In this document: positions 1 through 64,000 of the stretch, piece by piece
How the letters are laid out: each line of letters opens with the position of its first letter
How positions within the stretch are numbered: position 1 is the stretch's first letter
Assembly (NCBI GenBank): GCA_964599075.1
Contig: CAZREG010000001.1
Location: 123,017 to 187,016, forward strand
Source of the DNA: an uncultured Spirochaetaceae bacterium
GTDB taxonomy: Bacteria > Spirochaetota > Spirochaetia > DSM-27196 > SLST01
DNA: 64,000 nt
Direction of reading: 5' to 3'
Notes under the pieces: model-generated
Database searches by the model: none
What the model was told of the DNA's origin: nothing
What the model saw: only the letters and a program-made list of their open reading frames with translations
Program-made: the position numbers and the translations under genes

Positions 1-143
1 AACTCCACGAGCGAATAGCAAACGGAGTGCCCCTTCTGCGGCCATTTATGGAGATCTACTACTTCACCATCCCCGATGGAACAGCAACAATCGAGATCGG
101 GAACGGAGAGATCAGTGTTGCAGCCCAGCTTGCTCTCATCTGA
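1..143 (+). CDS. 3' end of an unidentified gene entering from the left edge (partial)
   Basis: Frame 3 is open from the window edge to TGA 141-143 (...FMEIYYFTIPDGTATIEIGNGEISVAAQLALI*). No family recognised. Confidence 0.3.
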   Translation, partial: LHERIANGVPLLRPFMEIYYFTIPDGTATIEIGNGEISVAAQLALI

Positions 144-164
144 CGGGAGTGGTAGCCTGTCGCC

Positions 165-512
165 ATGGCAGAGGAGACTATCTTCGAACGAATTCTCGCG
201 GGCGATATCCCTTCGGAGTCTGTCTACGAGGACGAGCACGTCTACGCATTCAAGGACATAGAGCCGCAGGCTCCCGTTCACGTCCTGGTCATTCCTCGCA
301 GGAAGCTCGAGAGCTTCGCCGATCTGCCTGCCGCTGATACCGGCGACGTCGCTGCGTTTATGCAGGGCGTCGCTAAAACGGCCCGTGCGTTGGGGCTCGA
401 GTCGTCAGGCTACCGCGTGGTGTTCAACACGGGCGCGGATGCGCTGCAGTCCGTCCCCTACATCCACGCACACATAATTGGCGGGCGGAAGCTGAGCTGG
501 CCTCCCGGTTGA
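165..512 (+). CDS. HIT-family (HinT-like) nucleotide hydrolase
   Basis: 115-aa ORF with N-terminal FERILAGDIP and the histidine-triad motif HAHIIGG near the C-terminus. Confidence 0.85.
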   Translation: MAEETIFERILAGDIPSESVYEDEHVYAFKDIEPQAPVHVLVIPRRKLESFADLPAADTGDVAAFMQGVAKTARALGLESSGYRVVFNTGADALQSVPYIHAHIIGGRKLSWPPG

Positions 513-539
513 CAATAGAGATCAAGACAGAGGAACTGT

Positions 540-2312
540 ATGGAACAATTGAAACGAACCGCCACCTGCGGAGAGCTTCGTGCGGTGGACGCGGAGAGAA
601 CCGTTGTGCTCAACGGGTGGGTGCATCGCAGTCGGGATCACGGTGGGGTGCACTTCATAAACCTCAGAGACCGATACGGGATCACCCAGGTCGTCATTGA
701 CGAAGACGCACCGAAGGAGCTTCAGTCGGTCGCCGAGGAGCTGAAGTTCGAGTATGTGATCGCAGTCGAGGGCACCGTGCGCAACCGCCCCGGGCAGATG
801 ATCAATTCGGAGATGCCCACTGGTGAGATAGAGATTGCAGCACGTGCTATTCACGTGCTGACCCGCTCGCAGACATTGCCGTTTATGGTGGATGAGCGCT
901 CGGATGCACGGGAGGACCTGCGCCTCAAGCACCGGTATCTGGACCTTCGCTCGTTCTCCATGCAGCGCAAAATCAAGCTGCGGCATGACGTGACGTTTCG
1001 CGTTCGCGAGTACCTGCATCAGCGTGATTTCTATGAGATTGAGACACCCACCATGATCCGCTCCACACCGGAAGGTGCCCGTGACTTCCTGGTCCCGAGC
1101 AGGATTCAGAAGGGCTCATTTTACGCTCTGCCACAGTCGCCGCAGCTCTACAAGCAGATCCTCATGGTCAGCGGTTTTGATCGCTACTTTCAGATTGCCC
1201 ACTGCTTTCGCGACGAGGACGCTCGCGGTGACCGCCAGCCGGAACATACCCAGATTGATATTGAGATGAGCTTCGTCGGACAAGAGGAAGTCTTCTCCCT
1301 TGTGGAAGGAATGCTCAGTCACGTATTTGCGCACACAATGGACCGCCAGCTGCAAACCCCGTTCGAGCGCATCCCCTACGACACTGCAATGAACACCTAT
1401 GGATCTGACAAGCCCGACCTGCGGTTCGCCCTGCCGCTTCAGGACTTCGCCACATTTGTCCCGGATAGCGAGTTCAAGGTGTTCAAGAGCGTGCTGGAGG
1501 ATGGCGGGAGCGTGAAGGCTCTTGTAGTGCCGGACAGCGCAGAGTACAGCCGTAAACAGATCACCGACCTGGAAGAGGTCGCGAAGACCTACGGAGCGAA
1601 GGGCCTGGCCTGGACAAAAGTAACCGGTGACGGGCTTGATGGCGGTATTGGCAAGTTCTTTGCCAAACAGCAGTCGGCGATCACAGGGGCCCTTGGGGCA
1701 AAACCCGGGGACCTGTTGCTCTTTGTCGCCGACGGCTGGAAGACCGCCTGCACCGCTCTTGGTGCGGTCCGGAACAGGATCGGGAAGGATCAACAGCTCT
1801 TTGACCCGGCTGACTTCCGATTCGCCTGGATTGTAGACTTCCCGCTCTTTGAGTGGAACGAGGATGGGAGCAAGTGGGAGGCGTCCCATCATATGTTTAC
1901 TATGCCGCAGGAGCACTACCTGGAGAGCATGGAGGATGACCCGGGCGCAGTAAAGGGCGCCCTTTACGATCTGGTCTGCAACGGCCTTGAGCTCGCCTCC
2001 GGCTCGATCAGGATTCACGATCCGGAGATTCAGAAACGGATCTTCTCCATCGTCGGGTTTCCGGAGGCCGAAGCGCAGAAGCGCTTTGGTTTCCTGCTTG
2101 AGGCGTTCCGCTACGGCGCCCCGCCGCACGGGGGTATTGCGCCCGGTCTTGATCGCCTTGTGATGCTCATGGCCGGAGAGAGCACCATTCGTGAGGTCAT
2201 TGCATTCCCCAAGAACACCGTGGGATACAGTCCGCTTGACGACAGTCCGTCGGAGGTTGACCCGGCACAGCTGGCCGAGCTGGGACTCAGCATTGTGGAA
2301 GACAAGGAGTAA
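540..2312 (+). CDS. aspS: aspartyl-tRNA synthetase
   Basis: 590-aa ORF with class IIb aaRS motifs: FYALPQSPQLYKQ, FRDEDARGDRQPEHTQID, GGIAPGLDRLVM. Bacterial-type length. Confidence 0.95.
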   Translation: MEQLKRTATCGELRAVDAERTVVLNGWVHRSRDHGGVHFINLRDRYGITQVVIDEDAPKELQSVAEELKFEYVIAVEGTVRNRPGQMINSEMPTGEIEIAARAIHVLTRSQTLPFMVDERSDAREDLRLKHRYLDLRSFSMQRKIKLRHDVTFRVREYLHQRDFYEIETPTMIRSTPEGARDFLVPSRIQKGSFYALPQSPQLYKQILMVSGFDRYFQIAHCFRDEDARGDRQPEHTQIDIEMSFVGQEEVFSLVEGMLSHVFAHTMDRQLQTPFERIPYDTAMNTYGSDKPDLRFALPLQDFATFVPDSEFKVFKSVLEDGGSVKALVVPDSAEYSRKQITDLEEVAKTYGAKGLAWTKVTGDGLDGGIGKFFAKQQSAITGALGAKPGDLLLFVADGWKTACTALGAVRNRIGKDQQLFDPADFRFAWIVDFPLFEWNEDGSKWEASHHMFTMPQEHYLESMEDDPGAVKGALYDLVCNGLELASGSIRIHDPEIQKRIFSIVGFPEAEAQKRFGFLLEAFRYGAPPHGGIAPGLDRLVMLMAGESTIREVIAFPKNTVGYSPLDDSPSEVDPAQLAELGLSIVEDKE

Positions 2313-2322
2313 CACCGCGGGC

Positions 2323-3201
2323 ATGAACAAGACGCCGGCGCCGGACGGGAAAACGGTAGAGAGGGTTCTCACGCTTCCGGGTTGGGAGTTGCACCGGGGT
2401 CCCCCGCTGACCACGCTGGATACCGCCGTGTACGCCGCCTTCGCCACCTGGTACGGACAACGCGTGGTACGCCTCGAGCATCACCTCTCCCGACTCCAGG
2501 ACTCGGCACAGCGGGTTGGGATAACCACGGTCCTGGACACCAGGCGGCTGCGCGTAGAGCTCGCCGCTATTCTCCAGGAGAGCGGTTTTCCAGAGGCCCG
2601 GATCCGGGTAACACTCACGGATCTGCGAACAAGCGGGAGCGCGGGGGCGGCGCTGATTGTGCGTATGGAGCCGTACAACGGGCCGCCGACAGATGAGAAG
2701 GCGCTCGGGGTGGCGTGCGGCCTTCTTAGCGGAGTTTCCCGCAGGACACCTGAGGCAAAACGGGCAGACTGGATAGAGGAACGCTCACGGGCAACTGGCG
2801 AACGGCAGGCTAATTTCTATGAGTGGTTGCTTGCTGACAAGAACAGCCGCATCACTGAGGGGACCAGCAGTAACTTCTATCTGGTCGCGGGCGATTCCAC
2901 GGGCAATCCGATCCTTCTCACCGCGGGCGCCGGCATCCTTGCCGGTACTGCCCGAGCAATTGTGCTTGAGGTTGCACCATCCATTCTCCCGGTCAGGATG
3001 GAGGCGCCAACGGTTTCTCACCTTTCAGATGCACAAGAGGCGTTCATCAGCTCGGCCTCCCGCGGGATCGTCCCGGTCACAGAGATTGATGGAAGATCGA
3101 TCGGGACGGGAGTTCCCGGCCCCCTCACCGTTCGGCTCATGCAGGCGTTCGACCAACGGGCCGAGCAGCTCGCTGTACCGCTTATACCGGTAGCCGAGTA
3201 A
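2323..3201 (+). CDS. class IV aminotransferase (branched-chain aminotransferase / aminodeoxychorismate lyase family)
   Basis: Start moved to ATG 2323 (MNKTPAP...), just after the aspS stop. Fold-type IV-like motifs EGTSSNFY, AGTARAIVLE, EAFISSASRGIVPV. Confidence 0.7.
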   Translation: MNKTPAPDGKTVERVLTLPGWELHRGPPLTTLDTAVYAAFATWYGQRVVRLEHHLSRLQDSAQRVGITTVLDTRRLRVELAAILQESGFPEARIRVTLTDLRTSGSAGAALIVRMEPYNGPPTDEKALGVACGLLSGVSRRTPEAKRADWIEERSRATGERQANFYEWLLADKNSRITEGTSSNFYLVAGDSTGNPILLTAGAGILAGTARAIVLEVAPSILPVRMEAPTVSHLSDAQEAFISSASRGIVPVTEIDGRSIGTGVPGPLTVRLMQAFDQRAEQLAVPLIPVAE

Positions 3202-3233
3202 CGTGAAAGCGGCTACAATAGAGGTGGCCTCGT

Positions 3234-4688
3234 ATGGGAAACTCCTCAGACGACAAGCGGACCACACTTCCTCCTGTAGATCTCCTTATGTCCTATCCCG
3301 AGATCCGCGATGCGCTGTCCGGGCTGGGCGTCTTTGTTCGAGACCTCGCAACCGGAGAGAGTTTCCCCAACTACCTGTGGACCGACCTGGGATACAGACC
3401 GGAGGAGCTGAGCGAGGAGTTCTGGCTGAGCATCGTTCATCCTGACGATCGCGATCGGGCACGACGAAACTACGAGCAGGTCCTCGCCGGCAAGATGCCC
3501 ACGTATCGGATCACCTATCGAGTAAAATCCCGCAGTGGCGAGTGGCACTGGATCATGAATGCAGGCCGCGTTGTAAGCTGGGATCAAGAAGGCCACCCGC
3601 GATTCTTCATTGGGGCGGACGTCGACATCACCGACCGTCACAGCATGGAGCAGGCGCTTGCCCGGGCCAAGGCGGAGGCGGAACAGCAGGCTCAAGAGGC
3701 AGAGACGCTGCGCATGGCCGGCGCCATAGTCACGAGCACGCTGGAAGTAGGCAAGACCGTACAGTTGGTACTCGAACAGGCGCAGAATGTTGTGAGCTAC
3801 GATACTGCAACGGTGCAGCTGCTGCGAAACGACGGGCTTGAGGTGATTGGCGGTGCCGGCTGGGACGATCTGGATGCCATCATAGGCGTTCGAGTCCCCT
3901 TCCCCGGTGACAGTCCCCACAGTGCGGCCATGGAAGCCAATCGTACCGTTCAGGTGCGGGACATGACGGCGGAGTATCCCGAGTACGCCAACATAGCCGG
4001 CACTCCGGTGCGAAGCTGGATTGGCGTGCCGCTCCTTGTGCACGGAGAGAGGATGGGCCTGATCACCATGGACAGCGCCCGGCCGGATTTCTTTACGGCA
4101 AAGGATGTCCGACTCGCGACCGCACTTGGCGACCACGTTGCCGTGGCTTTGCACAATGCACACCTCTACGAGCAGACACGAGAGCTGGCCATGACCGACA
4201 GCCTCACCGGGGTCTCCACGCGTCGAAGCTTCTTTGTGCAGGCGGAGGCAGCTCTCATTCAGGCTGTGCAGAACGGCGAGCATCTTAGCGTCATCATGGC
4301 GGATCTTGACCACTTCAAGTCGATCAATGACGAGTTTGGCCATGCCTCCGGAGACGATGCCATTCGCCGCGTTGCAGATGCTGCGCGGGAAACCCTGCGC
4401 CGTACCGATGTGATTGGAAGATACGGTGGCGAAGAGTTCGCCGTGGTACTTCCGCGGACCGCAGCGGCGGCGGCAAAGGTAATCGCGGAGCGGCTGCGCG
4501 AGCGGATCAAGGGCATCATAGTGCCGGGGACGCAACGCAACCTCTCGGTAAGTGTCGGGGTCACAACCAAAACTCCGGGGTCCTCCGACAGCGTGGATGC
4601 CATACTCGAAGAGGCAGACCAGGCGCTTCTGCGTGCCAAGCGTGCCGGCAGAGACACGGTGAGCGTCTACACGCCCAAATCTGCGTAG
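3234..4688 (+). CDS. PAS-GAF-GGDEF diguanylate cyclase
   Basis: 484 aa. PAS-like N-terminus (WHWIMNAGRVV...), a GAF-like middle, and a C-terminal GGDEF domain with an intact GGEEF motif. An RxxD I-site (RRTD) lies 5 residues upstream. Confidence 0.85.
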   Translation: MGNSSDDKRTTLPPVDLLMSYPEIRDALSGLGVFVRDLATGESFPNYLWTDLGYRPEELSEEFWLSIVHPDDRDRARRNYEQVLAGKMPTYRITYRVKSRSGEWHWIMNAGRVVSWDQEGHPRFFIGADVDITDRHSMEQALARAKAEAEQQAQEAETLRMAGAIVTSTLEVGKTVQLVLEQAQNVVSYDTATVQLLRNDGLEVIGGAGWDDLDAIIGVRVPFPGDSPHSAAMEANRTVQVRDMTAEYPEYANIAGTPVRSWIGVPLLVHGERMGLITMDSARPDFFTAKDVRLATALGDHVAVALHNAHLYEQTRELAMTDSLTGVSTRRSFFVQAEAALIQAVQNGEHLSVIMADLDHFKSINDEFGHASGDDAIRRVADAARETLRRTDVIGRYGGEEFAVVLPRTAAAAAKVIAERLRERIKGIIVPGTQRNLSVSVGVTTKTPGSSDSVDAILEEADQALLRAKRAGRDTVSVYTPKSA

Positions 4689-4711
4689 CAGAGTTCAGGG
4701 CGCAGGCGTCC

Positions 4712-6907
4712 TCACTTCTCCGTCAGGCGGACGACGCCGTCCCAGGCTTTCGGGCGGTGATCCTCAGGCAGCGCCGCCATCTCGCGCGCCTGTCCGAGCA
4801 ACCGCGCGGCGGGGGCATCCACGTCGGCAATCCGGCCCCAGTGCTCGACCGCCTCACCAAATCGTCCGTCGTAGAACGCGGATAGGCCTGCCGCATACGT
4901 CTCCAGCACAACCCGACGCTCCTCATACTCTTCCCGGAACATGGGCTCGTAGACGGTGAGAGGCTCTTTTCGTCCGACGACCCCTATGCGGCCCAGCTCC
5001 CGTGCGGGGAATGCTTCCTGAGTTCTCGCATGGGTGTACTGAGAAACAAGGAGAAAGGTCCCAAAGAGCTTGTTGCTCCCCTCCAGGCGCGCGGCAAGAT
5101 TCATATGGTCGCCAAGCGCAGTGTAGTCAAACCGTGTCTCACTGCCAAAGTTCCCCACAGAGACATCACCCGTGTTGAGCCCGATCCTGGTGTAGATGGG
5201 CACCCCCACGCCGGTGGGCGGCGGGGCCATCCATCCGCTGCGGAGGGAAGAAAGGGCGCGCTGGCAGCCAAGTGCCGCCCGAACCGCGCGAGTTGCGTGA
5301 TCCTCGTAGCGGATAGGAGCGTTCCAGAAGGCAATGATGGCATCGCCCTCGAACTTGTCTATGGTTCCGCCCTCTTCTTGAATAATCCTCACAAGCGCGG
5401 AGAGATAGTCGTTGAGGAATCCAGAAAGCTGCTCCGGTTCCAGCGCCTCGCTGATAGTCGTGAACCCCTGAATATCGGAGAAAAACATGGTGAGCTCCCG
5501 CTTCTCTCCACCAAGTCGGAGTTGGGCGGGATTGTCCACCACCTGGTTGACCACGTCAGGACTCAGGTACTGTCCGAACGCGCTGCGAATGAAGCGCTTC
5601 TGTGCTCCTTCTGTGGCGTAGTTGGCAACGTTTGCGGCGGTAACTGCGACAAAGAGAACGACCACCGGCACCACAATCGGCACCCAGAGCGAGAGCAGGT
5701 AGCCAAGCGTCCCAAACCCAATGGCAAGCCCCACAAGACCGGTGAGGATCAGAACTTCAACCCACGGCTTGCGGGCGTAGCTGGCCAGAAACGCACCGAG
5801 CATGGCGAGCGCCAGGATGAGGATGACTCCGGCCCAGAGGGGCAACTCACGCATAAATTGCCCGGATAGCAGATTGTCCAGCATAGTCGCATGAACAGTC
5901 ACACCCGGGGCGCGTGGATCAAGGGGTGTTGGACGCAGATCGAGCAGGCCGCTTGCCGCCAACCCAAGGACCAGATGCTTTCCTGCGAGAGAGGCCGGAT
6001 CAAGGATGGGCTCGGCACCGCTTTGAACCTGAAATCCACTCACCGCCAGATCAAAGGCCGATATCTGCTGATGCCGGGGCGGTGATGACTCACCGGTGGC
6101 CGGATCGGATTGGGCGGGGGTCGTGTAACGCAACAGCACCTTCCCTCTCCGGTCCACGGGGATCGGCAGCTCGTTCAGCAACGCCCGCCCGCGCTCGTAG
6201 ACGAGTGTTGCAGAACCGTCGGTGATGGTCATGTAGGAGCCAAGCGCAAGTGAGGGCACCGGCTGGTCAAGGTGGTAGTTGTGCAGACGGTAGCGGCGAA
6301 ACACTCCGTCTTCATCATTTGCCTGATTCACAAAGGTGAGCAGAGCGTTGGAGGGGATGACGAACTCGAACGGAAAGCTCGCCCGCTCAAAGGTAAGATC
6401 AGACTGCGTAACAGAGAGGGCGTCCATGCCGGCAACGCCGAGCGCCGGACGAGAGACGTACGGCGGCCACGGCTCCTGCCCACCGGAACGCAACTCAGCG
6501 CCGTACACAACGTCCCCGTAGAGCTGTGCCGCGGTTCTCAGCACCTCGTCATCAGCGAAGGTTCCTGCACCCTCGTCCTCGAGAATGATGTCAAACGTGA
6601 AGCTCGCGGCACCGGCGGTGCGGGCGAAATCGATCATGAATCCGTAGAGCGATCGCGGCCAGGGCCAGCCGATACCGTTGACCTCCAGCATCTCTTCCAG
6701 GTCCGACTGCTCAACCATCACCAGCATCACGTCGTCGGTGGCGTCCGTGGGAGCGGCAAGGGTTCGAACCCGCAGGTCCCAGGTTGTGTTCTCTGCCGCC
6801 TGCAGGGCACCGGTGAGATAGAGCGTAAGCCCCACCGCCGCGCCAAGCGCGCCCACCAGAAGACTCCGGGAGAGTCGCGAGGAGAGGGCTCCGTGAGTTT
6901 CTGCCAT
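4712..6907 (-). CDS. CHASE2-sensor class III adenylate/guanylate cyclase
   Basis: 731 aa. N-terminal TM helix, a periplasmic region with the CHASE2-type GIGWPWPR motif, a TM cluster, then a cyclase domain (FFSDIQGFTTISE, GDAIIAFW, GDHMNLAARLEG). AAGGAG SD lies upstream of the ATG. Confidence 0.85.
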   Translation of the reverse strand: MAETHGALSSRLSRSLLVGALGAAVGLTLYLTGALQAAENTTWDLRVRTLAAPTDATDDVMLVMVEQSDLEEMLEVNGIGWPWPRSLYGFMIDFARTAGAASFTFDIILEDEGAGTFADDEVLRTAAQLYGDVVYGAELRSGGQEPWPPYVSRPALGVAGMDALSVTQSDLTFERASFPFEFVIPSNALLTFVNQANDEDGVFRRYRLHNYHLDQPVPSLALGSYMTITDGSATLVYERGRALLNELPIPVDRRGKVLLRYTTPAQSDPATGESSPPRHQQISAFDLAVSGFQVQSGAEPILDPASLAGKHLVLGLAASGLLDLRPTPLDPRAPGVTVHATMLDNLLSGQFMRELPLWAGVILILALAMLGAFLASYARKPWVEVLILTGLVGLAIGFGTLGYLLSLWVPIVVPVVVLFVAVTAANVANYATEGAQKRFIRSAFGQYLSPDVVNQVVDNPAQLRLGGEKRELTMFFSDIQGFTTISEALEPEQLSGFLNDYLSALVRIIQEEGGTIDKFEGDAIIAFWNAPIRYEDHATRAVRAALGCQRALSSLRSGWMAPPPTGVGVPIYTRIGLNTGDVSVGNFGSETRFDYTALGDHMNLAARLEGSNKLFGTFLLVSQYTHARTQEAFPARELGRIGVVGRKEPLTVYEPMFREEYEERRVVLETYAAGLSAFYDGRFGEAVEHWGRIADVDAPAARLLGQAREMAALPEDHRPKAWDGVVRLTEK

Positions 6908-6978
6908 ATCGCGCTCCTTGATGCTTGTCTCTGATCCGACTCAGCGTCGGTCACAACCGGGGTGCTGTCGAACGGGTA

Positions 6979-7962
6979 TCATATGTCTCCCAGTGCCGCC
7001 TGGAACCGGGCGTCTGCCGCCCCGGAGTCAATCCGGCCACCCTCTTCCACGCCTCGCAGATCGGTTGATGTAAGATCGTTAATGCGGGACTGGGGACGTG
7101 GGTGTGTCTTGGAGAAACCTACCGGCTCGGCAGCGCCCTCGTATTCTGCCTGCTGTGCGGCATCCATTCGTTCGAGCACACGGTTCATCGCGTAGGGGTC
7201 GTAACCCAAGCGACGCAGAATTTCCACCGCAGCGCCGTCAGCTTCGCGCTCGGTTGCTCCGGAGTAGCCGCGGGTCAACAGCGTATCGAGCACCTCGCTG
7301 GTCGTGTCTGCAAAGATGCTGGTAAGCTCCTGCAGCTCTTCGCCGGCAACCGTATCAATGGCGCTCAGTGCGCCCTCCTGAAGGGCGCCAATAACGCGTG
7401 CATTTCGGATGCTCCCCAGACCGTGACGATACGCCACATGCCCGATCTCATGAGCCAGGACAGCTGCCACCTCAGCTTCTCCATCAGTCAGGCGAAGCAT
7501 GCCACGGGAAATAAAGATATGGCCACCGGGAGAGGCGAACGCGTTGATCTCATCAGTATCCATGATCTGAAACGTGTAGCCGTTATAGATCTGCGGCCGC
7601 TCGGAGGCGAGCGCCAGCGCTTGCCCCAGGCGATTGAGGTAGAGATTGGCCTGGGCCTGGTTGTAGGGAGGGTACTGGTCGAGGATGGTTGCCGCGACCG
7701 AACGCCCCACGTAGTACTCCTGCTCGGGAGTGAAGGGGCTGTTTGCTGCATCCATCACCTCGCCAAGGGTCTCTACACCCTGGAGCGCAAGCGCCCACTG
7801 CGTCTCGCCGGACTGCAGATTGCCCGCAATGGAGCTCAGCCCCGTGGCAGTCTCGAGCAGGGTGGCACAACCGCTGAGCGAGAGGATTGCTCCGGCGGTG
7901 AGAAGCACGCGCAACGATCGTAGACGCAGGATGGTGTGCCGGCCGGTTCTCAGCAGGTTCAT
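6979..7962 (-). CDS. M48-family zinc metalloprotease lipoprotein
   Basis: 327 aa. Lipobox LSLSGC, HEIGH zinc motif (LAHEIGHVAYRH). The start overlaps the upstream stop as ATGA (7959-7962). Confidence 0.85.
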   Translation of the reverse strand: MNLLRTGRHTILRLRSLRVLLTAGAILSLSGCATLLETATGLSSIAGNLQSGETQWALALQGVETLGEVMDAANSPFTPEQEYYVGRSVAATILDQYPPYNQAQANLYLNRLGQALALASERPQIYNGYTFQIMDTDEINAFASPGGHIFISRGMLRLTDGEAEVAAVLAHEIGHVAYRHGLGSIRNARVIGALQEGALSAIDTVAGEELQELTSIFADTTSEVLDTLLTRGYSGATEREADGAAVEILRRLGYDPYAMNRVLERMDAAQQAEYEGAAEPVGFSKTHPRPQSRINDLTSTDLRGVEEGGRIDSGAADARFQAALGDI

Positions 7963-8444
7963 TCCTCACCTCCCAGACTCAGGTCGGCGTTCACGGCTGA
8001 GAGGAACTCAGCGAGCTCTTCCACCGGAAGCACGAACTCTTCCATACGATCAACGGCAGCAAAATCAAGATCGTTCTGGTCTTTGTATTCGCTCTCTATC
8101 TGCTCGTTGAACCCCCGGCCGGCCAGCGCAATCTCGCGGGTTGTGGCACCCTCTCTGTTGCCGTCTCCAGCTGCAAGGTTGAGAGACTGCGGCTCATCCA
8201 CCGCCGAGGCAGCCAGCCAGCCTTCCACACCCTCGTCCGCCTGCAGCACCCGGAGCCAGGGGCCGCGCACTTCAAGGATTTCGACAAGAACCCCGTAGGG
8301 CAGCCGTGCTTCAATGACTGAAAGGAACGACGGGGTAGATCGAAGCTCTGCCTCACGGACCGAGACAGCCCGCTGCTCACCAATGTCCTGGGCAAACAGC
8401 AGCATGGGCAGCAACAGAAGAACGAGAACCGGGAATCTGCGCAT
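7959..8444 (-). CDS. secreted protein with a bacterial SH3-like segment
   Basis: ATG 8444 is preferred over GTG 8456 because GGAGG lies 6 nt upstream. Signal peptide MRRFPVLVLLLLPMLLFAQD. The segment LPYGVLVEILEVRGPWLRVLQADEGVEGWLAASAV has SH3b-like spacing by eye. Confidence 0.6.
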   Translation of the reverse strand: MRRFPVLVLLLLPMLLFAQDIGEQRAVSVREAELRSTPSFLSVIEARLPYGVLVEILEVRGPWLRVLQADEGVEGWLAASAVDEPQSLNLAAGDGNREGATTREIALAGRGFNEQIESEYKDQNDLDFAAVDRMEEFVLPVEELAEFLSAVNADLSLGGEE

Positions 8445-8460
8445 AGATACCTCCACCGCG

Positions 8461-8489
8461 ATTATAGAGATGCAGCCGCCAGACGTCGA
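8461..8489 (-). promoter_or_regulatory. putative sigma70-type promoter of the SH3-like/M48/CHASE2-cyclase unit
   Basis: On the minus strand: TCGACG (8489-8484), 17-nt spacer, perfect TATAAT (8466-8461). It sits about 17 nt upstream of ATG 8444. Confidence 0.35.
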
Positions 8490-8504
8490 GGGTGCCGGGA
8501 ACCG

Positions 8505-9932
8505 TCAGTCCGCTGTGGCCAGACCGGGCGACTGCGACTGCTCGCCGCTCTCCTCATCCCGGTAAGAAGGTCCGTCCTCCGGCAGGCGACGCATCTCTCT
8601 GGCGAGCCAGATCACCGTAATCGCAGTGCTGATGAGATCCGCGGCCGGGAAGGCAATCCAGACCCCGGTGAGGCCGAAAAGCGGCGGAAAGATAAGGATA
8701 AACGGGATGAGCAGCAGCACCTGACGACTGAGACTCAGAAACATGGCGGGGATTGCCTTACCGACCGACTGGAAGAAGACTGCACCCGCAATCTGCATCC
8801 CGATCAGTGGCACCGCAAGGATCATGATCCGTATAGCACGAACGCCTATCGAAATAAGCTCGGCGTCCGCGGTAAAGACGCTGAAGACCGGCTCCGGGAA
8901 GAGCATGACGATCGTAAAAAAGAACGAGCTTATGATGACGGTTGTCCTGTTGGTGACTACGACCGCTTCCCGTACGCGGGCGAACTGGCGGGCGCCGTAA
9001 TTGTAGCCAACGATTGGCTGGAATCCCTGGGCTATACCAAAAAGCGGCATGAGGCTGAAGATGAGTACACGGTATATCACTCCAAACGCGGACACATGCA
9101 ATGCGCTTCCGTAGTTGACCAGTGCTACGTTGGTAATGACAATAAAAAAGCTGCTGGCAAACTGCCGGATAAACGGTGGCAGTCCCAGCTTCACGATCTC
9201 TCGTACAATCTCCGGACGAGGAATGAGATCGCCGAACGTCAGCTTCAGCGAGCTGTGCCCGCGAAGGTAGAAGAGCGCTGCGTAGACAAAGCTCACGCCC
9301 TGTGCAATCACCGTCGCCAGCGCGGCTCCCCGGATACCCATCCCGAACCCCAGGATAAACACCGCGTCAAGGCCAATGTTGAGGACCGCTCCCAGTAACA
9401 TGATAGTCATGGAACGCAGCGCCCGCCCCTCACTGCGCACGATGTGATTGGCAGCAATCGCTCCGGAGACGAACACGGAGCCAGGCAGAATCGTGAGAAG
9501 GTACTCACGACTGAATCCAATGATCTCACTGGTGGCACCAAAGAATCGGAGCACCGGCTCAAGAAAGAGCAGCCCCAGCACGGAGAGCGCCCCGGCGGCA
9601 AGCATACCCAGCGAGAACGCCGTCCCGGCTGCCTGCCGCGCCCGATCGCGATCCCCGGAACCGAGGGCCCTGGAGATAACACTTGCACCACCAATTCCCG
9701 CAGCAAGACCTATCGCCACCATGATGAGCTGCAAGGGGAACGCGACCGTCAGCCCGGCGATGGCCAGCGGTCCCACCCCACGGCCTACGAATATTGTGTC
9801 GACGACGTTATAGAGCGCATTGACGAACATCCCTATAGTCGCGGGGATGGCCATCCGCGCAAGCAATCCGGGTATTGGGTGTGTAGCGAGCAAGCGCTCA
9901 CGATCGGGCATCTTTTGTTGGGAAGTACTCAT
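8505..9932 (-). CDS. MATE-family efflux transporter
   Basis: 475 aa with about 12 TM helices. MATE-like N-terminus (LARMAIPATIGMFVNALYNVVDTIFVGR). Confidence 0.88.
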   Translation of the reverse strand: MSTSQQKMPDRERLLATHPIPGLLARMAIPATIGMFVNALYNVVDTIFVGRGVGPLAIAGLTVAFPLQLIMVAIGLAAGIGGASVISRALGSGDRDRARQAAGTAFSLGMLAAGALSVLGLLFLEPVLRFFGATSEIIGFSREYLLTILPGSVFVSGAIAANHIVRSEGRALRSMTIMLLGAVLNIGLDAVFILGFGMGIRGAALATVIAQGVSFVYAALFYLRGHSSLKLTFGDLIPRPEIVREIVKLGLPPFIRQFASSFFIVITNVALVNYGSALHVSAFGVIYRVLIFSLMPLFGIAQGFQPIVGYNYGARQFARVREAVVVTNRTTVIISSFFFTIVMLFPEPVFSVFTADAELISIGVRAIRIMILAVPLIGMQIAGAVFFQSVGKAIPAMFLSLSRQVLLLIPFILIFPPLFGLTGVWIAFPAADLISTAITVIWLAREMRRLPEDGPSYRDEESGEQSQSPGLATAD

Positions 9933-9968
9933 ATCTCTCCAGAGCGTTGAAGAACTTAGTCATTGTTG

Positions 9969-10001
9969 GGGTCATAAGCAATACATAAAACGGGATGACC
10001 C
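9969..10001. repeat. 7-bp perfect inverted repeat (GGGTCAT-N19-ATGACCC) in the divergent MATE/MFS spacer
   Basis: Read directly: GGGTCAT at 9969-9975 and ATGACCC at 9995-10001. Function unknown. Confidence 0.5.
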
Positions 10002-10031
10002 GGGCGATCAGTTTGCCGTAGACTGAATGCT

Positions 10032-11315
10032 ATGCGTCGGTTGTTTCACGGCCAGCTCGCCGGCTTGATTGCTCCGGTCTACGTTCCCATGCTTCTGCTC
10101 TCATTCGCTATTGCCGCGCCGTCGGCCATCTTCCCCCAGTACCTGCTCTCGCTCGGGGCTGGGATCGCGCTCTCCGGCGTGATCGTATCCCTCCGTTTTG
10201 CAGGGAATCTTGCCACCGACCTCCCCGGTGGTCTGGTGCTCGGCCGTGCCCGTATCCGGGGAGTCATGGCTGCAGCGCTCTCAACAGCCGCAGTTTCCGC
10301 CGTAGGGATGGCGCTGGCAAGGAGTGTCTTTGCCGTGTCCGTCTGGGTGTTTCTCTCGGGGGCTTCCACCTCTGTCGTTGTCACTGCGTGCATGACCTAC
10401 GTGCGGCGAACCATTGGCTCGGAGATCCGCGGAAGGGCCCTCTCTCTGATTGGGGGGTCGGTTCGAATTGGCGCCCTGCTCGGCCCCGTTGCCGGTGGCG
10501 TCCTGGCTGATGCAGCCGGCTACCAGGCCGCACTCTGGCTTCGTGCCGCGGCGACGATCACGGCCCTCCTGCTCTTTGTTGCGGGGAGCCGGTCAGATGC
10601 GGCGATTGCCGAGCGGCCGGTCACGAACCCACAGGCAGCTGAACAGGGCATGGCGGCCCGGATGCGCGTTGCGTACTCGGAGTCCCGGGAACGCCTGGGC
10701 GCAGTAATCGTAACCGGCGCCGGAATCTTTGTGCTGCAACTGCTTCGCGCAAGCCGCACCGTAATCCTGCCGCTCTGGGGCGAGTCGCTGGGCCTCAGCG
10801 CCTCTCTCATTGGGACCGTGATGAGCCTTGGTGGCGCTTTCGACGTGGCTCTCTTCCTGCCCGCCGGAATCATCATGGACCGAGCAGGACGCAAGACGGC
10901 GGCAAGTCTCTGCACCGGCGGCTTTGCTGCGGGGGTGCTGCTGCTGGGATTCAGCACCGGCGTCCCGGGCTTTGTGATTGCAGCACTTGTCATCGGTCTT
11001 GGAAATGGATTTGGTGCGGGAATCAACATGACCATGGGGACCGATCTTGCACCAAACGGTGCGATCAGCGAGTTCCTTGGGGCGTGGAGAGTCATTGGGG
11101 ATGCGGGAAGCGCGGCGGGCCCTGCGGTGGCGGGGGTGCTGACCGCAGCAGTCACGCTCACGTTCGGAGTGTTCGCGCTCTCAGGTATTGGCCTGCTCGG
11201 GTTTGTTATCTTTGCCCTGGCTGCCCCGGAGACGCTGACTATTGCGCGAGGGGATGAGCGCAGGGTGGCCGCCCGAGAGCCTTCCGAGTATCATTCGAGC
11301 AACAGAACAGACTAA
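10032..11315 (+). CDS. MFS transporter
   Basis: 427 aa with 12 predicted TM helices in a 6+6 layout and a central loop (RSDAAIAERPVTNPQAAEQG...). Substrate unknown. Confidence 0.8.
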   Translation: MRRLFHGQLAGLIAPVYVPMLLLSFAIAAPSAIFPQYLLSLGAGIALSGVIVSLRFAGNLATDLPGGLVLGRARIRGVMAAALSTAAVSAVGMALARSVFAVSVWVFLSGASTSVVVTACMTYVRRTIGSEIRGRALSLIGGSVRIGALLGPVAGGVLADAAGYQAALWLRAAATITALLLFVAGSRSDAAIAERPVTNPQAAEQGMAARMRVAYSESRERLGAVIVTGAGIFVLQLLRASRTVILPLWGESLGLSASLIGTVMSLGGAFDVALFLPAGIIMDRAGRKTAASLCTGGFAAGVLLLGFSTGVPGFVIAALVIGLGNGFGAGINMTMGTDLAPNGAISEFLGAWRVIGDAGSAAGPAVAGVLTAAVTLTFGVFALSGIGLLGFVIFALAAPETLTIARGDERRVAAREPSEYHSSNRTD

Positions 11316-11326
11316 CAGGAGTCAGC

Positions 11327-12499
11327 TTGTTTACCATTAAAACGCTCAACAAGATATCGTCCAAAGGACTGCAGCGCCTCTCAGGCAACCAGTTCCAGGT
11401 AGATGATGAATCAGCTCGACCGGATGCGCTTCTTGTGCGAAGTGCGGATCTGCATGGAGTAGAGATCCCGGCAAGCGTACAGGCAATCGCGCGTGCAGGA
11501 GCCGGTGTCAACAATATCCCGATCGAGATCTGCAGCGATCGTGGCATTGTGGTCTTCAATACGCCGGGGGCAAACGCAAACAGCGTGAAGGAGCTGGTCA
11601 TAGCAGGGCTGCTGCTTGCCGCTCGTTCCATCCATGAAGGGGTGACGTGGTCGCGGGAGAATGCCGGTGAGGCGGACCTGGCTGCGAAGGTTGAGAAGGA
11701 GAAGAAGCGATTCGCAGGCACTGAGATAGCCGGCAAGACTCTCGGGGTGATCGGGCTTGGTGCTATAGGCGTGATGGTGTCGAACGCTGCGGTTGCCATG
11801 GGGATGCGCGTGATTGGTTTCGATCCCTTTATTTCGGTCGAATCGGCCTGGGATCTCTCACGAAGCATTGAGCGCGCCCGGTCATTCGAGCACCTGCTCG
11901 CTGAGTCCGACTATGTAACGCTCCACGTCCCGCTGAATGATGACACCCGCGGGATGATCGGCGCGGATGAGTTCTCGCGAATGAGAGAAGGCGCGCGTCT
12001 TCTGAACTTCGCCCGCGGCGGGCTTGTTGACGAGCAGGCTGCCCTCGAGGCACTGAACAGCGGCAGGCTTGGCCGCTACGTGACTGACTTTCCTACCAGC
12101 GTGGTGGCAGGGCATCCGGCTGTAGTACCGGTACCGCACCTTGGGGCGTCCACGGAGGAGGCTGAAGAGAACTGTGCCGTCATGGCTGCCGATCAGCTTC
12201 GCCGATTCCTGAGCACCGGCGCCATCCTGAACTCCGTGAACTTTCCTGCAACCGAGCTCGAACCGGCGGGCCACACGCGAATCCTGATCGCAAACAGCAA
12301 CATTCCAAACATGGTGGGACAGATCACCACGATTCTGGCCAATCACCGCATCAACATCCTTGATCTGCTGAACCGCCACCGGGGCGATCTGGCGTACAAC
12401 ATCATTGACATTGACGGGCGACTGCCCGCCGAGGGGATTGCCGAGCTGCAGGGGATCGACGGCGTGAAGTTCGTCCGGGTAATTGAGGCGGCATCATGA
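11327..12499 (+). CDS. serA: D-3-phosphoglycerate dehydrogenase-like 2-hydroxyacid dehydrogenase with C-terminal ACT domain
   Basis: 390 aa. TTG start preceded by AGGAG. NAD-binding GVIGLGAIG, HLGASTEEA catalytic region, ACT-like tail (ILIANSNIPNMVGQITTILANHRINILDL). Confidence 0.8.
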   Translation: MFTIKTLNKISSKGLQRLSGNQFQVDDESARPDALLVRSADLHGVEIPASVQAIARAGAGVNNIPIEICSDRGIVVFNTPGANANSVKELVIAGLLLAARSIHEGVTWSRENAGEADLAAKVEKEKKRFAGTEIAGKTLGVIGLGAIGVMVSNAAVAMGMRVIGFDPFISVESAWDLSRSIERARSFEHLLAESDYVTLHVPLNDDTRGMIGADEFSRMREGARLLNFARGGLVDEQAALEALNSGRLGRYVTDFPTSVVAGHPAVVPVPHLGASTEEAEENCAVMAADQLRRFLSTGAILNSVNFPATELEPAGHTRILIANSNIPNMVGQITTILANHRINILDLLNRHRGDLAYNIIDIDGRLPAEGIAELQGIDGVKFVRVIEAAS

Positions 12500-13545
12500 T
12501 GATTCACAAAAGGTTCAGACCGCTCTTCTTCCGCGGACTCCCGGTCCTCATGTTTGCCTGCCTGACAACGCTGCTTGCCTCGTGCGCGACACCCGAGCGT
12601 GACCTGCCTGACGGCCTCTACGCGGCGTTCAACACGGCAAAGGGCGAGATTCTTGTGGAGCTCGAGCCGGAGCTGGCACCGGTCACCGTCATGAACTTTG
12701 TTGGGCTGGCGGAGGGCACCATTGAGAACGATTTCCGCCCCGATCGCCCCTTCTACGACGGGCTCGTGTTCCACCGTGTGGAACCGGGGTTCGTGATCCA
12801 GGGTGGCGACCCGGCGGGAAACGGCAGCGGCGGCCCCGGATACCGGTTTCCTACCGAGACGCATCCCGAGCTCACCCACGACGGCGAAGGGGTGCTCGCT
12901 ATGGCGAACAGTGGCCCCAATACCAACGGGAGTCAGTTCTACATTACGCTGACCGCCACACCGTTCCTTGACGGCGGCTACAACGTCTTTGGACAGGTGA
13001 TCGAGGGCATGGAGGTTGTGCGTTCCATAGAGGTTGGAGACGTTATCCGGAGCGTAGAGATCATTCGCTCGGGAGAAGAGGCTCAGTCCTTCCAGCCCAC
13101 AACCGAGAGCTTCCAGGCGGCCCGGACGGCACTCGCCGCAGAGCAGGAGGCGGCCGTGGCGGCAGAGCTACAGGCGCGGATAGATGCCGTTACCGAAGGA
13201 CTTCCCAACCTTATCGAGTTCGGTGAGAGCCGCATGCTGCTCTCACTCCTGCAGCCGGGGTCAGGCGAGACCCCTGAGACCGGCACTGCGGTATCGGTGC
13301 ACTACAGCTTCTCTACGCTCGAGGGTGAGATTCTGGATGACACCCGTGCCCGGGGTGAACCGTTCACGTTCAGCTACAACGAGCAGCGAGTGCTCCCGGG
13401 CCTCGAGATGGCAATAGGCACCATGCGCCCCGGCGCCCAGCTGGTGGCGATCATCCCGCCGGAGCTGGCCTGGGGGGCTCAGGGTCTGCCGCCCGCGCTT
13501 GCGCCGGACAGCTTTGTGGTGTTTGACATAGAGCGCCTGCAGTAA
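12496..13545 (+). CDS. dual-family peptidyl-prolyl isomerase lipoprotein (cyclophilin N-terminal, FKBP C-terminal)
   Basis: 349 aa. Lipobox LLASC. Cyclophilin motifs FHRVEPGFVIQGGDP and GPNTNGSQFYIT. FKBP-type tail GTAVSVHYSFSTLEGEILDDT...VLPGLEMAIGTMRPG. Confidence 0.85.
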   Translation: MMIHKRFRPLFFRGLPVLMFACLTTLLASCATPERDLPDGLYAAFNTAKGEILVELEPELAPVTVMNFVGLAEGTIENDFRPDRPFYDGLVFHRVEPGFVIQGGDPAGNGSGGPGYRFPTETHPELTHDGEGVLAMANSGPNTNGSQFYITLTATPFLDGGYNVFGQVIEGMEVVRSIEVGDVIRSVEIIRSGEEAQSFQPTTESFQAARTALAAEQEAAVAAELQARIDAVTEGLPNLIEFGESRMLLSLLQPGSGETPETGTAVSVHYSFSTLEGEILDDTRARGEPFTFSYNEQRVLPGLEMAIGTMRPGAQLVAIIPPELAWGAQGLPPALAPDSFVVFDIERLQ

Positions 13546-13564
13546 GCGCTGGAGCGGATGACGG

Positions 13565-13590
13565 CCGGCTACTTCAACCGGCTACTTCAA
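13565..13590. repeat. perfect 13-bp tandem duplication (CCGGCTACTTCAA x2) spanning the stop codon of the minus-strand cyclase gene
   Basis: Read directly: copies at 13565-13577 and 13578-13590. The TAG stop (13584-13582) lies in the second copy. Confidence 0.9.
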
Positions 13591-15627
13591 ACTGTCGAGT
13601 TCCCGGTAACCGTTGCGAAGATCCGACAGGTAGGTGTTCAGCTCTCCCGCCTTCTCGCGAAGCATTCGAATGCTCGCCACTTCCTCATCGCTGGAGAGGT
13701 TGCGCATCCGCGCCACATCAATCTCCATCTGTCGAAGCTGGTTGAGCCCTGAATTAAGCCGGAGACGCAGGATTTCCCGCTCATTCCTGAGCTCAGCGTA
13801 CGAGGTCTGTTGCTTCTCTATCTGCGCAATCGACTTGTCGTACTCTATACGCACTGCGTCGTTTCCGGCACTCGGGCGCTCCGCCTGCAGGCGGGCCAGG
13901 TCACTGTCCAGCTCGGCCACCGGTATACCGTCAACGATCTGATCTATCTCCCGTGTCTTCTGGTCAAGAAGCTTGATCTGCTCCACGTAGTTGTCCAGCA
14001 CCGGCAGAAAATCCTCCCCGAGCGGGGAGTGCTTTGGCATGGACTCGATCACCTTCACCAGTCTGCGACGAACGTTCTCCGCCTCACCGCCTGCCCCGGC
14101 CAGCTGCGTGACGGGTGCGGCCTCTTCAATGTGTCGCGGTCCTTTACGCCGGAACCGGCCCCCAATCCGGGCGCCAAGCTGCTTCAGTCTGGCAAGGAGA
14201 CGATGCTCCTTGGACTTGAACGCAGGCAGATGAGAGAGAACACCAATCGCCATGAAGCCTATTGGGAACAACGACCACATAAAGCCGGGACTGGTGATCA
14301 GGTTGATTCCCAGGAGCAGCCCGGAGGTAGCAATATTGGAAAAGAGGTGCCCCCACCAGGCTCCGCGCGCCTTGGAGAGCTTGCGATAGATGCGAAGCTG
14401 CTCTCGCGTAAGTCCCTCCGCACCGTCGAGCTCCTCAGTCTCACGCACCTTCTGCCGCACTCCGGTGTAGTGGCTCACGATTCCGATGCCCCAGCCGAGC
14501 ATCACGATAATCCACCACGGAAAGCCCCCGAAGCCGGAGAGTATGAGCCACAGAGCAATGAGACCACCGTTGACACCCAGATAGCTGACCAGATGGCCTG
14601 TGAAGTGAGCCTTCTCCTTCTCAGCTGCGTGGGCGGCGTAGTCCTTGTAGTCTTCAACCACCGGATCGTAGGCACCCGGCGCCGGTCCTGGATCGGAGAG
14701 CGCGCCCTCCCAGCGGGAGTCCTCCTGGGCCGCACGCTTGTCATCGTGGTGCCAGCGATGCTCATCCCACTTGTCCCATCGTTCCCAGTCGCCCCAGCTG
14801 TCTCTCGGTTCCTGCCGGCGTTCCTCACTTTCTACAATCGCCTGTGGCTGACGCGTGAGGAAGCCCTTATTCACAAGCTTCTCGAGAGCCGCATCCACCG
14901 CCGGTCCACGTCGGTCAAGTCGCGCGCGCGCCTCATTGACGGAGAGGCGACGGCCGGAGCGCTTAATAAGATCAAGCACCATGGGCTTGACCTGGTCAAA
15001 GGTCACGTCCGCAGAGGGTCTTGCCTGCTCCCCGGATGCCGTCGACGGCTCTATCGGCTGGAGCTCCGGCTGATCCTGTGCCCAACCGTCCGGGATGTAC
15101 TCTGCGTCCTTCGACACCGTGATCTCGTGAAGAGCCACCGTGCGCTCGAGTCCGCGAACGCGAATTGAACCCATCGGCTCTATGCCAAGATCGATCTTCC
15201 CTGAGATCAGACTCTGCACATCCTGGCTCAGCGCAACGCGTCCCGGATGGGCACTCTGCTGAACCCGTCCGGCGATCGTGACGCCCTCTCCGAACGCATC
15301 TCCCTCCACAAAGTAGATATCCCCTACGTGGAGGCCGACGCGCAGACTGAACCGCTGCCGGGGATTGCTGAGGTTGTGCTCACCAATCGCGGTCTGGATC
15401 TCGACCCCGGCCTTCACGGCGTGGACACTGTTGGGAAGCTCACAGAGACAGGTGTCGCCCACCGCACGCACCAACCGACCGTTATGAGCCTCTACAATGC
15501 GTTGGACAACACCGGCGTAGTGCTGCAACAGTTCGATGGTCTGTTCCTCGTTCTGCTGCATCATTCGTGAGAAGCCTACAATGTCGGTGACAAGCACGGC
15601 CGCAAGTCGATATTCGCGTGCATCCAT
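13582..15627 (-). CDS. multidomain class III cyclase: cyclase - wHTH-like - 2TM - 2TM - coiled coil
   Basis: Start trimmed to ATG 15627 (MDAREYRLAAVLVTDIVGFS...), because the longer ORF would run across the radA start. Cyclase motifs TDIVGFS and AVGDTCL. Two WWxx..GWGIG-type 2TM modules. Heptad-rich C-terminus. Confidence 0.75.
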   Translation of the reverse strand: MDAREYRLAAVLVTDIVGFSRMMQQNEEQTIELLQHYAGVVQRIVEAHNGRLVRAVGDTCLCELPNSVHAVKAGVEIQTAIGEHNLSNPRQRFSLRVGLHVGDIYFVEGDAFGEGVTIAGRVQQSAHPGRVALSQDVQSLISGKIDLGIEPMGSIRVRGLERTVALHEITVSKDAEYIPDGWAQDQPELQPIEPSTASGEQARPSADVTFDQVKPMVLDLIKRSGRRLSVNEARARLDRRGPAVDAALEKLVNKGFLTRQPQAIVESEERRQEPRDSWGDWERWDKWDEHRWHHDDKRAAQEDSRWEGALSDPGPAPGAYDPVVEDYKDYAAHAAEKEKAHFTGHLVSYLGVNGGLIALWLILSGFGGFPWWIIVMLGWGIGIVSHYTGVRQKVRETEELDGAEGLTREQLRIYRKLSKARGAWWGHLFSNIATSGLLLGINLITSPGFMWSLFPIGFMAIGVLSHLPAFKSKEHRLLARLKQLGARIGGRFRRKGPRHIEEAAPVTQLAGAGGEAENVRRRLVKVIESMPKHSPLGEDFLPVLDNYVEQIKLLDQKTREIDQIVDGIPVAELDSDLARLQAERPSAGNDAVRIEYDKSIAQIEKQQTSYAELRNEREILRLRLNSGLNQLRQMEIDVARMRNLSSDEEVASIRMLREKAGELNTYLSDLRNGYRELDSLK

Positions 15628-15722
15628 CTCTGAGTCACAATAGGCCGCCGGTCTGCCCGCGTCAAGCTTCGGGTGCGCCGCGGAGTGAAGTGCCAACCCA
15701 ATTTCCGTATACTCAACGGCGC

Positions 15723-17120
15723 ATGGCAAAGAAACGCACATCTGTATTCCTCTGCACGCAGTGCGGGCACAGTGAGAACAAGTGGCTCGGACGGTGTCCC
15801 GGCTGCGGCGAGTGGAATACGCTTGAAGAGCAGGCAGCGCAAGAATCCCCGTCCGGCACGACCGGTACAGCCGGCGCGCGGACCAACGGCCACCGCAGTG
15901 GTGCGCGGTCACAGCCGGCGGCCATCTCGGAGATAGAGACAGAGTCCGTAGAGCGAACCTCAACCGGAATTGGGGAGCTCGACCGCGTCCTTGGCGGCGG
16001 GCTGATAGGTGGAGCAACCGTCCTTGTCGGTGGGGAACCGGGAATAGGCAAATCTACCCTTATGCTGCAGATGGCAGCGCAGATACGCGGGGTGCGGGTG
16101 CTCTATGTGACCGGCGAAGAGTCTGCACAGCAGATCAAGGTCCGGGCGGACCGGCTTGGTGTCTCGAACCGGGAACTGCACGTTGTGGCAGAGAACCAGC
16201 TTGAACGGGTGCTTGCGGATATCCGGCCGGCAAAGGCCGGCGGTCGACCGCCCTACGACCTGCTCATTGTAGACAGCATCCAGACACTCTCTTCGGAAGA
16301 GGCAGGAGCCGTACCCGGCACCCCGAACCAGATCAAATATTGCACCTTTGAGCTCGCAGAGAGCGCCCGCGACTACGGCATGGCGATCTTCTTTGTGGCG
16401 CATGTGACCAAAGAGGGCAGCATTGCCGGACCAAAAACCATGGAGCACATGGTTGATACGGTGCTCTACTTCGAACAGAGCGACGACGACACCCGCTATC
16501 TGCGGGCTGCAAAGAACCGCTTCGGTTCAACCGATGAGATCGGTCTATTCACCATGCAGCAGTCAGGACTCGTGCAGATCACCGACCCCAACGGTGTCTT
16601 CCTCGTTCAGCGCAAGGGCGACCTCCCCGCCGGCGTGGTGGTGGCCCCGGTGATCGAGGGCTCACGTGTGCTGCTCGTAGAGGTGCAGGCGCTTACGGTC
16701 CCTGCCAAAGGCGGTCTAAGCCGGGTGTTCAGCGACAAGCTCGATTCCCGCCGGGTGAGTCGGGTTGCAGCCGTGCTGGAGAAACATGTGGGGCTGACGT
16801 TCAGCGACTACGACATCTATGTCAACATAGCCGGCGGGATGCGTATACGGGACGTGGGCGTGGAGCTGCCGCTCGCCCTCGCGCTCTACTCTGCCCGCAC
16901 CGATCGCTCGTTCCCGTCCCGGACGGCCGCAGCCGGTGAGCTCAGCCTGGCCGGAGAGATCCGTCCGGTGCCGCAGATGGCAAGACGGGCGCGGACTGCG
17001 ACAGAGGTTGGATTCACGCGAACCGTAGGGCCGGTCTCTACCCGCCAGGGCGAACAGAGTGCTCACGGGGAATGGAGCAATGCAGCTACGATCGGGAAAG
17101 CGGTGGAGCTGCTCTTCTAG
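15723..17120 (+). CDS. radA: DNA repair protein RadA
   Basis: Start at ATG 15723 (MAKKRTSVFLCTQCGHSENKWLGRCPGCGEWNTLEE zinc finger). Walker A GGEPGIGKST, KNRFG motif, Lon-like C-terminal domain. Confidence 0.95.
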   Translation: MAKKRTSVFLCTQCGHSENKWLGRCPGCGEWNTLEEQAAQESPSGTTGTAGARTNGHRSGARSQPAAISEIETESVERTSTGIGELDRVLGGGLIGGATVLVGGEPGIGKSTLMLQMAAQIRGVRVLYVTGEESAQQIKVRADRLGVSNRELHVVAENQLERVLADIRPAKAGGRPPYDLLIVDSIQTLSSEEAGAVPGTPNQIKYCTFELAESARDYGMAIFFVAHVTKEGSIAGPKTMEHMVDTVLYFEQSDDDTRYLRAAKNRFGSTDEIGLFTMQQSGLVQITDPNGVFLVQRKGDLPAGVVVAPVIEGSRVLLVEVQALTVPAKGGLSRVFSDKLDSRRVSRVAAVLEKHVGLTFSDYDIYVNIAGGMRIRDVGVELPLALALYSARTDRSFPSRTAAAGELSLAGEIRPVPQMARRARTATEVGFTRTVGPVSTRQGEQSAHGEWSNAATIGKAVELLF

Positions 17121-17125
17121 TTCGC

Positions 17126-18310
17126 CTACCCGAGACCGGGGAAGAGGAACGGCAGTGCGACAAAGGTGCCGATAGCGCTTCCAAGAGTGGTGAAGAAAAA
17201 CACAAGGAGGATTCGGGTAATGCGATTGCGGTAAAACCCTCGCAGCGTGGTGATATCGGTCTGAAGGCGCTCAAAGTCCACAACGCGAGGCTTGCGAAGG
17301 ACTGCTTCCAGGAGACCGCTCACAAAGCCCACACCGATGGTAGGGTTCATGCTGGTGAACGGCGCCGCAAGAATGCTTGCCACAATGTTCACCGGATGTG
17401 CAAGGGCAATGATAGCGCCAATGCCTGAGAGCGTTCCGTTTACCAGAATCCAGCGCCAGAGCATCTGCAGTCCGCCGTCCCAGCCGGAACGGATAAAGCC
17501 CAGAGTGATCAAGCCGAGCACCAGAACCGGGATGAGCCAGGGAATCAGTTTGCGGGCGGTTGACTTCGTCGGCACTACGGAGAGCGCTTCCAGGTCGGGC
17601 TGGGTCCCGGTGTGGATCTTCTCCAGCCAGCTCAGGATACCGGGAACGTGTCCGGCCCCGACAACCACGAGAACCCGATTGCCAACCGCGGCGTAGCTCT
17701 TTGCGGCGAGGAACTGATCACGCTCATCAATCAGGGCCGTCTTGGCTCCGGGCAGATAGTCTGCAAGTTCCTGCATCATACCTTCCAGGGCCCCGGATTG
17801 CTTGAGCTTCTCCACCTCCTGCGCCGGCAGCTCTTCCCGGGAGAATGCAGAGCCCAGCAGCGCGGCGAGCATCTTGTTCTTGCTGAAGAAGCCGGAGTTT
17901 GCCCAGGCACGTCGGAGGGTGGTATGGATCTCGCGGTCTACAAAGCTCGTCGGGATGCCCAGCTCCTGTGCCTTCGACCAGGCGGCAAGCATCTCCTCGC
18001 CCGGCGTCACGCCAAGGTCAGCGCCCATACGACGTTGAAAACTCGAGAGGACCAGGTTCCCCAGCAGAAGGAAACCCTTCTTCTCCCTTATCACCTTGTA
18101 GACGTCAAGACTCTCCCAGCTTCGCTTTTCCACCAATGATCTGTGCCGCGCTTCATCTATCTCCACACAGACGTGGTCGGGCTTCTCTTCCTCAATGGCG
18201 TTCGTCACCTCGTCAACACTCTCGCGTGACACGTGTGCGGTGCCAATGAGTATGAACACCCGATCACCAAGGGTGACGGTCGTGCGGTGTGATGCCTGTT
18301 CTGTCTGCAT
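17126..18310 (-). CDS. TraB/GumN-family protein with C-terminal membrane domain
   Basis: 394 aa. GTAHVS motif (ILIGTAHVSRESV) and C-terminal TM helices. The start overlaps the upstream stop by 1 nt. Confidence 0.8.
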   Translation of the reverse strand: MQTEQASHRTTVTLGDRVFILIGTAHVSRESVDEVTNAIEEEKPDHVCVEIDEARHRSLVEKRSWESLDVYKVIREKKGFLLLGNLVLSSFQRRMGADLGVTPGEEMLAAWSKAQELGIPTSFVDREIHTTLRRAWANSGFFSKNKMLAALLGSAFSREELPAQEVEKLKQSGALEGMMQELADYLPGAKTALIDERDQFLAAKSYAAVGNRVLVVVGAGHVPGILSWLEKIHTGTQPDLEALSVVPTKSTARKLIPWLIPVLVLGLITLGFIRSGWDGGLQMLWRWILVNGTLSGIGAIIALAHPVNIVASILAAPFTSMNPTIGVGFVSGLLEAVLRKPRVVDFERLQTDITTLRGFYRNRITRILLVFFFTTLGSAIGTFVALPFLFPGLG

Positions 18311-19272
18311 TAGTTCCTCTTCTTGGCGCCGGCCTCGATAAACCGTTTTCTCAAGCCTTCCTCGCCCGGATAGAGATCACGCGGGATGCTGCCCCCACCC
18401 ATGTGGATGTGTCCGCCCCCGGCGCCAATCCCGTCGAGCGCCTTGCGGATGATCACGTCCGCAGGACGTGCGCTGTCCTCGCTTCGTACACTGAGCCGAT
18501 ACTCTTCCCGGTCCGGCTCAACCACGACCACAAAGCTCAACTCGCGCAGCCCCAGGAAAAAGTCCGCCACCAGAGCCATCACCTCCTGGGTGCACTCCTT
18601 GGTAACCGGCACAAAGCAGAAGTCCCCGGCTACCACACAGGCGTTGATAGCCTCACGGAAAAGACCCAGATCTCTGAGTGAGAGGCTGTTCTTCAACAGC
18701 TTGCTGCCAAGCTGCCAGTCGCCTTTGAAAAAGAGGGCGGTGAATGCGACCAGGTCCGGCTCCGAGACGCCACGGGTCATAAATCCGGTATCCATCATAA
18801 GACCGATGAGCAACGCCGTGGCGACTGAATCACTGAGCTCGCTCCCGGTCTCCTCGAAGTAGCTGTAGACAATGCTGCAGCAGGCTCCAAAGTTCTCGCG
18901 GATGTCATGAAAAGGAATGGTAGGCTCTGTGGGCGGGCTGTGATGATCAATAACCCCATAGATCTCACCGCGCAGACCAGTAATGTTGGAGTTCCCCACG
19001 AACCCGTCAATGATGATGATCTGCGCGTCCTCCGCAATGCCGGCCTCACCGGCGGCGGTGATTGGAATGGAGAGGACTTCGATCTCCTCAGCAAGGCTGG
19101 CACTCTGAATGTCCCCGCCGTAGCTCAGTTTGACGCTACAGCCCCGCTCGGCGAGCAGGCGCGAGAGGGCAAACGCCGCACCAACTGCGTCGTGATCGGG
19201 GAAGTCGTGCGCCTGAATTACCACCTCCCGAGATGTATCAAGTCCCGAAAGCAGCGCCTGAAAGCTGCTCAT
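18310..19272 (-). CDS. DHH/DHHA1-family phosphoesterase (NrnA-like)
   Basis: Start at ATG 19272 (MSSFQALL...) forms an ATGA overlap with the upstream TPR gene stop. Motifs DHDAVGA, IIIDGF, IDHH, GGGH. Confidence 0.8.
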   Translation of the reverse strand: MSSFQALLSGLDTSREVVIQAHDFPDHDAVGAAFALSRLLAERGCSVKLSYGGDIQSASLAEEIEVLSIPITAAGEAGIAEDAQIIIIDGFVGNSNITGLRGEIYGVIDHHSPPTEPTIPFHDIRENFGACCSIVYSYFEETGSELSDSVATALLIGLMMDTGFMTRGVSEPDLVAFTALFFKGDWQLGSKLLKNSLSLRDLGLFREAINACVVAGDFCFVPVTKECTQEVMALVADFFLGLRELSFVVVVEPDREEYRLSVRSEDSARPADVIIRKALDGIGAGGGHIHMGGGSIPRDLYPGEEGLRKRFIEAGAKKRN

Positions 19273-20678
19273 TCGCCCGCTCCTTCCTGCGAACGATACG
19301 ACTGCAGGCGCCAACTGGCAAGCCTCTGCTCCATGAAGCCGGGCGGCAGCTCTGCTTCAGCCTGCAGGAAGCTCGCCTGGGCAGTCTGGGTGCGGCCAAG
19401 AAGCTCCATCCGGGCTCCCAGGTAAAAGTACATACGAGCCTTCAGCGTGTTGTCCCGCAGGTCACGAAGCTGCGTAAGGACAAGCCCCTCGTTCGCCGGC
19501 TGAATGTAGTAGCGCATCATCTGGTACTCGATACTTTCACGGGGGAGGAAGTTCACCTCACCGGTCAGGAACCGGGAGGCCTCCGCAGTTCGTTCGTCGT
19601 GCATCATTGCGAGCGCAGCAAGAAGCGCGAACTCAACCCGCTGCTGATCCTCTTCGAATGCGGCCCGAAAGAGCGGTTCGGCTGCGTTGTAGTCCTCGAA
19701 CATGTAGAAGAGCACGGCTGTAGGAGCATATGCCGGAACGTAATCGGGCCGCCGGGCAAGCACAATTTGATAGTCAGCAAGCGCCCGCTCGTACTCGTCC
19801 ATGGCATCGAGCGCTCGTGCGCGGAGAGCGTAGCCGAGAAACCTGTCCCCATCCAATAAGACGGCGCGGTCAAAGTCCTCGGCCGCAGCAGCGTAGCGGC
19901 GCCGCTCAAAGCGGACCCGTCCCCGATCCACGTAGTGCCAGTAGTAGTCGGGCTCCAGCTCAATGGCACGGGTGAGATCGCCTTCCGCCTGCCCCAGTTC
20001 GAACTGCTGAACGTGAGCACGCGCCCGGTCACTGTATGCGAAGCTGTAGTCGGGCGAAACATCTATCGCGGCTGTGAGCTGCTCCTCCGCCTCCTGGTAG
20101 CGCCGCTGGCGAAGATAGACGTTCGCCAGACCAACCCGGGCAACCAGATTACCGGGGTCGGCGGCAACTGCGCTCTGAAAGCTGGCCTCCGCGGCACGGG
20201 TCGATCGCCCCACAAGCTGGAGCTCCCCCAGGGCAGAGAGCGCCTGGGCATTCTCCGGGTCTATGGCTACGATCTGTTCAAGAATAGTGCGCTGTCCCGC
20301 AGTGTCACCGCGGGAGGCCCGGACCAGGCTCAGGAGATAGAGCGCATCCGTGTTTTCCGGCTCCAAGGCCAGCACCTCCTGGAGCACCGTTTGTGCAGCG
20401 TCCAGCTCTCCGGCAATGAGATAAAGATTCGCCAGAAGGACCTGTGTCCCCGGATCGTCCGGATTGTTGAGGTTCGCCTCCTCATATGCGGCCATGGCGG
20501 CGGCAGGGTCACCGGTCTGAACGGAGAGACTGATCGCACGGTACGCCTCCGGGATCGTCAGGAGGTCCGGTGGCTGCTCCTCGGCCGGCGGAGGGCCTGG
20601 AGCGGTAACACAACCTCCCAGGGCCATGAGGGCCAGCAACGCTGCCGACAGGAGACCGAACAAAGGAATTCGTTTCAT
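19269..20678 (-). CDS. TPR-repeat lipoprotein
   Basis: Start at ATG 20678 (MKRIPLFGLLSAALLALMALGGC lipobox). Many 34-residue TPR-like repeats (A..Y..A...P....A...LA..Y). Confidence 0.8.
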   Translation of the reverse strand: MKRIPLFGLLSAALLALMALGGCVTAPGPPPAEEQPPDLLTIPEAYRAISLSVQTGDPAAAMAAYEEANLNNPDDPGTQVLLANLYLIAGELDAAQTVLQEVLALEPENTDALYLLSLVRASRGDTAGQRTILEQIVAIDPENAQALSALGELQLVGRSTRAAEASFQSAVAADPGNLVARVGLANVYLRQRRYQEAEEQLTAAIDVSPDYSFAYSDRARAHVQQFELGQAEGDLTRAIELEPDYYWHYVDRGRVRFERRRYAAAAEDFDRAVLLDGDRFLGYALRARALDAMDEYERALADYQIVLARRPDYVPAYAPTAVLFYMFEDYNAAEPLFRAAFEEDQQRVEFALLAALAMMHDERTAEASRFLTGEVNFLPRESIEYQMMRYYIQPANEGLVLTQLRDLRDNTLKARMYFYLGARMELLGRTQTAQASFLQAEAELPPGFMEQRLASWRLQSYRSQEGAGE

Positions 20679-20709
20679 CGCGTGGCGAATGATACTGACG
20701 CCCGGCGCG

Positions 20710-20738
20710 TTGCACAAGCGGATGGCCATTGCTACAAT
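20710..20738 (+). promoter_or_regulatory. putative sigma70-type promoter, short or absent leader
   Basis: TTGCAC (20710-20715), 17-nt spacer, TACAAT (20733-20738). The ATG at 20748 is only 9 nt after the -10 and has no SD. Confidence 0.4.
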
Positions 20739-20747
20739 CAGCGCCGC

Positions 20748-22580
20748 ATGTACTCACGTGTCAGCCGCGCCTACATCATCGTCCCGGCAATCTACATTGT
20801 CATCATTGTAGGACTGCTTCTCCTCCAGTTTGCGGGTGGCGAACGAATCACCCGGACCGTCGGTCAACTCGTTCTCCAGGCAACCCGCGCACCCACAACG
20901 GAAGACGGGCAGTCGTCGGTGCGCGCGGTTGAGCTGACATTCAACGGTGTTGAGTTTCTGTTCAGCGAGGATTCCGGTGCGTCGGTGACTCGCAACGGCA
21001 CAACCGTGCTCCTTGCAGTCGAACGCTACACTCTCTCGGAAGAAGGTTTTTCCATCCATTTCGCGGGAGGATTTCAGCTTAATGCGGTCACCACCAGTGA
21101 ACCGGTCCGTGAGCTCCAGCTCCGACTCAGGACTCCCGATGCCTCGGACGGTATCAGCGAGATCGCGATTCCGTTCGCGCTGACCGGCGAAAGCGAGCTC
21201 AGCGACAGGTCTACAGCCTCCTTTGCGTTTATTGAGAACGGCGTCGACGGGTTCTATCTCACCGTTCCTCCGGGAGCTGAAATCGATCTTCAGACGCGTG
21301 CGATCCGTCTAACCCCGGCGTCAGCCGGTGATGCGATCCGCTACGTGGAGGCGGTGGAGGGAGACCCGGCTCAGGTATCCGCCTGGTTCGAGGATCCTGC
21401 CACCACGATCAGCGACGCACAGATTGCCACCATCATTGAGCAGTACCTGGACTCCGCCTACCGTGGCTGGGACGCAGGACGATACAACCAGGCCGCGCTA
21501 ACCTGGGACAGAGAGGATGCGCCTGCAGCGTTCTCTGAGGCGGCGCTGACCGCATACCTTGCTGAGGCGTGGGAACGCGGCAGTTACGAGCGTGCGTTTG
21601 CCGAGATGCGCCGCGCAACCGACCTTCACCCGGATGCGCTGGGCCTGCTCTCTTCAGTCTACCTTGGTAATTTGAGCGAGGTGCACGCGCAGCAGCTCGC
21701 TGCAGACGGTGCCCGGGCCGGCGCACTGACCGGGCAGATCGAAGCGGGTGATCCTACGGTCTTCCGCGATCCGCAGCTTCTCCGCTTCGCAGCGACCCGA
21801 GGAAGCGAAGAGCTCTACAGCGGCGTCCTTGCACTGCTGGCCTCAATCGATCCACGGACCGTTGATGCGCACACGCTGGTCGGTCTGGCGGCCAACCTCT
21901 TTCTGCTCCAGGCCCCGGACGGGCGCGCTGCCGAGATCGCCGGCCGGCTCGGGCCCCTGGTGCAGCAGTCGCTGTTCGCAACCGTAGTGCGAACCGGCAA
22001 CGGGTTCTTCCTTCAGAGTTCTCCGGGTCAGATCGATGTTCGACTCAGCCTGATCGCCGGCCGTGCCCTGGAGGCGTACGGGCGCTCGACGGAGACAGCG
22101 CGAGTGGTCCGCGCAGGGCGGAATCTGATCGCCAGTGCCCTGGCCCAGGCGGATGTGAACGGGGTGCTCCCCTCGGCTCTGCTGCTTCGTGGCGAACAGG
22201 CCGAACCGTCCGGCGGGGGTCTCTACCCTGAAGAGGTCTACCATCTTCTGGACCCCGCGCCTGCCTACCCGCGCGTTCGATCGCTCTATCGGCAGCTTGG
22301 AAGCGGTCACTGGACCTACACTGCCGTTCCCGTGCAGATTGCCCAGCTCAACGAGCAGCAGTGGGAGTTTATTATTGAGTACCCCAGACTCCGCACGCAC
22401 TACCTGATCTTCTTTGGCATCCCGGAGTTCACGGAGATGGAGCTTTTTGGACAGGTCTGGCGAAACGCGCCGGATTTCGAGATCTACAGCAAGGGACGAC
22501 AGTACGATCCAGACACTCAGGCGCTTCTCATCAAGTACTACGATGACTCCACGCGCGGGCGGATCGTGCTGTTCTACTGA
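20748..22580 (+). CDS. membrane-anchored protein of unknown function
   Basis: ORF 19935-22580 trimmed to ATG 20748 (MYSRVSRAYIIVPAIYIVIIVGLLLLQF, single TM helix). The upstream part is antisense to the TPR gene. No family recognised. Confidence 0.6.
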   Translation: MYSRVSRAYIIVPAIYIVIIVGLLLLQFAGGERITRTVGQLVLQATRAPTTEDGQSSVRAVELTFNGVEFLFSEDSGASVTRNGTTVLLAVERYTLSEEGFSIHFAGGFQLNAVTTSEPVRELQLRLRTPDASDGISEIAIPFALTGESELSDRSTASFAFIENGVDGFYLTVPPGAEIDLQTRAIRLTPASAGDAIRYVEAVEGDPAQVSAWFEDPATTISDAQIATIIEQYLDSAYRGWDAGRYNQAALTWDREDAPAAFSEAALTAYLAEAWERGSYERAFAEMRRATDLHPDALGLLSSVYLGNLSEVHAQQLAADGARAGALTGQIEAGDPTVFRDPQLLRFAATRGSEELYSGVLALLASIDPRTVDAHTLVGLAANLFLLQAPDGRAAEIAGRLGPLVQQSLFATVVRTGNGFFLQSSPGQIDVRLSLIAGRALEAYGRSTETARVVRAGRNLIASALAQADVNGVLPSALLLRGEQAEPSGGGLYPEEVYHLLDPAPAYPRVRSLYRQLGSGHWTYTAVPVQIAQLNEQQWEFIIEYPRLRTHYLIFFGIPEFTEMELFGQVWRNAPDFEIYSKGRQYDPDTQALLIKYYDDSTRGRIVLFY

Positions 22581-22606
22581 CTCAGCAAGAGAGAACAGGG
22601 AGCACT

Positions 22607-23305
22607 ATGAGCATACCGGCGTTTCACATGCTGCACCAGCGGTGCAGCTTCTTCTTTGTCCGCCACGGCCAGTCGGCAAGCAACCTGCAGCGACGCATCC
22701 AGGGACATCAGGAGTCTCCCCTCACCGACGTGGGACGTGAGCAGGCGGCAGCGGCCGGTCACTGGCTCACCGGACAGCCGATCGAGCGCATTTTGACCAG
22801 CCCGCTCGGCCGCACCCGTGAGACCGCCCAGATCATCGCTCGAGCGGCTCGAATCGACCGGATCGAACTGCTGCCCGAGCTCATTGAGCTTGATACCGGA
22901 CGGTACTCAGGCAAGACGTTTTCTGAGCTTGAACCGGAGGATCCGGACCTGTTCGAACGGTTCCGGATCGAAAGCTGGGAGGCGGTGCCGGATGCCGAAC
23001 GGATACGCTCCCTGCAGAGTCGGGCGCTGAAGGTGTGGGAGGAGCTCCTGAAGATCGCCGGCAACGGCGCACGCGCACTCTTGTGCGTCAGCCACGGCGG
23101 AATGATTCAGTGGATTATCAAGGCCACGATCGGGCCCGGTGCCAACCGCTGGATGCCGCTCTTTCCTGCATCCAACTGCGGAATCTTCGAGTTCCGTGCA
23201 GAGACCACGTTACCGCAGGGGTTCCACGGGGAGGTGGCGCCGGGCACCGGCTACTTCGGTGAGTGGCGCCGGATCAACCACGTCCCCTACGATACGCCGG
23301 TCTGA
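22607..23305 (+). CDS. histidine phosphatase (phosphoglycerate mutase) family protein
   Basis: 232 aa with the RHG catalytic motif (FFFVRHGQSASN) and a later SHGG motif (CVSHGGMI). Confidence 0.8.
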   Translation: MSIPAFHMLHQRCSFFFVRHGQSASNLQRRIQGHQESPLTDVGREQAAAAGHWLTGQPIERILTSPLGRTRETAQIIARAARIDRIELLPELIELDTGRYSGKTFSELEPEDPDLFERFRIESWEAVPDAERIRSLQSRALKVWEELLKIAGNGARALLCVSHGGMIQWIIKATIGPGANRWMPLFPASNCGIFEFRAETTLPQGFHGEVAPGTGYFGEWRRINHVPYDTPV

Positions 23306-24801
23306 CGTTCGAGCACCTCTCGCCAGTGTTCGAACGCCTGACGGTAGGCCGGCCGGTCGGTGGAGGGCATGTCTTCCACGGAGAACGCATCCTGTAGCTC
23401 GAGACCAGCGAACGCAGTGTCAGTTGTGTACACGCCGGCCCCGATCCCGGCCCCCCGGGCGGCTCCCTCAGACCCGTCGGTCGCGTAGAGCTCTATCCTG
23501 GCTTCACTGACCGCTGCAAACGCCGACCGGAAGATCGGGCTCTGGAACATGTTCGCATTGCCGGCTCGAATCCGGTCAATCGAGAGTCCCATCTCCCGCA
23601 TGACCTGCAGACCGTAGCCCATGGCAAAAGCCACCCCCTCCTGACCCGCCCGCAGGAGATGCGCACGAGTATGGCGATTGAAGTTAAGCCCGTGGAGGCT
23701 TGCGCCTATGTCGTGGTTCTCGAGCATGCGCTCCGCTCCGTTGCCAAAGGGAAGCATGACCAGGCGCTCGCTGCCAATGGGCGCCTCGGACGCAAGAGCG
23801 TTGAGCTGTGGATAGCTGATCGTGGCCGCGCTGTTGTCCAGGGTCTGCTGCTTGAGCCAGCGATTGCAGATCCCCGTCCCGTTCACGCAGAGCAGCACGC
23901 CGTAGCGCTTCTCCTGCGGAGAGTGATTCACGTGAACGAAGGTGTTGACCCTCGAGCGCGGGTCGTAAGCCGGCCGATCAACAACCCCGTACACAACACC
24001 AGAGGTACCCGCCGTTGCAGCGAGCTCTCCCGGCTTGAGAACGTTGAGACTCAGCGCGTTGTTCGGCTGATCGCCGGCACGGTAGGTCACGGCAGTGCCG
24101 GCAGGAATCCCGAGCTCTTTCGCAGCCTCATCAGTGATCCGCCCCGTCTGCCCAAAGCTCTGAACGTGTGGCGGCAGGACAGAGGTCGGAAACCCGAAAT
24201 AGTCGAGCACAACCTGAGCGGGAGCCTCCTCCTGGGCATCCCAGAGGATTGCCTCGCTGAGCCCGCTGATGGTGGTCACGAGCTCGCCGGTCATCCGGAA
24301 TGCAAGATAGTCACCGGGAAGCATCATCCGGTCGATCGAGTGATAGAGTTCCGGCTCCATGTGCTTGACCCAGGCAAGCTTCGCTGCAGTGAAGTTGCCC
24401 GGGCTGTTGAGAAGCCGGGCAAGTGTCTGCTGCTCGCCCATATCGGAGAGCGCCTTCTCACCGTACGGCACGGCGCGACTGTCGCACCAGATAATCGCAG
24501 GCCGAAGCACCTGTCCGGCAGAGTCGATTACGACCAGCCCATGCATCTGATAGGAGATGCCTACGGCAACGGTGGCATCCACCTCACGCGCGTGCTCCTT
24601 TCGCAGGAGTGAGATCGCACGGCCCATGTGCTCCCACCAGGTATCCGGGTGCTGCTCGGCCCAGCCTGCCTGTTTCGCAGCTATGGCGAGTTCGGTGTCC
24701 GGTGAGGTGGCTGAGGCAACCAGCGTACCACTTCCGGCATCCAGCAGGCTCGCCTTGATGGAGCTGCTTCCTACGTCGAATCCAATCAGGTAATCAGCCA
24801 T
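23287..24801 (-). CDS. xylB: xylulokinase (FGGY family)
   Basis: 504 aa. FGGY N-terminus IGFDVGSSSIKASL and FGNGAERML motif. Sits directly downstream of tkt on the same strand. Confidence 0.75.
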   Translation of the reverse strand: MADYLIGFDVGSSSIKASLLDAGSGTLVASATSPDTELAIAAKQAGWAEQHPDTWWEHMGRAISLLRKEHAREVDATVAVGISYQMHGLVVIDSAGQVLRPAIIWCDSRAVPYGEKALSDMGEQQTLARLLNSPGNFTAAKLAWVKHMEPELYHSIDRMMLPGDYLAFRMTGELVTTISGLSEAILWDAQEEAPAQVVLDYFGFPTSVLPPHVQSFGQTGRITDEAAKELGIPAGTAVTYRAGDQPNNALSLNVLKPGELAATAGTSGVVYGVVDRPAYDPRSRVNTFVHVNHSPQEKRYGVLLCVNGTGICNRWLKQQTLDNSAATISYPQLNALASEAPIGSERLVMLPFGNGAERMLENHDIGASLHGLNFNRHTRAHLLRAGQEGVAFAMGYGLQVMREMGLSIDRIRAGNANMFQSPIFRSAFAAVSEARIELYATDGSEGAARGAGIGAGVYTTDTAFAGLELQDAFSVEDMPSTDRPAYRQAFEHWREVLERQTGVS

Positions 24802-26772
24802 CTACGCCTCTATCAGTTTCTGCAGTGCCTTGGCGGTGAATCCCAGATGCTCGGCAACTGCGGCTCCAGGCCCAGACTCCCCGAACCGGTCGAGTGCGAA
24901 AATGTCACCGCGGCTCGTTGCAATGCCCTCCCACCCCTGGGATATTCCGACTTCAGCAGTGATAACGCGGACACTCTCCGGAAAAAGAGCGCGATAGAAG
25001 CTCTCGCTCTGTTCCCGCATTCTCTCTCTTGAGATGATTGACACCACCCGCACCTTCCTGTTGCTCTTGCCCGCCGCCTCAATCGCGAGTGGCACCTCGC
25101 TTCCGGTCGCCGCGACCACCACGTCCGGTGTGCCATTGGTATCAAGGGCAACGTAGGCTCCCTTGCGAAGAGAGTCCTTCCAGTCCGCGGGCTTGGCAAA
25201 AGCGAGCAGATTCTGGCGGGTGAGGACAAGAGCCGTTGGGCCGCCGGTACGCTCCATAGCCATGAGCCAGGCCTCTCCGGTCTCTTCCGCGTCGGCAGGG
25301 CGCAGAACGGTAAGCCCGGGAATGGAGCGAAGCGCCGCAACATGCTCAACCGGCTGATGGGTCGGCCCGTCTTCACCAACAAAGATGGAGTCGTGGGTAA
25401 AGACGTAGATCACCGGCAGGCCCATGATGGCGGCAAGCCGGATGCTTGGTCGCATGTAGTCGGAAAAGACCAGGAAGGTTGCACAGAAGGGCCGCAGACC
25501 ACCGTAGAGCGCAATGCCATTGGTCGCGGCCCCCATTCCGTGCTCACGGACACCAAAGTTGATGGTTCGACCCGTTGGGGTACCAGTGGAGAAGACGCCG
25601 TGGTCGGGCATTGCGGTGATATTGGATCCGGCAAGATCGGCCGAGCCACCGACGAAACAGGGCACCGCGTCCGCCAGTGCGTTGAGCACCGCGCCGCTCG
25701 CCTTACGAGTGGCGTTCTTGCTTCCCACCTCAACCGATGGAAGCTTCACGTCCTTGAGATAGTCCAGGCCCCCGGCCTGGCAGGCGTCCCACTGGGTAGC
25801 GAGCCGGGGGTTCGCCGACCGCCACGCGGCAAAGGTCTTCTTCCAGGCCTGGTAACGCTCACCAAGCTCAGCACGGCGCTTCTCAAAAAAGGCGGGGACA
25901 TCAGGATGGACGTAGAACGCCTGGTCCTCGGGGATGCCGAGTGCCTTGCGCGTTGCCTTGACCTCATCCTCACCGAGCGCTGCGCCATGGACTGCGGCCG
26001 TACCCGCCTTGTTTGGCGAGCCCTTTCCAATGAGGGTGCGCAGAATGATCATGGTCGGTTTTCCGGTCTCCGCCTTCGCCCGGGAGATCGCCTTCTCAAC
26101 TGCAGGCACGTCGTAGCCGTCACAGTGCATGACCTGCCAGCCGTACGCCTCGTAGCGGGCACCCACGTTCTCGGTGAAGGTGATATCGGTACTTCCGTCT
26201 ATGGAAATGTCGTTGTCGTCGTAGAAGACTATGAGCTTTCCAAGGCCAAGATGACCGGCGAGCGAGCTGGCCTCACTGGAGATGCCCTCCATCATGTCAC
26301 CGTCTCCGGCCAGAACGTAGGTGTAGTGATCCACGATCGTGTGCTCTGCGGTGTTGTAGGTGCCGGCGATCATCTGCTCACCAATCGCCAGACCCACGGC
26401 GTTGGAGATTCCCTGGCCCAGCGGCCCGGTGGTGGTCTCAATACCAACCGTGTGGCCGTATTCAGGGTGGCCCGGGGTCTTTGAGCCCACCTGGCGGAAA
26501 CTCTTCAGCTCATCAAGAGGCAGGCCAAAGCCCGCAAGGTGCAGGAGCGAGTAGAGAAACATGGACCCGTGGCCGGCAGAGAGCACAAAACGGTCCCGGT
26601 TTGGCCATGAAGGGTCGCCCGGGTGGTAGCTCATCTCCTGACCATAGAGCAAGGCGCCAAGCTCGGCGCATCCCATGGGCAGGCCGGGGTGACCGGAGTT
26701 CGCTTCCTGAACCCCGTCCATTGAGAGTGATCGAATTGAGAGTGCTATTGCATCAACCGCGTTCTTGTCCAT
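24802..26772 (-). CDS. tkt: transketolase
   Basis: 656 aa. SGHPGLPMG, LSAGHGSMFLYSLLHL, GDGDMMEG (TPP binding), GEDGPTHQPVEH. Confidence 0.95.
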   Translation of the reverse strand: MDKNAVDAIALSIRSLSMDGVQEANSGHPGLPMGCAELGALLYGQEMSYHPGDPSWPNRDRFVLSAGHGSMFLYSLLHLAGFGLPLDELKSFRQVGSKTPGHPEYGHTVGIETTTGPLGQGISNAVGLAIGEQMIAGTYNTAEHTIVDHYTYVLAGDGDMMEGISSEASSLAGHLGLGKLIVFYDDNDISIDGSTDITFTENVGARYEAYGWQVMHCDGYDVPAVEKAISRAKAETGKPTMIILRTLIGKGSPNKAGTAAVHGAALGEDEVKATRKALGIPEDQAFYVHPDVPAFFEKRRAELGERYQAWKKTFAAWRSANPRLATQWDACQAGGLDYLKDVKLPSVEVGSKNATRKASGAVLNALADAVPCFVGGSADLAGSNITAMPDHGVFSTGTPTGRTINFGVREHGMGAATNGIALYGGLRPFCATFLVFSDYMRPSIRLAAIMGLPVIYVFTHDSIFVGEDGPTHQPVEHVAALRSIPGLTVLRPADAEETGEAWLMAMERTGGPTALVLTRQNLLAFAKPADWKDSLRKGAYVALDTNGTPDVVVAATGSEVPLAIEAAGKSNRKVRVVSIISRERMREQSESFYRALFPESVRVITAEVGISQGWEGIATSRGDIFALDRFGESGPGAAVAEHLGFTAKALQKLIEA

Positions 26773-26862
26773 CTATTCCTCCAAACCTATCTCCGCATGA
26801 TAGCAAGGCGAACAGGCGTTGTCACGGAGGAGGACGCTCTGGCGGCCCACACCTGCTCCTGA

Positions 26863-27960
<1,098 letters not shown>

Positions 27961-27977
27961 GCGCGTCCGGCGCCGCC

Positions 27978-28556
27978 TCAGCGCGTGGAGAGCTCTGCAG
28001 CTATCTGATCGAGCGTTATGCCCTCGCTCGCCAGCAGGACCAGGAGATGGTAGATCAGATCTGAGGTCTCGCTGACCAGGCGGTTGTCCGGAGCCAGAAT
28101 GAGCTCTACCGCCTCCTCACCGAGCTTCTTGCGGATCTTTTCGCCACCGGAGGAGAAGAGGTGGGTGGTGTAGCTGCCTTCAGGCAGCTCGCGCTGGCGT
28201 TCAGCAATGAGGGCGGCGAGCGCGGTGAGCACCCCACCTATCTGTTCGGATCCCGGCTCACTGGTGGCACTCTGCGATCTGGTTTCGGCGTGCCGGCTTG
28301 ATCGGGCGCCGGAAGGCTCCGAGCGCTCGGGGGACAGGCGTGCCAGATTCCAGCTTCCGCGGGCTTCCAGCGCCACAGGCCGGTCGTCGGAGTATGGAAG
28401 AACGCGATCATTCGTGGTCACCACCCAGAGATGCCCCTGCTCAATGCTCTTCTCAAACGCCTTCCGGTTCTGTCTTGCCAGATCGGTGGGACCGTCGTCA
28501 TCACAGATAACAACGGGAACGGTGTCCGGTTTCTCATTGAAATGTGCCATTACCAC
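27978..28556 (-). CDS. hisE: phosphoribosyl-ATP pyrophosphatase (HisE) with an unrecognised or degenerate N-terminal domain
   Basis: The C-terminal ~90 aa are HisE-like (SYTTHLFSSGGEKIRKKLGEEAVELI...DLIYHLLVLL). The N-terminal ~100 aa lack the HisI Cys/His motifs. 7-nt overlap with hisA. Confidence 0.7.
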   Translation of the reverse strand: MVMAHFNEKPDTVPVVICDDDGPTDLARQNRKAFEKSIEQGHLWVVTTNDRVLPYSDDRPVALEARGSWNLARLSPERSEPSGARSSRHAETRSQSATSEPGSEQIGGVLTALAALIAERQRELPEGSYTTHLFSSGGEKIRKKLGEEAVELILAPDNRLVSETSDLIYHLLVLLASEGITLDQIAAELSTR

Positions 28557-29299
28557 TCCATCACGTCGGTGCCCGCTGCAACCGGGTCTGAGAAGAGATC
28601 CTCGAGCGGGAGTGCACCCTCGTAAATCGCCTTTCCGGTGATCACGGCAACCACGTTCTCGCGCGCCTGCTCACGCACGCTCTGCAGGTCTTCCACGTTG
28701 CTGATGCCACCGCTGAGAATCACCGGGATACCGGCAGCGTCCGCGACCGCGTTGGTTCGCTCAATGTCCGGACCCTCGAGCATCCCGTCACGGTGTATGG
28801 CGGTGTATATGATACCGGCAACCCGGGCCTCACGCGCCTTCTCCGCCAGCTGGGTATCCAGGTACGGGGTCTCCCGCTCCCAGCCGGAAACCCGGACCTT
28901 TCCCTCGTCGGCATCCAGGCCTACAAGGAAGACCTCTCCGTAGTGTGCCACCCACCCGGCAACCGTCTCCGGCCTGCGCGCAAACGCGGTCCCTATCACC
29001 AACCGGTCAATACCTAGATCGAGCAGCTCTTCAATGTCCTCGTCCCGCCTGATCCCGCCACCGAGTTGAATGGTGGCATCCACGGCGCGACGAATTTTCC
29101 TGATCTTCTTCCGGTTCGTGCGGCTGTCACCGCGTGCAGCATCCAGGTCTACAAGGTGGATCCTTCGCGCGCCGGCATCTGCGAACTTGCGAGCCATGAC
29201 CACCGGATCCTTTTCATACACGGTTGCCTCGTCGTAGTCTCCGCGAACCAGACGGACACACTCTCCGCCCAGGATATCGATTGCTGGAATCACAGTCAT
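28550..29299 (-). CDS. hisA: ProFAR isomerase HisA
   Basis: 249 aa. VIPAIDILGGECVRLVRGDY, GGGIR, SGGIS motifs. Confidence 0.9.
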   Translation of the reverse strand: MTVIPAIDILGGECVRLVRGDYDEATVYEKDPVVMARKFADAGARRIHLVDLDAARGDSRTNRKKIRKIRRAVDATIQLGGGIRRDEDIEELLDLGIDRLVIGTAFARRPETVAGWVAHYGEVFLVGLDADEGKVRVSGWERETPYLDTQLAEKAREARVAGIIYTAIHRDGMLEGPDIERTNAVADAAGIPVILSGGISNVEDLQSVREQARENVVAVITGKAIYEGALPLEDLFSDPVAAGTDVMEW

Positions 29300-29343
29300 G
29301 GTGCTCTCTCCCTGGAGGTTTTTGTAAAAGGTACTGGAACTGC

Positions 29344-30855
29344 CTACTCTGGAGCACCCAGCTGCTCCAGAAATGCCTGCTGATAGGCAGCAATGCCCTC
29401 CAGATCGACCAGAGGGGCAGGCTCCTGCTCTATCTGGAAATGACCGCCAAGGCTCGCAAGATCAGCCTGCTTCCACGCCGAAAGTCCGACAAGCGCGGCC
29501 CCGAAACTGGTCGCTTCAGGCATTCCGCTGAGATAGAAAGATGCCTGCGGTACCAGGGCGCCCAGCAGGACGTTGTAATCCTTATTGTTGCGAAACCCAC
29601 CCTCAGTGTAGACAGTGACTCCAGCCTCCAGGCCGACCCTCTGGAGGGCCACGACCGTCTGGACCGCCAGACTCAGATTGAGCACCGCGTAGGCACGACG
29701 GGCGTTGGAGAAGAACTCCGGCACCCGCGACCCGGCCTGCATGTCTTCAAGCAGAAAAGTCTCTCCGTGGTCAAGGATGCGGGCCGGCGAGTCAGGGAAC
29801 TGACCCGTCCCACGGACCACAGCAGGGAGGATGAACTCCGCGCGCTCCTTGATGATGGCTCGGTAGAGGTCGGGATCAAACTCGGGGAGTTCGTTCAGCC
29901 CAAAGCGCTCCCGCAGAATGGTTGTATACGTCTCGAACTCGAGCCCGCCCAGCAGGATTGAGGTCTTGACCGGTGTCCCAAAAGCGCACAGATTGTAGAA
30001 AACACTCTTTCCAAGCTCTGACTCATGAAACGAGACCGATTCCTCCGGATGCATCGCTACGCACCAGGTTCCGGTCGAGTTGAGAATAAAACTCTCACCA
30101 GGCTTCTTGATGAGGTACGGCAGGAGGGAGGCGTTCGAGTCGTGAATGCCCAGGGTGACAACGGTGTCGGGTGAGATACCGGTGCGACCGGCGACGGCCG
30201 GGTCAATCGTTCCAAGCACCTCATGCGGACGACGAACCTCCCGGGGAAGCATCTCCCGGATGCCAAGAGCATCAGCCACCCCGGAATAATCCCGCTTCTC
30301 GAAATCGTAGAGGTAGGTGTGGCAGCCCGCGTAGGTGTAGTCCGCGGCAGCCTTCCCGGTGAGCCGGAAGGAGAGGTACTGCGGATAGAACAGAACCTGC
30401 TGCGTCTGGGCGAAGCGATCCGGAAAGCGCTCCTTGAGAAACATCACTCCCTGGGCAATGTTAATGAGGGCCCCGAGCTCGAGCGTGGCCGTTGTCTTCT
30501 GCAGCTCCACGCGGTCTCCGGCGAGCTCATAGAAGCGTTCGTGGAACTCCTCACCCGGCTCGAAGGTGTAGTCAACGATAGGCACCGAGAGTTCCCCGTT
30601 GCTGCCGACACAGGCGAAAGTCGCCCCATGTGTTGCCACGGAGATCACGCCAATGTCGTAGCGTGAGGCGAGCAGACCCAGCGTCTCGAGCAGCCACTGT
30701 TCAAGCTTCTGAGAGTCGACCCAGAGAACACCTTCGGTCTCCATCATTTCAATATTCGTGGAACGGGCATCCACGAGCTCCAGTGAACTCGAGTAGATAT
30801 GGACCTTCTTGTTGGTCTTTCCAATGTCAATGACAGCTATGTAGCGATCGCTCAT
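29344..30855 (-). CDS. FGGY-family carbohydrate kinase (substrate not assignable)
   Basis: 503 aa. N-terminal IAVIDIGKTNKK actin-like ATPase motif and overall FGGY layout. The start overlaps the stop of the upstream aldolase-like gene by 1 nt. Confidence 0.75.
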   Translation of the reverse strand: MSDRYIAVIDIGKTNKKVHIYSSSLELVDARSTNIEMMETEGVLWVDSQKLEQWLLETLGLLASRYDIGVISVATHGATFACVGSNGELSVPIVDYTFEPGEEFHERFYELAGDRVELQKTTATLELGALINIAQGVMFLKERFPDRFAQTQQVLFYPQYLSFRLTGKAAADYTYAGCHTYLYDFEKRDYSGVADALGIREMLPREVRRPHEVLGTIDPAVAGRTGISPDTVVTLGIHDSNASLLPYLIKKPGESFILNSTGTWCVAMHPEESVSFHESELGKSVFYNLCAFGTPVKTSILLGGLEFETYTTILRERFGLNELPEFDPDLYRAIIKERAEFILPAVVRGTGQFPDSPARILDHGETFLLEDMQAGSRVPEFFSNARRAYAVLNLSLAVQTVVALQRVGLEAGVTVYTEGGFRNNKDYNVLLGALVPQASFYLSGMPEATSFGAALVGLSAWKQADLASLGGHFQIEQEPAPLVDLEGIAAYQQAFLEQLGAPE

Positions 30856-31973
30856 CAGCTTCCTCCGGTCGACAGTTTCTTTCGGTACCGCTCAACTTCC
30901 CAGCTGGAGATAAACTCCACAAGGTGGGAATCAAGATGGCGGGCGCCACCAAAGCTCTCAGCGTAGGCGGCAATCTTCACTTCATCCAGAAAGAGCAGGA
31001 GCGCGGTGTCAGCAGCCTTCTGCGACTCTGCGACCGCAAAGGCCCCGAGGCCGGAGACCACAACAATGCGCGGAGCAGTTCCCTCCTGCTCTGCGTACGC
31101 GGCGATCGCCTCAGATAGCTCCTGCGCACCGGCGTCTCCCGCGACGAGCACGGGTCGCTTGCCTGCATAGACAATGTGATCCGGACTAAAGGGGCCGGAG
31201 AGCGGCTTGAAGGTTTCCTCACTCCGCGCCCGCGAGAGGAGCTCAGGATTGGCCGTGAAAGCGATCTCGCTGCCTGCAGGGAATGCCGCAGCGATCATCT
31301 GGTGCCACCCCCTTACGGAGTCATCCTGCGGGAGATTGCCAAGATCGGGGGTGCGCGCCACTGCCTCCTGGACACGCCGCGCGGTAGCTTCGTGGAGCTC
31401 TTTGATCTGCGCACTGCTCTCCCCGGAGATGACAAGCCCATGGTTCTGAAGCAGAATAATCGTTGGCGGCGCTCCGTGCGCTCGCTCGTACTCGTTCACC
31501 TTCCGACGCATCTCCACGGCGAGCACGTACCCCGGTTCAATGGCAGGTATCCAGAGCGCCTGGTCTCCAAAGACACGCCTTGCACCCTCTTCCGCGTCAA
31601 GGCCACAGGTCACCCCGTTCACCAGCGCCGGATGGGTATGAACAATCAATGGATACGGAATCAGCTCGTGCATGAGGGTCTCGACGCTCGGCCGCTTCTC
31701 CTCGCCCGGTCGTCGCGCAGCCATGAGATCGGCAAGCGCTTCAGCCTCACGACCGGCAGAATCCTCTGGATACCGGGCGTCCCAGATCGCCTGCAGCTTG
31801 CTGCGGTCCATCTGCGCGAATCCGTCCTCTGTGATTGTTGCCAGCGAAAAACCGGAGGCCTTGATCCAGAGCGTTGCCTCATCCTTGTAGGAGGTGTTAC
31901 CGCCACCGGCAAGGACCCAGTCCGGGTCGCTGCCGTAGGTTCTCGACAGCTCTACAATTTCAGGAATACTCAT
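30855..31973 (-). CDS. class II aldolase/adducin-domain protein (resembles the N-terminal half of rhamnulose-1-phosphate aldolase fusions)
   Basis: Start at ATG 31973 (MSIPEIVEL...). GGGNTSYK...WIKASG and HTHP zinc-site motifs. No SDR half is present. Confidence 0.7.
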   Translation of the reverse strand: MSIPEIVELSRTYGSDPDWVLAGGGNTSYKDEATLWIKASGFSLATITEDGFAQMDRSKLQAIWDARYPEDSAGREAEALADLMAARRPGEEKRPSVETLMHELIPYPLIVHTHPALVNGVTCGLDAEEGARRVFGDQALWIPAIEPGYVLAVEMRRKVNEYERAHGAPPTIILLQNHGLVISGESSAQIKELHEATARRVQEAVARTPDLGNLPQDDSVRGWHQMIAAAFPAGSEIAFTANPELLSRARSEETFKPLSGPFSPDHIVYAGKRPVLVAGDAGAQELSEAIAAYAEQEGTAPRIVVVSGLGAFAVAESQKAADTALLLFLDEVKIAAYAESFGGARHLDSHLVEFISSWEVERYRKKLSTGGS

Positions 31974-33021
31974 CTTTTTCTCCTGTTTCCGGGAGTGCAG
32001 CGTAGCGTAGCTCCCGCCCCGCGGCAAACGGTACCACGTCTGCGTAGCGAGCGGGCACCGTCCACGGCTTCTCTACAATCTGCAGACGTCGGACCTGCAG
32101 GGGCAACTGATAGAACTGAGCGCCGTATCTGCTGAGGAACGCTTCCAGGCTTGGCCCCACAGGCTCCTCAGCCTCTGTGACCGGAAGCCCCAGGGATTCA
32201 GCGAGCTCCACGAGCAGAGGAACGGCCACCGGCGCGGTGTAGATTCCCGCGCAGCCGCTTTCGCACTCCTTGTCACCAATCCGGTGAGGCGCGCTGTCGG
32301 AGCCAAAGAAGAACGAGGGGTGACCCTGAGTCAGCACATCAAGAAGCGCCTGACGATCGCTCTCCCGCTTTGCTATCGGTTTGCAGAAATGGTGTGGCTT
32401 GAGCTCACCACCAATAACGTCATCCAGGGTCAGTAGGAGATGGTGGACGGTGACGGTCGCCGCCACCCGCTCGGGAGCGGAGACCACGTAGCGCACGGCG
32501 GCGGCGCTGCTGACGTGCTCCACCACGATCCGCAGGGTGGGGAAACGATTCACAACGGCATCCACCACCGCCAGGTAGCGTTCCTCACGGTCAAGAACAA
32601 ATGCTCCCGGCATCTCGGCATGGATCTCGAGCACCAGACCGTGTGCCTCCATAGCCTCAAACACGGGGTAGAGGCTCTCTACGTCTGAGGCACCGTCTGA
32701 AGAGTTGGTGGTCACTCCCTGTGGATAGAGCTTGCCGCCCACGGCTCCGGCAGCCGCCATTCGCGCTACCTCCTGGGCCGTGATCTGAGGGAGCACTTTG
32801 AACACAAGAAGCGGTTCGAATCGGCACTCCGGGGGCATGGCCGCCATAATCTGTGAGCGGTAGTGTTCGAGCGAGTTGCGGTCCTGGACCGGGGGGACGG
32901 TGTTCGGCATGGCAAGCACGCGACCAAACCAGGGTGCGGTGTCCCGGACAACCGGAGGCAGCAGATCGTCCTGTCGCAGGTGGGCGTGAAAGTCGTCCGG
33001 CATACGAATATCAAATGGCAT
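31960..33021 (-). CDS. pyrC: dihydroorotase (homodimeric PyrC type)
   Basis: 353 aa. DDFHAHLRQ N-terminal metal site, KLYP (carbamylated Lys region), VEHVS, FFFGSDSAPH. Confidence 0.85.
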   Translation of the reverse strand: MPFDIRMPDDFHAHLRQDDLLPPVVRDTAPWFGRVLAMPNTVPPVQDRNSLEHYRSQIMAAMPPECRFEPLLVFKVLPQITAQEVARMAAAGAVGGKLYPQGVTTNSSDGASDVESLYPVFEAMEAHGLVLEIHAEMPGAFVLDREERYLAVVDAVVNRFPTLRIVVEHVSSAAAVRYVVSAPERVAATVTVHHLLLTLDDVIGGELKPHHFCKPIAKRESDRQALLDVLTQGHPSFFFGSDSAPHRIGDKECESGCAGIYTAPVAVPLLVELAESLGLPVTEAEEPVGPSLEAFLSRYGAQFYQLPLQVRRLQIVEKPWTVPARYADVVPFAAGRELRYAALPETGEKDEYS

Positions 33022-33099
33022 GGACCAGAGTCTACCGGAGTGCGGATCATCTTTGAAGCTGGTGGACAGCGCTGTGGCCCAACGCTATCTTTGCCATCG

Positions 33100-34188
33100 A
33101 TGGAGGTTTTGGAAGAGCTCACTCAGACCAGCTCCTGGTACTACGCAGGCTTCTCCGCCCTCGACCGCTACTTCGGCACCACGAGCAGTGAACAGCAGTT
33201 CATTGCGGTGGAGGGGGATCTGGTCACCCTTGCGAAAGCCGTTCCTGAGCTCGACTTTCCTGGTATCTACCATGCGGATGCCGCCGCCTGGATTGATGGC
33301 GTGCGGACTTACTTCACCACCTTCGACCCCGGTTCCAGGCGTCCGCAGCAGAGCTTCCGACCGCTGAACCTGCTCTATTCACCGGCGCGCGAGCGCTACA
33401 TCGATCCCTATGACGACTACCAGGCGATTCGTAGCGAGGTGCTCGAGCCGGCCCCGGCGAGTTACTCTCCCCTTCACCGGCTGCTCGATGCGGCGATGGC
33501 AATCTCCCGCTACTCCTACACGTTGGCTGAACCGCTCACGCCGGTTGAGCCGTTCCCTGAGCTGCCGCCGGAGACCCTGCGATCAGTGCTGACGACTATT
33601 CTCACCGGCACGTCGGCAGACCGGGGCATGGAGCTGCTGATGGAGCACGGATTCGTGGAGCGCTACCTGCCGGAGCTCATGCCCATGTGTTCCACCAGCC
33701 ACTCCAAGGAGCACCATCCGGAGGGCGGGGTGTGGTCACACTCAGTGCAGACGTTCCGCTACCGCAGGGGGTTCGATCTGCGCCTGACCTGGGCGTTGCT
33801 GCTGCACGACTCCGGGAAGCCGCTGGCAGTACCGAGCGAGGGCCGACGGTTTAACGGGCACGCGGAGATCGGGGCACGCCTCGCTCGTAGAATCCTGCGG
33901 CGGCTCAACTTTCCACAGGAGTTCATTGATGATGTCTCATGGCTGATTGAACGGCATATGTTCCCGGGAGCGCTCCACAAGCTTCCCACGTTCCGAACCG
34001 CGCGCCTCATGGACAACCGCCTCTTTCCGCTCCTGCTCGAGCTCTACCGCTGCGATCTGGTCTCCACCTACCGCGGTCCGGACGGGTACTACCGGGCGTG
34101 CAAAATCTACCGTGACTTTCTCAGGAACAACGCGAACCCCTACCGTGACGCGTCCGGCAAGAAGCTTATCCGGCTCTACGTGGAATAG
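33100..34188 (+). CDS. HD-domain protein related to CCA-adding/poly(A) polymerase family, with a degenerate nucleotidyltransferase head
   Basis: Start trimmed to ATG 33100. HD region KEHHPEGGVWSHSVQT...LLHDSGKP. The N-terminus reads YAGFSALDRYFG where the family normally has GGxVRD. No DxD seen by eye. Confidence 0.65.
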   Translation: MEVLEELTQTSSWYYAGFSALDRYFGTTSSEQQFIAVEGDLVTLAKAVPELDFPGIYHADAAAWIDGVRTYFTTFDPGSRRPQQSFRPLNLLYSPARERYIDPYDDYQAIRSEVLEPAPASYSPLHRLLDAAMAISRYSYTLAEPLTPVEPFPELPPETLRSVLTTILTGTSADRGMELLMEHGFVERYLPELMPMCSTSHSKEHHPEGGVWSHSVQTFRYRRGFDLRLTWALLLHDSGKPLAVPSEGRRFNGHAEIGARLARRILRRLNFPQEFIDDVSWLIERHMFPGALHKLPTFRTARLMDNRLFPLLLELYRCDLVSTYRGPDGYYRACKIYRDFLRNNANPYRDASGKKLIRLYVE

Positions 34189-34197
34189 GGAAACGGT

Positions 34198-34989
34198 TCA
34201 GCTGCCGGAAGGACGGTTGCGCCGTCCGATCTCTGCAAGGCCGCGAAGGGTCAGCCACGGCTCCACCCGATCTATCCGCCTGCACTGCGGCGCAACCAGC
34301 GATGACTCGCCCCCAGTTGCAAGAACAGTCACCTTTGAGACACCGTGCTTCGTCTTGAGCTCTCCAACGATACCTGCTACCAGGCCGTCGACAAGGCCGG
34401 CGTATCCGTTGAGCATGCCCGAGCGGATGGCGCTGGTTGTGTTCGTGCCGATAAAGCCCTCAGACGGGGGGCTGAGATCCACCATTGGAAGCGCCGCGGT
34501 GCGTGATACAAGCCCGTGCATGCCGGTCCGAAACCCGGGTGCGATGGCAACCCCGCGAACACACCCCTGGGCGTCCACGGTGGTAAACGTCAGGGCAGTC
34601 CCAAAATCTACTACAACCGTTGCTCCGCCGGTGATGAGATAGCCGGCCACGGCGTTGGCAAGCAGGTCACTGCCCAGCTCCCCCGGGGTGTCGGTGCAGA
34701 CAGTAACCGGAAGCGTGAGCGCGGTGCTCACCACGACGGGCTTGATGGCAAGCAGCCGCGCTACGCTCTGCTCTATTGGACTCAGCAGGTGCGGGACCAC
34801 GCTCGAGATGACAACACTGTCTATCACGCTCCGGTCGCCTTCTATCCGCAGCAGCCCCTCGAGGTTGAGCAGAAACTCATCTGCAGTCCACTGAGACCGG
34901 CTTGAAAGCCGCCAGTGACCGGTGACCTGATCACCATCAAAGAGACCGATGGCGATGTTGCTGTTCCCGGCGTCAATGGTCAGTGTCAT
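34198..34989 (-). CDS. coaX: type III pantothenate kinase
   Basis: Start at ATG 34989 (MTLTIDAGNSNIAIGLF). VVDFGTALTF and GTNT motifs. 17-nt overlap with the thrC end. Confidence 0.85.
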   Translation of the reverse strand: MTLTIDAGNSNIAIGLFDGDQVTGHWRLSSRSQWTADEFLLNLEGLLRIEGDRSVIDSVVISSVVPHLLSPIEQSVARLLAIKPVVVSTALTLPVTVCTDTPGELGSDLLANAVAGYLITGGATVVVDFGTALTFTTVDAQGCVRGVAIAPGFRTGMHGLVSRTAALPMVDLSPPSEGFIGTNTTSAIRSGMLNGYAGLVDGLVAGIVGELKTKHGVSKVTVLATGGESSLVAPQCRRIDRVEPWLTLRGLAEIGRRNRPSGS

Positions 34990-36295
34990 AGTGCCCCAGC
35001 AGATAGTTGCGTAGCGCGTCCAGCTCTGCGGCAACCGGAGTCGCCTGCTTCTCACGCTCGAGTGCTCCGGCAAGCTGCGGCGGCAGGTCGGGGACCGCCC
35101 CGGTAGCCTCCCGCACACTCTCAGCAAACTTGGCCGCGTGGGCAGTTGCAAGCGTCACTACCGCAGCATCTGATGCGCCCTCTCCGTCAAGGTATCGCTC
35201 CGCCGCCGCAACACCGGCTGCCGTGTGCGGGTCCAGGAAGCGGTTGTACTTCCAGTGATAGCGGCTCATCACCTCCGCTATCGTTTGGTCGTCAACAGCT
35301 TCACCGGAGACAACCTCACGCATTACCTCGTAGTCAGAGCCGAAAACCTCCAGCATGCGCTCAAAGTTGCTCGGGTTTCCTACGTCCATGGCGTTCGCAA
35401 GGGTCCGGCGGCTTGGCCGGGGAGTGAAGATTCCGGTCAGCAGATACTCAGGTACCACATCATTGATGTTGGTGGCCGCTATGAACCCTGACACCGGAAG
35501 CCCCCAGCGCCAGGCAAGGATTCCTGCGGTCAGATTGCCAAAGTTGCCGCTGGGCACGCAGAACACGAGCTCGCTCGCCAGGCGCGAGCGCAGCTTCACA
35601 AAGGCGTAGATATAGTAGAGGGCCTGGGGAAGCAGCCGGCCAAGGTTTATCGAGTTGGCGGAGGTCAGCCTCAGGCGCTGCCTGAGAACTGGATCCATGA
35701 ACGCCTGCTTGACCATTCGCTGACAGTCGTCAAAGCTGCCGGCCACCTCGAGGGCGGTCACGTTGCCGCCAACCGTTGTCAGCTGCTTCTCCTGAAGTGG
35801 GCTCACGCGACCGGAAGGATAGAGGATGACCACCTCAATACCTGCCTTATGGTGGAACGCCTTCGCAACCGCACTCCCGGTGTCACCGGAGGTCGCCGTC
35901 AGAATGATCGCCGGTTTCGCCGTCTGCTCGAGCAGATGCTCCATGGCGGCAGCCAGGAAGCTCGCGCCAAAATCCTTGAAGGCACAGGACGGTCCGTGGA
36001 AGAGCTCGAGAAGCTGCATCTCAGGCGTGATCTGTGCCAGTGCCGGTTCAAAGGAGAAGGCCTGCTGACAGACCGATGCTGCCGACTCCTCGGTAAATGT
36101 GTCAGGCAGCAGGCGCGGAATCACGCGGGAGGCAATCTCAACAAAGCTCGACCCTTCCGGGAGATCAAGGAACAATCCCTTCAGATCGGGCTCGCTCGAC
36201 GGATGGTAGAGACCACCGTCCGGTGCAAGGCCACGGAAGATAGCCTCCCGGAAGGATGCCTCATGCTTGCGGTCACGGGTGCTGTAGAACTTCAT
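34973..36295 (-). CDS. thrC: threonine synthase
   Basis: 440 aa. MKFYSTR...GLAPDGGLYHP, PLP-lysine region GPSCAFKDFG, TSGDTGSA. Confidence 0.9.
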   Translation of the reverse strand: MKFYSTRDRKHEASFREAIFRGLAPDGGLYHPSSEPDLKGLFLDLPEGSSFVEIASRVIPRLLPDTFTEESAASVCQQAFSFEPALAQITPEMQLLELFHGPSCAFKDFGASFLAAAMEHLLEQTAKPAIILTATSGDTGSAVAKAFHHKAGIEVVILYPSGRVSPLQEKQLTTVGGNVTALEVAGSFDDCQRMVKQAFMDPVLRQRLRLTSANSINLGRLLPQALYYIYAFVKLRSRLASELVFCVPSGNFGNLTAGILAWRWGLPVSGFIAATNINDVVPEYLLTGIFTPRPSRRTLANAMDVGNPSNFERMLEVFGSDYEVMREVVSGEAVDDQTIAEVMSRYHWKYNRFLDPHTAAGVAAAERYLDGEGASDAAVVTLATAHAAKFAESVREATGAVPDLPPQLAGALEREKQATPVAAELDALRNYLLGHYDTDH

Positions 36296-37677
36296 GCTGC
36301 ACCTCCCGGAAAAAATGCGTCGTGGACCGCGTTCAGCGCTCGTTCCCGTTCACGCTGGTACACTATGAATGAGATATTCATCTCTGATGACCCCTGGGCT
36401 ATCGCAAGGACATTGATCCCGGCACCACCGAGGGCGTGGAACAGACGCCCGGAGATACCGGATTTGCCGCGCATGTTCTCGCCAATGACGGCCACGATCT
36501 CGAGCTCACGCTCGGCGGCAACCGCTTCAATGGTGCGATGGGCAAGCTCTGATGCGAACTCCCGCTCAAGGGCAGCGGTCGCGCGCGCGCTCTGCTCGTC
36601 ACGAACCACAAAGCAGATGCTGTGCTCGCTAGAGGCCTGACTGATCATGATGACATTGATACGCTCGGCAGCGAGGGTTGAAAAGAGTCGCCCGGCAATG
36701 CCGGGTAGGCCGACCATACCGCCGCCCTCCACGTTGATGAGAGCCACTCCCTCTATGGATGCAACACCGGTAATAGTCTCGCTCGCGCTGCTTTCATTGG
36801 CGATCAGCGTTCCCGGCGCTTCCGGATTCAATGTGTTCTTGATCCAGAGCGGGACTCCTCTATCCACTGCCGGCACCATGGTATAAGGATGGATCACCTT
36901 CGCCCCAAAGTAAGAGAGCTCCATCGCCTCTTTGTAGCTGATCCGGGGCAACACAAACGCGCCCGGCACAAAGCGGGGGTCTGCGCTGTAGACACCGTCT
37001 ACATCTGTCCAGATCTCTATGGCTGACGCGCGGGCTCCAGCACCCACAATGGAGGCTGTGTAGTCACTTCCGTTTCGCCCAAGCGTGGTAGAGATGCCGT
37101 CGGCAGTGGCGGCAACAAAGCCGGTGACCACCGGGATGTCATCCCCGGCGAGCACCTCCTCTATCCTGCGGTAGCTCTCCTCGAACTCGACCACGGCGCT
37201 TCCGAAGGTGGCGTCCGTGACGATCAGAGGGCGCGCGTCAACGTAGCGCCCCGGAAGCCCGCGAGAACGCAGCGCTGAAGCGATCAACTCGCAGTTCATT
37301 CGTTCGCCGAACCCCACAATCAGATCACCCGTGCGCGGGCTGCAGTCACGAACCAGATAGACCCCGTGGAGCAGCTCTCGCAGCTCATCAGCAAGGAGAG
37401 TCAGCGTGGAGACAATCGCCTCGCGCTCGGCCCCGGTGCAGAGTCGGGTTGCGGCAGCAAGGTAGCGATCCCGGATCTGCTGTTCGAGCGCGAGGGCGGT
37501 CTCAAGCCCAGCAGAGGCCTGCGCGCTCGCATCGAGCAGCTGATCGGTGACTCCTTTCATGGCGGAGAATACCGCACAGACCCGCTCCTGCTTGTGGTGA
37601 GACGCAATGATATCTGTGACTCCGGCGATCCGCGTTGCATCAGCAACCGAACTGCCACCGAACTTCATGACCTTCAT
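36292..37677 (-). CDS. lysC: aspartate kinase
   Basis: Start at ATG 37677 (MKVMKFGGSSV). RNGSDYTA motif and two C-terminal ACT-like repeats. 4-nt overlap with thrC. Confidence 0.9.
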   Translation of the reverse strand: MKVMKFGGSSVADATRIAGVTDIIASHHKQERVCAVFSAMKGVTDQLLDASAQASAGLETALALEQQIRDRYLAAATRLCTGAEREAIVSTLTLLADELRELLHGVYLVRDCSPRTGDLIVGFGERMNCELIASALRSRGLPGRYVDARPLIVTDATFGSAVVEFEESYRRIEEVLAGDDIPVVTGFVAATADGISTTLGRNGSDYTASIVGAGARASAIEIWTDVDGVYSADPRFVPGAFVLPRISYKEAMELSYFGAKVIHPYTMVPAVDRGVPLWIKNTLNPEAPGTLIANESSASETITGVASIEGVALINVEGGGMVGLPGIAGRLFSTLAAERINVIMISQASSEHSICFVVRDEQSARATAALEREFASELAHRTIEAVAAERELEIVAVIGENMRGKSGISGRLFHALGGAGINVLAIAQGSSEMNISFIVYQRERERALNAVHDAFFPGGAA

Positions 37678-37749
37678 GGGAGCTCCGCAGACGAAATAGT
37701 GTGCGACGCTCATGGTCGCATTGCGCTGTTCAGAGTATGATAAAGAGTA

Positions 37750-38820
37750 TTGATGAGCAACATCTTCCGGGCAACGGCTCTTCTCACGCTCCTCCTCCTT
37801 CCTCTGGTGACCTGGGCGCAGACTCTTGACGCGGAAGCCGGGCGGGTCGTGCAGGATGCGCTTTTTCTCTCGCCGGAGTACACGGTTCCGGTGACCAGGG
37901 CGGATGGTGAGCCGGTAGTGGTCGCAGCGGACTTTAACGGCGACGGAATCATTGATGTCGCAATCCTTTCTATTGCATCAGATCCCCGCGTGCGGGCTAC
38001 GCTTGCGGAACTCTCGGCGAATGAACGCGTTTTTGATGCGCGCGCAATCCAGCCGCTGTTTCTGCTCGAGACACTTTTTCAGCTCTCAGACACCATCATC
38101 ACCGTAGAGCTCGGCCGCCAGGTGGTGTTCGACGAAATCACCCTTGTGGAGCTCTCACAGACCGATTCACCGGCGGTCAGAGTCTCTTTCCGCAGCAGCC
38201 GTGGTACCGCCGACCAGCTCGTGACCTTCTCCCCGGACGGACGCGCATCACGACTCCGGCTCGCCGACTCGCCGTCGGAGTTCGGCGAGCTTGCAGACAT
38301 TGATGAAGACGGTGTCCTGGAGGCGGTGACCGCCCGACGGGTCCCTGAAGCCGGCCGCGGCTATGAGACGTTTCTGGAGCTCTACGAGTACTCCGGCGGC
38401 GCGTACGCCAGGATAACCGGCTTTGGCGTTGTCCGGGAGCTCGAACGCTTTCTCGAGCAGGTGCGGACGCACGTACGTCAGCAGGAGTGGCAGGCGCTCG
38501 CCGGACTGATTGCCCAGAGCGATTCCGGCGACCCGGCACTCGTGCTTGCCGATGCATTCCAACTGATAGAGGTGGACGGCGAGGAGCCGGCGGCAGGCGC
38601 AGAGTCACTGCTGCCGACTGCAATACGTGACCTGGTGACTATGCAGTTTACCGACAATCCGTTTCCGCCACCCTACCTTCAGCAGCAGGTACGGCTCACG
38701 TTCCGGCTTGACTGCTGCGGCGAGGAGCGCCGCGTCTACGCTGCGCTGCTTGAGCTCACGCTGGACCCGTTCAGAGGAGAGACGTTTCGTTTCTTGACAG
38801 ATCAAGAATCGGGACGGTAG
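37750..38820 (+). CDS. secreted protein of unknown function
   Basis: 356 aa with a signal peptide (ALLTLLLLPLVTWAQ). Start is TTG 37750 or ATG 37753. Two FG-GAP/VCBS-like acidic loops (DFNGDGIIDVA, DIDEDGVLEAV). Confidence 0.6.
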   Translation: MMSNIFRATALLTLLLLPLVTWAQTLDAEAGRVVQDALFLSPEYTVPVTRADGEPVVVAADFNGDGIIDVAILSIASDPRVRATLAELSANERVFDARAIQPLFLLETLFQLSDTIITVELGRQVVFDEITLVELSQTDSPAVRVSFRSSRGTADQLVTFSPDGRASRLRLADSPSEFGELADIDEDGVLEAVTARRVPEAGRGYETFLELYEYSGGAYARITGFGVVRELERFLEQVRTHVRQQEWQALAGLIAQSDSGDPALVLADAFQLIEVDGEEPAAGAESLLPTAIRDLVTMQFTDNPFPPPYLQQQVRLTFRLDCCGEERRVYAALLELTLDPFRGETFRFLTDQESGR

Positions 38821-38829
38821 GGTTACTGA

Positions 38830-40113
38830 GTGGACAGCTACAAGATAGAGGGGAGCTACCCCATCAAAGGCCGCATACGGGCAAGCGGCAACAAGAACGC
38901 CGCCCTCCCCTGCATTGCCGCCACCCTGCTGACGAACGAGACAGTCGTTCTGAGGAACATTCCTGAGATAGAAGATGTCGATGTCATGCTACAGATCCTC
39001 CAAGAGCTTGGAGCAACCGTCAAGCAACGGAAGACGAAAGGCGAATGGGAGATCACCGCCTCGGACATCCGGACGTCAGAGGTTCCAGTTGAGCTTGCGC
39101 GAAAGGTCCGCGCATCCATCCTTCTTGCCGGCCCAATGGTCGCTCGAACAGGTCAGGTGCTGCTCCCGCCCCCCGGGGGCGACGTGATCGGAAGGCGGCG
39201 GCTGGACACGCACTTTCTGGCGTTGAGCGCGCTCGGTGCACAGGTCGAGGTTGATGGCGTATTTCGCTTCAGCAGCAACAAACTTGTGGGTGTGGAGATC
39301 TTTCTCGACGAAGCGTCGGTCACGGCAACGGAGAATGCCATCATGGCTGCAGTGCTCGCCCAGGGCAAAACCGTCATTCAGAACGCGGCAAGCGAACCGC
39401 ACGTACAGGACCTCTGTCTAATGCTCAACCAGATGGGTGCAAAGATTGGCGGCATTGGTTCGAACATCCTCACCATAAACGGTGTGAAAAAGCTCTACGG
39501 AACCGAGTATAAGATTGGATCGGATTTTATGGAGGTTGGGAGCTTTATTGGACTTGCCGCAGTCACTCGAGGCGAAATTGTAATTGAAGACGCTGCGCCC
39601 CAGCACCTGAAGATGACCCGACTCGCCTTTGGAAAACTGGGCATCCACTGGGAACGAGACGGAGAAGATATTCGCATTCCCGCCGGACAGTCCCTTCGGG
39701 TGGTTCCGGACATGGGAGGCATGATCCCCAAGATAGATGACGCCCCGTGGCCCGGCTTTCCGCCTGATCTGACAAGCATCATGACGGTCGTTGCCACACA
39801 GGTGGAGGGGACCGTCCTGATTCACGAGAAGATGTTTGACGCTCGTATGTTCTTTGTTGACAAGCTGCTGACGATGGGCGCGCGGATTGTCCTCTGTGAT
39901 CCTCACCGTGCAGTCGTGACCGGTCCTTCCCGACTGAGCGGCAGCGAGCTCACCTCACCAGACGTTCGGGCAGGTATGGCGATGGTAATTGCTGCAATCT
40001 GCGCGGAAGGCACAAGCGTCATTCAGAACGTCTATCAGATCGAGCGCGGCTATGAGCACCTGGTCCCACGACTCAAAGCTCTGGGTGTGCAGATAGAGCG
40101 GCGCAAGGACTAA
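38830..40113 (+). CDS. murA: UDP-N-acetylglucosamine 1-carboxyvinyltransferase
   Basis: 427 aa, GTG start. [23 protein letters not shown] (Asp at the site where fosfomycin-sensitive MurA has Cys, by eye), IERGYE. Confidence 0.93.
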
Positions 40114-40862
40114 GACGGTTCGGACCCGGAAATCTGGCGCATAAGGTTCTCGTAGGCAGACCGAATGCGCACGAATGCCTCTGTGCTCGCCTGCTGCTGT
40201 TCTTCAGAGAGAGCAGTCACCGTATCAGGATGGAACTGGGCGGCAAGTCGCCTGTAGGAATGGCGAACGGTCTCTGCATCTGCGTCGGTTCCCACCCCAA
40301 GGACCGCACACGACTGCGGGTCAAGGAAAGCGCGGGCAGGCAGTTCGCGCTCTATGAATCCGGGCTCAATCCGCGCGAGCGCCGCAAGTGTAGCGAGCCG
40401 TTCAAACGCAACGCGAGGTGCCTGCTCGTCCCGAAGCGTCTTCCAGACGATGAGCGTCACCCGCCGGCGTTCTTCAAGCGGCTGTTGCTCTACGCGTCGG
40501 GCCGCGTCATGGACCCCAGCGGCAGCGCCGGCGGCCACAGCGATAGCACGCTCACAGAGGCGCGCCGCGAACCGGTCCGGGCGCTGATCGGCGAGTCGTT
40601 GCTCCAGGGCTGCAATCACGCGGGAGGTGACCGTCGAGGCCGGGGCGACCGCGCCGGTCACCAGGCCGGAAAGCGGGAGCAGCGCAGAGAGCCATTCCGG
40701 CCGCTGGCCGGTCTCAATAAATCGCCGGGTCTCTCTCTGAACCCGCAGGTCGGCGGCTACCAGATCAACCAGAAAACCGATAGCGATCCCGAATCCCGCG
40801 CCCAGGGGCCCGCCGGTGAGGCCGATCAGCGCTCCGGCCAGCGTTGACCAGAAGCTTCTCAT
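40110..40862 (-). CDS. membrane-anchored J-domain co-chaperone (DjlA-like layout)
   Basis: 250 aa. N-terminal TM/glycine-rich segment and a C-terminal J domain with HPD ([27 protein letters not shown]). 4-nt overlap with the upstream gene. Confidence 0.75.
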
Positions 40863-42553
40863 CTGCGGGCGGCGAGCGCGAGGTAGAAGAGGACAAACAG
40901 AAGAATGCCTGCCTGCACCACAATCAGGAGGACAATCGCAAGAGAGAACCCGGCCGACAGCAGCACCGCCGAGAGCACAACGCGCTCACCGTAGAGTATC
41001 AACTGGTGCAGCGGCACAAGGACGAGCGGAAGTACCGGTACGACTGCAAGAGTGAGAAGCGGTGGCATGTGAAGATACTTGCTGCGAAAGCGCCAGCCGA
41101 GCCCGACACAGAAGAGCGAGAGAACAACAAACGTGACCGGAGAGAGCAGGCGCTGAAACAGTTCAACCTGCAGGGGCGTCGTCAGTATCCCGTAGCGGTC
41201 AAGCAGCTCACTCCCCTGCAAGAGACCGGTCAGACTTGCAGACTCCGGATTACGGGAGAGGTCGGCAATAGTGGACAGCTCAGCTGCTGCGGGCGAGAGC
41301 TCAAGAAGACCCGGGTTCTGCCGCGTTGCCGAGCCTACGCTGATCACCGGGTCTATGATCTGCCCGCCGGCTCCACGGTCGAGAATGGTGAATACAAAGT
41401 GACCGTCGATGAATCGGGCATAGTTGCTGCGCACCCGATACGTCGGGCGCCCACTGTTGGTGAACTCGATCGCCTCGACCTGCTGAGCGAATATTCCGGA
41501 CGGCGTCTCCACAAGTTTGCCGATGGAGACCAGCTCCGTGCGATCGGCAGTTCTCCGGTTCACAAAAACGATATCGAGAACACCGGGAAGCGAGAGTGCC
41601 TGCTCGACCTCATCCCGAAAGACCGCCTGAGCCTCCACCTGCTCCTGAGCGATCTGAAGGTAGCGACGCACGTCGGTGTCCCGAGGATACTCCTCTTCAA
41701 GGCCGGCGAGCAGATAGTATGCCTGTATAGGTTCGTCACGAGTCAGCAGACCCTTCGCGCGCTGCTTCTGACGAAAGAGATCGAGTTCCCGCCCCTCCTC
41801 AAAATTGAGCTCCAGCTGCTCGAGTCGGTCAAGCGATTCGGCTGCAATACGGGCAGCCGAATCGCTGGTAGGAGCGAGCGAACGCGCAAGCGTGGCCATG
41901 TAGTGCGCGGTTGAGTAGTCCTCCCGCTGCAGGGCCGCCTGCGCACGATCAAGGAGTGAATCCACCGTGGCGTCCTGTGGGATACCACCACGCGAGCCGT
42001 CGACCTCGGCTCCTGCCTCCCGGCGGAACTCGAGCCGGTTGAGCACCCGCTGCAGCTGCGCCTGGACGTCGGGGTCTTCGCCAACCAGAGAGAGATACTG
42101 GCTAAGTTCGATCTCCGCAGTCTGATAGTCCTGATTGATCTCCGCTTCGTTTGCAGACTCGTAGAGGGTCTGCGCCAGAGCACTCGTATACTCCACCTCC
42201 TCTACGCGCGAGACCGCTCTTGGATGCCAGACGAGAAACACAACCGCAAACAACAGACCGGTGACAAGCACCACCACTATCGAACCGGTGAACAGCGTAA
42301 AGCTTACCGCCCCAGTATCAGTCCGGGCCATGGGAATCGCCCAGGCATAGGTCAGCAGAACCGCCCAGGCCTGCGCAACCGGCAGCAGACGGATAAAATC
42401 ACTCCAGGTTCGAGCAAAGACCCAGTCCCAGAAAAAGACAGAGAGCGTGCGCTCGAGCGAAAAGCTCAGCACAGAGACCAGTAAGAGCGTGAGAAAACCG
42501 ACCACGTAGCATATCACTGAGCTTGCGATCAGCTTTCGGGCAGCGTCGTTCAT
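40859..42553 (-). CDS. polytopic membrane protein with a TPR-like soluble insert (weak LptF/LptG-like topology)
   Basis: Start at ATG 42553, forming an ATGA overlap with the upstream gene. N-terminal TM cluster, ~300-aa hydrophilic region with TPR-like helices plus a beta-rich part, then 3 C-terminal TM helices. The family call is tentative. Confidence 0.6.
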   Translation of the reverse strand: MNDAARKLIASSVICYVVGFLTLLLVSVLSFSLERTLSVFFWDWVFARTWSDFIRLLPVAQAWAVLLTYAWAIPMARTDTGAVSFTLFTGSIVVVLVTGLLFAVVFLVWHPRAVSRVEEVEYTSALAQTLYESANEAEINQDYQTAEIELSQYLSLVGEDPDVQAQLQRVLNRLEFRREAGAEVDGSRGGIPQDATVDSLLDRAQAALQREDYSTAHYMATLARSLAPTSDSAARIAAESLDRLEQLELNFEEGRELDLFRQKQRAKGLLTRDEPIQAYYLLAGLEEEYPRDTDVRRYLQIAQEQVEAQAVFRDEVEQALSLPGVLDIVFVNRRTADRTELVSIGKLVETPSGIFAQQVEAIEFTNSGRPTYRVRSNYARFIDGHFVFTILDRGAGGQIIDPVISVGSATRQNPGLLELSPAAAELSTIADLSRNPESASLTGLLQGSELLDRYGILTTPLQVELFQRLLSPVTFVVLSLFCVGLGWRFRSKYLHMPPLLTLAVVPVLPLVLVPLHQLILYGERVVLSAVLLSAGFSLAIVLLIVVQAGILLFVLFYLALAARR

Positions 42554-43515
42554 CCGGCGATCTCCCGCTTGAAGCTCTCCAGCGGTGAGAGAAGAGCCGC
42601 AGTGAAGAAAAGTGCAAGGCCAAGTCCGCCGAGCAGGCCCGCACTCACGTACGGGAGCGCCAGAGAGCTTGTGGCAGCGATCACGAGTGGCCGGAGAGCT
42701 CCCCGGTTCACCGCCGGGATGATCCAGAGCGCAAACCGCAACGCAAGCAGCACTCCCACAAGGTTGAAGAGAGGCCAGCGGGTCAGACGCACCAGAGTCC
42801 AGCAACCAAGCAGGAAGAGAGAAAGACCGGCAAGATGCATCAAACCGGTTACCCCTTGCAGGAGACCCAGATACTCTGCACTCGCCTCACTATCGCTGGC
42901 CAGCCCGAGGATAGCCCCCGGCGGGTCGACGGCAGCAGAGTAGGTATTGCTAAGCTGAGCAAGAGGAAACTGCCTATCCCCAACCGTGAACACTGATTGC
43001 GCCGGGTCAATGCGTCCGGAATCAACGACAAGATAGCCGTCAGTGTCGTGGACCACAACCGGCTCAAAAGCGTCCCCGGAGACGTTTCCAACGTAGAGAG
43101 CGATCGTTCCGTAGCGAATGATGCGGCCAGAGGGCACAGAGGGAACCGGGGTCGCTTGCTCGAGGGGCTGAAGCTCAAGCAGCAGACTACCGCCGGCCAG
43201 TGCGCCACTCCAGGCAAGGAAGAGGAGCGGGAGCGCGATTTTAGGATTCACGCTCTCACGAATCAGGTCGAACAAAGATATGACCGATCCAACGAGTACC
43301 GCCGGAATCAGTAACCGTCCGACACCCGAAAGGAAGCTCACCAGGAGTACTCCGGAGCGAGCCTGACCCTCTTCGTAGCCCACCACGAACCGATACGCTA
43401 CAATAAAGAGGCTGCCTGCAATAAGGAGCAGAAGTGTCCAGAGAAGGAACCTCACCAGGAGTCGAAGGGCAGCACTCACCGGCAGAATCGTAGCATGGGC
43501 ACGTGACGAGTGCAA
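42550..43515 (-). CDS. polytopic membrane protein (weak LptF/LptG-like topology)
   Basis: 321 aa. TM cluster, ~100-aa beta-rich loop (IIRYGTIALYVGNVSGDAFEPVVVHDTDGYLVVD), then a TM cluster. The family call is tentative. Confidence 0.55.
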   Translation of the reverse strand: MHSSRAHATILPVSAALRLLVRFLLWTLLLLIAGSLFIVAYRFVVGYEEGQARSGVLLVSFLSGVGRLLIPAVLVGSVISLFDLIRESVNPKIALPLLFLAWSGALAGGSLLLELQPLEQATPVPSVPSGRIIRYGTIALYVGNVSGDAFEPVVVHDTDGYLVVDSGRIDPAQSVFTVGDRQFPLAQLSNTYSAAVDPPGAILGLASDSEASAEYLGLLQGVTGLMHLAGLSLFLLGCWTLVRLTRWPLFNLVGVLLALRFALWIIPAVNRGALRPLVIAATSSLALPYVSAGLLGGLGLALFFTAALLSPLESFKREIAG

Positions 43516-43549
43516 TATTGGTCATTTCAGGTGAATAGGATAGACGGAA

Positions 43550-44113
43550 GTGGGTAGTACAACAGAGGAGCCGGAGCGCTCGCTGATCCGGCGTGCCCGG
43601 CAGGGCAATCGGGACGCGTTCGCGCTGATCGTACGACTCTACTACCAGCGAGTGTACCGGGTCGCCGTCCGCTTTGTTCGAAACGATGACGACGCCGCTG
43701 AGCTGACCCAGGAGACGTTTATCAGAGCCATGCGATCACTACACAGGTTCGATGGCGAGCGAGCGCTTTTCCCGTGGCTCTACCAGATAGTCCGGAACCT
43801 CAGCCTGAACAGGATCGCGCGCGTTCGGAACCGGGAGAGCGGGCTTCCCGACTACGATCTTGAAGACCGACGGATCCCCGGTCCTGAACAGATGGCCATA
43901 CGAGATGAGGACGGCCGAGCGGTTCAGGCCGCTATCCTGCGCCTTTCCGGGCAGGCTCAGGAGATTATCCGCCTTGCCCATTACGAGGAATGTTCGTACC
44001 AGGAGATGGCCGAAATACTCGACATACCGGTAGGAACCGTGATGTCCCGGCTTTACAATGCCAGAAAGAAGCTGCGAGAGATACTCGCAGCGGAGGACGA
44101 AGATCATGAGTGA
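43550..44113 (+). CDS. ECF (group IV sigma-70) RNA polymerase sigma factor
   Basis: 187 aa, GTG start. Region 2 (DAAELTQETFIRA, FRPWLYQIVRN-like FPWLYQIVRNL) and region 4 (SYQEMAEILDIPVGTVMSRLYNARKKL). Confidence 0.85.
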   Translation: MGSTTEEPERSLIRRARQGNRDAFALIVRLYYQRVYRVAVRFVRNDDDAAELTQETFIRAMRSLHRFDGERALFPWLYQIVRNLSLNRIARVRNRESGLPDYDLEDRRIPGPEQMAIRDEDGRAVQAAILRLSGQAQEIIRLAHYEECSYQEMAEILDIPVGTVMSRLYNARKKLREILAAEDEDHE

Positions 44114-44552
44114 TCGACATATCCCTGATGATATAAAACTGCGGATCCAGGCGCTCGTTGACAACGAGCTTCCCGCTTCAGAGATACGGCCGACTCTCGA
44201 GCTCATTCGAGCAGATACCGAGCTGCAGGACGAGTACGTGGAGCTTCTGAGAATCAAGCGGAGAATCGGTCCCGGGCCGGCCACCAGGATTCCTGAAGCG
44301 TGGGTGGAACAGGCGGAGAAAAGTATTCGTCGGCGAAGCGGACGAATAGTTGGGATTATCCTGCTTGTCGGCAGCTATGTGCTCCTTCTCGGCTACGCGC
44401 TGTTCACCTTGTTCAGTCGTCCGGGGACTCCGCTCATCGTGGCGATCCTCATCTCCTCCTCGGTGCTCGGATTCCTGTTCCTGCTGTTCAATGCCATTGC
44501 CGACCGGATGCGTGAGCGGCGCGATGATCGTTACAGAGAGGTAATGCGATGA
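44106..44552 (+). CDS. putative anti-sigma factor, two TM helices, no zinc motif
   Basis: Start at ATG 44106 (8-nt overlap with the sigma gene). N-terminal IQALVDNELPASE anti-sigma-like helix. Two adjacent TM helices joined by a very short loop (SRPGTP). Confidence 0.6.
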   Translation: MSDRHIPDDIKLRIQALVDNELPASEIRPTLELIRADTELQDEYVELLRIKRRIGPGPATRIPEAWVEQAEKSIRRRSGRIVGIILLVGSYVLLLGYALFTLFSRPGTPLIVAILISSSVLGFLFLLFNAIADRMRERRDDRYREVMR

Positions 44553-44872
44553 TTCAGTCAACAACGGAGACGCTTCCCGGATACGAGATCACGGAGGTGC
44601 TGGGTCTCGTCCGCGGGAACACCATTCGGGCCCGCCATCTGGGCAAAGATATCGCGGCCACGTTCAAGAACATGGCAGGTGGAGAGATCACCGACTATAC
44701 AAAGATGATGGGAGAGAGCCGGGAACAGGCGCTCGACCGGATGGTCGAAGAGGCCGAGCTGCTTGGGGCGGATGCGATCCTTGGGGTCCGATTCACGACG
44801 AGCTCCGTGATGCAGGGAGCGGCCGAGATTCTGGTCTACGGCACCGCAGTGAAAATTCGGTCAGTCGGCTGA
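44549..44872 (+). CDS. YbjQ/UPF0145-family protein
   Basis: 107 aa. TTETLPGYEI...VRGNTIRARHLGKDI...GADAILGVRF...GTAVKI. ATGA overlap with the anti-sigma gene. Confidence 0.85.
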   Translation: MIQSTTETLPGYEITEVLGLVRGNTIRARHLGKDIAATFKNMAGGEITDYTKMMGESREQALDRMVEEAELLGADAILGVRFTTSSVMQGAAEILVYGTAVKIRSVG

Positions 44873-44898
44873 CAGGCAGGACGTTTTCCGGAACTTGC

Positions 44899-44916
44899 TC
44901 ACAGTTTATCCACAAG
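44899..44916. repeat. 18-nt repeat copy 1 (TCACAGTTTATCCACAAG), contains a perfect DnaA-box 9-mer TTATCCACA (44906-44914)
   Basis: Read directly. 15/18 identical to 45122-45139. The 11-nt core TTATCCACAAG is identical. Confidence 0.9.
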
Positions 44917-45121
44917 CTGAACGAGAGCGACCATCGGGAAAATGGAGAGAGTTGGGGGCCAGCCTCTCCGTCAGCCGGGCCAAGTTTCCCGTTATTTTTC
45001 GTAAAGCTATACGGAGCATGCATTTATACGGTGTCAAGATAGTTCCGGCACTTTTATTCCACCAAATGCTCCAACCGATGCTACACTTCTGTGTAGCAGT
45101 ACAATAAGAAAACGGTTTTAT

Positions 45122-45139
45122 TCACGAGTTATCCACAAG
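45122..45139. repeat. 18-nt repeat copy 2 (TCACGAGTTATCCACAAG), contains TTATCCACA (45129-45137) and is the 3' end (LVDNS*) of the minus-strand regulator gene
   Basis: Read directly. Same orientation as copy 1, 223 bp away. Confidence 0.9.
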
Positions 45140-45808
45140 GTCTTTTTGACTCACACCAAGCATGTATCCTCGGCCGCGCAAGCTTCTGACTTCGAATGAG
45201 AGCGGGCACTCACCTGGCAAATCTGCTAAACCCCGACGCAGACGAGAGATACTCATGTCAAGGGCTCGGCTCCCTGACTGCTCCGGTGCCAGGCCGGCCA
45301 GACTGATCAGAACAGACCTGGACACCACCTGCTCATGACGCAGGACGAGCACACAAAAGAGTTGGTAGGCCGGCCCCGTCAGTTGCACGGACCAGTTCTT
45401 TTCCGGGCCGGCTACGGTACATCTGCCGTGACCCCAGGTAACAACAGCCCGACCAAAATCAAGGCGAGAGTGACCCAGAATGCGGCGGACGCGAAACCTC
45501 AGTTCCTCTTCCGTCCATGGCGCTACCAGCACGTCGTCTGCGGCGGGCGCCCCGGCATAGAATTGGAGCTGTTCAGGTTGTACAAACACAAGTAGCGGGA
45601 GCCTGCGAAACGGGTCTGGAAGGCGGTGCGCGGTATGCAGATCGGTGACAAGCAACAGGTCACCAGGACCCGGGGCCACAGCAAACTCAGGTACCGTGAG
45701 AGCAACCGACCAGCGATCTTTCAGAGCAAGGCGAACCCTCGCTGCCTCCGTCACAGAGGCAAGAACAACACGTATCGATCTCCTGGATCGCTCAGACGCT
45801 GCTCCCAT
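45122..45808 (-). CDS. OmpR/PhoB-type winged-helix regulator with an atypical receiver-like N-terminus
   Basis: 228 aa. C-terminal trans_reg_C-like region (LTGPAYQLFCVLV...RALDMSISRLRRGL...SLRGRGYML). The N-terminal domain lacks the usual DD pair, and the KP motif reads APW by eye. Confidence 0.7.
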   Translation of the reverse strand: MGAASERSRRSIRVVLASVTEAARVRLALKDRWSVALTVPEFAVAPGPGDLLLVTDLHTAHRLPDPFRRLPLLVFVQPEQLQFYAGAPAADDVLVAPWTEEELRFRVRRILGHSRLDFGRAVVTWGHGRCTVAGPEKNWSVQLTGPAYQLFCVLVLRHEQVVSRSVLISLAGLAPEQSGSRALDMSISRLRRGLADLPGECPLSFEVRSLRGRGYMLGVSQKDLVDNS

Positions 45809-45821
45809 GGGCCCCTCACAT

Positions 45822-46631
45822 TCAGCTTGAGGAATCCTCCTGAAGCTTCTTCTTCAAGGCCTCAAGTTCCTCATCCACCTCTCCGCCGCCTTCACTGGAG
45901 GCACCCGGCTGAGCCTGGCCGCTCGCAGATCCGGAGGAGTTTGCTCCGCGTTGATCCTCAATGGCAACGCGTTTCTTCAGGTCTTCGAGCATGGCTTCAG
46001 TGTTCGTGCTCCCGGCTTCCAGCTGTGCGAACTGCTCCTCGAGTGTTCCGCTGCCTGTTGAGGCCTCAATCTCCAGCATGGCGTCGTTTTCGGCCTCCAG
46101 CTGATCCATCCGCTGGGACATCTGCTCGAACGCCTCGAACGCTGAGGTGTCGTTCATCCCGCCGATGGTCTCGTTTATACGCTTCTGGGCCTCAGCGCGT
46201 TTGGCCCGTGCGACAAGGAGATTCTTCTTCCGCTGAGCCTCTTCAATCTTGCTCTGCAGTCCCCGGAGCGCGCTTTTCAGTTTCTCGACGGATTCGTGCT
46301 GCGCTTCCCACTGCTCTTTATACTCGGTCGCGGTTTTGTCGAACTCCTGCTTACGAAGCAGTGCTTCTTTGGCCAGATCGTCCTTGCCCGCGCGCACGGC
46401 GAGCATCGCCTTTCGCTCCCACTCCTGCGACGCGGCGAGATTCTCTTTTACCTGACGCTCGATCTTTTTCTCATCTGCAATGGCAGCTGCCACGCTCTTC
46501 TTGGACTCTATCAGTTGCTGATTCATGTCCACGATAAGCTGGTTCAGCATCTTCTCAGGATTCTCCGCCTTGCTGATCATATCGTTGAGATTCGATTTCA
46601 CGACTCGTCTGAATCGGTCAAAAATACCCAC
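45822..46631 (-). CDS. pspA: PspA/IM30-family protein with an extended C-terminal tail
   Basis: 269 aa. MGIFDRFRRVVKSNLNDMISKAENPEKMLNQLIVDM is the canonical PspA N-terminus, followed by long coiled coils and an extra ~40-aa Gly/Ser-rich tail ending in VDEELEALKKKLQE. Confidence 0.9.
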   Translation of the reverse strand: MGIFDRFRRVVKSNLNDMISKAENPEKMLNQLIVDMNQQLIESKKSVAAAIADEKKIERQVKENLAASQEWERKAMLAVRAGKDDLAKEALLRKQEFDKTATEYKEQWEAQHESVEKLKSALRGLQSKIEEAQRKKNLLVARAKRAEAQKRINETIGGMNDTSAFEAFEQMSQRMDQLEAENDAMLEIEASTGSGTLEEQFAQLEAGSTNTEAMLEDLKKRVAIEDQRGANSSGSASGQAQPGASSEGGGEVDEELEALKKKLQEDSSS

Positions 46632-46641
46632 AGTCGCCTCC

Positions 46642-47034
46642 TTATGTGGCTGTTCGGTACTTGGCCAGGCGCGAGAAGTGCTGAGCCAGGGCCAGGCCGG
46701 TTGAATCCAGGGACGCCTGGAACTCCTCCATATCCATCGTGGGCAGTTCCAGTGTATCTATCAAAATAACGTCCTGATCCTCGAGCGCGTATGCTCCATG
46801 AACCATTTCCGCATTCAGTTCGAGCAGCTCCATAAAGAACGACTCCCGGTCTTGCTCAGGGATGCGCATCACCTTCGCGCGCAGGGTGACAAGATCATCA
46901 TCCACGTAAACGATCACAGCCTTGAGACCGTTTTCTTCCTGGGAGATGAGCCACATGTTCTCTCCAACTTCTTCATACTGCACGTCAAGATTGATGAAGA
47001 ATCCCTCGATCTTCTCCTTCGCCGGCGTACTCAT
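46642..47034 (-). CDS. YbjN-like (type III secretion chaperone-like fold) protein
   Basis: 130 aa, GGAAGGAGG SD. Pattern MWLISQEENGLKAVIVYVDDDLVTLRAKV...FFMELLELNAEMVHGAYALE is typical of the YbjN family by eye. Confidence 0.65.
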   Translation of the reverse strand: MSTPAKEKIEGFFINLDVQYEEVGENMWLISQEENGLKAVIVYVDDDLVTLRAKVMRIPEQDRESFFMELLELNAEMVHGAYALEDQDVILIDTLELPTMDMEEFQASLDSTGLALAQHFSRLAKYRTAT

Positions 47035-47063
47035 GCCACCTCCTTCCGGTCTGGCGTATTGAG

Positions 47064-47072
47064 AGTATAACA
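47064..47072 (-). promoter_or_regulatory. putative extended -10 promoter element (TGTTATACT) upstream of the YbjN-like/pspA genes
   Basis: Minus-strand TGnTATACT about 30 nt upstream of ATG 47034. No good -35. Confidence 0.3.
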
Positions 47073-47101
47073 GATATTTCTGAGGAAATTGTTACCGAAG
47101 A

Positions 47102-47653
47102 TCAGCCGAGGAAAACTTGTCCGGCCGTATCGATCGCAAGCACCGTTTTGCACTCTGAACAGCGGAATCGCCCCGCCTTCTGTGCCTTTAATTTCTTGCT
47201 GCAGATAGGACACTTGAAGATCTTTGGGAACACATCGGACTTTTGAGTGGCTCCACCCTTGGAGAAGAACTCTGCCGCCTCTTCAAGATTGTCCTTGATA
47301 GTGAAGAACTGGGAGAAACCGAGAAGCTGGAAAACCTCGTAGACCTTCGGCTGGATCTCGAGCAGGACAAGATCACCACCGCGGGGACGTACGAGCTTCA
47401 GGAATGCAGTGAAGGAGCCAATGCCGGTACTGGAAACGTAGGTCAATCCGGCGCAGTGAACGATGAGCCGCGTGAAACCTGCTTCAATCGCAAGGTTCAC
47501 TCGCTTCTGGAACGAGTTCGAGTTGTACGTATCTATGTAACCGGTGAGAAAGAGAACTAGTCCGCCCTCTACGTTGTCAAGCTTCTGAAGCTTGATCTTG
47601 AGGCTGTCGTCTTTCTCGTCGTCAAAGCCAGGTACAATGTCGTTATTTGCCAT
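47102..47653 (-). CDS. STAS-domain protein (anti-sigma-factor-antagonist type) with a C-terminal zinc ribbon
   Basis: Start at ATG 47653 (AAGGGA SD). STAS core with the serine motif YVSSTGIGSF. C-terminus FKCPICSKKLKAQKAGRFRCSECKTVL (CxxC...CxxC). Confidence 0.75.
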   Translation of the reverse strand: MANNDIVPGFDDEKDDSLKIKLQKLDNVEGGLVLFLTGYIDTYNSNSFQKRVNLAIEAGFTRLIVHCAGLTYVSSTGIGSFTAFLKLVRPRGGDLVLLEIQPKVYEVFQLLGFSQFFTIKDNLEEAAEFFSKGGATQKSDVFPKIFKCPICSKKLKAQKAGRFRCSECKTVLAIDTAGQVFLG

Positions 47654-47695
47654 GCTTTCCCTTCGTTTACCGCTTCCCCGCAAACGATAAATAGA

Positions 47696-47733
47696 ATACT
47701 CCGGAGTATGAAAGCTTGATCTGGTTTTGTCAA
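47696..47733 (-). promoter_or_regulatory. putative sigma70 promoter of the STAS gene with a 14-bp perfect palindrome over the -10
   Basis: Minus strand: TTGACA (47733-47728), 17-nt spacer, CATACT (47710-47705). The palindrome ATACTCCGGAGTAT is at 47696-47709. Confidence 0.4.
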
Positions 47734-47758
47734 ACCTCCATTCCCTGAACTTACCACA

Positions 47759-48514
47759 CTATATCCCAAAATCAACAGGAATAATCGCGCCGTTTACTGC
47801 GGCGGAAGAACCGGCTACAAGCTCAACGGTTACCCGTGCCACCTCCTGCGGGCGGATGAGTCTGCCACCGGGAATCCGTTTGCGAAGGGCCTCAATTGCC
47901 TCCGCCGGGTAGTATTCAGTTTCCACGTAACCAGGTGCGATCATATTGCAACTGACACCGGTACCCGCACACTGCAGAGCGACCGAACGAACGAGTGAGG
48001 CGAGCCCTGCCTTGGACGCCGCATAGGCGGCAATCTTTCTAAAGCCCACGATGCGATCCGATCGCGGGCCACCGAACACAACGATTCGTCCCCACGCCCG
48101 CTCAAGCATTGCGGGCAGAACCTCACGGATCATGACCGCCGGCAGGTGGAGATTCAGCTCAACCATTCGTCGGAACTGATCGTCCGGAGTATCAAGAAAT
48201 GACTGCTCCAGGTATGGGCCAAACGCACAGACGAGAATATCCGGCAATCCCGTCCGCTCGAGCAGAGAGGCACCATCATCAGCATGCTCAATCGGATGAA
48301 GAGTAGCATCGCGAAGCGTTCCTGCCCCGCGTACCGCCTTTCGGCTTCTGTCGAGACGTTCGCGATCATGACCCCCATGAACAGTAACCTCCGCCCCGGC
48401 CCGGGCCAGATCTGTCGCGACAGAAGCACCAATACCACCGGAGCCGCCCACAACAAGCGCGTGTCTTCCACTCAGCGGGTACGTCGGATCATCCACGGCC
48501 ACAATATAGACCAA
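47759..48514 (-). CDS. short-chain dehydrogenase/reductase (SDR)
   Basis: 251 aa. Cofactor motif VVGGSGGIGAS and catalytic YAASKAG region. Confidence 0.85.
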   Translation of the reverse strand: MVYIVAVDDPTYPLSGRHALVVGGSGGIGASVATDLARAGAEVTVHGGHDRERLDRSRKAVRGAGTLRDATLHPIEHADDGASLLERTGLPDILVCAFGPYLEQSFLDTPDDQFRRMVELNLHLPAVMIREVLPAMLERAWGRIVVFGGPRSDRIVGFRKIAAYAASKAGLASLVRSVALQCAGTGVSCNMIAPGYVETEYYPAEAIEALRKRIPGGRLIRPQEVARVTVELVAGSSAAVNGAIIPVDFGI

Positions 48515-48543
48515 TGGGGTTCGCGCTGCTATAGTGTCGGCAG

Positions 48544-49026
48544 ATGGCAGCTAAACACACCAGAAGGGTACTTCTGTTGATCGGCTTTATTCTCTTCTCT
48601 CATGCCGTGCCGGCACGCTCACCGGAACAGCTTGAGGATACGATAGACTTTGAAACGTCGCTGGAGACGATTGCTGAAACCGTTCGCACCGGGCAACTCG
48701 AACAGATCGATCCCGAGCGCTACTTCATGCTCACGGGTTCGGTTGCCTCTATCATTGTCTTTGACCCGAACCCCGAGAGCTTTCAGGCCGTTGTAGAACT
48801 TGTTGCCGGTGGATGGGATGGGCTTGACTCCATCTCGGTGAGTAGGGTCTACGTGCTCCTTCAGGGTCCGGAGTTTGCCGAAAGAGTACCCGAGCGCCCA
48901 CGTCCCGGCGCGGAGCCCGGGACCATTGAGGTCCACGAACGGATACTCGTGATTGGACCGTTCGTAGGGACGGCGCAACTCCAGGACGAAGAGCTCGGAG
49001 TAATCCAGGCTGTCCGAATCAGATAA
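48544..49026 (+). CDS. secreted protein of unknown function
   Basis: 160 aa with a signal-peptide-like N-terminus (RVLLLIGFILFSHAVPA). No family recognised. Confidence 0.5.
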   Translation: MAAKHTRRVLLLIGFILFSHAVPARSPEQLEDTIDFETSLETIAETVRTGQLEQIDPERYFMLTGSVASIIVFDPNPESFQAVVELVAGGWDGLDSISVSRVYVLLQGPEFAERVPERPRPGAEPGTIEVHERILVIGPFVGTAQLQDEELGVIQAVRIR

Positions 49027-49035
49027 GCCATAAGC

Positions 49036-50175
49036 TCAGTCGTCAAAGTCTATATTGTCTGCAGTTATTCTGTACCCGTCAGAGAGAAGCAGCGCCCGCC
49101 AGACTACATTTTTCAGTTCACGAACATTCCCGGGCCACTGGTAGTCTGAAAGCCGGTTGATCGCCGGACTTGTAAACTCTGGAAGTACCGCCATCTGCTC
49201 GTCCTGCGCAATCCTGATCCGAAAATAATCAGCAAGAACCGGAATGTCCTGCCGCCGCTCGGAAAGCGGAGCGACACGAATCCGGCCCACGTTCAGTCTA
49301 TAGAACAGATCCTTTCGAAAACGTTCCCGGGTGAGCTCCATCTGAAGGTCTCTGTTCGTTGCTGAGATGATGCGAAATTTCACCTGCCGGTGCTCCGCAT
49401 CTCCAATCCGCGTAAATCGTTTTGTCTCGAGCACCCTCAACAGCTTGACCTGAGCCCGTGAACTGAGCTCTCCCACCTCATCAAGAAAGAGAGTACCGCC
49501 GTGAGCTTTCTCCAGCGCTCCGGCGCGCGTTCGTGCGTCAGTAAACGCGCCCTTCGCCGTACCAAAGAGTTCCGACTCTATGAGGGTGTCCGGAATTGCA
49601 CCGCAGTTGAGCGCGATGAACGGCCCGTTGGCCCAGGGCGAGAGCCGGTGAAGCGCGACTGCAACGAGTTCCTTTCCCACTCCACTGGCTCCGGTAACGA
49701 GGATTGGTGCTCCGTATCTACCGTACTTCTCTATGTACTGGCGCAGGCGCATCGTGGGGACGCTTACCCCAATGATCTCGGGAATAACGGCGTCGTTAGG
49801 GGGGCCGAACGGCACTACAGCGGATGTAATGGCATCAAGAAAAGATGTCCGAAGCGGATTGGCCTGAAGCGGAAGCGCCACCACGTCAAAGGCGCCATGT
49901 TTCACCGCCGCGACGATGCGCTTTGGTTCCGTCTGAGCCGTAAATGCGACTACCGGAGGTGCCGTAGCGGCGGAACTCAAGGACGAAAGAAGTTCGAACG
50001 AACCGATCGGCTCAATATCCATGTTGAGGAAGATGACGTCCGGCATGGCAGCCTTGACGTGATCAACGGCGAGTGCGTCATACTTGTGCGAAAGTACTCG
50101 GTGGTCCCAGTCGAGGAAGAGTTCGACAGCGGAGGCTATCTCGGGATCATTATCGATAACCAGAACTACAGCCAT
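49036..50175 (-). CDS. sigma-54-dependent activator (REC + AAA+), no C-terminal DNA-binding domain
   Basis: 379 aa. Walker A GASGVGKE, GAFTDA (GAFTGA variant), Walker B LFLDEVGE, NVRELKN sensor II. The protein ends about 20 aa after that, so there is no room for a Fis-type HTH. Confidence 0.85.
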   Translation of the reverse strand: MAVVLVIDNDPEIASAVELFLDWDHRVLSHKYDALAVDHVKAAMPDVIFLNMDIEPIGSFELLSSLSSAATAPPVVAFTAQTEPKRIVAAVKHGAFDVVALPLQANPLRTSFLDAITSAVVPFGPPNDAVIPEIIGVSVPTMRLRQYIEKYGRYGAPILVTGASGVGKELVAVALHRLSPWANGPFIALNCGAIPDTLIESELFGTAKGAFTDARTRAGALEKAHGGTLFLDEVGELSSRAQVKLLRVLETKRFTRIGDAEHRQVKFRIISATNRDLQMELTRERFRKDLFYRLNVGRIRVAPLSERRQDIPVLADYFRIRIAQDEQMAVLPEFTSPAINRLSDYQWPGNVRELKNVVWRALLLSDGYRITADNIDFDD

Positions 50176-50254
50176 CCCACTTCCCCAGACGAAAATGTTA
50201 AAATTCTCTGAGCGAATTTGTCAAGTACACGCTCTGGGAACTTCATCAAGCTTC

Positions 50255-50282
50255 GTGACAATGCCGGCAGGGGCACTATACT
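50255..50282 (+). promoter_or_regulatory. putative sigma70-type promoter directly abutting the fxsA start
   Basis: GTGACA (50255-50260), 16-nt spacer, TATACT (50277-50282). ATG 50289 is 6 nt after the -10, with no SD. Confidence 0.35.
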
Positions 50283-50288
50283 AGCTGC

Positions 50289-50735
50289 ATGAACCGTCGG
50301 CCGCCCCTCGCTTTGCTCGTACGACCTCTCGGGATCAGCAAGCTCTTCGGACTTGGACTCGGCTTTGGGCTTCTTATGCTTCTGGATGGATACCTGCTGC
50401 TACTCACCTCGAGACGAGTAGGTACCTATCTGCTCATTGCAGCCACGGCTACCACCAGCCTTGTAGGGGCACTCGGCACATTCAGGGCTTACACCCGGGA
50501 GCTGCAAACACTCTACTCAAAGGTCCGCCGAGGAGCCTATCCAAAAAGCGAATATGTCCGGATGCTGTCGCTCCTGGTGGCTGCGGGTCTCCTCATTGTT
50601 CCGGGTCTTGCGACCGACGCCGTCGGTGTCGTCATTGCGATCCGGCCATTCGGATGGCTTGTCGGCGTCTTGCTGGAGAGGACGCTTCGGCGAGAGTTGG
50701 AGCTGTTGTACGAGCACCTCAGACTTGAAACATAG
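50289..50735 (+). CDS. fxsA: FxsA-family membrane protein
   Basis: 148 aa. TM helices and the PGLATDAVGVVIAIRPFG motif typical of FxsA. Confidence 0.8.
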   Translation: MNRRPPLALLVRPLGISKLFGLGLGFGLLMLLDGYLLLLTSRRVGTYLLIAATATTSLVGALGTFRAYTRELQTLYSKVRRGAYPKSEYVRMLSLLVAAGLLIVPGLATDAVGVVIAIRPFGWLVGVLLERTLRRELELLYEHLRLET

Positions 50736-50755
50736 GAAGTGTCACGGAGGATACC

Positions 50756-51508
50756 CTACCGGAGGGCTCGAAACACGAGCAGCAGTACCAGGAACCACAC
50801 ATACACAAAAGCCCGGAGCATCCGCCACGGCCTTCTCACCAGATCCGGCAAGAAATCCAGGCCGCGACGAAACGCCGTCCGGCTTGCCCTCTTACGACGC
50901 TCGGAGAAGATGTCGAACACCTCTGCGCTGAACAGAGAGAGACCAGTAGCGAGATTCTTGCGGTTTCGGTAGCTCCAGAGATCACGCCCGGGGACACCCG
51001 GCCCCACCAGAAGAAGATCAGGGCTCGCCTTGCGAATAGCGGTAATAATGCTCGGCTCCATCTGGCGCTGGTAGTATCCTGCGTAGCGGCCAACAATTCG
51101 GAGGCCCGGGAACGTCTCCCGCAGGTTGCGTTCAACAACCCGGATAGCCGGGCCGGTACCACCAAAGATGTAGAGCGACTGTCCGCGCTCTTCAAGAGAG
51201 GTGAGGACGCGGATCACAAAATCAAACGGCATGTAACGGGTAGGTCTCTTCCCGGCAAGAAACCGGCCGGCCATGGCGATGCTGCGGGAGACTGGTATGG
51301 AGAGAGCGTGGCCTACACAGGCTCGAAACTCACGGTTACGACGAGCACGCATGAAGTCCCACCAGCGCAGGAGAACGACCTGCTCGCTCGCATCTGATGC
51401 CACACGGGTCTGGGCGACGGTTGTCACGCGGTCATCCTCGACTGAATCGATGGCGATGCGCATCACATTGAGCCGCTCTACGTATTCACTTACTTCGTCA
51501 GCTGCCAC
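50756..51508 (-). CDS. WecB/TagA/CpsF-family glycosyltransferase
   Basis: 250 aa. LYIFGG...VERNLRETFPGLRIVG...ASPDLLLVGPGVPGRDLW pattern. Confidence 0.8.
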   Translation of the reverse strand: MAADEVSEYVERLNVMRIAIDSVEDDRVTTVAQTRVASDASEQVVLLRWWDFMRARRNREFRACVGHALSIPVSRSIAMAGRFLAGKRPTRYMPFDFVIRVLTSLEERGQSLYIFGGTGPAIRVVERNLRETFPGLRIVGRYAGYYQRQMEPSIITAIRKASPDLLLVGPGVPGRDLWSYRNRKNLATGLSLFSAEVFDIFSERRKRASRTAFRRGLDFLPDLVRRPWRMLRAFVYVWFLVLLLVFRALR

Positions 51509-52251
51509 CTTGACCTCTCAAGCAGGATAAGACGAGCCGCGGCAACTGCAACCAGGCCGGCGGTCTCTGTCCTGTATACGCGCGGACCCAACCAGAGCGG
51601 CTGAACACCGTTGTTCTGAAACCGCTCGCACTCGTCTGGGCTGAAACCCCCTTCAGGGCCAACAAAGAGTACAAGATGACTCACACTCTCGCCAAGATAG
51701 CCGTGGAGCGATCCCTGCGCAAGAGGCTCAGTGTGGAGGTAGAGCGCAATGCTCGTCGGATCGTCGGGCTGGTGGAGATGCAGTGCATCCGCGAGTGAGC
51801 AGGGAGTTCGTATAGAGACCGATGTGGCGCCGCTCTGCTGAACAGCTTCCTTTGCCACGCGGTGCCAGCGTTCCTGCTTGGCTGAGCCAGGCTCCGTCGG
51901 ACGGACAACGGTGCGGTCCGTGAAGACGGGAACAATCGTGGTCGCCCCGGCCTGAACGAGCCGGCGGATCGCATCGTCAAGCTTGCGAGCTTTTGGTACC
52001 GCCTGACACACGGTGACGCTGAGCTCAGGCTCAAGCGCGGGAGATGGATCGGCGGCAGCAACCCGAAGAACGGCCCGAGTTGCAGAAACATCGGCTAGTT
52101 CAACGAGAAATCGATGGCCGCCACTGTCGGTCGCCTGCACAGTGTCCCCGGCAGCGTGACGCCGGACGTGAACGAGGTAGTGAAACTGATCGCCTGATAT
52201 GGTGAGACGCTGCCCGGGACTCAGGGTTCCGGGCAGCAGGAGATGTCTCAT
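51490..52251 (-). CDS. rsmE: 16S rRNA (uracil1498-N3)-methyltransferase
   Basis: 253 aa. HYLVHVRR N-terminal PUA-like region and C-terminal SPOUT motifs (LFVGPEGGFSPDE, LGPRVYRTETA). Confidence 0.85.
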   Translation of the reverse strand: MRHLLLPGTLSPGQRLTISGDQFHYLVHVRRHAAGDTVQATDSGGHRFLVELADVSATRAVLRVAAADPSPALEPELSVTVCQAVPKARKLDDAIRRLVQAGATTIVPVFTDRTVVRPTEPGSAKQERWHRVAKEAVQQSGATSVSIRTPCSLADALHLHQPDDPTSIALYLHTEPLAQGSLHGYLGESVSHLVLFVGPEGGFSPDECERFQNNGVQPLWLGPRVYRTETAGLVAVAAARLILLERSRWQLTK

Positions 52252-53687
52252 CGTCCGGCCGGCACCTGCCCTTCCCGCAGCAGCTCAACTGCTTCCTGAA
52301 GGACTACATCGTATTCAAGATCATAGACCTGGGTCTGGTTGTTCTGACGGTTCAGCTCATCTCTGATGGTCACCTTGATAAAGCGGTCAGGGACATTGAA
52401 GCCCTCATTCTGAAGCCCGTCTACAAACCGATCTATCCGGGGGCCGGAGGGATCCAGGTTGTCGGAAACCCACGACTCTATTCTGCCGCTGTTCCGCAGC
52501 TCCGCATACGCCTCGGTCTCGTCGTCGGTAAGCTCGGGTGTTTCCACGGATAGATCCGGATCAACGCCGACTTCGTCAATGAACCGGCCACTGGGAAGAT
52601 AATAGCGAGACATGGTCAGACGAAAACCTCCGTCGGCGATGCGCCTGATCTGCTGCACAGAGCCTTTCCCGAATGTTGTCTCGCCTATCAGGTAGGCTCT
52701 ATCGCGGTCCTGCAGAGCGCCCGCCATGATCTCTGCTGCTGAAGCGCTGCCCTGGTTGATGAGTACGACAACGGGGATCTCCGGATCAACGGAGACACCG
52801 TCGGTCGCGGTGAACCGATCATTCTCCTGAGGTACCCGGCTCGACGTGCCAACAATGGTTCCGTCGTCAAAGAAGAGATCAGTGACATCTATCACGGCAG
52901 AGAGGAGTCCGCCGGGATTCGTCCGGAGGTCGATTATAAGTTCCTGATAGTCATTCTGCTCGAAAAAATCGATTGCCTCCTGGACCGCCTGAACGGTCTG
53001 CGGCGTGAACCGAATGATGCGCAGAAACGCAATCTCTTCGTCTATCATGGCGTGGCGGGCAGTTGGAACCTGTATGACCGCTCGTTCGAGCGTGACGGTA
53101 AACTCCGCTCGTTCTCCGCGTCTGACCTGAATCACGACACGGGTACCGGGAGTACCGCGGAGTCTATCCACAGCCTCGTCTATGCTCATCTCATCGGTGG
53201 GGAGAAACTCTTCGCCGTCCACATCGCGCAACCCCACAATGAGGTCGCCGGCGCGAAGGCCGGCCCGGAACGCGGGAGTATCGTCTATCGGGGCAATGAT
53301 TTCGACAAAGCCCGAGTCTTCTGCGTTTTCTTCAGGCCGTTCCTTGGCAATGAACATACCTACCCCGCCAAACTCACCTTCAGTGGTGTCGGTAAGATTC
53401 CGCATATCGGCCTCATCAAGGTAGGCGGAGTAGGGGTCGTCAAGGCTCTCAAAGAGACCACGAAGCGCGCCCTCGAGCAGCGTGTCGGTGTCCACATCTT
53501 CCACGTAGCTTTCCTGGATAAAGCGGAAGACGCTCTCAAGGATTTCCATCGCCTGATCGGTGTCACTTCTCGCCTGAGCAAACGCCGAGGGAGTGCTTGC
53601 GAGAACCAGTACAACAATGACAAGTACTGCGGTGATGCTGCTCCAGAGAACCCGTTCGCGCCTGCGATTCGGTCTGTTATCGTTCAT
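52248..53687 (-). CDS. S41-family C-terminal processing peptidase with PDZ domain
   Basis: Start at ATG 53687 (GGAG 6 nt upstream). PDZ (PAFRAGLRAGDLIVGL), LRTNPGG, catalytic GSASAAEI, TFGKGSVQ. Confidence 0.88.
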   Translation of the reverse strand: MNDNRPNRRRERVLWSSITAVLVIVVLVLASTPSAFAQARSDTDQAMEILESVFRFIQESYVEDVDTDTLLEGALRGLFESLDDPYSAYLDEADMRNLTDTTEGEFGGVGMFIAKERPEENAEDSGFVEIIAPIDDTPAFRAGLRAGDLIVGLRDVDGEEFLPTDEMSIDEAVDRLRGTPGTRVVIQVRRGERAEFTVTLERAVIQVPTARHAMIDEEIAFLRIIRFTPQTVQAVQEAIDFFEQNDYQELIIDLRTNPGGLLSAVIDVTDLFFDDGTIVGTSSRVPQENDRFTATDGVSVDPEIPVVVLINQGSASAAEIMAGALQDRDRAYLIGETTFGKGSVQQIRRIADGGFRLTMSRYYLPSGRFIDEVGVDPDLSVETPELTDDETEAYAELRNSGRIESWVSDNLDPSGPRIDRFVDGLQNEGFNVPDRFIKVTIRDELNRQNNQTQVYDLEYDVVLQEAVELLREGQVPAGR

Positions 53688-53739
53688 GAAAAACTCCAAT
53701 TCTCCCCAAGAGTATACTGCGATCGCGGCCTACCTTCTA

Positions 53740-53768
53740 TTGACCGCCACAGATCTGCTCCGTACACT
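53740..53768 (+). promoter_or_regulatory. putative sigma70-type promoter giving a leaderless or near-leaderless transcript
   Basis: TTGACC (53740-53745), 17-nt spacer, TACACT (53763-53768). ATG 53776 begins 7 nt after the -10, with no SD. Confidence 0.4.
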
Positions 53769-53775
53769 CCGCGCA

Positions 53776-54240
53776 ATGGCCCACAGACGAATCGCGTTCA
53801 GCGTTGGCACAGCCTGGATCGTCGCTCGATTCTCCATACTCCACTTCCTGAGCCTCAGATTAGTACCAGGCGATCCCCGTTTCAACATAATCGCACTCTG
53901 GATTGGCGCCGGATCTCTGTTAGTGGCCGCACTCTTTGCCGGCGCAGCAGTCATAGCCGAGTCTCGTCGATTCTACGTTCCGCTGCTTCGTATCTCCTTT
54001 GTTCTGTTCGCGCTCACGGATGCTGCCACAGTTCTGCGCAGTGCCACACTCTCAGTGACAGAACGTCAGGGAGACGGCGATCCGGCGACAACGCAGGTCG
54101 TGTTCTTCCTCACCTTTGGTGTGTTGATCGTTGATCTGCTCGTCCTGGCCGCGTTGCTTGCGTATAGAGTGATAGACAACAATGGAGAAACGGGGGAGAA
54201 TCAGACAGCAGGTCCCGGAGGATCGGAGGAGAATGCATGA
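53776..54240 (+). CDS. small polytopic membrane protein of unknown function
   Basis: ORF 53593-54240 trimmed to ATG 53776 (MAHRRIAF...) to avoid the divergent peptidase gene and to fit the promoter. About 4 TM helices. ATGA overlap with the next gene. Confidence 0.45.
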   Translation: MAHRRIAFSVGTAWIVARFSILHFLSLRLVPGDPRFNIIALWIGAGSLLVAALFAGAAVIAESRRFYVPLLRISFVLFALTDAATVLRSATLSVTERQGDGDPATTQVVFFLTFGVLIVDLLVLAALLAYRVIDNNGETGENQTAGPGGSEENA

Positions 54241-55379
54241 CGATTGTGCCCATAGCAAGCGGAAAAGGTGGCGTAGGAAAGTCGCTGCTCGCCGCGAATG
54301 TGGGCATTCTCCTCGCCAGGGCAGGCAAGCAGGTGGTGCTGGCAGATCTGGATTTTGGTGGGTCAAACCTCCATCTGATCCTTGGCACGCGGGCGCAGGA
54401 CCCCGGCATCGGGACCTTCCTCACCAGTGGGGAGCTCGAGTTTGGGGAGATCGTCCGTAACACAGAGTACGGAAACCTGCGTTTTGTCCCCGGCGATAAT
54501 GAGTTGCCCGGCATAGCCAATCTGAGTGCGGGTCAGAAGCGGAAACTCATATCACGGCTTCGAAACCTGGAGACGGAGTTTCTCATCCTGGACCTGGGCG
54601 CCGGGACCAGCTTCAATGTGATGGACTTCTTCCTGCTGTCAAGCAACGGGCTTGTCGTGACTACGCCCACACCTACCGCCCTGGTCAATGCGTATCTGTG
54701 CATCAAGAACGCTCTGTTCCGGTTGCTCACCAGCCAGATCAAGCGCGGTTCGGATGCGGACGCTCTGCTCAAGGATCTGTCGCAGAACGCCGCTCGCATG
54801 CAGCGTCTCTACCTTCCGGACATTGTCTCACGACTCGAGCCTGTTGATCCGGACGCCATTGCGCAGTATCGCGCCGCTGCAGAGAGATTCAGGCCTCGGG
54901 TAGTAATCAACATGCTTGATGATCCGAACGAGGTAAACAAACTTGTCAGACTACGTGCGAGCTGTGCCCAGTATCTGGGCATAGAGGTCGAACAGTTCGG
55001 CGTGCTCTACCGTGATGAGCTCCAGGACACCTCGCTCAACGCCCGCCTGCCGATCGTACACTACAAACCGAACAGCGTACTCTCGGTGGCCATCAAGCGA
55101 ATCGCGGACAGGCTGATCGAGCAGAGTGAGTCCGAGGGTGAGGGGCTCTCCTGGCTTGATGCAGACGAGAGTTTTGAAGCAGCGGTAGCTGAGGCTGAGA
55201 GTGACTTTGAGGCAAAGTCAGGCTATGTCAGTGAGTTGCTCGACGCAGGGGTGCTCACTCACGGAGACCTGCTGGAGACGGTGAAGTCTCAGCAGATTGA
55301 GATCAACCATCTGCGCCGCCAGAATGATCTACTAAGCGCAAGAGTTGTGAAAGCGGCTCAACAGGGCTACAAGCTATAG
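54237..55379 (+). CDS. MinD/ParA-family P-loop ATPase (FlhG/YlxH-like) with a C-terminal coiled-coil extension
   Basis: 380 aa. Deviant Walker A IASGKGGVGKS, LDLGAG Walker B region, and an extra ~100-aa acidic/coiled-coil tail. Confidence 0.85.
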   Translation: MTIVPIASGKGGVGKSLLAANVGILLARAGKQVVLADLDFGGSNLHLILGTRAQDPGIGTFLTSGELEFGEIVRNTEYGNLRFVPGDNELPGIANLSAGQKRKLISRLRNLETEFLILDLGAGTSFNVMDFFLLSSNGLVVTTPTPTALVNAYLCIKNALFRLLTSQIKRGSDADALLKDLSQNAARMQRLYLPDIVSRLEPVDPDAIAQYRAAAERFRPRVVINMLDDPNEVNKLVRLRASCAQYLGIEVEQFGVLYRDELQDTSLNARLPIVHYKPNSVLSVAIKRIADRLIEQSESEGEGLSWLDADESFEAAVAEAESDFEAKSGYVSELLDAGVLTHGDLLETVKSQQIEINHLRRQNDLLSARVVKAAQQGYKL

Positions 55380-55386
55380 CAGGGGC

Positions 55387-58365
55387 ATGGCAAAAAAGAG
55401 CGTAGAGGCAACTGGTACAGTACAGATCTCCATAGACGAGGGTGGTCTGCGGGCTACCGCTACGTTCGAGCCGGGCGAGGGCGAGGTCTGGACCGGCGAT
55501 CGTCTGCTCGAGGCCATGAGAGAGGCAGGTATAACCGAGGGCTATCGTCCAGACGATGTCAGGGCGGAGTTCGGTCTTGCCGTTGAGCGCGGAACTGTGG
55601 GCCCGTTCGCGGTTGCCCATGGAACGCCGGCAGGCGAGCCGAAACCAGAGAGCGTCCACTGGCTCGAGATCTCCGTTCCCGAAGCGCTCGGGGAGCAGGC
55701 ACAAAAGGTGATCTCCGAGGCACGAGCGCCGGAGATCATTGTAGAGACCCGCGAACGGGTAAAGAAAGAAAAGACGGTAGTACACAAGCCCAAGCTGCCG
55801 TTCATGCCGGAAAAAACGGAAACAGTCCCCTACACAGAGGAGATAGTCCACAAAAAACGGGTCTACATTGATCCAACCGTGGAGCGTACCGGCTACGCCG
55901 CCGAAGGACAGAAACTGGGTACGGTGTTCCCAAGGGATCCCGGTGAGGCCGGGCGAACCGTGACCGGAGAGATCATTCCGCCGCGGCTGCTCGCAGATCC
56001 GCTGTTCTACACCGGTCACGGAGTAACTCGGCAGAAAGACGACCTGATGGCTGCAGAGGACGGGTTCGTCCGCATTGGTGCCAACTGGGTGGACGTGGTC
56101 CCATTCGATACCCATGAGTGGGAGGTGTCGCTCAGCGAGGACAACGCGACCTGCTACTTCAGCTTTGACCCGGGACACGCCCACGCGGCAGCCCCGACCG
56201 GAGAGGAGATTCGCGCGCAGGCGCTTGCGCTCGGCTATCCTGAGGAGCGGCTCTTTTCAGCCGATCAGATTGAAGAGATTGTGCAGCAGGCGGTTGCCCG
56301 GGAGGAGGTGCTGGAGAACGAGCCGCTCACCGGCAGCAGAGATGCGGCGTTCGACATCTTTGTGTCTGAGGATAAACTGCAGGCGGTACTCAACGTTCAC
56401 AAGGCGACCGGAAAGGGCACCGCACTCAACCTGCGCGAGCTTGGCGCGGCAATCAAACGCAGCGGTATCGTGAAGCTGCAGTTCGACCAGATCAAGCAGG
56501 ACATCTCCGCATTTGTCCAGAGCACGGAGACCGAGCTGATTGGCTACACCCTCAGAGAGGGAACGGCTGCAGAACCTGGCCCGGAGAGGAGCGTGGAGTT
56601 CAGCGTTCGGTTCCTGGATGCCGACAGGGCGGCAGAGATCAAGCTGAAGGCCGAACAGGAGGGGCTACCGCCGGAAGTGACCGACAGTGCAACGGAGTTT
56701 CCTCCCGACTGCATTGAGGATGTTGCAGTTGTAGAGTACGACCAACGCATTCTCAGCGTTGCCCCCCCGGTACCCGGCAAGCCGGGTGAGGATGTCTACG
56801 GAAAGCAGATCGAGCCACCCCCGCCCCACGAGCCGGACATTCGCACCTTTGAGTTTGTGGAGCGCGTGGACACCATGGTGGTTGCAAGGCGAAGCGGGAT
56901 GCTGCAGCGGGGCTGGAAAGACCACGCGATTCTTCTGCGGGTAGTCCCGCATGAGGACGCCCAGGTTCGGGTGACGCTCTACAACAGCCGTATGGCCGCG
57001 GCAATCAGCATGAAGCCCGCAACGGGTACCGGCAGCAGGCTCACCTGGGAGACGGTTCAACAGGCAATCGCGGAGAAAGAGATCACCAGTGGGTCCCGCG
57101 AGACTCTCCTCCGAGCCGCTTTCGAGCGGGTTGAGAAGGGCGAACGAATCGATACCCTGATCTTCGCTCGTGGCAAGTACCCGGCCGCAGCGGAGGGCGC
57201 GGGTATGGAGATGCTCATAAACGTTGCGACCGGCAAGGGGATGACCATCAAGAGCGACGGCTCGGCAGACTACCACAATCAGGACCGGATCACGACCGTT
57301 GAAGTGGGAGCACAGATTGCGCGCATCCGCCCGGGCGGCGACAGTGGCCAGGACGGCTGGGATGTCTGCGGCACAAGGCTTGAGGCCGCACAGAGCTCCA
57401 CGGTCAACATCGATATTGGCGAGAATCTGCACCTTGAAGACCAGGAGGATGGGTCACGGATCCTCGTTGCCGACATTGCCGGAGAGCTGCTGGTGGAAGG
57501 CAGCCGGTACCAGATACGGGCAAGCCACTCAGTCGACGGTGATGTTGATCTTCACAGTGGGAACATTCGATTTCCGGGGTCGGTGACTGTGAAAGGGTCG
57601 GTTAGAAGCGGATTCTATGTCATGGCCGGAGGCGCTATCCACGTGGGCGAGCTTGTTGAGGCTGCCCTCCTGAGTGCGGAGGCCGAGATCATTGTAAACC
57701 AGGGCGTGAAGGGGGCCGGGAAGGGCGTGCTGCGGACAAAAACCGAGATTGGGCTTACGTTTGCTGAGCAGGCAACCCTGCTTGCAGTCGACGCAATCCA
57801 GTGTCGCGGCTCGCTCGTGCACTGTGAGGTGAAGACAAACGGCAAGCTCAGCATGATTGGTGACAAGTGTCGCATCATTGGCGGCCGGATCAGATGCCGG
57901 GAAGGAATCGAGACGTTCGATCTGGGATCCGAGCGCGGAGTACGAACCGTTGTCGAGTTTGGCCAGGACTATCTGATCGCCGACCGCATTGAGAAAGAAG
58001 AGCAGGAGATGGAGAAGTTGAAGAAGGAGATCACTCGCATTGATCTCGCGATGAAGGGAGCCGAACGATCGGGCAAGAGTGCTGAGCTGGACACGCTCCA
58101 TGCTCAGAAACTGGGCTATCTGAAGCTGCTGGAAAAGCGGGGTCTTCGGGTGTTCACTCTCCGGGAGCGGTTTGAGGAGCACCACGATTCAAGCTTAAAG
58201 GTGACCGGCACACTCTGGCCCGGAGTTACCATAGAGACACACGGGCGCTCACTGGAGATCACATCCCCAAAGAAGAACGTCATCATCTGGTTCGATCCGA
58301 AGTCCGGGCGAATTGAAGAGACGGGTGCCGCCGAAAAGAAGTCGGGCGGCGGTCAGAAGAAGTGA
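55387..58365 (+). CDS. very large FapA/DUF342-family protein
   Basis: 992 aa. C-terminal beta-helix-like repeat region (GSVRSGFYVMAGGAIHVGELVEAALLSAEAEIIVNQGVKG...) followed by a coiled coil (EKEEQEMEKLKKEI), typical of DUF342. The N-terminus holds several repeats of the FapA_N-like module. Confidence 0.8.
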   Translation: MAKKSVEATGTVQISIDEGGLRATATFEPGEGEVWTGDRLLEAMREAGITEGYRPDDVRAEFGLAVERGTVGPFAVAHGTPAGEPKPESVHWLEISVPEALGEQAQKVISEARAPEIIVETRERVKKEKTVVHKPKLPFMPEKTETVPYTEEIVHKKRVYIDPTVERTGYAAEGQKLGTVFPRDPGEAGRTVTGEIIPPRLLADPLFYTGHGVTRQKDDLMAAEDGFVRIGANWVDVVPFDTHEWEVSLSEDNATCYFSFDPGHAHAAAPTGEEIRAQALALGYPEERLFSADQIEEIVQQAVAREEVLENEPLTGSRDAAFDIFVSEDKLQAVLNVHKATGKGTALNLRELGAAIKRSGIVKLQFDQIKQDISAFVQSTETELIGYTLREGTAAEPGPERSVEFSVRFLDADRAAEIKLKAEQEGLPPEVTDSATEFPPDCIEDVAVVEYDQRILSVAPPVPGKPGEDVYGKQIEPPPPHEPDIRTFEFVERVDTMVVARRSGMLQRGWKDHAILLRVVPHEDAQVRVTLYNSRMAAAISMKPATGTGSRLTWETVQQAIAEKEITSGSRETLLRAAFERVEKGERIDTLIFARGKYPAAAEGAGMEMLINVATGKGMTIKSDGSADYHNQDRITTVEVGAQIARIRPGGDSGQDGWDVCGTRLEAAQSSTVNIDIGENLHLEDQEDGSRILVADIAGELLVEGSRYQIRASHSVDGDVDLHSGNIRFPGSVTVKGSVRSGFYVMAGGAIHVGELVEAALLSAEAEIIVNQGVKGAGKGVLRTKTEIGLTFAEQATLLAVDAIQCRGSLVHCEVKTNGKLSMIGDKCRIIGGRIRCREGIETFDLGSERGVRTVVEFGQDYLIADRIEKEEQEMEKLKKEITRIDLAMKGAERSGKSAELDTLHAQKLGYLKLLEKRGLRVFTLRERFEEHHDSSLKVTGTLWPGVTIETHGRSLEITSPKKNVIIWFDPKSGRIEETGAAEKKSGGGQKK

Positions 58366-59345
58366 CTCCGGGGTATCTGGCGTATCCGAACTGGCTTGCC
58401 CCCGCGCTCTCTTCGGGCCTCCCGCTTCGCTGGTACGGCGTTCTGCTTGCGGGAGCAGTGATCGTTTGCTGGTTCCTGTTCCGCTCTCACACGACCACCT
58501 GTTCGCTTCTTCCCCCCACCCGTGCAGGCAGGGATCTCCAGGCCCGATTCTTCACCTACGTTCTTCTTGGGGCTCTTCTGGGATCACGTCTGGTCTATCT
58601 GCTCACCCAGGACGGGTGGCAGAGCTACCTGAGTCGGCCCTGGCGGATCGTCTGGCCGTTTGAGGATGGAACCTACACCGGGGTTGAGGGCTTCAACGAG
58701 TTCGGGGCAATTGTGGGTGCGAGCGCGGGGGTTATCCTGTTCTCAGCCGTTGCTCGACAGGAGCTGGTCCGCTGGGCAGATGCGCTGGCGCTCACCGGCC
58801 CGCTGTTCACGCTGTTCGCCCGCCTGGGAAGCTTTGCGAACCGTGAGTTCCTGGGCCGGGTGACAACGCTACGCTGGGGAGTTGTGTTTCCAAACGCAGA
58901 ACGCTACCCGGTGGCCGAGCAGCGAATCTCCGCGGTTCTGATGGAGACAGGCGTGCCGGTGGAGCCGGGACAGCTGCTTGTCAACCTGCCGCGCCATCCG
59001 GTCCAGCTCTATGAGGCACTTGTTGCCGGAGTTCTGCTCTGGGCAACAGGCTGGTTTCTCATTCGCACCCGACCACTTTTCCGTGGCGCGACCACGGGAC
59101 TGATCCTGACAGGCCACGGTGTTGTGAGCTTTGTGCTGGGCTACTACCGCGAGGCGGACGACCTGTTCCGGTGGGCCGGCCTGCCCGGCGACCCGCGGTT
59201 TGTGGATACACTCCTCATGGTCACCCCCCATCAGCTGGCCGCTGGTGTGACCGCGCTCGTCGGGGTTGCCATCTGTATCGCTGCACGGATAGCTCACTCA
59301 CCGGAACCGACGGTTGCAACGTATGAGGAAGCTCAGACGGAGTAA
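58362..59345 (+). CDS. lgt: prolipoprotein diacylglyceryl transferase
   Basis: 327 aa, GTG start overlapping the FapA stop (GTGA). LRWYGVLLAGAVIV and HPVQLYEAL motifs. Confidence 0.88.
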   Translation: MTPGYLAYPNWLAPALSSGLPLRWYGVLLAGAVIVCWFLFRSHTTTCSLLPPTRAGRDLQARFFTYVLLGALLGSRLVYLLTQDGWQSYLSRPWRIVWPFEDGTYTGVEGFNEFGAIVGASAGVILFSAVARQELVRWADALALTGPLFTLFARLGSFANREFLGRVTTLRWGVVFPNAERYPVAEQRISAVLMETGVPVEPGQLLVNLPRHPVQLYEALVAGVLLWATGWFLIRTRPLFRGATTGLILTGHGVVSFVLGYYREADDLFRWAGLPGDPRFVDTLLMVTPHQLAAGVTALVGVAICIAARIAHSPEPTVATYEEAQTE

Positions 59346-60730
59346 GTGTACTTGCTCTTCGCCACCCGCTGACGAGAGGCGCGGATCTCATCTCCATAGA
59401 CGGTGAGCAGGCGTCTGATCCGGGCATCGAGCACCGGGAGGCCAAACTCCTGCTTCGCCCGGGCGAAGTTTCGCTCGCTCTGTTCCCGGGTTTGCTCCCG
59501 GTTTTCCAGCACTTCCTTCGTTCGCTCCAGCGCGTCGTCAGGGATGACAAGCGTTCCATCCTCGCTGTAGCTGTCCCGGATCTCGATGTTCTCCAGACCT
59601 GTTGTCTTGATATCGGTCTTGTAGACAAGGTAGGTCGTCGTGACCACCGGCACCCGGGCTGCAATTGCCTCAAGCAGCGCGTTGCCAAACCCCTCCCAGA
59701 TGGGCAGATAGGTGACAAGGTCTGCGTTTGCCAGCACATCGCGGTTGGTGAACAGGAGTCTGCCGGATGGGTCGGTGCCCCTTCGCGCAGCTACTCGATC
59801 GCTTATGAGCGCGAACGGAACGTGGTGGCTCTCCGCAAGTGACTGGATTGAATCGATATAGGTTTCGTCCGGCTCGTCACCCTGATACAGCGAGATGATA
59901 AATCGGACGCGGGTTGCGTACTCAGGAAACTTTGTGATGAAGCGGCCGAGAAAACGGATAGAGTCCTCGATTCGCTTTCTCGGGACAATGCGGGTGGGCT
60001 GGACAACAAGGATGTCGTTGTCTGCATACCCGAGCTCCGCACGGAACCGGCGGTTGTAGTCGTCTAAACTCACCGAGTTGTCGAAGTCCTCACAGTTCGG
60101 GATGACGAAGGGAGAGACGCGCTTGAGCGAGCTCAGGATGTGGGCGGCGTACGAGCTGATCACCACATGCTCGAGCCCCGGGTCAACCGGTGGCATGATC
60201 TTGTTGAGCAGATTGCGGATACGGGTATTGCTGAAGCGGCTGCGTTCCCACCAGAAATCGTGGTGATGGAAGATGGTAGCCACCCGCATCTGCGTTGCAA
60301 GCTGATGAACAGCCAGGCCGCCGGCAATGGTCATTGGCATGGCATTGGTGTTCTCAGCAATGATTACATCGATCGAGTACTCACGCACATAGTCAAAAAG
60401 CTGATGAGCGAGCTCTACGCCCATTGCCTCCATCTGCTCGGTTGCCTCTTTGAGTTGACCGGCGCTGACCGGGCGGGGCCTCTTGTTGATGTGCGGAAAA
60501 ACCAGCTGCTCAAACTCGCGCTGCTCGCCCGTATCAAATCGCAGGCCGGGCAACTCCCACTGACGGTCATCCGGAATCGCGGCGAGGGGCTGACCGTACT
60601 TGCCCGACATGGTAAAGACCTCGTGTCCCTGCGCCAGGAGAACATCGATCCATTTGTCCACTTCCAGTGAAACGCCATCCACGTCACCCAGCTTGCCGCT
60701 GACCACCAGGACTCGGAAAGAATCACTCAT
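59333..60730 (-). CDS. GT-B glycosyltransferase (family 4-like)
   Basis: 465 aa. C-terminal EGFGNALLEAIAARVPVV (E-x7-E type) motif. Acceptor unknown. Confidence 0.8.
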   Translation of the reverse strand: MSDSFRVLVVSGKLGDVDGVSLEVDKWIDVLLAQGHEVFTMSGKYGQPLAAIPDDRQWELPGLRFDTGEQREFEQLVFPHINKRPRPVSAGQLKEATEQMEAMGVELAHQLFDYVREYSIDVIIAENTNAMPMTIAGGLAVHQLATQMRVATIFHHHDFWWERSRFSNTRIRNLLNKIMPPVDPGLEHVVISSYAAHILSSLKRVSPFVIPNCEDFDNSVSLDDYNRRFRAELGYADNDILVVQPTRIVPRKRIEDSIRFLGRFITKFPEYATRVRFIISLYQGDEPDETYIDSIQSLAESHHVPFALISDRVAARRGTDPSGRLLFTNRDVLANADLVTYLPIWEGFGNALLEAIAARVPVVTTTYLVYKTDIKTTGLENIEIRDSYSEDGTLVIPDDALERTKEVLENREQTREQSERNFARAKQEFGLPVLDARIRRLLTVYGDEIRASRQRVAKSKYTYSV

Positions 60731-60761
60731 GGGGCAAACATAGACATTTTAGCCGGCCTGC

Positions 60762-62240
60762 TCAACGAAGATCGTCTTCAGCAGGTGAGGCTTCACCACG
60801 CGCGAGGGCCCCGCGCCAGAACGCCCGAACCCGCTGCTCACCCCGTGCGGTAAGGGAGAGCACGCCGGACTCCAGGCGAACGAATCCGCGGCTGCGAACC
60901 CGTGAGAGCACCTGTTCCACCCGCCGATCGGGCCAGCGCACGTGATCGGGAAGTGACTCGGCAGCCAGTTCGGTGTCCGCTCGTGCTCCGGCGCGGTGCC
61001 GGTAGATGTGACCAAGAACAACCTGTTCCTCGAACCGCAGTCGATCCCGGACACGCCGGACAGAGGCGGAGAGAAGGCCGTAGCGAGGGGAGAGAAGAAG
61101 CGCCACTCCAAAGAAGAAGAGCATGGTGGTGACTATGGAGGCGGAAATGGAAGTATCCCAGCCACCGGGTACCAGCCGATCCAGGTCCAGACCAAACACA
61201 GAGCCACGCGCCAGGTCGTAACCGATCCAGGCGCTCGCGCTTCCCAACAGGGTGCTCTGAACAAGCATCACCGGGAGGCGATCGGTGAGCAGATAGCTGG
61301 TCGCGACCGGAATAATAAAGAACGCAATCACCAGAATTGATCCCACTGCATCAAACGCACCAACGGCAACCAGGCTGACAAGCGTCATCAACAGGTAGAG
61401 CAGCAGTGTAGGCCGGAAGCCGAGCGAGCGGGCCAGCGCAGGGTCAAAGGTTGCAAGCTTGAGCTCTTTGTAGAACAGGGTCACAAAGAGCAGCGAGAGC
61501 AGCGCCATCACGAAGGTGACCGTAATCGCCTGGGGCCAGAACACAAGCGTCGGCTCCTCCTCTGTGAGACCCGCCTGATACGCCTGTGCAGCCGTGTACT
61601 CTCCGCAGTTCGTGCACACCTCCACAAACTGTGCCCCGGCATCCCGCGGGCTAATCCCGTCGCTGCGGCAGTTGGTGCAGCGGCGAGCAAACTCAGCCCG
61701 CGCATCTGTCTCCGTTATCTCAACGGTCTCACAGTCGCCGTAGCAGTGACTGGTGGTGTTTGCCCACGCCACACCGATCTCTCCCACCATCACTGCGTGT
61801 TCATCCAGGTGCACGTCGTCGACAGAGCGACTGACAAAGATCACCGCTACTGCAAAGAGAAGGGGAAACGCCAGTCCAAGCGCCGCATCCTCCTTCACCA
61901 GGCCGGAGCGGTGAATAATCTCCGTGAGCAAGACCGTCCCGACCCCCGCCGCTGCAGCACCCATAAGCAACCAGGGTGAGTTGAGCCGGGGCTCGGCACC
62001 AACCGCCAGCATGACCATAAACGCGACAACTATCCCCAGCAAAACGGTATGGCTGATTGCGTCACTGGTAAGCGAGAGGCCACGAAGAAGCAAAAAGGTG
62101 CCAAGTAATCCTCCGGCCAGCGCAATGAGTGAGCCAACAAGAACCGCCGTGGTCTGCGGGGAGCGGAGGAACTGCGAGAGCGCCTCCCCCTCCACAAAGC
62201 GGGTGATGATCCAGATCAGAAGGCGCTCAGCCAGAAGCAT
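60762..62240 (-). CDS. ABC-3 (TroD/MntD-like) metal importer permease with a Cys-rich loop insertion and a C-terminal winged-helix-like tail
   Basis: Start at ATG 62240 (14-nt overlap with the upstream permease). Core motifs LTSDAISHTVLLG and YKELKLATFDPALA. Extra segments at about 61542-61766 and 60765-61064. Confidence 0.85.
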   Translation of the reverse strand: MLLAERLLIWIITRFVEGEALSQFLRSPQTTAVLVGSLIALAGGLLGTFLLLRGLSLTSDAISHTVLLGIVVAFMVMLAVGAEPRLNSPWLLMGAAAAGVGTVLLTEIIHRSGLVKEDAALGLAFPLLFAVAVIFVSRSVDDVHLDEHAVMVGEIGVAWANTTSHCYGDCETVEITETDARAEFARRCTNCRSDGISPRDAGAQFVEVCTNCGEYTAAQAYQAGLTEEEPTLVFWPQAITVTFVMALLSLLFVTLFYKELKLATFDPALARSLGFRPTLLLYLLMTLVSLVAVGAFDAVGSILVIAFFIIPVATSYLLTDRLPVMLVQSTLLGSASAWIGYDLARGSVFGLDLDRLVPGGWDTSISASIVTTMLFFFGVALLLSPRYGLLSASVRRVRDRLRFEEQVVLGHIYRHRAGARADTELAAESLPDHVRWPDRRVEQVLSRVRSRGFVRLESGVLSLTARGEQRVRAFWRGALARGEASPAEDDLR

Positions 62241-63435
62241 CTGCGTCTCCACTGGGGCGCGAAGAATCGTCGTGCACCCGTGAGAGCCCGGCGCTGGTGA
62301 GCACGTAGCCGTTGGCTGAACGCTCAAGCTCCCCACGGCCGATCAGCTCGCGAATACCGCGCTCTGCGGCCGGCCCGACAACCCCGGTCAGAAACTTTCC
62401 CGGCACCACCACCCGCCGTCTTCCGTGACTCTCTGCGTACCGGTGGCAGGTCTGAAGCACCGTACGTGCAGCAAATCGCTGTCTGTCACGGCGGTGACGA
62501 ACAGCGACCGGAATGACACCACGACCGGGAGCAAAGAGAAGCGAGAGGAGCACGATCATGCTCGCAATGAGAATGATCATGGGCCCCGTTGGCAGATCGG
62601 TATCGAGCGAGCTGGCGATGGCCCCGGTAGCGCCGGCGATCGCACCAAAGAGTGCCGCAAGCGCAACCATGGGCCCCAATCCGCGTACCCACTGTCGGGC
62701 GGCTATACCGGGGGCAATGAGCAGGCCGACCATGAGCACAACGCCGGCGAGCTGCAGTCCAACAACGACGGCAATCACGATCAAGAGAAGCAGGAGTGCG
62801 GTGATCGCGGAGACGCGGTAGCCGTTTGCTCCGGCAAACTCCGGATCAAAGGACACCAGTTTGAACTCTTTCCAGTTCGCCAGCATGACGATCGCACTTC
62901 CCAGGGCCACGCCGGTGAGTATTCGAATGTCCTGGGCGACGATTGCCGCGGCCTGGCCAAAGATAAACGTGTCAAGACCCGCCTGACTCGCGTCGGGTCG
63001 CTGCTGGATAAACGCCAGGATACCTATCCCCACGGCAAACCATCCGGCAAGTACAATGCCCATTGCGGCATCCTGCTTGAGACGGGTCCTCCTGGTGACT
63101 ACAGAGATGAACCATACCCCGCTGAGACTCGCGAGCGTCGCGCCCAGAAGCAGCGCCCAGAGCTCCCGCCCGGCTATCAGGAACGCGATCCCGACTCCCG
63201 GCAGGGCCGCATGACTGAGAGCGTCACCAAGGAGGCTCTGCCGCCGCAGCACCGCGAAACTGCCCACGGCTCCACTGAGCGCGCCAAGCAGCGCGCCACC
63301 GGTGGTGACGGTCCGCAGCGTGTAGGTGAAACGCACCCCGGCTGCCAGGGCAAGAAGCGGAACCAGCGCAAGTGTGGCGGCAGCGAGCGCAAGCACGGCC
63401 CGGGGCCGGCGGTGGATAACGCCACCGGGAATCAT
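62227..63435 (-). CDS. ABC-3 (TroC/MntC-like) metal importer permease with a C-terminal winged-helix-like tail
   Basis: 402 aa. LLGDALSHAALPG and WKEFKLVSFDPEFA. About 90 extra residues after the last TM helix (about 62230-62502). Confidence 0.85.
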   Translation of the reverse strand: MIPGGVIHRRPRAVLALAAATLALVPLLALAAGVRFTYTLRTVTTGGALLGALSGAVGSFAVLRRQSLLGDALSHAALPGVGIAFLIAGRELWALLLGATLASLSGVWFISVVTRRTRLKQDAAMGIVLAGWFAVGIGILAFIQQRPDASQAGLDTFIFGQAAAIVAQDIRILTGVALGSAIVMLANWKEFKLVSFDPEFAGANGYRVSAITALLLLLIVIAVVVGLQLAGVVLMVGLLIAPGIAARQWVRGLGPMVALAALFGAIAGATGAIASSLDTDLPTGPMIILIASMIVLLSLLFAPGRGVIPVAVRHRRDRQRFAARTVLQTCHRYAESHGRRRVVVPGKFLTGVVGPAAERGIRELIGRGELERSANGYVLTSAGLSRVHDDSSRPSGDADASG

Positions 63436-64000
63436 GAGGGCCCCCGAAATGAGTACTCCTCAAGTGCCGCGACCGTCCCACCGTAGGCGCGCTCGATGAG
63501 CTCGCGCTGAAACATCTCACGGGTAGGTCCGCTTGCCACAACGCTGACGTTGAGAAGCACTACCCAGTCGAAGTAGTCGGAGACTGTCTGCAGGTCGTGA
63601 TGGACAACGATGACGGTTTTGCCGCGGGTGCGCAGCTGATGGAGAATCTCTATGATTGCCTGCTCCGTGACGGCGTCCACGGCTGCGAATGGCTCATCCA
63701 TGAAGTAGAGGTCCGCCTCCTGAACAAGTGCGCGGGCGAGAAACGTCCGTTGCTGTTGACCACCAGAGAGCTGACTGATCTGACGATGCGCAAACGCCTC
63801 AAGGCTCACCTGCCGCAACGCTTCCATGGCGAGCTCTCGCTCCCGTCTACCGGGCCGGCGTATCCACCCGACCTTCCGGTACAGGCCCATTGTCACCACG
63901 TCCAGTACCGATGTCGGGAAATCCCAGTCAACACTTCCCCGCTGCGGCACATACCCGACGCGCTCGCGCACCTTCTCGTACGGTCGGCCAAAGAATGACA
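63432..64000 (-). CDS. metal ABC transporter ATP-binding protein (TroB/MntA/ZnuC-like), 5' end outside the window
   Basis: Open to the window edge. ABC signature LSGGQQQR, Walker B LYFMDEPFAAVD, H-loop VVHHDL. 4-nt overlap with the permease gene. Confidence 0.85.
   Translation of the reverse strand, partial: SFFGRPYEKVRERVGYVPQRGSVDWDFPTSVLDVVTMGLYRKVGWIRRPGRRERELAMEALRQVSLEAFAHRQISQLSGGQQQRTFLARALVQEADLYFMDEPFAAVDAVTEQAIIEILHQLRTRGKTVIVVHHDLQTVSDYFDWVVLLNVSVVASGPTREMFQRELIERAYGGTVAALEEYSFRGPS

Follow-up and report, generated by a model that had tools for sequence, protein, structure and literature searches.

A conserved Spirochaetia operon adds a STAS-zinc-ribbon protein and a pseudo-receiver regulator to the CesT/Tir-PspA gene pair

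Within the 64-kb window, by which we mean the whole stretch of DNA analysed, four co-directional genes on the minus strand constitute a genuine operon that is kept across free-living and gut spirochaetes. In transcription order, they encode a STAS protein with a C-terminal zinc ribbon (STAS-ZnR), a CesT_Tir_1/YbjN-fold protein, PspA and an OmpR/PhoB-family regulator with a degenerate receiver (REG). STAS-ZnR and REG are Spirochaetia-specific additions to a known dyad and are new as PspA operon partners. Our preferred reading, to which we assign a probability of about 45%, is that the whole represents a Spirochaetia-specific elaboration of the CesT/Tir-PspA membrane-stress dyad. The operon and its neighbours comprise the following features:

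45122..45808, minus strand: REG, OmpR/PhoB-family regulator (PF00486), winged helix intact, receiver degenerate
45822..46631, minus strand: PspA/IM30 (PF04012), 269 aa, GTG start
46642..47034, minus strand: CesT_Tir_1/YbjN-fold protein (PF22550), 130 aa
47035..47101, minus strand: STAS-to-CesT spacer, 67 nt, containing TGTTATACT (extended -10-like) and GGAAGGAGG (strong Shine-Dalgarno sequence)
47102..47653, minus strand: STAS-ZnR, first gene of the operon, 183 aa, STAS domain and C-terminal CxxC..CxxC zinc ribbon
47705..47734, minus strand: sigma-70-type operon promoter from a consensus scan, -35 (T)TTGACAAA, 17-nt spacer, -10 CATACT
48544..49026, plus strand: orf160, conserved hypothetical protein, N-terminus resembling a signal peptide, gene convergent with that of the sigma-54 activator
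49036..50175, minus strand: sigma-54 activator with REC, AAA+ and lid (Pfam and NCBIfam)

An earlier note on this DNA had located the four open reading frames correctly and had read the spacers (67, 10 and 13 nt in transcription order), the TGTTATACT element and the Shine-Dalgarno sequences as we do; it had also named restriction of the adjacency to a single genome as an outcome that would count against its proposal. Synteny comparison found the PspA adjacency in many genomes instead, the arrangement being far from chance and recurring in 22 loci from genomes and in the majority of 80 from metagenomes; cultured Alkalispirochaeta and Salinispira are among the Spirochaetia concerned. For a sample without bias towards pspA, 42 metagenome loci were seeded on STAS-ZnR alone. 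The pspA gene lay within two genes of STAS-ZnR in 36 of these loci, and 26 preserved the full four-gene order. In 5 of the 42, spanning at least three lineages, the CesT gene was lost and STAS-ZnR was followed directly by pspA across a 6- to 72-nt spacer. The spacer between STAS-ZnR and the next gene measures 4-13 nt, or is replaced by an overlap, in many lineages. PspA (20/24) and REG (21/24) were retained in sampled loci where the YbjQ/ECF flank (only 3-4/24) and an SDR gene (10/29) were not to the same extent; since PspA and REG outlast the YbjQ/ECF flank, the linkage exceeds regional synteny. Median identity falls from 80% in STAS-ZnR through 62% (PspA) and 50% (YbjN-like protein) to 31% in REG.

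The central gene pair belongs to a described class. The 130-aa protein matched CesT_Tir_1 (PF22550, E 1.5e-27, 96.6 bits, cut-off 27) and YbjN (PF10722, E 1.6e-6), and has 632 homologues. A CesT-type gene stands directly upstream of pspA in Spirochaetota, Gemmatimonadota, Myxococcota, Acidobacteriota (Holophagae) and Chloroflexota; the pair is thus a CesT/Tir-superfamily gene co-directional with pspA, here across a 10-nt gap, in five phyla. The earlier note had presented the pairing as new, whereas the CesT/Tir-PspA dyad was described by Ravi et al. 2024 (PMC11237479) and the partner has its own Pfam family. Known examples are E. coli YjfI-YjfJ and P. aeruginosa BacA-BacB, and such genes are co-transcribed, standalone or within larger operons, in many phyla (PMC11237479, PMC10948618). 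They share with the present locus a T3SS-chaperone/YbjN-fold gene immediately upstream of the PspA/IM30 gene, but YjfI and BacA are members of another CesT-like family, DUF2170, not of CesT_Tir_1. Described extensions of the dyad are band-7/flotillin, AAA+, YqiJ and polyamine-metabolism genes and an RHH factor (PMC11237479), in contrast to STAS-ZnR and a pseudo-receiver OmpR-type regulator here, with a sigma-54 activator nearby. The words 'STAS' and 'OmpR' are absent from the main text of that paper, and 'STAS' and 'Trans_reg_C' from the accessible part of its supplement; neither STAS nor REG was present in about 15 non-spirochaete dyads. In the literature, BacA loss leads to build-up of its Bac partners, and the BacA-BacB interaction is stated as unpublished.

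PspA itself matched PF04012 over residues 2-221 (E 2e-52, 178.4 bits, cut-off 33.9), covering the whole coiled-coil core, and scored 165 bits against the proteobacterial equivalog TIGR02977, under its cut-off of 243. Its N-terminal amphipathic helix, MGIFDRFRRVVKSNLNDMISKAE, as read from sequence, is conserved in 80 of 80 orthologues; such helices serve PspA proteins in binding membranes or regulators. Towards the C-terminus, a Gly/Ser-rich linker leads to a duplicate of the C-terminal LExLKKKL motif; across the 80 orthologues compared, these C-terminal features did not follow the presence or absence of CesT. PspB and PspC families were not detected within 10 kb on either side, nor were LiaF, LiaI or PspF proper found at the locus, bearing out the absences that the earlier note had listed (pspB, pspC, pspF, liaF and liaI); the activator nearby has a REC domain and no HTH.

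STAS-ZnR stands first in the operon and exceeds the other three genes in conservation. The STAS domain with a C-terminal CxxC...CxxC ribbon, as described earlier, was confirmed by Pfam (PF01740, E 2e-21), with weak zinc-ribbon matches over residues 152-181. The ATG at 47653 is the likely start, because the resulting 183 aa is the length of all homologues; the TTG at 47683 was rejected on the same ground. Profile searching matched TM1442 and SpoIIAA, and SpoIIAA, RsbV and TM1442 were the best Foldseek matches of the AF2 model (pLDDT 79; target-normalised TM-score ~0.8). The protein thus shares the STAS fold of these regulators, and it passes the TIGR00377 cut-off (57.1 bits against 53.45). Ser75 aligns with the phospho-Ser, corresponding to SpoIIAA Ser58 and TM1442 Ser59. 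Invariant residues comprise C148, C151, C165, C168 and S74-S75-T76-G77 (S75 in 40 sequences), and mean column identity reaches 88-89%. Beyond SpoIIAA and RsbV, STAS-ZnR has an additional invariant N-terminal acidic peptide, MxNNDIVPGFDxEKDxSLKI, and the C-terminal ribbon; moreover, its gene accompanies pspA, not a sigma/anti-sigma pair, and no RsbW-like/GHKL or SpoIIAB-type anti-sigma kinase or PP2C phosphatase occurs within the 64-kb window. Its distant relatives (40-58% identity) have unrelated gene contexts.

A strong and conserved sigma-70 promoter is predicted to drive all four genes as one operon. The TTGACA-17-CATACT promoter reported earlier was located at 47733-47705, and its conserved form ahead of STAS-ZnR across loci is GTTTGACAAA-N17-TAnnAT. 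Of 90 loci, 85 carry TTTGACAA no more than 200 nt ahead of the STAS-ZnR start; elsewhere in 691 kb of loci it occurs just 11 times, and TTTGACAAA appears a single time in the whole window. Judged from its sequence, the near-consensus element suggests constitutive rather than stress-induced expression. The perfect 14-nt palindrome ATACTCCGGAGTAT does overlap the -10 (47709-47696), as had been noted, but orthologous loci do not conserve it, and it is confined to this genome or its close clade. Likewise, the extended -10 TGTTATACT is present but is only a close-clade feature, the GGTAACA..TGTTATACT element being common to the window and three loci (L001, L003, L005) and no others; it is a possible internal promoter specific to that clade. 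Scanning revealed no sigma-54 promoter at any of the loci. Matches to TGGCAC-N5-TTGC in the window were at chance level, with none in the intergenic regions upstream of psp genes, and in motif scans of 104 loci, matches were not positionally enriched ahead of STAS, CesT or pspA. TGGCAC..CAGCA does recur near position -70 relative to pspA, but it was rejected as a sigma-54 element, being dictated by the LALAQH coding sequence.

REG matched Trans_reg_C (PF00486, E 1.7e-9, 38.1 bits, cut-off 26.2), and Pfam returned no Response_reg domain. We judged the receiver by aligning 54 sequences and by aligning the family profile with PDB entries; in both alignments the acidic pair, phospho-Asp, Thr and Lys positions were unconserved. 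The family profile aligned full-length with MtrA (2gwr, E 2.5e-24), and also with RegX3 and PrrA (profile positions 7-210). Compared with MtrA, the REG consensus replaces the acidic pair by Gly/Ala, the phospho-Asp by Pro, the Thr by Gly and the Lys by Glu; in REG of the window, Ser stands in for the acidic pair, Thr for the phospho-Asp and Ala for the Lys. Because phospho-Asp, Thr and Lys are missing in every aligned orthologue, the domain is a pseudo-receiver; the earlier by-eye call was right, and both alignments support a phosphorylation-incompetent OmpR-family protein. The recognition helix SRAxDMxVSxLRxKL and the wing RGxGY are intact, and the AF2 model is confident only in the wHTH half (pLDDT 80-92 over residues 120-220). 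REG evolves very fast, and a word-seeded search gave just 3 matches. The alpha4-beta5-alpha5 face is its best-conserved part. No partner histidine kinase is encoded within 10 kb on either side. Atypical OmpR-family members such as ChxR and HP1043/HsrA are orphan global regulators (PMC3960148, PMC8345958, PMC12632262); REG resembles them in its full-length OmpR/PhoB homology, phosphate-refractory receiver and intact winged helix, but differs in lying within an operon, in its very fast evolution and in co-varying with an HTH-less sigma-54 activator.

This conserved activator, missed in the gene set of the earlier note, sits 1.3 kb upstream; of 29 sampled metagenome loci, 26 have it ahead of STAS-ZnR. 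It has an AAA+ domain (PF00158, E 5e-61) and a lid, lacks an HTH and stops at residue 379 after the lid, and we take it to resemble the DBD-less FlgR/CtcC type. Within the window's clade, the activator's receiver carries Asn instead of the phospho-Asp and has no Lys. REG and the activator co-vary perfectly in raw counts that ignore kinship (both in 31 loci, neither in 4, one alone in 0); the four loci without them correspond to about 2-3 independent losses, and Salinispira is naturally devoid of both. The neighbouring orf160 adjoins the activator in 22 of 29 loci and matched no Pfam family.

The strongest alternative to our reading is a separate regulatory system made up of STAS-ZnR, REG and the activator, such as a partner-switch over a sigma-54 regulon with envelope or motility functions; the CesT-PspA dyad would then be a passenger inserted into that operon and co-transcribed with it. 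This is possible, and a number of observations agree with it, but on balance we hold it to be unlikely. STAS-ZnR, REG and the activator stay together without the dyad in L045, L060 and L094, and STAS-ZnR alone remains in L110, L116 and L125. Identity of STAS-ZnR is still ~79-81% in these dyad-less loci and in L066, implying a constraint that is independent of an adjacent pspA; a protein that survives without PspA and is more conserved than PspA is not the mere added input that had been envisaged for it. Its linkage is as tight for the activator (26/29) as for PspA (20/24), and two divergent relatives adjoin DSPc-like phosphatase genes, not pspA. Conversely, pspA lies within two genes of STAS-ZnR in most seeded loci (36/42), the short-spaced STAS-pspA adjacency survives CesT loss in several lineages, and STAS-CesT-PspA is kept in all four loci lacking REG and the activator, so that the STAS-PspA link is independent of the regulators. 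That link has a single evolutionary origin and occurs in Spirochaetia only. This single origin counts against our own reading, as do the constraint on STAS-ZnR in dyad-less loci, the unrelated contexts of its distant relatives, the near-consensus promoter, the lack of a sigma-54 promoter at the loci scanned and of a cognate kinase or phosphatase in the window, and C-terminal features of PspA that do not follow CesT.

A self-contained autoregulatory role for REG in the manner of ClgR or LiaR, switched by PspA binding and with the activator irrelevant, is improbable. This is essentially the model of the earlier note. It accords with the place of REG as the last gene, 13 nt past pspA, with its intact DNA-binding half and with the recurrence of psp-operon transcription factors under PspA control (PspF, ClgR; PMC11237479). 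REG presence, however, tracks the activator, not PspA, being missing from four PspA-keeping loci and present in PspA-less ones; the promoter element is unchanged in REG-less L044 and L084; and the region ahead of the operon showed no conserved direct-repeat operator, its palindrome at the -10 being itself not conserved. More doubtful still is the view that functional coupling is absent and that gene order reflects slow rearrangement of a Spirochaetia chromosomal region. The flanks (FapA, ParA-like, CtpB-like, RsmE, WecG, and likewise FxsA, LptF/G-like, DnaJ and EPSP synthase) are indeed syntenic in this genome, Salinispira and L045; the very short or overlapping spacers behind one conserved promoter, the retention of PspA above that of YbjQ/ECF and SDR, and the local rearrangement of L045 around an intact STAS-REG pair argue against it. 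Classical PspF-type control, in which the upstream activator would drive pspA from a sigma-54 promoter and be inhibited by PspA, is highly improbable and largely refuted already: the activator is a conserved neighbour whose AAA+ domain scores 235 bits against TIGR02974 (pspF), but the cut-off is 443.55, a receiver without HTH is the reverse of PspF, and the psp intergenic regions and the 104 loci lack the -24/-12 signal and its enrichment, respectively.

Under the preferred reading of an elaborated dyad, PspA would be the ESCRT-III-like effector of membrane repair, and the CesT-like protein its dedicated chaperone or antagonist, keeping PspA soluble in a holding role patterned on proposals for YjfI/YjfJ and BacA/BacB. 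STAS-ZnR would act as a SpoIIAA-like protein-protein switch, with its invariant Ser as a possible target of a kinase encoded elsewhere, and the zinc ribbon and N-terminal acidic peptide may be docking modules gating PspA or the regulators. REG would bind DNA without phospho-input and, because REG and the HTH-less activator are gained and lost together, the two probably make up the transcriptional output arm, on which PspA may feed back by analogy with PspA on PspF. As in E. coli/Yersinia PspF-PspABC, PspA is the effector, a sigma-54 activator gene lies near the psp genes and PspA/AAA+ feedback is conceivable; unlike in that system, PspB and PspC are absent, the activator has REC and no HTH, and the promoter is of sigma-70 type without -24/-12. 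The operon resembles actinobacterial ClgR-PspA-PspM-PspN and Firmicute LiaIH-LiaFSR in joining pspA to a transcription-factor gene and to lineage-specific partners, although here the factor is OmpR-type with a dead receiver, as opposed to the Cro-like ClgR and the phosphorylatable LiaR, and the histidine kinase, LiaF, LiaI and Toastrack of LiaFSR-type systems are missing. P. aeruginosa ExsC-ExsD-ExsA, with a T3SS-chaperone-fold protein as anti-anti-activator (PMC10948618), provides a precedent for a CesT-fold protein inside a transcriptional partner-switch, but that cascade is bound up with a secretion apparatus and an AraC-type activator, and T3SS is absent here. A bolder arrangement, which we consider a long shot, is a 'split PspF' in which REG would supply enhancer binding and the activator the AAA+ motor, the complex of the two being controlled by PspA. 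The two halves would pair through the alpha4-beta5-alpha5 faces of REC and pseudo-REC, the CesT-like chaperone would buffer PspA, and a phosphorylatable STAS-ZnR would gate PspA. If true, spirochaetes would have a PspA-bEBP feedback loop made from parts wholly unlike the proteobacterial ones.

Membrane repair by PspA/IM30/ESCRT-III proteins is universal. To our knowledge, its sensing and control are known in just three lineages, and the operon would represent a fourth, clearly delimited PspA control set, for a whole spirochaete class. Its oddities are a STAS-zinc-ribbon protein more constrained than PspA, a chaperone-fold partner that can drop out while the STAS-PspA link remains, and a DNA-binding pseudo-response-regulator that tracks a sigma-54 activator devoid of DNA binding; Salinispira, without both regulators, offers a natural comparison strain. 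If these links hold, STAS partner-switching and pseudo-receiver signalling would be extended to membrane-stress control.

The four co-directional genes described in the earlier note were all recovered at its coordinates, and its reading of the intergenic spacers (67, 10 and 13 nt), the internal TGTTATACT element and the Shine-Dalgarno sequences was confirmed. Together with a sigma-54 activator located upstream, which the earlier note had missed, the genes of the neighborhood are as follows.

49036-50175, minus strand: sigma-54 activator with REC, AAA+ and lid domains; HTH absent
47102-47653, minus strand: STAS-ZnR, a STAS protein (E 2e-21) with weak zinc-ribbon matches at residues 152-181
46642-47034, minus strand: CesT/YbjN-like protein (CesT_Tir_1 E 1.5e-27; YbjN E 1.6e-6)
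45822-46631, minus strand: PspA (PspA_IM30 E 2e-52)
45122-45808, minus strand: REG, a pseudo-receiver regulator (Trans_reg_C E 1.7e-9; Response_reg match absent)

STAS-ZnR most probably starts with the ATG at 47653, because the resulting length of 183 aa is that of essentially all homologues. STAS-ZnR scored just over the NCBIfam cut-off for the anti-sigma-antagonist superfamily, and the PspA of the window fell under the equivalog cut-offs of proteobacterial PspA and LiaH. The window matched microbial-mat metagenome contigs, and its relatives are Spirochaetota MAGs; the low G+C at 46-48 kb, where GC3 is normal, is explained by amino-acid composition.

The four genes from STAS-ZnR to REG form a lineage-specific conserved operon built around a known pair, with a SpoIIAA-like STAS-ZnR as its lead gene and the pseudo-receiver REG as its last. 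The observations of the earlier note stood, and its interpretation did in part: the pairing of a YbjN-like protein with PspA was correct, but its novelty was not, since the CesT/Tir-PspA dyad had been published (Ravi et al. 2024, PMC11237479) and the closest studied pair is the CesT-like BacA and PspA-like BacB of P. aeruginosa (PMC10948618). A crystal structure of BacA exists, loss of bacA leads to accumulation of Bac proteins, and the BacA-BacB interaction was reported as unpublished (PMC10948618). A search of PDB sequences with the CesT-like profile gave only a marginal match, to the YbjN-family protein Tll0839 (E 0.1). The candidates for new PspA partners are instead STAS-ZnR and REG: "STAS" and "OmpR" are absent from the main text of Ravi et al., as are "STAS" and "Trans_reg_C" from its supplement (PMC11237479), and our literature search found no paper linking STAS, a zinc ribbon and PspA in spirochaetes.

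A genome scan that started from the CesT-like protein (40 loci) placed the dyad in Spirochaetota, Gemmatimonadota, Myxococcota, Holophagae and Chloroflexota. STAS-ZnR lay directly upstream of it in 22/22 spirochaete-type loci and in no other locus; one of the 22 carries a Solibacteraceae label, probably through a binning error. A metagenome scan seeded only on STAS-ZnR yielded 80 loci, and gene order was scored in the 42 with at least 2.3 kb downstream. STAS-ZnR was followed by CesT, PspA and REG in 26 of these, by PspA and REG without a CesT gene in five, by CesT and PspA in five (including L072, which has a REG that tblastn missed), by REG only in three and by none of the three genes in another three. 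The distance from STAS-ZnR to the next gene was 4-13 nt, or the genes overlapped, in many lineages, and pspA followed after 6 nt in most CesT-less loci. The association of STAS-ZnR with its neighbors persists beyond the flanking genes: among sampled loci, PspA was found in 20/24, REG in 21/24 and the sigma-54 activator in 26/29, against 10/29 for a flanking SDR gene. In the window, genes for an ECF sigma factor, YbjQ (UPF0145) and a membrane anti-sigma-like protein make up an operon that converges on the psp operon (43550-44872, plus strand), and this flank was kept only among close relatives (3-4/24 sampled loci). Elsewhere, the window carries a nucleotide second-messenger gene cluster (3234-6907 and 13582-16017) encoding a PAS-GAF-GGDEF protein and two cyclases, one a CHASE2-adenylate/guanylate cyclase and the other carrying a 2TM domain, as well as an 881-aa ORF (19935-22580) that lacks a Pfam family match.

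At its C-terminus (window 45822-46000), PspA carries a Gly/Ser-rich linker, after which the terminal LExLKKKL motif is repeated. This duplicated tail is clade-specific and occurs independently in Myxococcota; co-variation between tail type and presence of the CesT-like gene was not found.

STAS-ZnR is extraordinarily constrained, with a median identity across loci of 80%, compared with 62% for PspA, 50% for the CesT-like protein and 31% for REG; its invariant features are an N-terminal peptide, an SSTG motif and four cysteines. Like SpoIIAA, RsbV and TM1442, on which its AF2 model (pLDDT 79) superposes, the protein has a STAS fold, and the family profile pairs Ser75 with the phosphorylated serines of TM1442 and SpoIIAA; the ribbon forms a separate beta module. 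An exhaustive search returned 176 representative clusters at E <= 1e-30, mostly full-length (about 180 aa) and 38-62% identical. Two relatives, P0244 (285 aa) and P0245 (314 aa), are tandem-duplicated STAS(-ZnR) fusions in which the unit of N-terminal NNDIVxGFD peptide plus STAS occurs twice. No recognisable pspA lay beside the four relatives from the exhaustive search whose contexts were examined. In two of these four, a DSPc-like gene adjoins the relative (L126:3777-4361 and L129:3315-3860; 45-49% identity), with weak matches to Cys-based dual-specificity phosphatases under the gathering score (E 1.6e-4 and 1.6e-6). There are hints that the family may be phospho-regulated by a non-PP2C phosphatase; Pfam scans of most larger ORFs of the 64-kb window detected no partner-switching kinase or phosphatase.

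REG is homologous over its full length to OmpR/PhoB regulators (MtrA, E 2.5e-24), as determined from a 54-sequence alignment and profile search; a word-seeded search had found only three relatives. The acidic pair is lost in both the consensus and the window protein; the phospho-Asp position is Pro in the consensus and Thr in the window protein, the Thr position is Gly in the consensus, and the Lys position is Glu in the consensus and Ala in the window protein. Across the alignment the recognition helix and wing are conserved, and the best-conserved stretch, PVIAYGP..FLxGCxDYLxEPWxxxEL, corresponds to the alpha4-beta5-alpha5 dimerisation face. The receiver half of the AF2 model, built from a three-sequence alignment, was unusable because its pLDDT was below 50. 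REG resembles ChxR and HP1043, OmpR-type pseudo-receiver regulators that were already known (PMC3960148, PMC8345958, PMC12632262). In the window's clade the activator receiver carries FLN for LLD at the phospho-Asp and ALPL for KP, so both REC-like domains of the neighborhood are phospho-dead there; distant activator orthologues retain the canonical DD..D..T..K residues.

Gain and loss of REG and the HTH-less activator are coupled. Among 35 loci whose flanks on either side were long enough, 31 had both, four had neither and none had one alone (Fisher p = 2e-5, uncorrected for phylogeny), the "neither" loci falling into at least two lineages by PspA sequence type, the Salinispira group and a termite-gut-like group. 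STAS-CesT-PspA was kept in all four, as in cultured Salinispira pacifica (SDR, STAS, CesT, PspA; no REG or activator), and loci without the dyad retained both regulators, as in the 5.15-Mb genome of L045 (activator, the hypothetical gene orf160, STAS, REG). The presence of REG therefore follows that of the activator rather than that of PspA. A "split PspF", with REG as the enhancer-binding half and the activator as the AAA+ motor, would be a speculative reading. The intergenic stretches preceding the psp genes of the window yielded no sigma-54 promoter, and scored scans of 104 loci gave no positional signal; a PspF-like circuit acting on the psp operon is thus unsupported. TGGCAC-N5-TTGC matched 62 times in the window versus 66 expected, and a seeming match roughly 70 nt upstream of pspA was rejected as coding-imposed.

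The TTGACA-17-CATACT promoter of the earlier note was located at 47733-47705. In 85/90 loci, TTTGACAA occurs in the 200 nt preceding STAS-ZnR, with only 11 other occurrences in 691 kb of loci, and a TAnnAT-type -10 follows after 17 nt. This predicted near-consensus sigma-70 promoter argues for strong, possibly constitutive transcription. The 14-nt palindrome at the -10 is present but unique to this genome, and was rejected as an operator, as was the spacer AAGCTT, which is not conserved across loci; the window shares the TGTTATACT element only with its three closest relatives. The regions ahead of STAS-ZnR are enriched in a sigma-28 -10-like element, CCGATA or GCCGATA(A/C) (20 loci, including L022, L059-L062, L067, L070 and L071, versus about 5 expected), which lies either before or after the sigma-70 promoter and is absent upstream of the window's STAS-ZnR.

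A DnaA-box-like motif, TGTGGATAAC(C/T)TGTG, follows closely after REG; in REG-less loci it follows pspA, and it is therefore not a REG site.

45129-45137, minus strand: DnaA-box-like motif
44906-44914, minus strand: DnaA-box-like motif

These are the only perfect TGTGGATAA copies in the 64 kb. In loci L001-L125 the motif sits at about +1800 to +3000 nt relative to the start of STAS-ZnR, usually as two copies in the same orientation about 200-225 nt apart, each followed by a weaker copy at 11-bp phase, with an AT-rich TAATT..AATTA element between the two. TGTGGATA occurred 95 times in 740 kb of loci versus 23 expected, 69 of these at the downstream position and strand. Rfam and tRNA searches of the REG-YbjQ gap found no RNA genes, and dnaA is absent from the window. 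The motif may constitute a putative DnaA-binding array that controls a promoter, acts as a datA/DARS-like site or resembles an origin.

The main rival holds that STAS-ZnR, REG and the activator are an independent regulatory system merely hosting the dyad, and it remains serious, given that conservation of STAS-ZnR is just as high where the dyad is not adjacent. In the main reading, the CesT-like protein would act as a chaperone, STAS-ZnR as a switch, and REG and the activator as a joint output arm, with feedback from PspA possible. Collectively, the operon represents a new PSP neighborhood theme.
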